Shown here piece after piece: positions 1 to 39,387 of a stretch of 39,387 nucleotides of DNA. Under the pieces are notes generated by a model, which worked only from the letters and a program-made list of their open reading frames with translations, ran no database searches and had not been told where the DNA came from. A program made the position numbers and the translations under genes. Source of the stretch: Planctomycetota bacterium (GTDB lineage Bacteria; Planctomycetota; UBA1135). Where the stretch lies: NCBI GenBank assembly GCA_045047305.1, contig JASFYO010000024.1:1-39387 (forward strand), read 5' to 3'. Position 1 is the first letter of the stretch. Every line of letters starts with the position of its first letter.

Positions 1-333
1 CCTGGCGCATATAACGATCAGGCCATGTTTTCTTCTGATGAGTGGTTTCTCAAATTTGGAATACATGAAATCCTAATGCTCCCCTTCGGCCGGATGGAGT
101 TGACTAATCAGCTTTGGCGATTGCGGAAAAGCAGTCGGCCGGTAAGATCAAAATTTATGGTTGCTCTAGATGCGCAAGGAAAAGGCGCTCTCGTTCTTAA
201 TATTCTCCCTAATGCGATTGATCCCGGCCGCGTCGGCCGCGGCCTCAGTTTCGCGTTTATGTTGCCAGATCCATTGCTCCCACAATACCCAGATGGAATG
301 ACCGAAGCCGTCACGATTGAGGTATTGCCTTAA
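1..333 (+). CDS. 3' end (5'-truncated by window) of a probable secreted protein; C-terminal beta-rich domain, probably of the FG-GAP-protein family
   Basis: Frame 1 is open from base 1 (PGAYNDQAMFSS...) to TAA at 331-333. The C-terminus ALDAQGKGALVLNILP...TEAVTIEVLP is repeated in diverged form at 38382-38465, just upstream of an FG-GAP gene. Confidence 0.6.
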   Translation, partial: PGAYNDQAMFSSDEWFLKFGIHEILMLPFGRMELTNQLWRLRKSSRPVRSKFMVALDAQGKGALVLNILPNAIDPGRVGRGLSFAFMLPDPLLPQYPDGMTEAVTIEVLP

Positions 334-357
334 TCCTTTTTCACCCCAAACGATGCT

Positions 358-2709
358 TCAATAAAGCTCAATCTCTGCCAGTCCAATGCTGACGTTTTCT
401 CCCAGCCGATGATTGCTGAGAGAAAGCACCCGTAAGCGCACCCGGCTTATTTTTCGTGTGTGCTCAAACTCGAGGACGGCCTTTTGCTGGAGATCCCCGG
501 GAAGCGAAATCACTTTTGGCGGATCGTTGTCGAGTTGAATCTCAAGCAGGGTGATTTTTGGAGTGGGGGAGGATTCGCGCGGATCCACCGGCGCCAAAAC
601 CAACTTCAAGCTCTCGCATTTGCGCGGTCGTTTAAAGTGTACATCGACAAAAGGTGCGGCGTCGTCGGAGTCGCAGAGCCAGAAGGTTTCGGGGCGGCCG
701 TCGGTGAGGAACTTTGACGGATGTAACGGCAGTGAGCTGGAAGCGGTAACTCTAGGGCTTCCAGCAGGAGCTTTGTTGTATTCACCTTCGGTTACATAAG
801 CAAAACGCTCCGGCGTGGTGCCATCTTTCTGCTCAAACTCTAAGGTACGCGAGGAAAGAATGGTGCCATCTTGTTTTACGGCATCGGCGCGAATCGCCCA
901 ATTTCCGGGTTGCGTTAACGAGGGTTGAATCGCAAAACGACGTTCATGGAACTCTTCCACACGAATCCAATCGCCAGCTGGAGGTTTCATCCAATAGATC
1001 ACCCGCACAATGTCGTCGAAATCTTCGGTGGTGGAATCGATCCACAGGGAGACCGGCGGGCGCATGGATAGACGCATGTGCAGTTTCCCATCGGTGGGGT
1101 CAGTTTGCAGGAGGGCCGGATTGCCTTTGGTGACATTGGTGATGGCCTGTTTGCCGGTGGCGCGACGCAAAAACAAAAGCGCAAAACAGTCAGGCACCGG
1201 CTGCTCTATATCACCCCATCCGCCGCTGTCTTTTTGCAAATTCACTAGGAGCGAAGCACCTTCCCAGTACCACTGGTGTTCGCCAAAAGTTTCAGTTTCT
1301 GCCAAGCCACCGGCCCGTTCGAGACCGTAGACGTAATAAAAGTTCCAGTTATTGGGAATCCCATTTCCCAAGGTCCAGTTGGCTCCGAGCCAACCGATGC
1401 CAGCAAGAATCGAACGGTCTAGTTTGCGCAACAGGGAGCCATTGGCGGAGGCGATTAGGTGGTCGCGGCAAATTGCAAGCGTGCCAACGCCCGCAGCAGT
1501 CATGGAGGCAGTCACGCTAGAGCCTGTGCTTATGGAATATCCAAAGCCAGCCGGCGTTACTTGTTTGCCAGAGGTGACGGGTGCGGAGCTAAGGTTTCCA
1601 CTGGAGCAGGCCAAAGTGCCCTTTGCCAACTCTCGCCAAGTACGGTCGGGAATGCGGACTCCGTTCGCCGCTGCTGCACGTAATCCTAAAGCGGCGTATT
1701 GAGCATTCGATAAATCACCATGCCATCCACCCGTGTTTGAGCCATAACCCCATAAACCGTTACCCATTTGCCAATCAACTAAATCCCCGGCAAGCTTTTC
1801 GATGCGATCATCATCTTGAGGATCTCCACCTGCATGGAAGGCCATCAACTCCAATGCAATGGCATAGGTTTTATCCGCACGTTGCTGACGTAAATGCTCA
1901 AGCCCTTTGAGCACAGACTCATGTTGCGTGCTGACTCCGCTTTTGATTAAGGTGTACACAGCCAAAGCGCTTACGCCATTGGTGTATCCGCCGTGCATAG
2001 GCCAAGAGCCATCGATAGTCTGGCGATCCAACAAATATTGAACTCCTAAATCAATTGCACGATGTATACGAGGATTGTCAATCCTGCGCTTAGCCTGCAT
2101 CTCAAAACTCCAACCCTTGCCATGGTTTTCTACCTGCACTAGCAGGTGGTTTAGCCCCGGCATGACTTCCAGGTCGAGTTGGAAGCTCTCAGGATTAAAT
2201 TGGCGCGGACGCTTATGACTAAGGAGTGGTTTGCCGTTCCACCAAAGGTTAATAGTTCCCTCTCCACCGCATTGCACTGGGATCGTATTTTCTGCGTTAG
2301 CGAATACCGGCAGATATAGGTAGGCGGTTGCATCCTTGGCGTAGTCGGGGTCAGCAACGACCAAGGGGAGGAGCGAGGCAATTTCTAGCTTGCCGGTGTC
2401 CATCGATATACGTGACCTAGGGTTGCTTGATTTTGCGTCTTGCTCGAGCAGATACCCAGCAACATCTGGTTGGGTCCACGGAATGCTCATGCCTTCAGGA
2501 CCCTTGTGCATTTGTTGCAAGTTGGAATACGGGGTGCCAGCCTGAATCCTGCGCACCAAGACCGACGGGCTGTGGATCCCAGTTGCGGCATTTTTTGGGA
2601 GCGGACCAAGTAACCGCCATTCTCCAAGCTTTAAGGAGTCGATTTCTTGCTGGGCAGGCAGCGTTGCTTGCAACGCTACAAGGACCAAAATGGAAACAGC
2701 CAGGGTCAT
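358..2709 (-). CDS. Secreted prenyltransferase/squalene-oxidase-repeat (alpha/alpha toroid) protein with N-terminal PA14-like and C-terminal discoidin (F5/8C)-like domains
   Basis: Start moved to ATG 2709 (MTLAVSILVLVALQATLPAQQ signal peptide). QW-like motifs RQTIDGSW, WQMGNGLW, LQKDSGGW; DLSNAQYAALGL; YYVYGLERAG; LWWNGK...PGLNHLLVQV...GWSF; VTASS...LTDG...TFW. Confidence 0.75.
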   Translation of the reverse strand: MTLAVSILVLVALQATLPAQQEIDSLKLGEWRLLGPLPKNAATGIHSPSVLVRRIQAGTPYSNLQQMHKGPEGMSIPWTQPDVAGYLLEQDAKSSNPRSRISMDTGKLEIASLLPLVVADPDYAKDATAYLYLPVFANAENTIPVQCGGEGTINLWWNGKPLLSHKRPRQFNPESFQLDLEVMPGLNHLLVQVENHGKGWSFEMQAKRRIDNPRIHRAIDLGVQYLLDRQTIDGSWPMHGGYTNGVSALAVYTLIKSGVSTQHESVLKGLEHLRQQRADKTYAIALELMAFHAGGDPQDDDRIEKLAGDLVDWQMGNGLWGYGSNTGGWHGDLSNAQYAALGLRAAAANGVRIPDRTWRELAKGTLACSSGNLSSAPVTSGKQVTPAGFGYSISTGSSVTASMTAAGVGTLAICRDHLIASANGSLLRKLDRSILAGIGWLGANWTLGNGIPNNWNFYYVYGLERAGGLAETETFGEHQWYWEGASLLVNLQKDSGGWGDIEQPVPDCFALLFLRRATGKQAITNVTKGNPALLQTDPTDGKLHMRLSMRPPVSLWIDSTTEDFDDIVRVIYWMKPPAGDWIRVEEFHERRFAIQPSLTQPGNWAIRADAVKQDGTILSSRTLEFEQKDGTTPERFAYVTEGEYNKAPAGSPRVTASSSLPLHPSKFLTDGRPETFWLCDSDDAAPFVDVHFKRPRKCESLKLVLAPVDPRESSPTPKITLLEIQLDNDPPKVISLPGDLQQKAVLEFEHTRKISRVRLRVLSLSNHRLGENVSIGLAEIELY

Positions 2710-2779
2710 GGTTACTTCTAGGTTAACCGCGCGTATGAGGTAACTTGGTTCCATCGTGGTCACTTCCCCACCCCTCTCC

Positions 2780-5700
2780 GTGAAACGTTTGTTGAGTAGC
2801 CTTGCTTTCGTCTTGATCATTACGAATGCAAGCTTTGCCCAGCAAGATCCGGAAGGCGCAGAAGAGCATGTAAGCCTTCGTTATGGGCGCGAGGCTCGTG
2901 CGCAAGGGGATTTCACTGCTGCCTATGAGCATTTTCTGTTTGGCCTTGCGCGGGCATCCGATTCCTTTTCCGTGGTGCAAATGCTTTTGGAGAATGCTGC
3001 CTTGGCTGAAAATGCAGATGCACAAGCATTGTGGGCCCATGAGTTGTATGCCTATGGCGCAGACGCACGGGGTCGCTTGAACCTGAAGAAGAATCAGCAA
3101 AAGTGGATGCTTAAGGATGATCCTTGGCCAGCTGAGCTTGCGGGATTACGGGCTTCTGCGGTGCAAGAGTTGGTGAAGTTCCGCGATCGGCACGCCAATG
3201 GCCGCGGTGCCGGTGATCCGTTTTTGGCAGAATGGGCAGAAGATTTGGCGCGCAGCTTGGCATTGTCCTCTCCTGCTTTGCAAGAAAAGTATGCCGCGAA
3301 CCTTACGCCCACGATTGAGGTCTCCAAAGCGGTGCAACGTCGTGTTTTAAAGGCGCTTGGAAATACGATGCGCAAGGGATTTGCGGAGAGCAAAAACGAA
3401 TGGATTATTCGCGCTGCCCGTTGCTTACGTGGGCTTGGGGCGCAGTCTAACTTTCCTGACCTGGAAGGACCGGAGCCCCTAAAAATGAGTTCCGAGTTGG
3501 CTGCGGCAAACGCTTCGCTGGGACGCGCACGTGCGAGTTTGGAAGTTGAAAAGGAAGTTCTCACGATCGAAAACCTCGAAGACTTCGATGAGGAGATGCA
3601 ACGTGCTTTCACTTTGGATCATGCATCCTTTGCCGATCCTGGTGTCGCGTTTTCGAAAAACAAGCGTTACCGAGTGGAAACATCATGTGGTTATTGGACC
3701 TTATTGGGCGTGGCTTCCACCGTGGAAGAACACCATGAACGATTGGCTGCATGGTATGGGGAGGATCCATTTCTTCAGCAACAGGGAACCATGCGGATGG
3801 TTCCGGAGTCTCATGGCTTAGAAATGGAGGGGGCAGGTTTTTGGTGGGTAGGCGGCTTCCAAGGCGGAGACATCACCACAATTTCATTTACCTTGAGCAC
3901 CATTCCTGGTGTTGGGCGGACCATTACTCACGAACTAACCCATCGCTTTGATGGAAAAATCTTTGGTGGTTTACCGGCGTGGCTTGCCGAAGGCCGGGCG
4001 GTTTGGACTGGCGCTAGTTATGGTGCGATGAGCGACCGAGAATTTGTGGATGACTATGTCAACTTTGGAACCATGTTCAGCGTCTCGCAAAAGGGATATG
4101 GTGGCAGCGAAAAATTGTCGGAACTGGTCGACGGCACGATTGAGGAGTATCGGGACAACTATTCTGCGGGCTATGCCTTATTCGTTTACTTACGCAGTTG
4201 GACTGGTTTTGAAGATGGTGAGACTAAGATTTTCCGGGCGCAGTTAGAGGCATATCAAAGGGATAAGAAGCGCTCGAGAAGCGGAGGCCTTGCTGGCTTC
4301 GTGCGCTATTTTTGCGATGGCAAGGAAGGGCGACCAAGCAGCTTCGATGCATTCACCAAAGACTACAACCGTTTCCTAAAGGGGTTCTATTGGAAGGACA
4401 TGCAGCCGTGGACAGCCCGCTATGACCCAGGTGCGCCGCAAGGTGAGCCTGCGCAACGAGTGATGGATGAACCGACAGCAACCTGGCTGCGTAATCGCGC
4501 AGAGCCGTGGTTCGGCCAAGACCAGGCGCGTATGGCTGCCGAGGTCTTGGTGGAATCTGGCGCCGATCGTGAGGCCCTAGCCGCCTATCAATGGGCGCTT
4601 GCCGTGGATGAACCTTCCGATGCGGTACTTGATGAAATCGCACAAGCCTTAGAGCGGGTGGATGAAAAGGAAGCCGCTTGGGCGATACGGCATTGGCATC
4701 GTTTTGATTCCCCTCGCCGCAATTATCTCGCCGCCGTGGAGGCAAAGGCTGCTCCGTTTTTAGGTAAGTTGTCGAAGACTAAGAAACTGGTTGAGGCGAT
4801 GGCGCAAGCGTCGGAGTTTTATGCGGAGGGTGACCTTCTGGTTGCAGCAGCAGTGATGGCGGCGGATCATGATTGCTTGGCGCAGTCACTTGGCCTTGCG
4901 CAATCTCGGGTATTGTTCCCGGTCGATCGCGCCAAAGAAGTTTTGCATCCAGTGCATCGTCCTGGGCATCAGTTAGGCACAGCTGGCTGGATGGAGGATG
5001 GCCTGACCGGTCACGAAGACAATCGAGTGGAAGGCCTTTGGTTTATAGACCGTCAAGGTGACCTGCATGTCGGGCGCAAGCAAGCGCGTAGTGGAACCGA
5101 CACCATGGATCGACAATCTCAGCAGCGCGATGCATTCGTACTATCACGTGAATGGCAAGACCCTGGGCGCTATCGATTGCGCACTAAGATTGAGCAAACC
5201 ACCGCCTACTTTCATGGCGGCGTGGTCCTCGGCTGGACCCGGCGCGACCGCAATATTCGCTTCGATTTCGCGGGTGGAGATGCTCAATACGCCTCTGGAG
5301 AAAGCGAAGACCGCACTTCCTCCCATGGCTTTCATTGGACCCTAGATGGATTGTATACGCGTCAACCCCGGGTTTCGGGGAATGTCGGGTTTGATCGAGA
5401 GAAGCGCACATGGGATTTAGAATTGCGTGTGGACGGACCTACCGTGGAGGTCTTCGTCAACGCTAGTTTGGTCGGACGGATGACAACTTTGGACGCGCGG
5501 CCGATTCAGGGCTACATCGGTTTTTATACCTCGACGGGCGCGATTCGGGTGGTAACGCCAAAAATTGAACGTCGGGATCGGGAGGTCTATCTCTCCACTG
5601 CGACGGCGCTAGGCATGGGGCTTCATCCAACGCAACATGGAAAGACCAACATTCGTGATTTGCTCGGGAGGCCGGTCACCGGCTTACCTCTCGCAGGACC

Positions 5701-6166
5701 AGGAACCGCACTGGTTTGGTTCCCCGAAGAATCCGCCAAGCATCTTGCTGAGTTGGAGGAAGGGGAGTGGGTGCAGGAAATCCAGAAAACGCTCGACCTC
5801 TTCTTGGAGCAATGGATGATTGAGGATCCAAGTCAGGGTGTGACCGTGGTGTGGCCGCAATCCATCCCGCAAGCCACACGTGACAAAATGCAACAGCGCT
5901 ATGAGAAGGGGGAGGTGGAGGACATCACCATGCCGCGTGGCGGGATCTTCTTTGCAACTCACCCTGGACGCGCGGACCTCATGGAAAGTGGCATGACTGT
6001 GGGTGGATGGAAACGTCCGATCATCATGTTTGCCGACCCCGCCGGCATTCTTCAATTTGCTCGACGCCTCTCCCGCACCCGCTCCGGCTTGCATCGCGAC
6101 CTTCTGCGCCAACTGTTGGAGTTTCAGGATCACTCACGACCCGGTCAAGCCGGTTCCGACGACTAG
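2780..6166 (+). CDS. Large secreted multidomain protein with a gluzincin-type metallopeptidase motif (peptidase MA-like), helical/TPR-like segments and a ConA/DUF1080-like domain
   Basis: Likely GTG start at 2780 (signal peptide KRLLSSLAFVLIITNASFA). HELTH-x15-E (PAWLAEGRA). Beta-rich segment GGVVLGW...LELRVDGPTVEVFVN...GYIGFY. Confidence 0.7.
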   Translation: MKRLLSSLAFVLIITNASFAQQDPEGAEEHVSLRYGREARAQGDFTAAYEHFLFGLARASDSFSVVQMLLENAALAENADAQALWAHELYAYGADARGRLNLKKNQQKWMLKDDPWPAELAGLRASAVQELVKFRDRHANGRGAGDPFLAEWAEDLARSLALSSPALQEKYAANLTPTIEVSKAVQRRVLKALGNTMRKGFAESKNEWIIRAARCLRGLGAQSNFPDLEGPEPLKMSSELAAANASLGRARASLEVEKEVLTIENLEDFDEEMQRAFTLDHASFADPGVAFSKNKRYRVETSCGYWTLLGVASTVEEHHERLAAWYGEDPFLQQQGTMRMVPESHGLEMEGAGFWWVGGFQGGDITTISFTLSTIPGVGRTITHELTHRFDGKIFGGLPAWLAEGRAVWTGASYGAMSDREFVDDYVNFGTMFSVSQKGYGGSEKLSELVDGTIEEYRDNYSAGYALFVYLRSWTGFEDGETKIFRAQLEAYQRDKKRSRSGGLAGFVRYFCDGKEGRPSSFDAFTKDYNRFLKGFYWKDMQPWTARYDPGAPQGEPAQRVMDEPTATWLRNRAEPWFGQDQARMAAEVLVESGADREALAAYQWALAVDEPSDAVLDEIAQALERVDEKEAAWAIRHWHRFDSPRRNYLAAVEAKAAPFLGKLSKTKKLVEAMAQASEFYAEGDLLVAAAVMAADHDCLAQSLGLAQSRVLFPVDRAKEVLHPVHRPGHQLGTAGWMEDGLTGHEDNRVEGLWFIDRQGDLHVGRKQARSGTDTMDRQSQQRDAFVLSREWQDPGRYRLRTKIEQTTAYFHGGVVLGWTRRDRNIRFDFAGGDAQYASGESEDRTSSHGFHWTLDGLYTRQPRVSGNVGFDREKRTWDLELRVDGPTVEVFVNASLVGRMTTLDARPIQGYIGFYTSTGAIRVVTPKIERRDREVYLSTATALGMGLHPTQHGKTNIRDLLGRPVTGLPLAGPGTALVWFPEESAKHLAELEEGEWVQEIQKTLDLFLEQWMIEDPSQGVTVVWPQSIPQATRDKMQQRYEKGEVEDITMPRGGIFFATHPGRADLMESGMTVGGWKRPIIMFADPAGILQFARRLSRTRSGLHRDLLRQLLEFQDHSRPGQAGSDD

Positions 6167-6183
6167 GCGAACTCAGAGTTTCC

Positions 6184-8478
6184 CTAGTCGCGCTGCAGTT
6201 CGACTTGAGAAAAACCAACCGCGGCATTGCCAAGCTCACCGCCTTCAATTTCGGTGATGACAATTTTGAGGTAGTTCACTTTGATTGCTTTTGGAAACTC
6301 GATGACTGTCTTGCGCGCAGGTGAGGTTTCCACCTTGTACATAGTTGGATTCTTGTCTTTGTTCAGCCATAACTCAATTTGCGCGACGTGCGGATGCGCA
6401 GTTTGCTCTGATTTTCGGGTATGCGCTTGAGAAAGTAATAGGCGGTGGACTTTGGCTTTTTTGCGCAAAGAAATCTCTACAGTAGGGCGGGTATCGGTGA
6501 TGGCGCACTCCCAGTAGGAGTACCAATAGTTATCCACCAATAGGCCGCCATGGTTCCCACCGTTTTGACTGGAGACAGTGACTTTTGGACGATATGCGGG
6601 CACCAGATTGCGCGCGGAATCGCTTGCGTACTGGATGTCTTGAGCGCGAATACCAGTTTCGTATTCCAGCGAAAGGACTTCGCTTTCCCAAAGCTTGCCA
6701 TTGTCGCTTTCGGCCTTCACCTGGAAATGCCAAAGGCCAGGAGTCTCGGCACGGAAGCGATGTCCAAAGCGATTGCCCTCGCCCGCTCCAAGTGGCTGCC
6801 AATCTTCTTCATCGCGGCGCGCAAAATAGTGCGCTCCAAGCAAAGTGATTCCCTTGGGTGGAATAGTCCACAGCACAATGGGATCGCCTTCGAGTGCATG
6901 CAAAACTAAAAAGTTTTTATCGGGTTTGGTGGCGTGGTGACGATTGGTGCCATTACGGTTGCCACCAGTCGTCGCTGAGCGTGCGGTTGCTCGTTTGAGG
7001 AATAGAAGCGAAAAGCTAGTAGCGATGTCCTCTTGCCCCCAAGGGGTATTCCACTGGCCATCGGCCTTCTGATCCTCGACTAAAAAGCTGGAACCCTCGG
7101 CATACCAATTGTGGCTACCCATCATTTCGATGTCGAGCAAAGCCCCCACGCGTTCCACTCCGTAAAGCCAGTAATAGTAGTAGGCACGATCGGTACGGCC
7201 AGGGTTGTGCCCCAAAGAAAATTGGTGACCTAGCCATTCCATGCCTTCCGTAATCGCAGTATCGACTTTCACTAAGTCGGTGCGTTTCATGCGATCGCCG
7301 AGCTGATCGCGGCAAATGGCAAGTACTGCAACCCCGGCCGATGTCATCGTGCCCGACCATCCAGTTGGGTGCCCAGGGTAATAGGTAAAGGGTGAACCGA
7401 TTCGGTTTTTGTTGCGCCCGTTCCTTTGCTGGGAGATCAAGGCTCCATTTATGGCAGAAGCCCAAACCTTACGCGGAATTTCCACACCCCGTTGTGCAGC
7501 GGCGCGCAGGCCGAGTACCGCAAATTGGGTGCAGGACAAATCCCAATGCCCTGCGGGGTAGGCCCATTGTCCATTGTTCTCTTGCCAGGAGATGAGGTCT
7601 TCCGCACGCTCTTCCATCCACGGTAAAACATTCGGGTCATCCAATGCTGCCAAGGCCATGAGCTCGCAACCGGCAGAATATGTGCGGTCCGATGGCTCGG
7701 TGCGCAGGTATTCCAGACCGCGCAAAATGGCAGGGTGACGTGGATCCACTCCCGAACTTAGCAAGGCATAAATCACCAAAGCCGTGGCGCCATTGCGGTA
7801 AACAGTTTGTACATTCTGCCACGAGCCATCTAAAAGTTGGCGTCCGATTAAGTACTTCACTCCTCGATCGACGGCGAGGTTGATGGCATCTTGGTTCTCA
7901 AAGCGCGGCGATTGCATTTCAAAAGCCCATGCCCCGCCACTTTGTACCACCTTCACCAGCAGATGATTGATTCCAGGTTGCAGGGAGAGCGTGACATTTT
8001 CCTGATAGGCATTGCTTGCACGAGTCTCTGTGCTTTCGGAAACCAAAACCCCGTTGAGCCACATGCGCTGGCCATCGTCACTACCAAAGAAAATGGTTTG
8101 CTCGGTGGCGATGTCGGTTCGGATTGGGCAATAAAGATAGGCCGCTTGCTTGGGTGCACTTTCACCAGTAAGTGCAACGAGATCAAAACGTCCGCTATCA
8201 AAAGGTTCTTCGCCACGCGGATTGCTTGCAGTAGCAGGCTTCCATAGCTTCATTCTTCCCGACTGCTCCACTCCGTGTTCGGCGGGATTCCACTCCTTGC
8301 CTGCGGCCATCTGTTCCAGAAAACGCTCCGGAGGATGTGGAAGGCTTAAGTCCTCTGCGCTTTGGTGGGCAAAGGGACCCATAAATACCCAATCACCGAG
8401 CTCAACTTTTGCGCTTGGTTCTTGCGTAAAAAAAGGCGCGGAAATGAGGGTTAGGGCAAGGGAGGGAATCAGGAACAC
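6184..8478 (-). CDS. Secreted prenyltransferase/squalene-oxidase-repeat protein, paralogue of 358-2709
   Basis: Same architecture as 358-2709: GSDDGQRMWLNG...PGINHLLVKV; RQLLDGSW, WQENNGQW, DQKADGQW; DLSCTQFAVLGL; YYYWLYGVERVG; discoidin-like C-terminus ending GFSQVEL. Confidence 0.75.
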   Translation of the reverse strand: MFLIPSLALTLISAPFFTQEPSAKVELGDWVFMGPFAHQSAEDLSLPHPPERFLEQMAAGKEWNPAEHGVEQSGRMKLWKPATASNPRGEEPFDSGRFDLVALTGESAPKQAAYLYCPIRTDIATEQTIFFGSDDGQRMWLNGVLVSESTETRASNAYQENVTLSLQPGINHLLVKVVQSGGAWAFEMQSPRFENQDAINLAVDRGVKYLIGRQLLDGSWQNVQTVYRNGATALVIYALLSSGVDPRHPAILRGLEYLRTEPSDRTYSAGCELMALAALDDPNVLPWMEERAEDLISWQENNGQWAYPAGHWDLSCTQFAVLGLRAAAQRGVEIPRKVWASAINGALISQQRNGRNKNRIGSPFTYYPGHPTGWSGTMTSAGVAVLAICRDQLGDRMKRTDLVKVDTAITEGMEWLGHQFSLGHNPGRTDRAYYYYWLYGVERVGALLDIEMMGSHNWYAEGSSFLVEDQKADGQWNTPWGQEDIATSFSLLFLKRATARSATTGGNRNGTNRHHATKPDKNFLVLHALEGDPIVLWTIPPKGITLLGAHYFARRDEEDWQPLGAGEGNRFGHRFRAETPGLWHFQVKAESDNGKLWESEVLSLEYETGIRAQDIQYASDSARNLVPAYRPKVTVSSQNGGNHGGLLVDNYWYSYWECAITDTRPTVEISLRKKAKVHRLLLSQAHTRKSEQTAHPHVAQIELWLNKDKNPTMYKVETSPARKTVIEFPKAIKVNYLKIVITEIEGGELGNAAVGFSQVELQRD

Positions 8479-8550
8479 CGCCGCCAGCCTAGCACTGACG
8501 ACGGCGATTCACGATTCCGCGTATAAAGGCGGCGCCTTTGCGCCACGGGA

Positions 8551-9534
8551 TTACTGCACCTGAGTTGCGAGGCTCTGCCCCAAAGTGAGGGTACCTGGGT
8601 CGTATATCTGTAGCCAAACCGGGGAGCCAGCGAGTCCTAGAGGAACGATAAAGGTCAACGAGGCATCGCCTTGAGCGTCGGCGAGAATGGCGAAGGTGGT
8701 GACCGGCGGAGTGAGGTCGACCAAGCCAATCGGTGACATCCATGGCCCACCGCCGATGAGGCTGCGTCCGGTGAATGCGATTTGGTTTGGGGTGAGATTG
8801 CCCGCACTCATGGTGGCGCTTTGTCCAGCGATGAGCGGAGTGATGCTCAAGGTCGGCCCAGCGTTTACATCTTCCACTACCGCTCGAATAAACAGGTTGC
8901 GCGCTTCGGCGGCAAAGGAGCCAGAGGAATCGTTGCAATCTGCACTAATCGAAGAGTGTCCAGCCGAGGGCACACTGTAGACAATGGTGAATCCAGAATC
9001 GCCGGCACAAGGATTGGAAGGGCGGAGCTCAATGGAAAAGTCCGAGCTCCCGACCTGAATGCCGAGGCTGCTTACATCGATCACTTGCCAGTTGGCGGTG
9101 TCGAGGACTGCTGTGAGGTTCAGCATCGTGCCGATGACTAAGCCACTGGTATTGCGCACGAGGAGATCGAAGTTCTTGCTGGCACCCCATTGAGTCGAAG
9201 CGACATAGCGCACTTCTAATAGCTGGCCAGTAGCACTGCCTACTGGAGTAAAACGAACCGAATGCGCCCAGTAACTCCAGCCTGGAATGATGTCGGCATG
9301 CTGTAGATTGCGCGAAGTGCCGGCGTAATCCCCATCGTCATAAAAAAGCTCCGTGCTGTTTGGAGGCAGCGCCGGAGAAAACACGATGGAACGTGTGAGT
9401 TGGCCAGTTTCAACGGTGGTGATGCCGTCGGAAGTGAACTGTTGCGCGCCCAGCGAGGAGCCGAGGAGAGCAAGGCCGAGGCTCAGAAGCGCGATACGGG
9501 GTGTAGCGCGGGGCAACAGATGGGGGATGGCCAT
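8551..9534 (-). CDS. Secreted hypothetical protein (YDDG-motif beta domain plus ~100-aa C-terminal beta-rich domain)
   Basis: Signal peptide RIALLSLGLALLGSSLGA; ELFYDDG...SVRFTP; C-terminal ADAQGDASLTFIVP...VWLQ. Confidence 0.65.
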   Translation of the reverse strand: MAIPHLLPRATPRIALLSLGLALLGSSLGAQQFTSDGITTVETGQLTRSIVFSPALPPNSTELFYDDGDYAGTSRNLQHADIIPGWSYWAHSVRFTPVGSATGQLLEVRYVASTQWGASKNFDLLVRNTSGLVIGTMLNLTAVLDTANWQVIDVSSLGIQVGSSDFSIELRPSNPCAGDSGFTIVYSVPSAGHSSISADCNDSSGSFAAEARNLFIRAVVEDVNAGPTLSITPLIAGQSATMSAGNLTPNQIAFTGRSLIGGGPWMSPIGLVDLTPPVTTFAILADAQGDASLTFIVPLGLAGSPVWLQIYDPGTLTLGQSLATQVQ

Positions 9535-9600
9535 GGAAGAAAGCTACCATGCAAATCCCCCGTCGTCGGGAAAACCTTTGCGGGATTGGGTTTCCGCGGT

Positions 9601-10377
9601 TTAGTTGCGGCGCATCAGCAGCATCAGGATGTGCTGAAACATGATGACAAAGTCAATTAGCAGGGTCGCTGCGGCAGAAGCAGCCATGTTCTCGGGATAA
9701 CGGCGCAAGATGTTTTGCGTGTCGTAGAGCACAAAGCCGCCCATGAGAATCACGAAGCCCATCGAGTAACCCCAGTTGCTCACGCCACCGCCGATACCCA
9801 TCATGCCAAGAAGGCCGATGGCTAGGAGGCCGAAAAATCCCATCCAGAGTGCGCCGCGCATCCACGAGAAATCGCGCTTGGTGGTGAGCGCGTAAAAGCT
9901 GAGTCCACCAAACACCGCGCAGGTCAAAGCAAAGGCTTGGGTGACGATGCTGCCGGTGTCGTTAAGCGCCAGGGTGTGAATCTGCTCGCTGGTTAAAGCG
10001 TCGGAAGCAACTTGGCTGGCCGATGCGATGTAAATCAAAGGCGCAGTCAGGAATCCTTCTAGTACGCCAAAGGCTCCAAGGCCAAACATACTCATGGCGT
10101 TGCCGCGAGAAGCAGTCAGCCGTAGTAAGAAGAACATGGCGGCCATCAGTACGATGAAGCCCATGATGCCGAAGCTCATGATGCCAAACGCAACATTGAG
10201 TAGGCCTTCATTGGTCGCTACGAGATAACTCGTTCCCATCCAGACGGCCATCGCTCCGCCGAATAAGGCGTAAACTTTGCGCAAGAAGGTAATGCGGGAC
10301 AGTGGGTCCGCTTGGGCAACACTGCCGGTTAACGGAACCGAAATTCGGCCAAAAGCTCCAGGTGAGTTTGCACGCAT
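9601..10377 (-). CDS. Bax inhibitor-1/YccA family membrane protein
   Basis: RITFLRKVY, QAFALT..VFGGLS.YA.TTKRDFS and VLYDTQNI motifs; about 7 hydrophobic segments. Confidence 0.9.
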   Translation of the reverse strand: MRANSPGAFGRISVPLTGSVAQADPLSRITFLRKVYALFGGAMAVWMGTSYLVATNEGLLNVAFGIMSFGIMGFIVLMAAMFFLLRLTASRGNAMSMFGLGAFGVLEGFLTAPLIYIASASQVASDALTSEQIHTLALNDTGSIVTQAFALTCAVFGGLSFYALTTKRDFSWMRGALWMGFFGLLAIGLLGMMGIGGGVSNWGYSMGFVILMGGFVLYDTQNILRRYPENMAASAAATLLIDFVIMFQHILMLLMRRN

Positions 10378-10382
10378 GATTT

Positions 10383-12200
10383 CTATTCTATCGTTTCTGT
10401 GGTTTCAGCAATTGCGCAGCGTGGCCAACTCCAACGGAGGACCAGTGCGCCGACGGCCGCGATGAGGAAGGAGACAAGAGTTGTCGTTCCTAAAACCCAT
10501 GCTCCGATTCCGAACAAAAGCCCGTAAATCAGGGCGATGCCGCCTGCCCAGCCTACGAGGATGGGCAAGAGGCGTTTGCGACTTCCGTTTCCGAAAATAC
10601 CCCACGCGCCAGCCGGAAGCACCTGATCATGAAAAGCCTTCAGGTGTTCGCGCTCAACCGGTTTGGTTAAGAGCGTGACAGTGAGGCAAACGGCAATCGA
10701 AACCGCCACCACAAACAAGTAGGACAACGGATAAGGGATATCAATCAATTTCGATTCCGCGCCGAACATGTTGAGGTTTAATGCCACCGTCAGCATGGTA
10801 GAGGTGAGTAGGGCGGAAAGTTCAGTCCAAGCATTGGCGCGCCACCAGAACCAACGCATGAGCAGAGCCGGCCCGACACCGCCTAATAAGGAGAGTGAAA
10901 AAGTGAAGAGGTTGGCAATGCTGTCGGCGGACAGGGCAAACAGTCCGGCAAGGATGCCGATGGCGATTTCCGCGAAGCGCCCGACCCAAACATAGTGGGT
11001 TGGTTTGGCGTTGGGGCGAAGGAAGCGGCGGTAGAGGTCGTTGACTAGATAAGCGGAGCCAAGATTAAAGTGCGTGTCCAAGGTGCTCATGAAGGCGGCG
11101 AGAAAACTTGCGCACAATAAGCCAAACAGGCCAGGCCCAAGCAGCATCGCCATCATGCGTGGATAGGCTTCTTCGTAGTCCGGGACCCACTCACCGCTGG
11201 AGCTCAGAATCAGGCTGAGGTCACTGGTTTGAATGAGAATCATCGAAGCTAATCCCACAATAATCCACGGCCATGGGCGCAAACAATAGTGCGCTAGGTG
11301 GAACCAAAGCGCGGCTCCACGGGCATGGCCCTCGGTTTTACAGGCAGAATAACGCTGCACGCCGGCACCGCCGCCATCGGCATTTTTATTCAGCCATCCT
11401 TGCACTCCCGTAAAAATCAAAAAGGCGCCAAAACCTTGGGTCCACCACGCAACGGCGGTCCACGAAAAAGTAACCCCCGTTTTGGGGTCGATGGAACTTG
11501 GCAGCAGGTTTGTCGTCTGTGGGCCTAAATCGCGGAAAGCATCGCGTGCTGCAGTGAGGCCACCAAGGGCATCTACCGATTTATACGCAAGCAGGAGTGC
11601 GCCGAAAAGCGCGAGCGCGAACTGAAACAAGTCCGTCATCACCACGCCCCATAATCCGGAGAGGAAGGAGTAAGAAAGCGCGAGCAGGAGTGCGCCGCCC
11701 ACAATCCAGTGGTCGAGGCTGGAGTCATCGAGATCGAGGATGACACGTACTAATTTCAGCATCGCGAGTAGTACCCACGCGAGCACCATGGTGTTGGTCA
11801 CGAGTGCGTGATAGCCGCCGTAAAAACCGCGCAGGAACCGGGCCGCGGAGCCGGAGTAACGGCGTTCGATAATCTCGGCATCGGTGGTGACTTCCAGACG
11901 CCGCCACCATGCGGCAAGGCAAACAAAGGAAAGCGAACCGCCAACTGCAGCTCCCCACCAAATCCAGTTTTTGGAAATGCCCTCGCTGCGGACCCAGCCG
12001 CTAACCAGGAGCGGGGTGTCGGCCGCAAAGGAAGTTGCAACCAAAGAGGTACCGGCAACCCACCATGTAAGGCTACGGCCGGCTAAGTAGAAATCGCCGG
12101 TGGATTTTGACGCGCGTTTGGTGAGGTAGATACCCACACTCAACGCGAAAACCAGATATCCCCCGATGGCGAGCCAGTCGAGGAAATGGAATTGGGTCAC
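10383..12200 (-). CDS. Sodium:solute symporter (SSS) family transporter
   Basis: DFYLAGRSLTWWVAGTSLVATSFAADTP, GLWGVVMTDLFQ, LAAFMST and YLVNDLY motifs; many TM segments. Confidence 0.9.
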   Translation of the reverse strand: MTQFHFLDWLAIGGYLVFALSVGIYLTKRASKSTGDFYLAGRSLTWWVAGTSLVATSFAADTPLLVSGWVRSEGISKNWIWWGAAVGGSLSFVCLAAWWRRLEVTTDAEIIERRYSGSAARFLRGFYGGYHALVTNTMVLAWVLLAMLKLVRVILDLDDSSLDHWIVGGALLLALSYSFLSGLWGVVMTDLFQFALALFGALLLAYKSVDALGGLTAARDAFRDLGPQTTNLLPSSIDPKTGVTFSWTAVAWWTQGFGAFLIFTGVQGWLNKNADGGGAGVQRYSACKTEGHARGAALWFHLAHYCLRPWPWIIVGLASMILIQTSDLSLILSSSGEWVPDYEEAYPRMMAMLLGPGLFGLLCASFLAAFMSTLDTHFNLGSAYLVNDLYRRFLRPNAKPTHYVWVGRFAEIAIGILAGLFALSADSIANLFTFSLSLLGGVGPALLMRWFWWRANAWTELSALLTSTMLTVALNLNMFGAESKLIDIPYPLSYLFVVAVSIAVCLTVTLLTKPVEREHLKAFHDQVLPAGAWGIFGNGSRKRLLPILVGWAGGIALIYGLLFGIGAWVLGTTTLVSFLIAAVGALVLRWSWPRCAIAETTETIE

Positions 12201-12213
12201 GCGTGCGGAAGTG

Positions 12214-13587
12214 CTACTCGCCGGCAGTAATTAGCATGCCGAGCAAAGCTGGCGACACACCTGGGAGATACCAACCGCGCGCAGCCGCGGGGGCGAGTTG
12301 AGCAGCATCGGGGGCGCCAGCCATGTAAAGCGCAGGATGATGATGCTGGATGGCCTCGAGCCATGGGCCCGGAATGTTGGGTAAGCCGTGTCCTTCGCGT
12401 GCGCCACACAAGATGAGTAGTGGGCCTGGGAAGGACGTTGGTGGCGCGCTATCTGGGCTGAAAACCGGCATATCCCATTCATGCAGATACTTGAGCGCAT
12501 CAGGAGTCGAGGCGAGATTCAGGGCGCAAACTGGACGTATGTGGGTGCGTCCGGCGGCTCCACCTGGAAGCGGGCGCAGCAAAGTTTTAGCTCCACCGCC
12601 AAGCACCAAAGGCTTCGGCGGGGAAACCTCGGTATCTAAACTGAGGCGAATTAGCTTTTCTAGGCGGCCGACGGCCTGGAAGACGCGTTCTTCATCCAGG
12701 TCTCCGCGCTTGAGTGCATCGCGCAGGGTGATGGCAAGCGCAACTGGATCTGCTGGGTCTAGTAACAAGTCCACACCTGCGTGAACCGACTCCACCGCAA
12801 GCTCTTCACTTGGACCATCACCGAAGCCAACCATCTGCAAGGAATCGGTGACCACCACGCCATCGTAATTCCAATCCTTGCGCAGAATGTCCATCATCAC
12901 CTGAGAGCGACTGGCCGGACGTCCTTCTGGATCGATCAATGGGAACTCGATATGACCCACCATAATCGAAGGGCACAAACCGAGCAGCGCCTTGAATGGC
13001 TCTAAGTGTGGTTCTGGATCTTCAAAGCAAATCGCCATTTCGGTGTGGCTGTCCTGCGCGACACCGCCGTGCCCCGGGAAGTGCTTGGCGCATGCGAGTC
13101 CGCCGGCATCTTTCAGGCCCTGCAAGAACGCGCCAGCACATTCAATCACGCGCTGGATTTCACCGCCAAAGGCGCGGTTGGCGATGATCGGGGAACGCGT
13201 TGCATCCAGGGAGGTGCGGTGAAGGTCGAGTACAGGACCTAAAATCCAGCGCACATTGGCGGATGCGGCCTCGGATGCCGTGCGATGCCCCGCGTTGTAG
13301 GAGGCTTCGGTGCCGAGCAATCCGAGCGCCCATGCATCTGGCAGTGGAGTTAGCCCTTCAAACTGTTGTCCGGCTCCACGCTCCAAATCAGCGCAAAACA
13401 AAATCGGGTGGCCAGCCTGATCTTCCATGGTTTCGTGCAGCCATTGCACGTCTTCCGCGTCGCCGCCGAAGATCATGAAAACTCGGGGGTCGAACTCGCG
13501 TAGGCAGCGCAGGGCCTCAGCAAGGCCTTCACCCTTGTCGAGGCGCAGGGTGGGGGCTACGAGGTAATCGGTTGGTGAATGACTCAC
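12214..13587 (-). CDS. nagZ: GH3 beta-N-acetylhexosaminidase (NagZ-type), no signal peptide
   Basis: KHFPGHGGVAQDSH matches the NagZ signature KH(F/I)PG(H/L)GxxxxD(S/T)H; also ADLERG and nucleophile region VVTDSL. Confidence 0.8.
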   Translation of the reverse strand: MSHSPTDYLVAPTLRLDKGEGLAEALRCLREFDPRVFMIFGGDAEDVQWLHETMEDQAGHPILFCADLERGAGQQFEGLTPLPDAWALGLLGTEASYNAGHRTASEAASANVRWILGPVLDLHRTSLDATRSPIIANRAFGGEIQRVIECAGAFLQGLKDAGGLACAKHFPGHGGVAQDSHTEMAICFEDPEPHLEPFKALLGLCPSIMVGHIEFPLIDPEGRPASRSQVMMDILRKDWNYDGVVVTDSLQMVGFGDGPSEELAVESVHAGVDLLLDPADPVALAITLRDALKRGDLDEERVFQAVGRLEKLIRLSLDTEVSPPKPLVLGGGAKTLLRPLPGGAAGRTHIRPVCALNLASTPDALKYLHEWDMPVFSPDSAPPTSFPGPLLILCGAREGHGLPNIPGPWLEAIQHHHPALYMAGAPDAAQLAPAAARGWYLPGVSPALLGMLITAGE

Positions 13588-13650
13588 AACGCATTAGGGT
13601 AGTGGCGGCCTTCGGTGGCGTCGAGTGGGAGGGCGTAGAATCCCCATTTC

Positions 13651-14526
13651 ATGGCCAAAGCTCTCCTCCTTGTTCACGGTGGCGCCGGTAATTTGCCGGA
13701 AGCTTCCCGCCCCGCCCATGCTGCTGGATGCTTGCGGGCTGCTGAGGCTGGCGGCGCAGTACTAGAAGCTGGCGGCACCGTGGTGGAAGCGGCTTGTGCT
13801 GCGGTGGTGGAACTGGAAAATAATCCGATCTATAACGCGGGGGTGGGCTGCGCACTGACTAGTAGTGGCCGTGTTTCTTTAGATTCGGCGGTCATGGATG
13901 GCAAAACTCGTAATGCAGCTGGTCTGGCCGCGCTCGACGCCTTCCCCAACCCCGTGCGCATTGCGCAGCGTATGTTGGAGGAGCCAGAGGTTTTGCTGGT
14001 GGGTCAGCCGGCTTCCGATTGGGCTGAGCGTCACGGTTTCCGTCGTCTTCCAGAAGATGAGTTAACCACTGAATCGGCCCGCATCCAATGGCATAAGGTC
14101 GTCGATGAAGGCGCAGACCCCAATTTCGCTGGTGGCACGGTGGGCTGTGTTGCCCGTGATGCCGATGGCAACCTAGCAGCGGCAACCAGCACTGGCGGCA
14201 CCATGGGTAAGAAGCCCGGTCGGGTTGGCGATTCTCCCCTGATTGGTGCCGGCACCTACGCCGATGACATCTGCGCCCTCAGTGCAACGGGTCATGGAGA
14301 AGCATTTATGCGCGCTGTTTTTGGCGCCCGGGTTGCCGATGCCGTGCGCTACGGTGAGGATCCGCAAGCAGCTCTGCAGCGTATGTTGAAGCGCACGCGT
14401 GATTTTTTCGGCGGTTACGGTGGAGCGATTTTGCTCACCAAAGAAAGTGACCCGCAGTACTTTTGGACGACTGTCGGAATGTCGCATGCCTGGTGGTCGC
14501 CCGACGGCACTGGGAGCGGTATTTGA
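13651..14526 (+). CDS. iaaA: Isoaspartyl peptidase/L-asparaginase (Ntn-hydrolase, type 2 asparaginase)
   Basis: LVHGGAG, LENNPIYNAGVG, autocleavage site G/TVGCVA, AAATSTGG, GRVGDSPLIGAG, SATGHGE. Confidence 0.92.
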   Translation: MAKALLLVHGGAGNLPEASRPAHAAGCLRAAEAGGAVLEAGGTVVEAACAAVVELENNPIYNAGVGCALTSSGRVSLDSAVMDGKTRNAAGLAALDAFPNPVRIAQRMLEEPEVLLVGQPASDWAERHGFRRLPEDELTTESARIQWHKVVDEGADPNFAGGTVGCVARDADGNLAAATSTGGTMGKKPGRVGDSPLIGAGTYADDICALSATGHGEAFMRAVFGARVADAVRYGEDPQAALQRMLKRTRDFFGGYGGAILLTKESDPQYFWTTVGMSHAWWSPDGTGSGI

Positions 14527-15377
14527 GTTCTGAAAAAAAGGTTTCGCCCGGCACGTGGTGGATGATTGCGGCGGCGAGCTCTTTTGTGTTGATGGCTGCG
14601 TCGGCCAAAATGATGCCGGCACTTTCTTCTTTAGAGATGGTGTTTGGGCGCAGCATTTTATCGGTGGGCATCACTGCGTGGATGATGCGCGGTGCAGGGG
14701 CTGCAGTAAAACCCAAGCGCATTGGCCTTTTGTGTTTGCGCTCGGTGTTCGGCTTGGCCGGATTGATCTGTTATCTAGAGGCGATTGAACGCATTCCACT
14801 GGGAACCGCGGTCACCGTCTATAACCTGACACCCATTTTCGCAGCCATCGTCGGCCTTCTGTTTTTGGGAGAGAAGATCTCGAAACGCCAAGCCGTTTCC
14901 ATTTTGATTGGCATCGGTGGGGTGGCTTTGATCAAAGGATTTTCCGCCGATGTGACCTGGCCTGGCGTTATCTTTGCGTTGGGCACGGCCTTTTTCTCAG
15001 CGATTGCGTACAGCTTCGTGCGGGTGCTGAACAAGACCGAGCATCCACTCACTATCGTGATGGCGTTTCCATTGGTGTCCCTTCCGTTGACCCTCATGTT
15101 CGGGGGTTGGAACTTCCGCATGCCGGTTGGCATGGAGTGGTTTTGGCTTGTGGCTCTTGGAGTAGCAACTCAGAGCGGCCAGGTTTGCCTCACTCACGCT
15201 TTGCGCTATCACACGGCTTCTCGCGCGACTCAAATTGGATTCATCGGCGTGGTCTTTGCCATGCTACTTGGCATCCTTCTTGGAGATGGGGTCCCCGGCT
15301 TAGCCCAGATTGGCGGTGCCGCTTTGGTCTTCTGTAGCCTGGTCTGGGGCAAGAAATCGGCGGTAAAGCCAAGCTAA
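14523..15377 (+). CDS. DMT/EamA family transporter
   Basis: About 10 TM segments in two repeats; LRSVFG and PIFAAIVGLLFLGEKI. Likely TTG start at 14523 overlaps the iaaA stop (TTGA). Confidence 0.85.
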   Translation: MSSEKKVSPGTWWMIAAASSFVLMAASAKMMPALSSLEMVFGRSILSVGITAWMMRGAGAAVKPKRIGLLCLRSVFGLAGLICYLEAIERIPLGTAVTVYNLTPIFAAIVGLLFLGEKISKRQAVSILIGIGGVALIKGFSADVTWPGVIFALGTAFFSAIAYSFVRVLNKTEHPLTIVMAFPLVSLPLTLMFGGWNFRMPVGMEWFWLVALGVATQSGQVCLTHALRYHTASRATQIGFIGVVFAMLLGILLGDGVPGLAQIGGAALVFCSLVWGKKSAVKPS

Positions 15378-15391
15378 CCTAAGAGCAAGCC

Positions 15392-16471
15392 TTAAAAGTC
15401 CGTGTCATCAGCGGCATCAAGCTGATCCTTCGTTTCGTGAAGGAACTTGTCTGCGATGGCAAGCATAGCAGTCAAGTCTATGGCGCGAACATCGGGGCGG
15501 CCGAGTGCGCGGTCTAGGTCCGCAATGGACCATTCCAAATCAGAAGACTCCAGGGTGAGATGGATTTTCGTCATAGGCGCACGGGTGAGTGCAGCCCCGG
15601 GCGGATAGGTGGCATCGAAATTCAAGCCAATTAGGACTCCGGTACGGGCCTCAAATACAGCATCGACCAGCGCGGTGTTTGCCCAAACCGTAAGCAGCGC
15701 TTTTTCTGGCGCATCGAGCAACAGTTGAAAGGCTGAATAAAGCGGAGAGTCTTCACTGAGATCCAGGCCCAACTTGCAGTAGATGCGGTTGTCCGCGAAA
15801 CGTAGAGAGTGACAGGCTAAAGCCGTGTGGGTGAGATCGAGAAAATACTGTGGATGAAAGGCATGCACAGGAGATTCCAGGTTGGAGCGAAAAAACGCAG
15901 AGCTCGAAATCCCATAGCCATTGAGGTTATCCAAAAACTTCGGCATCAAGCTCATGATGGATGCATAGGTGGATTCAAAGGCGGATTGCTGAAACTGTAC
16001 GGCATAGGTTTTGTCGGGGTCTACACCCGGAACCCCGTTAGCCGTGCCCCAACTGCGCAGATAAAACCCATCGCATAGCATGGTACCGGTGAGATCCCAA
16101 TCGGATTTGGAATCTGGTAAGCTAAGAACTAGGAAGGCGTCGAGCCGGGAACGGTTGGTATCGATGCCTTGATAATGGAAGTTGCCGACGGCTTTTCCAT
16201 GGGTCACTTCCTTTGTTTCTGGGTTTTGGCGTTCGAAGTTTGCGTCGAGTGAATATTGAATCGAAAGAGGCAGGGTGACTTCTGTTGCGAGGGCGTCGCG
16301 CCACTGCTGGAAAGCTTCAAGGGCCTCCGGTCCGCTGACGGTTAAGCCACCGCGTAAGGACTGCGGAACGATGGCATCGTAGAGCTTGGCTTTGGGAGTG
16401 CCACCATTGCATGCGCCCAATGTGAGGCATCCAAGTAAGGCCAATAAAGGTGCGGGGGAGAGTCGGCCCAT
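15392..16471 (-). CDS. Hypothetical lipoprotein
   Basis: Start moved to ATG 16471: MGRLSPAPLLALLGCLTLGA-C with lipobox LGAC. No family recognised. Confidence 0.6.
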   Translation of the reverse strand: MGRLSPAPLLALLGCLTLGACNGGTPKAKLYDAIVPQSLRGGLTVSGPEALEAFQQWRDALATEVTLPLSIQYSLDANFERQNPETKEVTHGKAVGNFHYQGIDTNRSRLDAFLVLSLPDSKSDWDLTGTMLCDGFYLRSWGTANGVPGVDPDKTYAVQFQQSAFESTYASIMSLMPKFLDNLNGYGISSSAFFRSNLESPVHAFHPQYFLDLTHTALACHSLRFADNRIYCKLGLDLSEDSPLYSAFQLLLDAPEKALLTVWANTALVDAVFEARTGVLIGLNFDATYPPGAALTRAPMTKIHLTLESSDLEWSIADLDRALGRPDVRAIDLTAMLAIADKFLHETKDQLDAADDTDF

Positions 16472-16526
16472 GAAGAGGAGTATCCCAGATAGGGAGCACC
16501 TTGCAAATCCAGTACGATTCGGAGTG

Positions 16527-17990
16527 ATGATACGCCTCACTGCTCTACTTTGTCTGAGTTCGCTATTTCTGGCCTGTACCAAGGCCGAGGGGGAAGCGGA
16601 TCTTGTTGCTCCTGCAGCAACCCATGCCACAGCTATGCAAAATGACGATGGCCTACCTCCAGATATCATCCTTATTTTGGCCGACGACCTTGGTTATGGC
16701 GATTGGGCTCCAACTGGCGGCCCGATGCGCACCCCATATCTCACCCAGCTCTGTGCCGATGGCGTGCGTTTGGATCAATATCGCACTTATCCTATTTGCA
16801 CTCCGACTCGCACCGCCTTGATGGGGGGCATGGCGCCAATTCGATACGGCATGGCCTTTTCCCCGCTGCGTAACTGGGAACAGCGTTCCTTTCCTCGTGA
16901 TCTTCCAACCTTAGCGGAACGCCTCCACGACACGGATTATCAAACCGCCATTGTGGGCAAGTGGCATTTAGGTCTTGCGGAAAAGTGGATGCTTCCCAAC
17001 CAGCGCGGATTTGATCATTTTTATGGCTTCCTCACCGGCTCCATCAATTATGCCAGTCACACCAACGGACATTCCGGATTAGATTGGCAGCGTAATGGTG
17101 TCTCCGTGGATGAAGAAGGTTATTCGACAACCTTGTTTGGAGAAGAAGCAGCACGTTGGATTGGCGAACAGAGTGTTGAAAAACCATTGTTCCTTTATCT
17201 TCCATTTAACGCTCCGCACACACCGGTGATTGCTCCCGTGGAATTTACCAAGCGCTACAAAGAGGAGGTTCCAGATTTAGCCCGGCGCAAATTCTGCGGT
17301 ATGGTCGACGCTATGGACGATGCAATCGGTACCGTTTTAGCTGCAGTGGAAAAGCGCGGGCGTAGCAACAACACCTTGGTCATTTTCCTTTCGGATAATG
17401 GTGCTTCTTTGAAGGCGAAAGGCTCTAACGGGAATCTGCGCGGCTCCAAAGGGGGCACGTATGAGGGAGGAATCCGAGTTCCAGCTGTGGTGCGCTGGCC
17501 CGCCCAATTTCCAGCAGGCGCGGTAAGTCATGATCTGGTCGACGTCTTGGATTGGGTGCCTACCATCCTGCAAGCCGCTGCAGTGGAAGACTTAAGTTCC
17601 TTCGACGGGCGCTCCGTAATTTCTGCGTTGAGTCATCCGATTACGGATACTGGAGAAACGACTGCCCGCAACGACTTGTTCTATGTGGCCTCGACGCAAA
17701 AGCACATCAGTTACAGCGTGGTGCGTTGGCCGTGGAAGTGTGTACGTCGTGTGCGCAAGGTCAATCAAGGCTTGAGTGTGCAACTATTCCGTTTGGACAC
17801 GGATCCACAGGAGGCGGTGGATGTCAAAGTGGAAAACCCGGAGATTTTGGCGGATCTTACTACGGCCATAGATGTCTGGTTTGCCCAAATGGCGCCCGAT
17901 GAAGACATGTTAGCCCCAAGCGAGTGTATTGAAAAAGCGGCCCCATCCACTTGGAAGGAGCCGCAAGATTGGGCGACGTTTTCGCGCTAA
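16527..17990 (+). CDS. Arylsulfatase (formylglycine-dependent S1 family, Cys-type), predicted lipoprotein
   Basis: ILILADDLGYGD, CTPTR (CxPxR), GKWHLG, PFNAPH, FLSDNG and KGGTYEGGIRVP; lipobox-like LFLAC after the start at 16527. Confidence 0.92.
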   Translation: MIRLTALLCLSSLFLACTKAEGEADLVAPAATHATAMQNDDGLPPDIILILADDLGYGDWAPTGGPMRTPYLTQLCADGVRLDQYRTYPICTPTRTALMGGMAPIRYGMAFSPLRNWEQRSFPRDLPTLAERLHDTDYQTAIVGKWHLGLAEKWMLPNQRGFDHFYGFLTGSINYASHTNGHSGLDWQRNGVSVDEEGYSTTLFGEEAARWIGEQSVEKPLFLYLPFNAPHTPVIAPVEFTKRYKEEVPDLARRKFCGMVDAMDDAIGTVLAAVEKRGRSNNTLVIFLSDNGASLKAKGSNGNLRGSKGGTYEGGIRVPAVVRWPAQFPAGAVSHDLVDVLDWVPTILQAAAVEDLSSFDGRSVISALSHPITDTGETTARNDLFYVASTQKHISYSVVRWPWKCVRRVRKVNQGLSVQLFRLDTDPQEAVDVKVENPEILADLTTAIDVWFAQMAPDEDMLAPSECIEKAAPSTWKEPQDWATFSR

Positions 17991-18007
17991 GCCTTAGCTT
18001 GCCTCTC

Positions 18008-19201
18008 TCAATCCTTGAGGAACAAGTAGTACATTCGCCCGCGACTGCTGACGTGACCGGCACGCGCCATCGCGTTATCGCCGAGGCCCATGTAAACGTC
18101 GCAACGCCCGGCGGAGCGGATGGCGCCACCGCGGTCTTGGTCTAAGGCGAAGAAACGTACTGGGCGTTGGACCAGTTTCCCCTCGGGATCGAAGTCGGGC
18201 AGACGTACTTCCACATAAACCAATGCGGCACGTGGGAAGACATCTTTGTCAGTGGCGATGGAGTGCATCGCGGTGACGGGTTGGCCGAGACATCCGTATG
18301 GTCCGCCTGCGCTTTCACGGAAGAATACGAAACTTGGGTTTTGCGGAAGTACGCGTTCGGCTTCGCTTGGATGGTCGGCGAAGTATTCACGCAACTTTTG
18401 CAAGGACAACTCCGAGCGTTCGATTTTCCCTTCGTCGATTAAGATGCTGCCAACACTGACATATTCATGGCCGTTTTTGCCGTCGTAGCCGACTTCGAAT
18501 AGGGTGCCGTCGGCGAAACGAATCACTGCGCTTCCTTGGACTTGCGCAATGTAGGCATCGAAGGGATTGGTGAGCCAAACTAGTTCCTTGCCATCGAGGT
18601 GATGGTTATCGCGTAATTCAGCGGCGGTGTAATAAGGAACCATGCCGCCATCGGAAGTCATGCGACCGAGGATGGTGCCGTCGTCCGCTTTGGCTAAATC
18701 CTCCGGCTTGGTGTAAAGCGGAAACTGGTACTCGTCGCCTTGTTGCATTGCGCCATCTAAAATTGGCGTGCCATAGCCGGTAAAGAAGACATCTCCGGTT
18801 GCGCTGCGGCCGCGCGCAACCCAAACTTCAAAGTCGGCGTTTAAGCGCTGCAAAAAATCTTCGGAGGACTCGCTTTCTTCCAAAATTGTGGCGAAGGCTT
18901 CGACCGAACGCACCATGCGCTCGTGTGTAATTGCGTCCCCAGGACCGACTGGGAAATAGCCCTGGGAGCTTGGCTTACTCAGATAGTTCAAACTATTGCG
19001 CGACGCCTCCAGCAACTCTTCACGGCGTTGCCATCCGATGGAAAAATCGGGCCAAGGCTCACCGTAAGGCAAGCGTTCGATTCCATATTCGCCGTCGGCC
19101 AGTTGATAGTCGTAAGGGCTGATGGGCTCCACTTTCGCCATGGGCTGTTGGCAGGAAGTGGCGGCCAGCAAAGGTGCAAGAACAAGGAGTCGGCGCGGCA
19201 T
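18008..19201 (-). CDS. mltA: Membrane-bound lytic murein transglycosylase A (MltA plus 3D domain), lipoprotein
   Basis: FTGYGTP, QVQGS, YDGKNGHEYVSVG, NPSFVFF, SIATD and DQDRGGAIRSAGRCDVYMG. Start moved to 19201 (MPRRLLVLAPLLAATS-C). Confidence 0.88.
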   Translation of the reverse strand: MPRRLLVLAPLLAATSCQQPMAKVEPISPYDYQLADGEYGIERLPYGEPWPDFSIGWQRREELLEASRNSLNYLSKPSSQGYFPVGPGDAITHERMVRSVEAFATILEESESSEDFLQRLNADFEVWVARGRSATGDVFFTGYGTPILDGAMQQGDEYQFPLYTKPEDLAKADDGTILGRMTSDGGMVPYYTAAELRDNHHLDGKELVWLTNPFDAYIAQVQGSAVIRFADGTLFEVGYDGKNGHEYVSVGSILIDEGKIERSELSLQKLREYFADHPSEAERVLPQNPSFVFFRESAGGPYGCLGQPVTAMHSIATDKDVFPRAALVYVEVRLPDFDPEGKLVQRPVRFFALDQDRGGAIRSAGRCDVYMGLGDNAMARAGHVSSRGRMYYLFLKD

Positions 19202-19225
19202 GGCTACAGCGTATCCTGTGGGTCC

Positions 19226-20239
19226 ATGCTTTTCGAATACCGACGTGAACTTGCCGCCGGCGCCGTGCTGACGACGCTCAATCTCGAGTCCGAGCTGCTT
19301 CAAGGCAATCCATTGGGCGATCCAAGCCATCGCTCGCATGTGGTTTTGCTGCCGAAGGATGTGCAGCCCAACCTTCCCCTAGTCACGGTCCTTGTCGGAT
19401 ACACCGGATTTAACCATAAGGTGGTCAACAAATCGTCGATGTGGGAGCCGAGCGTGCCCGAGCGTTTCGCTTGCGGTATGGCCAGCGGTGCAATTCCGCC
19501 AGCGATTTTCATCTGGCCAAGCTGTGAAACGCGGCTTGGCGGCTCTCAATATGTCGATAGTTCGGGAACTGGACCCTACATGTCGTATGTGTTGGATGAA
19601 ATCATCCCTGCCGTGGAGAAGGAATACTCCTGTGGAGGAGATGGAAGGCGCATCATCGCAGGTAAATCCAGCGGAGGTTTTGGCGCTCTCAACTTAGTCA
19701 TGCGCCGCCCCGGCTACTTCACCGCCGCAGCATCTCACGCCGGCGACATGGGTTTCGACATGAGTCATTTTCGCGGTTTCGCCGATGCTCTTACTTGTTG
19801 GAAAAAGCATGGAGGGCCAGCTGCGTTCCTGAAGAAGTTACCGGAGTTGAATCTTGGGCATTCTGAACATGCGGGCGTGGAAGGACTTGCGATGGCATCG
19901 TGCTATTCTCCAAACCCCAATGCAGAGCTCGGTTTTGATTTGCCGGTTGATCCGGAGACCGGCGAAATCCGCACCGAGGTTTTTGCCAAGTGGTTGCAGT
20001 TTGATCCCTTGCGGCTGGTGGAGCAGGAAACTTGCGCCCAAGGTCTGCGTGATTTGAATTTACTTTATCTCGATGCTGGGGAAAGCGATGAGTTTGCCCT
20101 CCAATGGGGCCTCAAACGTTTCCGCGAGAAGCTCGTAGGATTGGATGTGCCTGCTCACATTGAGTTTTTCCCAGGTGGGCATTTCCGTATGGATGACCGT
20201 TACTTGGTCAGCTTGCCGATGCTGCTCGGCGCCCTTTGA
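19226..20239 (+). CDS. Alpha/beta-hydrolase esterase (enterochelin-esterase-like, putative esterase family)
   Basis: LQGNPLGDP, LGGSQYVDS, nucleophile elbow GKSSGG, YLDAGESDEF and FPGGH. Start moved to ATG 19226. Confidence 0.82.
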   Translation: MLFEYRRELAAGAVLTTLNLESELLQGNPLGDPSHRSHVVLLPKDVQPNLPLVTVLVGYTGFNHKVVNKSSMWEPSVPERFACGMASGAIPPAIFIWPSCETRLGGSQYVDSSGTGPYMSYVLDEIIPAVEKEYSCGGDGRRIIAGKSSGGFGALNLVMRRPGYFTAAASHAGDMGFDMSHFRGFADALTCWKKHGGPAAFLKKLPELNLGHSEHAGVEGLAMASCYSPNPNAELGFDLPVDPETGEIRTEVFAKWLQFDPLRLVEQETCAQGLRDLNLLYLDAGESDEFALQWGLKRFREKLVGLDVPAHIEFFPGGHFRMDDRYLVSLPMLLGAL

Positions 20240-21903
20240 AACCTCGCACCCTCCGTTTCACCTTTTTACTGCTGCTGTTAGCGGCTGCCGTTTCGGCGCC
20301 GTGGTGGCTGGGATCCGGAGCGGAGGGCAATCACTTTGCTAAAGAAGAGGCGGCGGACTCTGTCTTGGCTGCGGGATCAAAGAGTGACCCTCTTGAAACT
20401 TCTGCTGCCCTGAATCTCGCACGGGAATTGGTGGTGAATACGGAGCGTGCGGACTCTGGGCCTCGTGCTCCGGTCGCCACGGGCGATGGAACATCACGCA
20501 TTTTGCTGCGGCTTGAGGATTTCGGCGACATGCAGGATGAGTGGCTGCGAGTGGAAGCGACCGAATTCGGATCGGGAACGGTTTTTCGTGACCGAAGGAA
20601 GGGGGATTTCCTTTCCCTCGAGGTTGAGCCAGGGGACTATCGCGTGAGTGCGCGTATTGGGGATGCACCCGCAAGAGGGCGGCTAGCCATAAAAAGCGTG
20701 GTACGCCTAGCAAGCAGTCAGCTGGATTATCCGAGCCAGCAAATCCGCGTTTTGCCAGGGAAAGTCTCGGAGGTGGTGTTCCGTCCGCTCCCTGCAGGTT
20801 CGATTTTTGGAACGGCGCGCCGCGGCAGAGAACCGGTGCAAGGTTTGCATGTGATTCTGAGTTCCGAGGCATCTGTCCTGGCGATTACCGATGCCAATGG
20901 AAATTACCGGTTTGAAGGTGTTGGCATTGGGCAGCAAGAGATTCACCTCGGTCGACCTTGGATTGGTGTATCCGGCTTAGCCATGGTCGAGGCCGATGGG
21001 GAGCACCAAGTGGATCTGCAGGTGCCAAGCTCTGGGTTTCAAATCACGGTGAAGCATGAGGAGTTCGATATCCCATTGCCTGGCGCACGGGTGCAAATCC
21101 GGTTTCATCCACGGCGTCAATTGGAAGATGGACCGCGCGAAGGATTGGCGCAGGGTGCGCAAGCTGAGCAAGTGATTCTTCTGCCAACGGCCGCTACCGG
21201 TCAAACGATGGAATTACTTACCGGTCCCGGCGAAGTGCAATACACCGTGTATGGTCCGCAGAATTATGGTTTGGCTGGAGAGACCGGAAGTTTCATGGTG
21301 GAGGAGTCCGGTATCCGAAAACAAGAAATCGGCATGCGCGGTGGCACGGAAGTGACAGTGCGGCGCGAAGGCGGCCAAGCTGGGCGCATGAGTCTGGCTT
21401 ACTTTGTGCGCGAAGATGGCGCGGAGTTGGGCTGCGGTGGCATCGAACGCTTAGATGACAACACCGGATATCGCGTTTGGGGCGTGCCGCGCGCCCGAGG
21501 AACGCTGTACTTAACTCGTACTCGGGCAAAACGCATGTGGATTGCCGAGGTGCCCGCTTCTTATGAACACCAGGAAGTAGAGGCTGAGGAGGTTCCCCTG
21601 GTACCCATTCACGTACAAAGTGCTCGCTATCCAGATGGGCGCGCAGATTATGCTGTGACTTTATTGGCCGTGCATCGCAACGATGGCAGCGAGTTCCCTA
21701 TAGGTTTGGTGAGGGAGCTCGCATTTGGATTGCGCAACACGTCGCAGAAGGGGATGGGATTGCGTCCGGCCGAGGTCACGTCGTTGCCCGCAGGAAGCTA
21801 TACCTTATTCTTCAAGAGTCGAGATCATCGTGTGCATGCAGAGAAGGTGACGGTTGACCCAAATGCAGACAAGATCGTGCTCAACCTAGTCTTCCAATCT
21901 TGA
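20236..21903 (+). CDS. Membrane-anchored carboxypeptidase-regulatory-like (Ig/prealbumin-fold repeat) domain protein
   Basis: N-terminal hydrophobic anchor; VEPGDYRVSA, GSIFG, ITDANGNYRFEGV, PLPGARV and LPAGSYTL repeats. TTG start overlaps the esterase stop. Confidence 0.65.
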   Translation: MKPRTLRFTFLLLLLAAAVSAPWWLGSGAEGNHFAKEEAADSVLAAGSKSDPLETSAALNLARELVVNTERADSGPRAPVATGDGTSRILLRLEDFGDMQDEWLRVEATEFGSGTVFRDRRKGDFLSLEVEPGDYRVSARIGDAPARGRLAIKSVVRLASSQLDYPSQQIRVLPGKVSEVVFRPLPAGSIFGTARRGREPVQGLHVILSSEASVLAITDANGNYRFEGVGIGQQEIHLGRPWIGVSGLAMVEADGEHQVDLQVPSSGFQITVKHEEFDIPLPGARVQIRFHPRRQLEDGPREGLAQGAQAEQVILLPTAATGQTMELLTGPGEVQYTVYGPQNYGLAGETGSFMVEESGIRKQEIGMRGGTEVTVRREGGQAGRMSLAYFVREDGAELGCGGIERLDDNTGYRVWGVPRARGTLYLTRTRAKRMWIAEVPASYEHQEVEAEEVPLVPIHVQSARYPDGRADYAVTLLAVHRNDGSEFPIGLVRELAFGLRNTSQKGMGLRPAEVTSLPAGSYTLFFKSRDHRVHAEKVTVDPNADKIVLNLVFQS

Positions 21904-23106
21904 GGCCGATTCTCCGGCAAGGCGTCCGGTGGTGAAGGCCCATTGGAAGTTAAACCCGCCGATACGCCCGAAGACGTCGAGTAGCTCCCCGCAGAGAAAG
22001 AGGCCTGGCGTTTTACGGCTCTCCAAAGTGGAGGGATTGACCTCGTCGAGTGGAATGCCGCCGCCGGTGACTTCTGCCACTTGAAACCCCCGACTACCTT
22101 TGACCGGTAGGGGGAAGTCGCAGAGGTGGGTGAGGAGGATGTCGGTTTTGTTGCGGTCTAAGTTTCCGCAACGCATGTCACCACGCAAGCCGCAACGCTC
22201 CAGCAAGACCTCGGCAAGGCGTTTTGGGATCTGTTCCGAAATCGCTTTCATCAAGCTTTGCCGCGCGCGCGACTTGATGTAAGGCACCCACTCCTCTTTG
22301 GTGAATCCCTCCCATGCGACGCGAATCTCGGCCTTATCGCGTACCGCGTAATGGCTGGCATCGAGGATGGCGGGGCCACTGAATCCTTTATGGGTGAACA
22401 GGAGTTCACGTTCGCGCTCTTCTAATACTTTGCCGTTGAGCACTGCACGCCATTGCACTTTCAGACTTAATCCAGATAAGGAGGCAAAATCTTCATCCGG
22501 TCCAGTGAGTGGAACCAGTGCCGGATAAGTTGGGAGAATCTTATGCCCCAAACTTTTTGCGATGAGATAACCATGGCCATCACTGCCTGTTTGCGGAACG
22601 GATTGCCCGCCCGTGGCCAGGATGACGCGATCAGCAAGGATGTCGCCATGTTCGTTACTGCTTATGCAAAACCGATCTTCTGCCTTGTGCACACTTTCTA
22701 CACGAAAGGGGCAAAGAAAGCTGACGCCTGCTTCCTCTGCTGCAGCCAACATTTTGTCGCGCACGACTTTGGCTTTTTGCACTTCTGGAAACAACTTCCC
22801 AGTCCCTTCCTCCTCTTCTAAGGGAAGGTCCAACTCCCAGGTGAAAAAGTCCTGCAGTTGTTGCAAGCGCCAGGTGCGGAACAAGCGTTTCAGAACATTG
22901 CGCGAACCCGAGGTGAAGAAGTCGTTGTCCTCTGAAACCGAAGGGAGCAGATTGCAGCGGCCGCCACCACTAATCAGGATTTTGCGCCCAGCCTCATTCG
23001 AGCCTTCGAGCAAAACCACTTTGGCTCCACCACGCGCCGCCCACAAAGCCGACATCAGACCGGCAGCGCCTGCGCCAATCACGGCGATTTGAAAATCACG
23101 TTCCAT
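21886..23106 (-). CDS. NAD(P)/FAD-dependent oxidoreductase, HI0933/BaiN family
   Basis: IGAGAAG, GRKILISGGGRCN, ATGGQSVPQTGSDG, LLFTHKGFSGPA, AEVTGGG and GELLDVFGRIGGFNFQWA. Confidence 0.93.
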   Translation of the reverse strand: MERDFQIAVIGAGAAGLMSALWAARGGAKVVLLEGSNEAGRKILISGGGRCNLLPSVSEDNDFFTSGSRNVLKRLFRTWRLQQLQDFFTWELDLPLEEEEGTGKLFPEVQKAKVVRDKMLAAAEEAGVSFLCPFRVESVHKAEDRFCISSNEHGDILADRVILATGGQSVPQTGSDGHGYLIAKSLGHKILPTYPALVPLTGPDEDFASLSGLSLKVQWRAVLNGKVLEERERELLFTHKGFSGPAILDASHYAVRDKAEIRVAWEGFTKEEWVPYIKSRARQSLMKAISEQIPKRLAEVLLERCGLRGDMRCGNLDRNKTDILLTHLCDFPLPVKGSRGFQVAEVTGGGIPLDEVNPSTLESRKTPGLFLCGELLDVFGRIGGFNFQWAFTTGRLAGESASRLED

Positions 23107-23112
23107 CGGGAT

Positions 23113-23796
23113 TTAGGCTTGGATTTGCGCCAGCTTTTCTTTGGCACCCTGGGCGATGACATCGACCCACGATTCGAAACAAAGGCTTTCGCGTTCCACC
23201 GTTGCATCCATCAAGGATTGCCAGCGATCGCCAAACAAAACTTTGGTGCGCTCAGCCATTTCAGCGAGGTGGCGTAGCTCGTCCTTCAAAATGGAACGTA
23301 CCGAAAATGGCGCGCCAGCGTTTTGCAACACTTGTTCATATAGCGGGTAAAAAGCCTCTGCACGAATCTCAATCGCAAAGCTCGATAGTAAGTAGTTGGC
23401 TTCTTTGCGCTCAGCGTCACCGAATTCAAAGTCCGTCAACAATTCTTCGCAGGCATGATCGACTTCCTGTAAATAAGCTTCAGCGCCTTCCCCGGCTAGA
23501 GTGTCTTCTGCGGAGTAAGTTCGCACTCCATCCTCCAAGCCACCAAGTAGTTTGATCGCGGCTTTTTTCAGGCGCAAGGCGTGGGTGGCCTCCTCGACGA
23601 TATGTTGAACGCCATCCAGGTCGAGGAAATCGACATGTCGCGCCTTAAGCATTTTCCTTACGCCCACATATTCCATGCGCGAAAGCGTATTCACCATACG
23701 GGCGTGCAAGAATGGTTCCGCCACGATGCCTGGCAGAGCAGCAGCAAGGCGCTCCATACAAGGCTGATTTCGGACTAGTTCGGCGTAGCGTTCCAT
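23113..23796 (-). CDS. Ferritin-like superfamily (probable di-iron carboxylate) protein of unknown function
   Basis: E...EEATH and E...DELRH ligand pattern (SRMEY, HIVEEATH, AIEIRA, ILKDELRH) in a helical protein. Confidence 0.65.
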   Translation of the reverse strand: MERYAELVRNQPCMERLAAALPGIVAEPFLHARMVNTLSRMEYVGVRKMLKARHVDFLDLDGVQHIVEEATHALRLKKAAIKLLGGLEDGVRTYSAEDTLAGEGAEAYLQEVDHACEELLTDFEFGDAERKEANYLLSSFAIEIRAEAFYPLYEQVLQNAGAPFSVRSILKDELRHLAEMAERTKVLFGDRWQSLMDATVERESLCFESWVDVIAQGAKEKLAQIQA

Positions 23797-23824
23797 GACG
23801 CTATTCTACCATCAGGCCAACACC

Positions 23825-23944
23825 ATGATTCGCGAACACCTCTTCCACAAACGTGCTGCCGCCGACCCGCTGTTCCGCTGGCGTGGCGGCCAGGTCTCCA
23901 GAATCGGGGCCTTCTCCGCCACCTTTTTTGGGAGCATGGTTTAG
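23825..23944 (+). pseudogene. Degenerate N-terminal remnant of a TMEM175/DUF1211 family potassium-channel gene
   Basis: ATG 23825 gives MIREHLFHKRAAADPLFRWRGGQVSRIGAFSATFFGSMV*, resembling the family N-terminus FRWRG.EVSRxEAFSDAVF. Stops after 39 aa. Confidence 0.5.
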
Positions 23945-24017
23945 GTGGTCGCGAAGGCGTGAATGCTTTATTTCAAGATCTGCGTATCCAAGCCTTCAGC
24001 GAAAAGGCAAAGCCCAC

Positions 24018-25718
24018 TTAAAAGCGTCGCGACTCCCAAACAACTTCGCCTTCCAGCACGGTTTGGAGCACCTTAGTTTTGCCGATGGAAGTCTTTGGAA
24101 TGTTAAAGATATTGCGGTCCAGGACGATGTAATCGGCGGATTTCCCAACCACGAGAGAACCTGAAATGGTGTCGGTACGCATGAGGTAGGCGGCCTCGAT
24201 GGTGTAGGCACGAACCGCTGCAGCGACATTGGGAAGGCTTTGCGGACCGCGGTTTAAGGCGTTCTGCATTCCGAGGAATGGGGAGAGGGAGCCGACATCG
24301 AAATCGCTACTTAGAACAACGTGTGCACCGGAGTTGAAGATGTCGAGCAAAGGCAGGCTGCGCTCCTCAATGCGTCGGCGCCCGAGTAATGGAGCGCTTT
24401 CGTATTGATAGGCTGGTAGAACAAAGTCCGAAGACATTTGGAAATCGGCAATTACGCCGAGTTGATTGAAACGGGGGACATCCGTCGGTTCAACTAATTC
24501 CACATGCGTAATCCGGTGCCTACGTTCTGGCAAGTTTGGATTCGCCAGTTGCGCAGCTTCTACCGAGTTTAGTGATTCACGTACACCGCGATCTCCAATC
24601 GCATGAATGTGCATGTCAAAACCAACTCGCTCTAATTCGGTGATGTAGCGAGTCAGGCGTGATTGTGGAAAGTAGTTCAATCCAAGCGGGCCAGCGAGTT
24701 GCAATCTGCGATAGGGTTCGAGAACCGCGCCGGTGGAAAGCGCAGCCACTCCATCGGAGTAGAGTTTGATTTGGGATATTTTCAAGCGCGATTGCGGGCG
24801 GTTCTCGTACATCGAAGCGAGTTGCGCGATTTGTGCGTTATCGTCCATGTCTGGATAAGCCCATAAGCTAAGGATGGTTCGCGCGGTCATCACGCCGCGG
24901 GTTTCGGCTTTGCGATATGCCTCGACATAGCCGCGCTTCCAATAGACACGCGCATCGACCAGCGCAGTGATGCCATTACGTGCGGCATGGCGGTATCCAA
25001 TGCGCAAGGCTTTGTCATTGAGTAAATCCAATTGCGGAGAACGCGCCATGGCAAGATTCATGACCATCTCACCTGCTGCATCTATCAAAATCCCGTTAGG
25101 GCGTCCGCTCCAAAAGTTTTTCATGATGACGCCACCAGGAGGATCTGGGGTATGGCGATCAATACCTGCAGCTACAAGAGCAGCACTGTTCACCCAAATT
25201 GCGTGCGAAGTCTCTTCCATGATGGCCGCTGGTCCGCTGGGCACGGCATCATCCAGGATTGCGAGAGGAGTGCGCGCGAAAAAGAACTCGTCAATCAGCA
25301 CATCGAACAAAGAAAAGCCCCAGCCTAGAACCCAGTTGGTGCCGATTTGATTTCCAGCTTGGGCCTGAATCGTGGGGATGTAACTTTCAAGCGACCTTCC
25401 AGATTCCAGTAGCACCGTTCCGCCAGCAGGGTGGTGCGCTTCGAGCAAATGCACATGACTATCGCCGATTCCGGGCATCACCATGCGACCATTTAGATTG
25501 ACCATCTCGGTTGCGGAGCCACGATAAGCCATCGCTCCGGCATGATTCCCAACATAAAGAATCGTGCCATTTTTGATTGCCATAGCCTTGGCCCATGGTT
25601 GGGCGGCGTCGACCGTGTAAATCGCGCCGTGGTGAAGGATGCGGTCCGCTTGTGGGAGACTAGTTTGTGGGCTAGCTTGAGCGGCAATCGTAAAAAGGAT
25701 GAGTAGCAACGAAAGCAT
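24018..25718 (-). CDS. Secreted amidohydrolase family 3 (YtcJ-like) metal-dependent hydrolase
   Basis: Signal peptide; VMPGIGDSHVH, HAIWVNSAAL, KLYSDG, HIHAIGDRG, RHRITHVE, SSDF, AYTIEAA and GSLVVGKSAD. Confidence 0.9.
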   Translation of the reverse strand: MLSLLLILFTIAAQASPQTSLPQADRILHHGAIYTVDAAQPWAKAMAIKNGTILYVGNHAGAMAYRGSATEMVNLNGRMVMPGIGDSHVHLLEAHHPAGGTVLLESGRSLESYIPTIQAQAGNQIGTNWVLGWGFSLFDVLIDEFFFARTPLAILDDAVPSGPAAIMEETSHAIWVNSAALVAAGIDRHTPDPPGGVIMKNFWSGRPNGILIDAAGEMVMNLAMARSPQLDLLNDKALRIGYRHAARNGITALVDARVYWKRGYVEAYRKAETRGVMTARTILSLWAYPDMDDNAQIAQLASMYENRPQSRLKISQIKLYSDGVAALSTGAVLEPYRRLQLAGPLGLNYFPQSRLTRYITELERVGFDMHIHAIGDRGVRESLNSVEAAQLANPNLPERRHRITHVELVEPTDVPRFNQLGVIADFQMSSDFVLPAYQYESAPLLGRRRIEERSLPLLDIFNSGAHVVLSSDFDVGSLSPFLGMQNALNRGPQSLPNVAAAVRAYTIEAAYLMRTDTISGSLVVGKSADYIVLDRNIFNIPKTSIGKTKVLQTVLEGEVVWESRRF

Positions 25719-25738
25719 GCACCAAGGCTATGCCTCGA

Positions 25739-25757
25739 ACCTGAGAATCACCTGAGA
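25739..25757 (-). promoter_or_regulatory. Tandem 8-bp direct repeat with 11-bp period (TCTCAGGT-gat-TCTCAGGT on the - strand); putative OmpR/PhoB-family binding box
   Basis: ACCTGAGA at 25739-25746 and 25750-25757, 8 nt upstream of a -10-like TAGCCT (25725-25730, - strand) that lies 6 nt before the amidohydrolase ATG. Confidence 0.55.
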
Positions 25758-26980
25758 CGCGGCGAGAAATCTAATATTTCTATGCGAGCCCCGCCTTCAG
25801 GGGCGTTTTGCAGTGATATTTTGCCGCCGTGAAGTTCGACAATCATGCGCAAGAGGGTGAGTCCAAGGCCGACTCCGCCTTGTGAGGAAACAAAGGTAGC
25901 GCCGTCGTCGATTTTTTCGAATACGCGCTCAGGAAATCCCGGGCCTTGGTCTTGCATAACAATTCGGTTCGGCGCGAGTACCAGGCTGACCGTTTTCTGT
26001 GTAGCCTCCCCGTGGCGCTCAGCGTTGCGCATCAAGTTATCGAAGAGAATGCGGAACAAGCCTTCGTCTACATTGACTTCGATTTCACCACCACGAATTT
26101 CAACCTTTAGATTTTCGGGTATCAAGGCCTCGGCCATTAGATCCAGGCGCAAAGGTTGGCGTTGCAGTTTGGTGGTTCCGGAATCGAGTTGAGCGAACAG
26201 CAATAATTGATCGACTACCTTCGCGGTGTTGCCAGCCAGGCGATGAATGCGCGGCAGTACATCGGGGGTATTCGATTCGGCAAGCACACTTAAGGTGCTG
26301 AGCGGTGTGCGGATTTCGTGCGCAGCAGCCGATAGAAAACGCTCACGTTCTTCCAGCGCCTGAACCACTGGAGCGAGGCTGCGTCGCGAAAGAGCATGGC
26401 CTAGCCAAAACCCAAGCGCAAGGAGAAGGATGCAGTAGGTGCCCAAGCGGAGGACAAAGGTGTCGGCCAAAAGCGAAGATTTTTGGTTGGACCCTAGAAC
26501 CAAAACTGCTGCGCGTGGGGTATCACTGTTTCCATCCTGATACACCAGGGCGGTTTGCAAGCGCAGGTTGTGCTGTGGCAGAGTCCGCGCTGCATCAGAA
26601 AAGGACGGCTCAACTGAAAGTGCCTGTTGCGCAAGGCTGCGCAGGTCTGGCTGCGCATAGTGCATTTGCGGGGATTGCCAATGGATCGTCATTTGCGGGT
26701 CAGGCTCAACCACCCAAATGTCGAAAGGGGAGTCGGTAATCTCGGTGTCTTGGGCTAAAAGCTCGCCATGAAAGTTACCGTTGGCGTCAAACCAGGAGAG
26801 GCCATAGGTGGCAGTGGCATAGATGGAAAGTTGGCTGTCCAGATTTTGACTGTCTAGATTGCGCTTTAGGACGACGGCAAGGATTCCAAGCGAAAGTACG
26901 CAAACCGTCCAGCCAATCATCCACAGTCCACCAATGCGTCGGCGTAGAGGTTGCAGCTTTTCTTCGATGGGATGACTCAT
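25748..26980 (-). CDS. Sensor histidine kinase (two TM segments, HisKA plus HATPase_c)
   Basis: H-box AAHEIRTPL, N-box NLMRNAERH, G-boxes DQGPGF and GVGLGL; overlaps the regulator stop (ATGA). Confidence 0.93.
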   Translation of the reverse strand: MSHPIEEKLQPLRRRIGGLWMIGWTVCVLSLGILAVVLKRNLDSQNLDSQLSIYATATYGLSWFDANGNFHGELLAQDTEITDSPFDIWVVEPDPQMTIHWQSPQMHYAQPDLRSLAQQALSVEPSFSDAARTLPQHNLRLQTALVYQDGNSDTPRAAVLVLGSNQKSSLLADTFVLRLGTYCILLLALGFWLGHALSRRSLAPVVQALEERERFLSAAAHEIRTPLSTLSVLAESNTPDVLPRIHRLAGNTAKVVDQLLLFAQLDSGTTKLQRQPLRLDLMAEALIPENLKVEIRGGEIEVNVDEGLFRILFDNLMRNAERHGEATQKTVSLVLAPNRIVMQDQGPGFPERVFEKIDDGATFVSSQGGVGLGLTLLRMIVELHGGKISLQNAPEGGARIEILDFSPRLR

Positions 26981-27648
26981 GCGTCGGATCCAACTTCAAG
27001 TACATAGCCGAAACCGCGCACAGTGTGGACTACAGTGGGGTTGCCTAGTTTGCGTCGTAGAGCGGCGACGACGACCTCTTCCACATTCGAGGAGGATTCG
27101 CGCGCGGTATCCCAACAGGCGTTGTGTAGATCACGTCGGGATATGGCTTGACCAAGGTGAGTCGCGAGATATTCGAGGACAGCATATTCCTTAGGGCGCA
27201 AAGGTAAGAGCATGCCGTTGCGCTTGGCCTGACGTCGGGCGAGATCGATTTCCAGATTACCGACGACTACGGTGGCAGGTGCGCCGCTCCCTCTACGCCG
27301 GGCAACCGCAGAAACGCGGGCGAGCAGTTCATCCATGGCAAATGGTTTGACTAGGTAGTCGTCGGCCCCTGCTTGTAATCCCTCTACACGCTCTTCCACT
27401 TTGCCTTTTGCCGTTAACAAAATGGTAGGAGTGGATACGCCCTCCCGGCGCCAATGCTCGACCTGATGTGCGCCATCGCCATCGGGCAGCATGCGATCCA
27501 TAATGATGACCGCGAAGTCATGTATGGGTAAAAGCAAGCGTGCCGTCGCGAGGTCTCCTGCTTCGTCGACGCTAAAACTCTTCTCGCGCAGATGCTTTGC
27601 CACAGCCTGCCGAAGTTCAGTTTGGTCTTCCACAAGGAGAACGCGCAT
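26977..27648 (-). CDS. OmpR/PhoB family DNA-binding response regulator
   Basis: MRVLLVED, IMDRMLPDGDG, LLTA, GADDYLVKPF, LRRKL and HTVRGFGY. Confidence 0.95.
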   Translation of the reverse strand: MRVLLVEDQTELRQAVAKHLREKSFSVDEAGDLATARLLLPIHDFAVIIMDRMLPDGDGAHQVEHWRREGVSTPTILLTAKGKVEERVEGLQAGADDYLVKPFAMDELLARVSAVARRRGSGAPATVVVGNLEIDLARRQAKRNGMLLPLRPKEYAVLEYLATHLGQAISRRDLHNACWDTARESSSNVEEVVVAALRRKLGNPTVVHTVRGFGYVLEVGSDA

Positions 27649-27675
27649 GGTGAAATGATACTGCGCAGAATCCCT

Positions 27676-28446
27676 GTGCGCACCATCAACCTAAATCCTT
27701 TCAGTTTGGATTTCTCAAACCTTCACGCGGCCTGGCTTCATCCAGTATTCGAAGCTTTGGCTTATTTTGCTGCAGGGCTTTGGTATCGGCTTAGCAAACG
27801 CAAGCGGAAGGACCCGTTGCGAGACCAAGACCGCACCACGGTTATTGTCGCGGCAATTTTAGGTGCAGCGATTGCTTCCAAGTTATTGCACCACCTCGCC
27901 TCCCCGGCAGAGTTTCAAATGCAGTTGCAAGAGGTTGGCTGGCGCGGCATTTTCCCGTACCTGATGAGTGGAAAAACTATAGTCGGTGCTCTTCTCGGTG
28001 GTTGGCTCGCAGTCGAGGTCACTAAAAAGCATTATGGGATTCAACAACGTAGCGGCGATTTGTTTGCCCTGCCGTTATGCCTTGGCATTGCAGTGGGAAG
28101 GCTGGGCTGCTTTTTCGCTGGCCCCGCGGACGATACGCTTGGCACTGCCACAGACTCTATCTTTGGTATAGATTTTGGGGATGGAATATTGCGCCATCCC
28201 ACGCCGCTGTATGAAATCGTTTTCCTATTTGGGCTGGGGATGATCATTGCCAAGGCCAGCAAGCTCTTGCGTCAAGGTGAAGCCTTTCGAGTCTTCCTGC
28301 TCGGCTACCTTAGCTTCCGTTTTCTGATTGATTTCCTGAAACCATATGAAGTTTACTTTGGGTTGCGTATCATTCAGTGGGCTTGTTTGCTCGGCATCAT
28401 GGCGCTCCTTCGCGGCTTTTTGACCCAGCCAAAGCTTTCCTCATGA
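27676..28446 (+). CDS. Prolipoprotein diacylglyceryl transferase (Lgt)-family protein, divergent paralogue
   Basis: GRLGCFFAG, RHPTPLYE and FRFLIDFLKP motifs, multi-TM; GKTIVGALLGG stands where canonical Lgt has SFHGGL. Start uncertain (GTG 27676 or ATG 27655). Confidence 0.82.
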   Translation: MRTINLNPFSLDFSNLHAAWLHPVFEALAYFAAGLWYRLSKRKRKDPLRDQDRTTVIVAAILGAAIASKLLHHLASPAEFQMQLQEVGWRGIFPYLMSGKTIVGALLGGWLAVEVTKKHYGIQQRSGDLFALPLCLGIAVGRLGCFFAGPADDTLGTATDSIFGIDFGDGILRHPTPLYEIVFLFGLGMIIAKASKLLRQGEAFRVFLLGYLSFRFLIDFLKPYEVYFGLRIIQWACLLGIMALLRGFLTQPKLSS

Positions 28447-29870
28447 CAAGGGTTCGCGATTACCAATACTATGACCTCACCATTTCTCTGTGTGCGGAAT
28501 GCTTGCGTAAGGTCGACGCGAAGATTTTATTCCAGGATGGGAAAGTGTGGATGGATAAGCGCTGTCCGGAGCATGGAAAAGCACGAGTCTTAATTGCAGA
28601 CGACATAGAATATTACCGCCGCTCCCGCGAAGTCTTTTTGAAGCCTTCCGAGATGCCGGTAAAATTTCAAACTCCGGTGAAGCATGGTTGCCCTTATGAC
28701 TGTGGTTTATGTTCGGACCATGAGCAGCATTCTTGCGTGACGCTCATCGAACTTGGGGAGCGCTGCAATCTTGCTTGTCCGGTCTGCTATGCGGAGAGTG
28801 GACCGCAAGTTGGCGGCTTCCATTCCTTTGAAAAAGTGGTACGCATGCTGGATGCGGTAGTCGCAAGTGAAGGCGAACCCGATGTCGTGCAGTTATCTGG
28901 TGGCGAGCCCACGATTCACCCGGACTTCTTCCGCATAATGGATGCGGCGCGCGATCGCCCAATTCGTCACTTAATGGTGAACACCAATGGTTTGCGCATT
29001 GCACAAGAGCCTGGCTTTGCAGAACGTCTTGCTGAGTACATGCCGGGGCTTGAGTTGTACCTACAATTTGATTCCTTAGAGGAAGAGCCACTACAGGTTT
29101 TGCGCGGAGGAGACTTACGCGGAATCCGAGAAGCTGCACTCGGGCGCCTGAATGCTCTTGGCATTTCAACCACACTAGTTGTCACTTTGGTGCCGGGATT
29201 GAATGACCATGAAATAGGTTCGATTATTGATTTTGCGCTAACCCAACCTGCCGTGCGCGGCGTTACCTTTCAACCAGTGCAGGATGCGGGGCGCATGGAT
29301 GCTTCGACTAAGCAAACGGAGCGCTTAACGGTAAGCGGTGTGCGGCGTAAAATTTTGGAGCAGACTCAAGTCTTCAAGCCTGCAGATATCCTTCCCGTCC
29401 CGTGCAATCCTGACAGCATTGCAATGGCTTATGCGCTCAAGATAAAAGGGGGCGTGATTCCGCTAACCGGGTTGTTTGACCCGCAAGATCTCATGGATGG
29501 CACGCGCAATACCATAAGTTTCGAACGCGATCCAGCACTGCAAGCGAAACTGTTCGATGTCCTGTCTACCAGTCATTCGCCAAGTTCTGGCGCAGCGAGT
29601 CTTGCCGATTTACTTTGCTGCTTGCCCAAAGTGGAGTTGCCAGAGAGCCTTGGTTATGAAAACTTATTCCGTGTCATCATCATGCGTTTCCAGGATGCGG
29701 AAGACTTCGATGTGCGGACCATAAAGAAGAGTTGCGTTCACGTGGTACACCCTGAAGATGGACGCATGATTCCGCTTGAGACATATAATTTATTTTACCG
29801 TGGGGATTTGGAGAAAACGGTCTTGGAGAAGTTGCGTTACCCCGATAAAGAGGTTGCGTGGACGATTTAG
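28443..29870 (+). CDS. Radical SAM protein, Tes/GDGT-MAS (MJ0619)-like family
   Basis: Start ATG 28443 (ATGA overlap). CAEC-x20-CPEH rubredoxin-like site; GCPYDCGLCSDH; SAM cluster CNLACPVC; SGGEPTIHP; NTNG; YLQFD; C-terminal FD...KKSCVH...IPLETYN. Confidence 0.88.
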   Translation: MTRVRDYQYYDLTISLCAECLRKVDAKILFQDGKVWMDKRCPEHGKARVLIADDIEYYRRSREVFLKPSEMPVKFQTPVKHGCPYDCGLCSDHEQHSCVTLIELGERCNLACPVCYAESGPQVGGFHSFEKVVRMLDAVVASEGEPDVVQLSGGEPTIHPDFFRIMDAARDRPIRHLMVNTNGLRIAQEPGFAERLAEYMPGLELYLQFDSLEEEPLQVLRGGDLRGIREAALGRLNALGISTTLVVTLVPGLNDHEIGSIIDFALTQPAVRGVTFQPVQDAGRMDASTKQTERLTVSGVRRKILEQTQVFKPADILPVPCNPDSIAMAYALKIKGGVIPLTGLFDPQDLMDGTRNTISFERDPALQAKLFDVLSTSHSPSSGAASLADLLCCLPKVELPESLGYENLFRVIIMRFQDAEDFDVRTIKKSCVHVVHPEDGRMIPLETYNLFYRGDLEKTVLEKLRYPDKEVAWTI

Positions 29871-30205
29871 ATTCAGGAGCGAACCCTTCTGAAATGAAGA
29901 AGGGCGACCATGCCATGATGGGGTTTCTCCAGGCCATTGGTCTGGTCATTTTGTTTCAACTTTCTTTGGCTTTACTTGCGATGGTCGTTAAAGAGTGTTG
30001 GCCGTCAGTTGGCACGTATGAGACCTCCTTCACATTCTTCTTTCTTTCCATAGGGTGGACCCAACTTCTATACCTTCCTTTTTTCTTAAAGAGGCAGAGG
30101 CGTGGAGGAATGAATGAAAGAGCCAAGGGGGTTGCGACAGTAATCGGGGCTTTATTTCTATTAACTTCCGCCTGCAACCTGATTTTCAGTGGGACAAGTT
30201 TCTAG
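29858..30205 (+). CDS. Small membrane protein A (3 TM) with C-terminal lipobox-like Cys
   Basis: Overlaps the rSAM stop. GWTQLLYLP..KRQRR..AKG-14 mostly hydrophobic residues-C(NLIFSGTSF). Start may be ATG 29894. Confidence 0.7.
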   Translation: MDDLDSGANPSEMKKGDHAMMGFLQAIGLVILFQLSLALLAMVVKECWPSVGTYETSFTFFFLSIGWTQLLYLPFFLKRQRRGGMNERAKGVATVIGALFLLTSACNLIFSGTSF

Positions 30206-30212
30206 AAAAGCC

Positions 30213-30536
30213 ATGAATCAACCTTCTCCTATGAAGTCCCACCCCCAACCCCCAGTCGAAGAAGAGGGGTGGAAGGCTATCGCTTTGGTCCTTGTCGTAG
30301 GTGCGGTATTGCTATCCCTTTCCTTTCTAAGTGGATTCTTCGGGTTAGGGGGGATATCCATTTTCTTATTCATTGTCGCGGCTCAAAGCGGATGGGTTCA
30401 AATCCTTTACCTGCCAGTGATGGCATTAAGATTTCGCAAACAAGGTCGCATGAATAAAGCCAAGGGCTTTGCGATTTCATCCGCAATTTTGTTCACCTTA
30501 ACTGGCCTGTGTAACGGCCTAATGGTGTGGGGATGA
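30213..30536 (+). CDS. Small membrane protein B, paralogue of A
   Basis: GWVQILYLP..RFRK..AKG-14 mostly hydrophobic residues-C(NGLMVWG). Stop overlaps the next ATG. Confidence 0.7.
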   Translation: MNQPSPMKSHPQPPVEEEGWKAIALVLVVGAVLLSLSFLSGFFGLGGISIFLFIVAAQSGWVQILYLPVMALRFRKQGRMNKAKGFAISSAILFTLTGLCNGLMVWG

Positions 30537-31501
30537 TGGCGCTTTCCTTTTTCTGCGCATGGATTTTGCTTAGCTTCGGGCAATCGACGTTGCCGCATCA
30601 AGGGTCCGAAATCCAGGTCGGCGACCGCCTCGTGCGCATTCATTGTGAACAGAATTATGAAGCTTTCGTGTATGCGAAGAATCTTTCCGCTCCGGATGGC
30701 CTTTGCTTTGACGGCGAGGGGCAACTTGTGGTGGTTGAAGAGACTGCAGGGCGCATCACCCGGATAGACCAAGGTGGAAAGTCTCACATTTTGGCGCAGA
30801 ATCTGCATTCCCCCGAGGGCATTTGCCGAGCCCCCGATGGCACTCTTTATGTCACTGAAGACCTTGCAGACGGTCGGCTCTTAGCGATTTCGCCCAAGGG
30901 AGAAGTCCTGGCTTTAGCTTCTGGCCTGGATGCACCGGAAGGTGTGGTGCAGATGGGGGATTCCATTTACATCACGGAATCTACGGCGCAACTTAGCGAG
31001 AACTTTTTTGCAGCGCATTCGCGAGTATCCGTTTTGCGGCGCACGGAAGAGGGCTGGAGCCGGCCTCAGCTTTGTTTGCAAGTTGAGTCGCCGATTAGCT
31101 TTTCCGAAGTTGTCAGCGACGGAGCAGGGGGTCTCATCTTTGCCAATGAAGTCGCCGATGGAATGTTCGTGCGTAAGGCGCTTTGGCATTTTGATCTATC
31201 ATCCAAAAAGCTAAGTCTGTTCGCGTCGGGATTGAAATCCCCTGAGGGATTAGCCACTACGCCGGGGGAGTGTGGGCCATTTCCACTCTACGTTGCTGAA
31301 GAAAACGCAGATGGAAAGGGCCACGGTCGCATTAGCCAAGTTGATGAAAAAGGTAAGTGCTCCATTTTCGCAACCGGATTTTTTACGCTGGAAGACGCGG
31401 TCGTCGCGGCAGACGGTTCCATATATGTTAGTGAGGACGCCACTGGACTTATCATTGTCTTACGCCCGCTTCTTAAACAGAAAAGGCCGCGCTCCCAGTA
31501 G
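30533..31501 (+). CDS. Secreted beta-propeller protein (NHL/SMP-30-gluconolactonase-like repeats)
   Basis: Signal peptide; repeats NLSAPDGL, NLHSPEGI, GLDAPEGV and GLKSPEGL, each followed by a YV.E-like strand. Confidence 0.75.
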   Translation: MMALSFFCAWILLSFGQSTLPHQGSEIQVGDRLVRIHCEQNYEAFVYAKNLSAPDGLCFDGEGQLVVVEETAGRITRIDQGGKSHILAQNLHSPEGICRAPDGTLYVTEDLADGRLLAISPKGEVLALASGLDAPEGVVQMGDSIYITESTAQLSENFFAAHSRVSVLRRTEEGWSRPQLCLQVESPISFSEVVSDGAGGLIFANEVADGMFVRKALWHFDLSSKKLSLFASGLKSPEGLATTPGECGPFPLYVAEENADGKGHGRISQVDEKGKCSIFATGFFTLEDAVVAADGSIYVSEDATGLIIVLRPLLKQKRPRSQ

Positions 31502-31538
31502 TGGGATCGCGGCCTTGGTTGTAGCGCGAATCGACGCG

Positions 31539-33830
31539 CTACAACGCGTTATTCACCAATGCGCCAATCACGCCAAAGATGGACAGCCCGGCAATCAATC
31601 CGGAAACAATTGGGATCAGATAGAAGTCGGAAGACTCCTTACTCTTTTTGGTCCAAACTGCTGCAATGACAGCGCCGAGGCACATCGACAATGGGTAGTT
31701 AAACGGCAGGATTAAGCCGAGGCCGATACCTGTAGCCGAAGGCAGCCATGCGCGGTTTTTCGGAAACAGCATTTCCAGGGCGAGCATTGCGGCGCCAAGG
31801 CCGAGGCCCCACATGATCATGGTTTGATGCATCGGGTGCATGGCGCTGAGTCCACCACCAGTCATGACTTTTGCAATCGCCCACCAAGCTTGTGCGGCCG
31901 GTGCGGGGAATGGAGGGGTAAAAGATTCGCCGCCGAGACCTTCGCCAGTGATGACGGTTGCGTCTGGAACCAAAAGGTAGAAGCCCCAGACCGTGGCAAC
32001 TGTGCCCGCGGCAATACCCCAAACTTGAGCGATGAATTGGCGCCGAGGGTTTGCGCCAAGTAGGTAGCCGGACTTGAGGTCGTTCAACAAGTCGGCCGCG
32101 CTGCCGGCAGAGTTTGCCGTAATCGATGCCGACATGAGGTTTGCACTTGCAGACTGTGGCATCAAAGTACCGAAAGTGAGCTGCATGATTTTCCCCATGG
32201 CACCGACGGGAGTGATGTCGGATTCACCAGTGGCGCGTGCAGCGACCATGGCGAGGAAGAAGGTCATGCCGACCGCAAGGGCTCCGTAATGCAGCGGAAT
32301 GCCGAAGGCTTGGTGCGCAATCAGAATGGCAGCACTGCCGGAGATGGCAACGCCGATAGCGAACCAGGAACCTGGCACTTCTGTCGCTTTGACTAAGGCC
32401 GATTCGGTTTCGCCGCGATTGCGACCTAAACCGGAGAAGGCGCGAAGGATGGTGCGCCACTGGGTTAGGAACTGCAGAATTCCGTAAGCCAGCATGATGG
32501 AGACGCCAAGCCATAGGCCAACTTCTTTCCAGGCGTGGCTCGGTTTCGATACGGCACCGAAGGTCTGCGCCTTCGCGAGCTCTTCAAGTTCGCGATGCAT
32601 GAAACCTAAAAGCGTGGTTGGGATGACCTCGACTTCCGCATTTGGATCCGCCGCTTCGATGGCCTCGCCCGCGGCAATTTTTCTCTCTAAGGCTTTTGCT
32701 GCTTCTTCCTCTTTCTTGGCTTCCTTGACCAACGATCCTTCCAGGGTAAGCGCCAACAACTTTCGAAGATCTGGCTCATAGCCAGGGAACTCTTTCATGA
32801 TGGGATCCAGCGCTGCGCTGTAGGCAGCGACGTCGGCACTGTTTTCGGTTTGAATGACCGCACTATCGAGAGCTTCTCCATAAGGACTGGTCCACACATC
32901 GGCGAGGGCAGGTCCGCCGAGCGCGAAGATCAAAACCAATCCACTTGCCACCATGTAAAGACTAATGCGCAATCCAACTAAAGCACCAGCGGCAATCATC
33001 ACTGGGTTTACATCTAAAGCCATGGTCCAATCGGAAGGCTTATAAGCTTCCAACACGCCTTTGACCTCGTGGCTGCCAGGAGCCTTTAGTAGGCGATCGA
33101 AAATGTTGAATTGGCCGGGCAGAATCGGCTTGCCATTTACAAAGTTGAAGTCCAAGCCAAGCGAGGCCAGTGCACCAAATCCGGCAGACCAACCTAGAGT
33201 TTTCGCTTTGCGCATGGCGACTTCGCCGTGCGAATAAAGCGATTGCAAAGTCACAGCAGCAGCGGTTCCGGAAGGGAACTTCAGGCGATCCTTGTTGATG
33301 AGATTTCTCTTCATCGGGATGGCCATCATGGTGCCGAGCGCGGCAAGCGAAATGGTCCATCCGGTGAGGACCAGCGGGTCCATGTGCACTCCGAGTGGGT
33401 TATCCGGGGTGACGGTGAGTAACAACATGGCCGCGATTGCCGAAACCATGGTTCCGCCAGTGGAGTAACCCGCTGCCGACGCCGTGGACTGCATGCAGTT
33501 GGTCTCCAGAATGGTCATGGGAGAACGCGCCAGGTTGGACTTTACGGCTAAGGTCCACAAGGCGAAGGAAGCGATACATGCGGTAATCGCCACACCCAAA
33601 GCCCAACCCGTTTTTAATCCGATATAGAGGTTGGTGAAAGCCAGCAGGAATCCAAGTAAGGAACCCATCGCCACCGCTCGGATGGTTAACTGTGGGACAT
33701 CTGCCCCGCGGTAGATTTTTTCATACCACTCCTCCTCGGACATATCGAGGACCTGTTCTGGTCCAATCTCGAGGGGGGCATATTTTCCCGCTTCTTCCGC
33801 GGTTTGAGGGGCTTTCTGAAACAAGGCCAT
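31539..33830 (-). CDS. OPT family oligopeptide transporter (YSL-like clade)
   Basis: QLTIRA, NLYIGLKTGW, ILETNCMQSTASAAG, LKFPSGTAAA, RATGESDITP, LLNDLKSGYLLGANPRRQ and FPAPAAQAW. Confidence 0.92.
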   Translation of the reverse strand: MALFQKAPQTAEEAGKYAPLEIGPEQVLDMSEEEWYEKIYRGADVPQLTIRAVAMGSLLGFLLAFTNLYIGLKTGWALGVAITACIASFALWTLAVKSNLARSPMTILETNCMQSTASAAGYSTGGTMVSAIAAMLLLTVTPDNPLGVHMDPLVLTGWTISLAALGTMMAIPMKRNLINKDRLKFPSGTAAAVTLQSLYSHGEVAMRKAKTLGWSAGFGALASLGLDFNFVNGKPILPGQFNIFDRLLKAPGSHEVKGVLEAYKPSDWTMALDVNPVMIAAGALVGLRISLYMVASGLVLIFALGGPALADVWTSPYGEALDSAVIQTENSADVAAYSAALDPIMKEFPGYEPDLRKLLALTLEGSLVKEAKKEEEAAKALERKIAAGEAIEAADPNAEVEVIPTTLLGFMHRELEELAKAQTFGAVSKPSHAWKEVGLWLGVSIMLAYGILQFLTQWRTILRAFSGLGRNRGETESALVKATEVPGSWFAIGVAISGSAAILIAHQAFGIPLHYGALAVGMTFFLAMVAARATGESDITPVGAMGKIMQLTFGTLMPQSASANLMSASITANSAGSAADLLNDLKSGYLLGANPRRQFIAQVWGIAAGTVATVWGFYLLVPDATVITGEGLGGESFTPPFPAPAAQAWWAIAKVMTGGGLSAMHPMHQTMIMWGLGLGAAMLALEMLFPKNRAWLPSATGIGLGLILPFNYPLSMCLGAVIAAVWTKKSKESSDFYLIPIVSGLIAGLSIFGVIGALVNNAL

Positions 33831-33877
33831 GCACAAAGGTAACGTCGCCGTGTGCTTCTAGCTCCCTTCGAGGCCGA

Positions 33878-34906
33878 CTACTCTGCGCTTTGCTCTTGCT
33901 CGCCAGTCAAAGCACCAAGATAGGCGACGATGGAGGTGAGTTCTTCCTCGGTCAGATCAATGCCGCGTTGGTGGTGCGACATCAGTTTCACCGCTTCCTT
34001 CAGCTCATTTACCGAGCCATCATGGAAGTAGGGTGCAGTTTTTGCAACATTACGCAAGCTGGGCACCTTGAACACCATGTGGTGGGCTTTATTGCCGGTA
34101 ATCGCCTCGCGTCCAGGGTCATTTTGATTTGGCCATGGATTCACCAGGCCGAGCTTCATGTAAATCTGTCCACCCATAAAAGGGCCGTTGTGACAGCCAA
34201 AACAGCCGGTATCCACAAAGGCTTTGAACCCTTTTTGCTCCAGTGGAGTCAGGGCGTTGAGGTCGCCTTGAAGGAAATTATCCCAAGGCGCCGGCGTGAC
34301 TAGCTGGCGCTCAAAGGCTCCAATCGCGCTTGCTAGGTTATCCCAACTCAAAGATTCGGCACTTTTGGGGAACGCTTTGGCAAATAACCCTGGGTAGTCG
34401 GCGTCGTTGGCGAGCATGCCGACGACCTGTTCTGCACTATCCATGGCCATTTCCACTGGATTCAGAATAGGGCCTTTCGCTTGCTCTTCGACATTGGCTG
34501 CGCGGCCATCCCAGAACTGACTTTTATGCCCCGCAGCATTCAGCACGGTTGGTGCATTCCTTCCTCCAAGCTGCTCGTCAACTCCCAGCGAGAACTGGCG
34601 ATTGTCGACCCCAAACGTGTCTAGCCCGTGGCAAGAGTTGCACGACAGGCTTCCGTCTTTGGAGAGCTTGGTTTCGAAGAACAGTTTTTTACCCAGAGAA
34701 ATTTGTTCTGGAGTGGCCGGGGCGTCGGCCAAGTCCATGTTCTCTGGAAGCGGGCCAAAGAACTGCATCATGGCAGGGTTTACGCCGACCGCTTCGGCAA
34801 GTTCTGTGGGGGAAAGAGCCTGTTCCTGAGCGTAAGTGCTTGGCGCGAAAGCCAAAGCGCTACTCAGGAGAGCAATAACCATTGAGGGGAGGTTCCGTTG
34901 CGGCAT
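33878..34906 (-). CDS. ccp: Di-haem cytochrome c peroxidase (bacterial CcP)
   Basis: Two CxxCH motifs (CNSCH, CFGCH); GRNAPTVLNA, QFWDGRA, GPILNPVEM and FKVPSLRNV.KTAPYFHDGS; signal peptide. Start approximate. Confidence 0.92.
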   Translation of the reverse strand: MPQRNLPSMVIALLSSALAFAPSTYAQEQALSPTELAEAVGVNPAMMQFFGPLPENMDLADAPATPEQISLGKKLFFETKLSKDGSLSCNSCHGLDTFGVDNRQFSLGVDEQLGGRNAPTVLNAAGHKSQFWDGRAANVEEQAKGPILNPVEMAMDSAEQVVGMLANDADYPGLFAKAFPKSAESLSWDNLASAIGAFERQLVTPAPWDNFLQGDLNALTPLEQKGFKAFVDTGCFGCHNGPFMGGQIYMKLGLVNPWPNQNDPGREAITGNKAHHMVFKVPSLRNVAKTAPYFHDGSVNELKEAVKLMSHHQRGIDLTEEELTSIVAYLGALTGEQEQSAE

Positions 34907-34968
34907 GCTAGTTAGTGTCGCTTCGCCCCCTGAGGTTCCCAACAAAACCGCATTGTTAGGATGAAGCT

Positions 34969-36297
34969 ATGATTTCCCTTGCGATTCCTCTTTTAACGGC
35001 CGGTTCGGTGTTCTTTTCCGCACAGGAGCCCGCGCCGCACGAGATTGACGGCTTGACCGCAGTCCCTATCAATATCCACTCGGTTTCTGCCACGGTAGTT
35101 TTTGATGTGGAGACCAAAAAGGCAACGGTTAGCGCCGACATGAGCTTCGAAATGACCGGGAAGGGAGGTATGCCGGTGTTTGATTTACGGCAGAAGATCG
35201 ACGCCGCGACCTTAGACGGAGAGAAGATCTCCATAGAAGAGCTGGCCATGCATGATTTTGGCAGAACCTCCGGCACCATGCGCATTTTGGAGCGCGAGCT
35301 GAAGCCAGATGTGACTTACGTCTTGCATTTGGATTATCACTTGCGTCAACCACTCTCCCCGCACAGTGATCCAATCGGTTGGGGCGATGGCAGGCTCGAC
35401 TGGGATTTCTTCCTCTCTGACCTAAACCCCGGGCGCTATCTCGAGATGTGGTTCCCATCCAATCTATTGTTCGATAAGTTCAAGCTTGATTTAGATGTGC
35501 AGCTGAAGGGCACCGACACTGCCCACACTTTCATTACCAATGGCGTGCAAACCGAGTTGGCTCCTCTGCACTGGAAGGTCAGTTACCCCGATCACTTCAC
35601 CAGTTTCTCCCCGCTGCTAGTCATCGTTCCGAGCCAGGATGTGAAATCCGGAAGCGCCACCTTCAAGCTAAACGGCGAGAAAATGGAGATTCAGGTCACT
35701 TGTCGGAATGATGCTGGCTACAGCGTGAAAGAGGTTTTGAAGCAAACTGAATCCCACATGAAGGAGTTTAATAAGGCGATGGGTGCGTGGATGCACACCG
35801 GCCCGATTGTGGTTTACCTTTGGCCAGGAAGTCGCTCCATGGAATACGACGGCGCCACCACCACCGCTATGGGTGCCTTGCGCCACGAGTTATTCCATAG
35901 TTGGTATGGTCGCGGAGTGAAGCCGGTTAGCCAAAACGATGGCTGGATTGACGAAGCTTGGGATGTTTACTTTTCCGATGACGGACGCATTCCGGCATCG
36001 CGTACCAAGCATGAAGGCAAGCCCTTTGAGCTATGCTCCTCTAACCCATGGAACCGCACCACTTCCAGCGATTCCTACCGCGCGGGCTCCTTCTTTTTCA
36101 GCCGCGTTGCCGGCCTCATTGGCGAGAAGAATTTAATCAAGCACATGGCAAGCTTCTATGCGCAGCATGCTTTGGAATTGGTTTCCACGGCGCAGCTAGA
36201 GAGCTATTTGGTGGAAGCCTCCGGCAACGAAGACATCCACCAACTCTTCCACCGTTATGTTTACGGTAAGGAAGGAAAGTACAACGACAAGCAGTAA
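34969..36297 (+). CDS. Secreted M1-family-like zinc aminopeptidase (gluzincin)
   Basis: SMEY (GAMEN-equivalent), HELFH-x18-E (GWIDEAW) and a downstream Tyr in SYRAGS; signal peptide. Confidence 0.8.
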   Translation: MISLAIPLLTAGSVFFSAQEPAPHEIDGLTAVPINIHSVSATVVFDVETKKATVSADMSFEMTGKGGMPVFDLRQKIDAATLDGEKISIEELAMHDFGRTSGTMRILERELKPDVTYVLHLDYHLRQPLSPHSDPIGWGDGRLDWDFFLSDLNPGRYLEMWFPSNLLFDKFKLDLDVQLKGTDTAHTFITNGVQTELAPLHWKVSYPDHFTSFSPLLVIVPSQDVKSGSATFKLNGEKMEIQVTCRNDAGYSVKEVLKQTESHMKEFNKAMGAWMHTGPIVVYLWPGSRSMEYDGATTTAMGALRHELFHSWYGRGVKPVSQNDGWIDEAWDVYFSDDGRIPASRTKHEGKPFELCSSNPWNRTTSSDSYRAGSFFFSRVAGLIGEKNLIKHMASFYAQHALELVSTAQLESYLVEASGNEDIHQLFHRYVYGKEGKYNDKQ

Positions 36298-36300
36298 CGC

Positions 36301-38109
36301 TTAGCGGTCACGGCGACTCTTCTGTGCGCGACGCGGCACCTTGCCGTCGGAGCGTACAGGAGAAATGCGCAACATTTGCTGACACACGCGAGCCCGACCT
36401 AGGGTGCGGAAGATTTCTTCCGGCATGCCTTCTGGTAAGTCTACGGTGCTGAAGTCTTCGTAGATTTCAATCTTGCCAATGAAGCGGCCTTCAAGCCCGG
36501 CTTCGTTGGCGATGGCACCCACAAGGCTTCCAGGCTGAACGCCGTGCTCGTGTCCAACTTCTACGCGGTAACGCACCATGCCTGCTTCGGCACTGGATTC
36601 AACCCGCGGCTTTGGACCGCGGCGCTCAAAACGCTCACCACCGCGGCGGTCGTCGCGATAATCATCGCGCCCGCCACGTCCATCGCGTCCGCCGTGCATG
36701 CGCTCTTCGTAACGCTCTTTGCGGTTGGAACGATCGGCAAAGGCTTCTTCACGATCGTGGCGCTGCTCTTGCACTAAAAGCGGGCGGTCGCCCTGGGCCA
36801 AGGAAGCAAGGCCGGCCGCAAGCTTCTCCGCACTGAGCTCTTCGTTGTCCTCAAGGAATCCCTTCACCAGGTTCTCGAAGAACTCCATTTGCGGGTTCTC
36901 CATAGCCTCGAGCATTTTGGCCTTAAAGCGGTTGATACGCGTGCGGTTGACGTCGTCGGTGGTCGGCAACTGCATTTGATCAATCGGGCGACGGATGACG
37001 CGCTCAATCGAACGTAGCAAACGCTTCTCGCGCGGTGCGACAAACAGGATGGCCTCGCCGGTCCGACCTGCACGACCAGTACGGCCGATGCGGTGCACAT
37101 AAGCTTCGGTATCGGTTGGGATATCGAAGTTAATCACGTGACTGATGCGCGTGACATCTAGACCACGTGCGGCAACATCGGTGGCTACCACAATGTCTAA
37201 CTTGCCACTCTTTAAGCGTTCCACGGTGCGCTCACGCAGAGATTGGGCAATGTCGCCACTCAAAGGTGCTGCGGCATAACCGCGCGCTTCCAGCTTCTCG
37301 GCGAGAATGGTGGTGGAGTTACGCGTGCGCACGAACACCAACATGGCGTCGAACTCTTCGACTTCCAAAATGCGGGTGAGTGCATCTAGCTTGCGCGGGC
37401 CACTGACCACCTGATAACGCTGGTTAATGGTGTCGGCAGTTGCATGACGCTCCTTGATCAACACCTCTTCAGGCTCGTTCAAGTAAGTCTGTGCAACGCG
37501 ACGGATTGCCGACGGCATGGTTGCCGAGAACAGCGCAATCTGACGATCGGAAGGAGTTTGGTCGAGGATCCAAGTGACATCCTCAATGAAACCCATGTGG
37601 AGCATCTCGTCGGCCTCGTCCAGCACTGCTGCTTTCAAGTTCGACAGGTCCAAAGTTCCACGCTTGATGTGGTCGGTCACACGGCCGGGAGTTCCGACAA
37701 CCACGTGCACACCACGCTTCAAAGGGCGCAGTTGCAGTGGGTAAGCTTGACCGCCGTAAATCGGCAGCACATGAAAGCCCTTCATGTAGCGCGCGTATTT
37801 CTGGAAGGATTCAGCTACCTGAATCGCCAGCTCGCGGGTGGGGCAAAGCACCAACACCTGAGGCGCGGCAACTTTGAGGTCGATCTTCGCCAGCAGAGGC
37901 AGCGCAAAAGCAGCCGTTTTACCGGTGCCAGTTTGCGCCTGGCCTACGATGTCCTTGCCTTCTAGAAGCAGAGGGATCGTGTTAGCCTGAATTGCAGACG
38001 GGGACTCATAGCCCGCATCGGCAATTGCTTTGACGAGGAAGTCGGGTAGACCAAGGGAATCAAATCCCGGGGTCACAGGGGTTTCAGTTACAGTTTCGTT
38101 TTCGGACAT
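36301..38109 (-). CDS. deaD: DEAD-box RNA helicase DeaD/CsdA with DbpA-type RNA-binding domain
   Basis: AQTGTGKT, PTRELA, TPGR, DEADEM, FSAT, VATDVAARGLD and YVHRIGRTGRAG; C-terminal RYRVEVGHEHGVQPGSLVGAIANEAG. Confidence 0.95.
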   Translation of the reverse strand: MSENETVTETPVTPGFDSLGLPDFLVKAIADAGYESPSAIQANTIPLLLEGKDIVGQAQTGTGKTAAFALPLLAKIDLKVAAPQVLVLCPTRELAIQVAESFQKYARYMKGFHVLPIYGGQAYPLQLRPLKRGVHVVVGTPGRVTDHIKRGTLDLSNLKAAVLDEADEMLHMGFIEDVTWILDQTPSDRQIALFSATMPSAIRRVAQTYLNEPEEVLIKERHATADTINQRYQVVSGPRKLDALTRILEVEEFDAMLVFVRTRNSTTILAEKLEARGYAAAPLSGDIAQSLRERTVERLKSGKLDIVVATDVAARGLDVTRISHVINFDIPTDTEAYVHRIGRTGRAGRTGEAILFVAPREKRLLRSIERVIRRPIDQMQLPTTDDVNRTRINRFKAKMLEAMENPQMEFFENLVKGFLEDNEELSAEKLAAGLASLAQGDRPLLVQEQRHDREEAFADRSNRKERYEERMHGGRDGRGGRDDYRDDRRGGERFERRGPKPRVESSAEAGMVRYRVEVGHEHGVQPGSLVGAIANEAGLEGRFIGKIEIYEDFSTVDLPEGMPEEIFRTLGRARVCQQMLRISPVRSDGKVPRRAQKSRRDR

Positions 38110-38208
38110 CACACCAATGCCCGTAAAATAGGGCTGCAGTCGGCCTGACGTAGACCGAGGCGCTTATTATCCCCGATAATCGGGTTTTTGGATAGCCCCT
38201 AAGCGAAA

Positions 38209-38379
38209 TTAAACATTTTCGCGCGCAGCGAGAGCTTCCCAGCGCTCCATGTCCACAATCTATACCACCAAAGCTTCAAACGCGCGCAAGGTTTTTTGGT
38301 TGTGTGCGTTATTCGGCTCGTCGAGGATGATTAATTTGTAAGCGAAAAGGAGAAGTGTCGTGGGTTGCACTTGGACCAG
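38209..38379 (-). pseudogene. Possible remnant of an ABC-F (Uup/EttA-like) ATPase gene
   Basis: One frame reads LLLFAYKLIILDEPNNAHNQKTLRAFEALVV*IVDMERWEALAARENV*: a Walker-B/D-loop-like segment plus a Uup-like ERWE terminus, with an internal TAG at 38260-38262. Confidence 0.35.
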
Positions 38380-38381
38380 CT

Positions 38382-38465
38382 TTCGCATTCTTATTGCCCG
38401 ACTTATTGCTCCCACAATTCCCAGATGGGATCACCGAAGCGGTCACGATTGAGGTTTTGCCTTGA
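38382..38465 (+). pseudogene. Orphan 3' end of a paralogue of the gene at 1-333 (diverged repeat of 250-333)
   Basis: FAFLLPDLLLPQFPDGITEAVTIEVLP* versus FAFMLPDPLLPQYPDGMTEAVTIEVLP*; 70/84 nt identical by manual alignment; similarity stops upstream of about 38380. Confidence 0.8.
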
Positions 38466-38523
38466 TGGGAAACTCAATCATTCCCCACTTCATTCCCAAT
38501 TACCTGTGTAGACTTTCCTAGTT

Positions 38524-39387
38524 ATGCCTGGAATCACCCTCCGCTCCTTCCTTCTCCTCATCGCTGTATGTGGCCTTTGCGGGACACTAAGCAGCCAAGT
38601 GTTTCAATATGACTACGACGGGATTCCGAATCCCATCGCTCAGCTCTCCGATATCGATGGAGACGGGATTCCGGAATACCTCACGGGGGTGGTGCGCAAT
38701 CAAGAGCCTTTCATGCAGATCTACTCTCTTGCCTTGAACCAGCCCCTCGTGGAGTGGGGGCTGGGGGTCAATGTTTCGGGGCCAATTCTGGAAGACTTGA
38801 TGCTTCCCTTTGATTTGAATCAAGATGGATTTCTGGATATATTTTTCAGACAGGCTACAAGTAACCAAGGCTGCCTCGTGGCCTACAGCGGTCTTGACGG
38901 TACGCTCATTTGGGAGAGGAACGATTTCCTGGCACCGACTAGCCCCTTTGGCATCCCCACGGCCATCGGTGATAGAAATGGCGATGGAATTGTTGATTTC
39001 GTTACTGCGCTTGCCGGCGGTGAAATCGTGCATTTATCTGGCGTCGATGGCTCTACTTTGCAACGAAACCCAAGCGGTTTTCTCAACGCCGCCGAACACT
39101 ATTACCCTGCAGGTGATTTAGATGGAGATGGAATTCCAGATTACTTCGCGGAACTCTTCGGCTCAGCCTGGGCCTTCTCAGGCGCCACCGACACTGTGCT
39201 CTTTTCTTTGCCCATCGGCATTGAACGAAGCCACCATAGCTTAGCGGGAGTCGGCGATGTCAACGGAGATGGCTACGATGATTTCGCCTACTTTCCGGAG
39301 GAATCCTTGGAGGGGCGGCAGCCTTTGGAGGTCTGGACCGGCTCTCCTCCAAGAAGACTTGGGATTGTTCCCGGGCACCATCATGGT
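38524..39387 (+). CDS. Secreted FG-GAP/VCBS (integrin-alpha-like beta-propeller) repeat protein, 3'-truncated by the window (absent from the ORF track)
   Basis: ATG 38524 gives MPGITLRSFLLLIAVCGLCG (signal peptide). Ca-binding repeats DIDGDGIPE, DLNQDGFLD, GDRNGDGIVD, GDLDGDGIPD and GDVNGDGYDD. Frame is open to the window end. Confidence 0.85.
   Translation, partial: MPGITLRSFLLLIAVCGLCGTLSSQVFQYDYDGIPNPIAQLSDIDGDGIPEYLTGVVRNQEPFMQIYSLALNQPLVEWGLGVNVSGPILEDLMLPFDLNQDGFLDIFFRQATSNQGCLVAYSGLDGTLIWERNDFLAPTSPFGIPTAIGDRNGDGIVDFVTALAGGEIVHLSGVDGSTLQRNPSGFLNAAEHYYPAGDLDGDGIPDYFAELFGSAWAFSGATDTVLFSLPIGIERSHHSLAGVGDVNGDGYDDFAYFPEESLEGRQPLEVWTGSPPRRLGIVPGHHHG

Follow-up and report, generated by a model that had tools for sequence, protein, structure and literature searches.

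Archaeal tetraether lipid synthase (Tes, or GDGT-MAS) forms C-C bonds between the ends of lipid tails. Its bacterial homologues were flagged as unexplained in both discovery papers (PMC8941075, PMC9433317); in work on climate proxies they are quoted as possible brGDGT synthases. One such radical SAM gene occurs on a contig of a Planctomycetota bacterium of the UBA1135 lineage (JASFYO010000024.1, taken at its full length of 39,387 nucleotides and called the window here), directly behind a paralogue of the phosphatidylglycerol:prolipoprotein diacylglyceryl transferase Lgt and in front of two small genes whose products carry a cysteine near the C-terminus. The question is what these proteins make together. 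As argued below, they probably give the small proteins an unusual lipid anchor.

Composition of the locus

An earlier reading, made from the sequence of the window only, described five genes on the forward strand joined by ATGA overlaps, a 13-nt overlap or a 7-nt gap, and the open reading frame coordinates confirm this layout (Table 1). The ATGA overlaps connect the Lgt-like gene with the radical SAM gene (28443-28446) and gene B with the beta-propeller gene (30533-30536), and the 7-nt gap separates A and B (30206-30212). The overlap between the radical SAM gene and gene A (29858-29870) exists only with GTG as the start of A; further in-frame ATG codons are found at 29894 and 29915. The start of the Lgt-like gene is uncertain by some codons, the frame being open from 27592. 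The scan for promoters and terminators returned 6 and 6 sites, not far from the averages of 3.6 and 5.2 in shuffled sequence. The GC content is 47-51% across the cassette and 53-57% in the flanks; the presence of membrane-protein genes could account for this dip.

Table 1. Genes of the cassette and the adjoining beta-propeller gene, in positions of the window
Gene	Positions	Strand	Product and remarks
Lgt paralogue	27676..28446	+	256 aa from GTG
Tes/GDGT-MAS-like radical SAM	28443..29870	+	475 aa
Small membrane protein A	29858..30205	+	115 aa from GTG; 103 aa from ATG 29894
Small membrane protein B	30213..30536	+	107 aa
Beta-propeller, ScyD/ScyE-type	30533..31501	+	322 aa; NF033206 match; neighbour outside module

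The two enzyme families proposed in the sequence-only reading hold as well. The Lgt paralogue matches Pfam family PF01790 (LGT) with 81.8 bits, above the cut-off of 24.9. The second enzyme consists of Radical_SAM and Zn_ribbon_HMPTM domains, and its closest solved relative is GDGT-MAS (7TOL, E 4.5e-68).

The beta-propeller gene, which had been counted as part of the system, has to be left out. Its product matches NF033206 (ScyD/ScyE) with 88.3 bits, above the cut-off of 80, a match that says nothing of a role in the cassette. No beta-propeller gene lies beside the cassette in any of 61 related loci. In genome G004 of the same genus it occupies the syntenic position without the radical SAM cassette, and in genomes G001 and G020 the cassette is present and the beta-propeller was not found. 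It is thus a resident neighbour.

Conservation of the module

The system is therefore reduced to four genes of three kinds, which form one tightly coupled and widespread module. The claim of one functional unit stands for the Lgt-like, radical SAM and small cysteine protein kinds, and is based on gene neighbourhood, co-occurrence of unlinked genes, and gene fusions. Firstly, an Lgt-like gene adjoins the radical SAM gene in 31 of 41 close loci. Secondly, among 151 genomes of the cyanobacterial phylum all 16 with the Lgt-like gene also carry the radical SAM gene, and 16 of 17 conversely; in one of these genomes the two genes are 1.34 Mb apart, and in four they are on different contigs. Finally, among 98 longer homologues, 91 have Lgt and radical SAM fused in one protein; in a quick tree these fall into two separate clades. 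In the fusions the radical SAM part follows the last Lgt helix. Since this is so, and since hydropathy indicates no membrane helix in the stand-alone radical SAM protein, the latter should be cytoplasmic; the C-terminus of Lgt lies in the cytoplasm.

The third component was searched for as a same-strand small open reading frame within 700 nt whose product has basic residues and then a hydrophobic helix terminated by a cysteine. Such frames were found at 49 of 59 loci (a set that includes kin), leaving 10 loci without a cysteine protein by this filter. The controls gave 5/59 on the opposite strand, 9/194 in control windows, and 16-25/59 when seven other residues were used instead of cysteine. 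The filter had been loosened once: the stricter first pass gave 35/59, including one locus where the match is the Lgt-like frame itself, versus 3/59 and 2/194, and missed known members of the family of protein A (family A). The small proteins at cassette loci belong to at least three unrelated types sharing only the cysteine feature. Family A itself was observed in 6/151 and 3/61 genomes, all of which carry the radical SAM gene.

Conservation of gene order was one of the tests set for this locus by the sequence-only reading. The arrangement of Lgt-like, radical SAM and small cysteine protein genes recurs across phyla, and so it is more than chance. No further component was seen: among 1,308 open reading frames at 61 loci, and apart from the two enzymes with their shadow frames, no family of frames of at least 110 aa occurs in more than 5 loci. 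A third conserved enzyme, a peptidase or a transporter was rejected for this reason, none being common to the related loci. The distribution of the module is patchy, with a cassette in 2 of 36 genomes of the same family; the radical SAM clade is common in Acidobacteria. The opinion that no characterised pathway is known with this composition agrees with a full-text literature search, covering few subscription papers, which found no paper on the module and no pathway coupling radical chemistry on lipid tails to protein lipidation.

The two enzymes and the small cysteine proteins

The Lgt paralogue scores below the cut-off of the housekeeping Lgt equivalog (TIGR00544, 47.4 versus 118.9 bits), and a second, housekeeping-type Lgt is encoded on another contig (C9) of the same genome, so the paralogue is additional to it, in line with the dedicated Lgt that had been proposed. 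The only match of its predicted model with E below 0.001 is E. coli Lgt (5AZB, E 3.5e-5, TMq 0.54, rmsd 6.2; see also 5AZC). The fold is shared, and all of the E. coli residues G142, R143, G145 (the signature G142-R143-x-G145), G154, H196, E202, Y235 and R239 have equivalents. In particular, R142 and R215 correspond to the catalytic Arg143 and Arg239, both essential for diacylglyceryl transfer (PMC4728403). All 117 paralogues retain Arg143 and 116 of them Arg239, and these two together with Glu202, Tyr235 and His196 are conserved in both paralogue clades.

On the other hand, the paralogue differs from E. coli Lgt in having K-T-I-V-G in place of HGGL, a replaced Tyr26, and a much shorter head domain, as well as in its association or fusion with radical SAM and in putative acceptors with an internal or non-canonical box. 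The substitutions include H103V, M100K, N146C and R246K. His103, without which E. coli Lgt does not function, is thus Val here; across the paralogues this position is Val, Met or Leu, Lys100 is almost invariant, and Tyr26 is replaced. At position 103, Tyr, Trp or Phe are tolerated in natural Lgts (PMC13251419). The first helix has a His22-x3-Glu26 pair over the positions of Y26 and Y30, and either His22 or Glu26 is the equivalent of position 26, as the register differs between alignments. One of these alignments gives the combination Y26H and N146C, which the same paper reports for MSMEG_5408, a second Lgt copy of Mycobacterium smegmatis, presuming a low activity for such a homologue (PMC13251419).

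The predicted fold of the radical SAM protein is the four-domain fold of GDGT-MAS (MJ0619; 7TOM, Z 44.7, rmsd 2.5, 405 residues aligned, TMq 0.80), whereas peptide maturases match it with Z of 19.3 or less. Residues 357-398 have pLDDT below 50 and are poorly modelled; together with the missing archaeal insertion (see below), this makes the two hydrophobic lipid pockets of GDGT-MAS at most putative here. The ligands of the rubredoxin site (C17/C20/C41/H44), the N-cluster (C83/C87/C90/H93) and the CxxxCxxC motif (C108/C112/C115) are all present and kept in 38-39 of 39 clade members. The SAM contacts R221, Q277 and R284 are also kept.

The site of the C-terminal cluster probably differs. GDGT-MAS binds E. 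coli phosphatidic acid, stores the first lipid radical on a C-terminal [4Fe-4S] cluster with Met439 and three Cys as ligands, and its chemistry passes via a lipid C-S bond (PMC9433317). The probable cluster ligands Cys338, Cys455 and Cys470, assigned by elimination as Cys conserved in archaeal Tes rather than from coordinates, are S325, S430 and E446 in our protein; the three Cys are kept in 12/39, 0/39 and 0/39 clade members and in 0/26 of the clade's fusions. Met439 has an equivalent, Met414. Further differences from Tes are Val in place of Tyr459, the absence of the 21-residue archaeal insertion, and the position in a separate clade. Cysteines C321, C392, C393 and C431 are invariant in the clade, the first three being new relative to Tes, and re-ligation of the cluster by these residues or by E446 may be considered.

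Of the NCBIfam models, the best score is with TrsS (NF045646), a radical SAM (seleno)protein described by Haft and Tolstoy 2025, as cited in PMC13188914. The domain layout is the same, but the score (314.9 bits) is below the cut-off of 490, as is that with Tes (NF045702, 267.2 bits, cut-off 450). The in-frame UGA of TrsS is absent from the 475-codon frame, and TrsS-like loci keep the Tes-type cysteines. Unlike the loci considered here, archaeal and TrsS-like loci have neither an Lgt-like gene nor a cysteine protein alongside (0/16).

Proteins A and B, with 20 identical residues out of 42, are paralogous. Protein A represents a family with three helices, a G-x-x-Q-x-x-Y-x-P motif and a basic loop; its last helix ends with L-T-S-A-C and is followed by a 9-residue tail, and that of B ends with L-T-G-L-C and has a 7-residue tail. 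The last Cys is residue 94 of 103 in A (codon 30173-30175) and residue 100 of 107 in B (codon 30510-30512), and is situated some 16-18 residues beyond the basic loop, on the opposite side from the radical SAM protein. Family A comprises 2,015 clusters at 50% identity, and Cys is present in 145 of the best 150 and absent in 5. The description of A and B as Cys-tailed membrane proteins is thus upheld, with a near-invariant Cys placed like that of a lipobox. One to four paralogous small proteins occur per locus; the conserved part precedes the Cys, and the tail of 5-17 residues is variable. The canonical lipobox [LVI][ASTVI][GAS]C with an N-terminal signal peptide is found in neither A (T-S-A-C) nor B (T-G-L-C), and the box occurs in only one of 73 cassette motifs and in two of 150 members of family A. 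However, this is a difference of degree, since among 59 candidate lipoproteins of the same genome the strict pattern matches no more than 13. Pfam and NCBIfam searches with 31 family members gave no family for A or B except one stray hit at E 0.0025, and the ESM Atlas neighbours of the small protein are unnamed hypothetical proteins, recognition being below threshold.

A candidate pathway and the alternatives

The scheme that we prefer, while giving it even chances, is that the radical SAM enzyme modifies the tail of a phospholipid by a radical reaction and the Lgt paralogue moves the resulting diacylglyceryl group to the Cys of the small proteins. The radical SAM enzyme would act at the membrane from the cytoplasmic side, beside the Lgt paralogue or fused to it, and would bind a phospholipid as GDGT-MAS does. 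By analogy of fold, it would abstract hydrogen from an acyl tail. The radical could then be resolved by tail-to-tail C-C coupling, given a cluster re-ligated by C321, C392/C393, C431 or E446; judged in absolute terms, this outcome is rather doubtful. Without the cluster a one-radical product (for example, one with a double bond, a ring or a sulfur adduct) might be formed, and we consider this unlikely. The Lgt paralogue would use the changed lipid as a donor for the thiol of the Cys with which the last helix of A and of B ends on the outer side. It, rather than the housekeeping Lgt, would read the non-canonical box, which is polar at -3 and small at -2; the catalytic Arg pair and the acceptor motif point to such a transfer. 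This would yield small membrane proteins with an unusual anchor, or short lipopeptides carrying it once cleavage has taken place. An accessory role in the envelope fits the patchy spread.

The sequence-only reading had suggested C-C coupling of lipid tails. This is weakened by the clade-wide loss of the probable cluster cysteines: tail welding is not secured, because these three residues probably hold the cluster used for the coupling. The strongest form of the scheme is a macrocyclic or membrane-spanning anchor in at least six bacterial phyla, tail-welded by means of a re-ligated cluster, fixed to the non-canonical Cys by a dedicated Lgt, and fastening the lipoprotein through both leaflets; it is rather doubtful. 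If true, protein lipidation would gain a new class, and many bacterial "Tes homologues" would be reassigned away from brGDGT synthesis. Coupling of acyl tails by a radical SAM enzyme does exist in bacteria, namely by Mss of Thermotoga and Thermoanaerobacter, which the available part of PMC13159169 describes as only remotely related to Tes and does not link to protein lipidation. Even without tail welding, the lost ligands point to a different reaction on the GDGT-MAS scaffold, and caution is needed before membrane-spanning lipids are deduced from such genes. If the scheme holds, it implies a lipid anchor of a new kind, another lipobox code besides the known one, and an Lgt whose active site has been rebuilt. 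As the clade brings its own transferase and candidate acceptors, the question of the bacterial homologues can be tested directly by mass spectrometry with four small genes.

One alternative, close to the cross-linked lipopeptides of the sequence-only reading, is the reverse order of steps. The Lgt paralogue would add an ordinary diacylglyceryl group, and the radical SAM enzyme would then cross-link the tails of the anchor, cross-link two lipoproteins, or modify the peptide, the latter as in RiPP maturation with the conserved helices before the Cys as leader and the variable tail as product. The fusions would hold both enzymes at one spot, LspA is encoded in this genome, and family A, with its paralogues and its pattern of conservation, fits a leader and core. 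However, the other acceptor types are unrelated to it, and apart from the box no peptide motif is common to the three types. Behind the Cys the sequence lacks conservation and therefore offers no peptide core to the radical SAM enzyme, whose fold is far nearer GDGT-MAS than peptide maturases; nor was a conserved neighbouring peptidase or transporter found in the 61 loci. The Cys and the active site of Lgt face outward (PMC4728403) and the radical SAM enzyme is expected in the cytoplasm. This topology suggests that it acts on a phospholipid before the transfer rather than on the finished anchor, and the reverse order is improbable.

Another possibility is that the radical SAM enzyme makes membrane-spanning lipids or brGDGT from bulk lipid, the Lgt-like and small proteins being helpers or a side branch. 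Bacterial Tes homologues have been proposed for brGDGT synthesis (PMC8941075, PMC10087280), and the abundance of the clade in Acidobacteria agrees with this. But besides the lost cluster ligands and the patchy spread, this does not explain why the enzyme is almost always tied to an Lgt whose catalytic Arg are intact and to cysteine proteins, and Tes homologues are reported in only 3 of 14 acidobacteria producing iso-diabolic acid and are missing from all other producers looked at (PMC13159169). We regard this explanation as quite unlikely.

Equally small is the probability that the Lgt-like protein no longer transfers diacylglyceryl, but presents a lipid, anchors the radical SAM enzyme or moves another group, the Cys being a metal ligand, a redox site or the sulfur acceptor of a C-S bond made by the radical SAM enzyme. 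The replacement of His103 and Tyr26, the nearly invariant Lys100, the C-S bond in the chemistry of GDGT-MAS and the missing cluster ligands would agree with this. On the other hand, the five Lgt residues kept across both clades would be hard to reconcile with it, the His22/Glu26 pair could stand in for His103, and the Cys is away from the radical SAM side. Finally, a Viperin-type defence system found no support: the other four proteins had no PADLOC match, and the pVip match covers the radical SAM core only (40 bits, about 100 of 257 positions).

Composition and distribution of the module

Four of the five genes under study, encoding the Lgt paralogue, the radical SAM protein and the small membrane proteins A and B, belong to a real, widespread and uncharacterised three-part module. 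Re-reading of the window returned all five ORFs and four junctions exactly as in the sequence-only reading, the 13-nt overlap between the radical SAM gene and A being conditional on a GTG start of A at 29858 (an alternative ATG is at 29894). The first gene has a Pfam LGT match above the cut-off but does not reach the housekeeping equivalog; a second, stronger LGT match lies on contig C9 of the same genome, which also contains an LspA. The closest solved relative of the radical SAM protein is the archaeal tetraether lipid synthase GDGT-MAS (Tes; E 4.5e-68), and it falls short of the NCBIfam cut-offs, with 267 against 450 for Tes and 315 against 490 for TrsS. Membership tests place the two proteins outside Tes, TrsS and housekeeping Lgt. 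Proteins A and B, paralogues of each other, have no family match in Pfam or NCBIfam. The fifth gene encodes a ScyD/ScyE-type beta-propeller.

Coordinates of the cassette, of other genes in the window and of features in compared loci (L numbers)
Feature	Location	Strand	Remarks
Lgt paralogue	27676-28446	+	
Radical SAM protein	28443-29870	+	
Protein A	29858-30205	+	
Protein B	30213-30536	+	
Beta-propeller	30533-31501	+	
Amidohydrolase, histidine kinase, response regulator	24018-27648	-	divergent; only 27 nt separate their start from the GTG of the Lgt paralogue gene
Two paralogous-looking proteins, 760-820 aa	358-2820, 6184-8478	-	weak squalene-cyclase-like barrel and F5/8 type C matches
1,136-aa protein between these two	2756-6166	+	sole match weak, to peptidase MA
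ORFs of 148-425 aa	8551-9534, 15392-16669, 23113-23796, 38587-39033		nothing in Pfam at E 0.01; in G004, 82% conservation of the 23113 gene
Lgt-like and radical SAM pair	L022:5192-7515		record titled Candidatus Poseidoniales archaeon
172-aa membrane protein	L088:4420-4938		flanked by the Lgt-like and radical SAM genes, which are convergent
267-aa ORF	L081:8258-9061		G004; upstream of the beta-propeller gene
Third acceptor type	L083, L085, L086, L087, L089, L082, L101		upstream of the Lgt-like or radical SAM gene

The Lgt paralogue and the radical SAM protein are coupled. A radical SAM scan over species-representative genomes yielded 61 loci, of which 41 have 56-70% identity, with record titles from Planctomycetota, Acidobacteriota, Cyanobacteriota, Bacteroidota, Bacillota and Pseudomonadota, one Vampirovibrionales and one Poseidoniales bin. 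Cultured carriers include a Nostoc strain and Chondrinema litorale. At 31 of the 41 close loci an Lgt-like gene is part of the neighbourhood; five of the other ten were searched genome-wide, and four carry one elsewhere. In a sample of the cyanobacterial phylum (151 genomes, 150 evenly drawn plus the centre) the radical SAM gene occurs in 17 genomes and the Lgt paralogue in 16, all within these 17; kin among the genomes do not count as independent cases. The two genes may be unlinked: they are 1.34 Mb apart in one genome (G081) and on different contigs in four others.

Among the best 8,000 candidates scored, 91 of the 98 longer Lgt-paralogue homologues also contain the radical SAM domain, in the order Lgt, radical SAM in all but one (90/91). 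Databases already name both domains in the labels of these fusions. In a quick tree of 80 rows, with fusions sampled 12/26 and 15/62, one fusion group joins the clade of the window (SH-aLRT 100) and the second stands apart (98). If separate genes are the ancestral state, this suggests two fusion events.

The Poseidoniales pair (60% identity), from an archaeal MG-II bin, is placed inside the bacterial clade, and mis-binning is possible. Zeng 2022 reports a single weak Tes homologue among 231 MG-II genomes; it may be a cassette-type radical SAM protein rather than a GDGT synthase. The distant homologues H3-H10 (30-38%) reside on haloarchaeal and actinobacterial plasmids or secondary replicons.

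The cassette would seem to work like an Lgt joined to a GDGT-MAS-type enzyme. Both Tes papers, in the sections available, call the bacterial homologues unexplained (PMC8941075, PMC9433317). No study of the module was found by full-text literature searches, in which subscription papers are mostly outside coverage, so its absence from print is unproven; nor does it appear in the passages from PMC13188914, PMC10087280, PMC13274423, PMC12042123 and bioRxiv 10.1101/2025.10.20.683597. The novelty is at the level of the system, the component enzyme families being already known.

Candidate cysteine acceptors

The candidate acceptor residues are Cys94 of A and Cys100 of B. Family A consists of proteins some 100 residues long, with three hydrophobic segments, a Gln and a Pro that are invariant, a basic loop and, at the end of the last helix, L-N-x-x-C. 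Searching with the family profile (31 members) gives 2,015 clusters (50% identity), and of the 150 best, 145 retain the cysteine and 139 the Asn at -3. Searches of 151 and of 61 genomes found the family in 6 and 3, respectively; all of these have the radical SAM gene, with at least one family copy beside it. Where family A is absent, other types take its place: in Acidobacteria, two-helix proteins with S-L-G-L-C ending the first helix, and in some cyanobacteria, short signal-peptide-like ORFs with W-F-A-S-E-A-C. The third acceptor type comprises ORFs of 61-89 aa with a signal-like helix and W-F-A-[ST]-x-A-C, followed by a Pro-rich tail bearing another pair of Cys.

A filter for a cysteine after a hydrophobic run preceded by Lys/Arg, in ORFs of 40-260 residues at most 700 nt away, was positive at 49/59 loci on the cassette strand, 5/59 on the other strand and 9/194 windows further away; it had been loosened once (the stricter first pass gave 35/59, 3/59 and 2/194), and some matches may be spurious frames. 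With seven other residues in place of Cys, 16-25 of the 59 loci were positive. The stricter filter found none among 16 archaeal Tes and TrsS-like loci. Canonical lipoboxes account for 1 of the 73 cassette motifs, which have Gly/Ala/Ser at -2 in 58 cases and Asn/Ser/Thr at -3 in 43. Host N-termini passing a similar filter (n=59) have a canonical lipobox in 13 and Asn/Ser/Thr at -3 in 6. Thus the cassette Cys box differs from the usual one of the host, if not as clearly as the textbook pattern would suggest.

No further ORF family was a conserved neighbour of the cassette at the loci around radical SAM relatives. The 172-aa protein of L088, with an internal S-L-C-G after a hydrophobic helix, is a possible fourth acceptor type. 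Three homologues (P0059, P0071, P0137) are tandem double-domain members of family A without the motif Cys.

Predicted chemistry

The model of the radical SAM protein matches GDGT-MAS (7TOM) with Z 44.7 (rmsd 2.5, 405 residues), the next entries being at 19.4 or less. The rubredoxin, N-cluster and CxxxCxxC ligands (the last being C108, C112 and C115) are conserved, as are the contacts Arg210, Gln268 and Arg275 (by reference to the consulted sections of PMC9433317). In GDGT-MAS, a C-terminal cluster with three Cys and Met439 as ligands serves as the store for the first lipid radical (PMC13459092, in part). Only Cys338, Cys455 and Cys470 of the five cysteines in the 7TOL C-terminal domain are kept in 13 Bathyarchaeota homologues, and are thus the probable ligands. 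The window protein has Ser325, Ser430 and Glu446 at these positions. Cysteine occurs there in 12, 0 and 0 of the 39 clade members and in 0/26 of the clade's fusions, whereas the other fused clade has it in 62/62. The window's clade keeps Cys321, 392, 393 and 431, as does most of the other fused clade. With the probable ligands replaced and other cysteines kept, the C-cluster would be missing or else held by different ligands, possibly including the Asp/Glu and Ser/Thr that have become fixed at two former ligand positions. The window protein lacks the 21-residue archaeal insertion, and its model is poor at residues 357-398.

Of all the results, this one tells most strongly against the tail-to-tail C-C coupling originally proposed. 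Of the two outcomes that make up the lipid-first reading below, we consider such coupling a tentative possibility for the window enzyme and a one-radical product somewhat less likely. The second fused clade (P0180-P0243; L069, L070) has all three Tes-type C-cluster cysteines and four to five more, Lys in place of Met439 and an altered N-cluster motif. True tail coupling is more to be expected of this clade than of the window's.

The radical SAM protein has no membrane helix and in fusions follows the last Lgt helix; it is thus probably cytoplasmic, since Lgt topology presumably puts this region on the cytoplasmic side. Coupling of the three parts, folds, kept and lost residues and the acceptor motif are observations, whereas the chemistry as a whole is inferred. 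The radical SAM enzyme would modify a phospholipid tail, and the Lgt paralogue would then move the altered diacylglyceryl onto the cysteine of the small protein. We give this lipid-first order roughly an even chance. The GDGT-MAS pockets accept whole phospholipids, including E. coli phosphatidic acid (available part of PMC9433317). Modification after lipidation, or of the peptide, is rather unlikely. That the enzyme is a bulk membrane-spanning lipid synthase is improbable, a reading weakened by the poor fit of Tes homologues with iso-diabolic acid producers (PMC13159169, in part). To a non-transferring Lgt with direct C-S chemistry we give similarly little weight.

The predicted model of the Lgt paralogue matches Lgt alone. 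Arg143 and Arg239 (E. coli numbering; R142 and R215 in the window protein), essential for transfer according to the consulted part of PMC4728403, are kept in 117/117 and 116/117 paralogues, and Glu202, Tyr235, His196 and Gly154 are likewise kept. In contrast, His103 is replaced by Val, Met or Leu, Met100 by Lys, and the first helix has His22/Glu26 against Tyr26/Tyr30 of E. coli, the register being one turn apart between two alignments. Other Lgts naturally carry Tyr, Trp or Phe at His103, and a mycobacterial copy with Y26H/N146C is presumed weak (both from portions of PMC13251419). The paralogue looks catalytic but rebuilt, and the His/Glu pair might serve as the base in place of the lost residue.

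The beta-propeller gene and the origin of the locus

The beta-propeller was rejected as a member of the system, as none of the 61 loci around radical SAM relatives has a match; of the five-gene system first proposed, the other four genes stand. Among 60 related genomes a homologue (57%) was found only in G004, of the same genus, without the cassette. It has the same flanks as in the window: the 23113 gene and an HI0933-like gene on one side, OPT, cytochrome c peroxidase, M1 peptidase and DEAD helicase genes on the other. There is no cassette gene in the 16 kb covered there and no radical SAM match in G004, and two genomes with the cassette in other settings (G001, G020) have no beta-propeller match at E 1e-10, these genomes being 87-89% complete. 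Most simply, the beta-propeller gene would be resident, and a block comprising the cassette, the two-component pair and the amidohydrolase would have entered or been retained on its upstream side.

Elsewhere the cassette does not have the amidohydrolase, histidine kinase and response regulator genes as conserved neighbours. At the syntenic G004 locus these genes are absent along with the cassette, and the single 267-aa ORF stands where the window has the inserted block.
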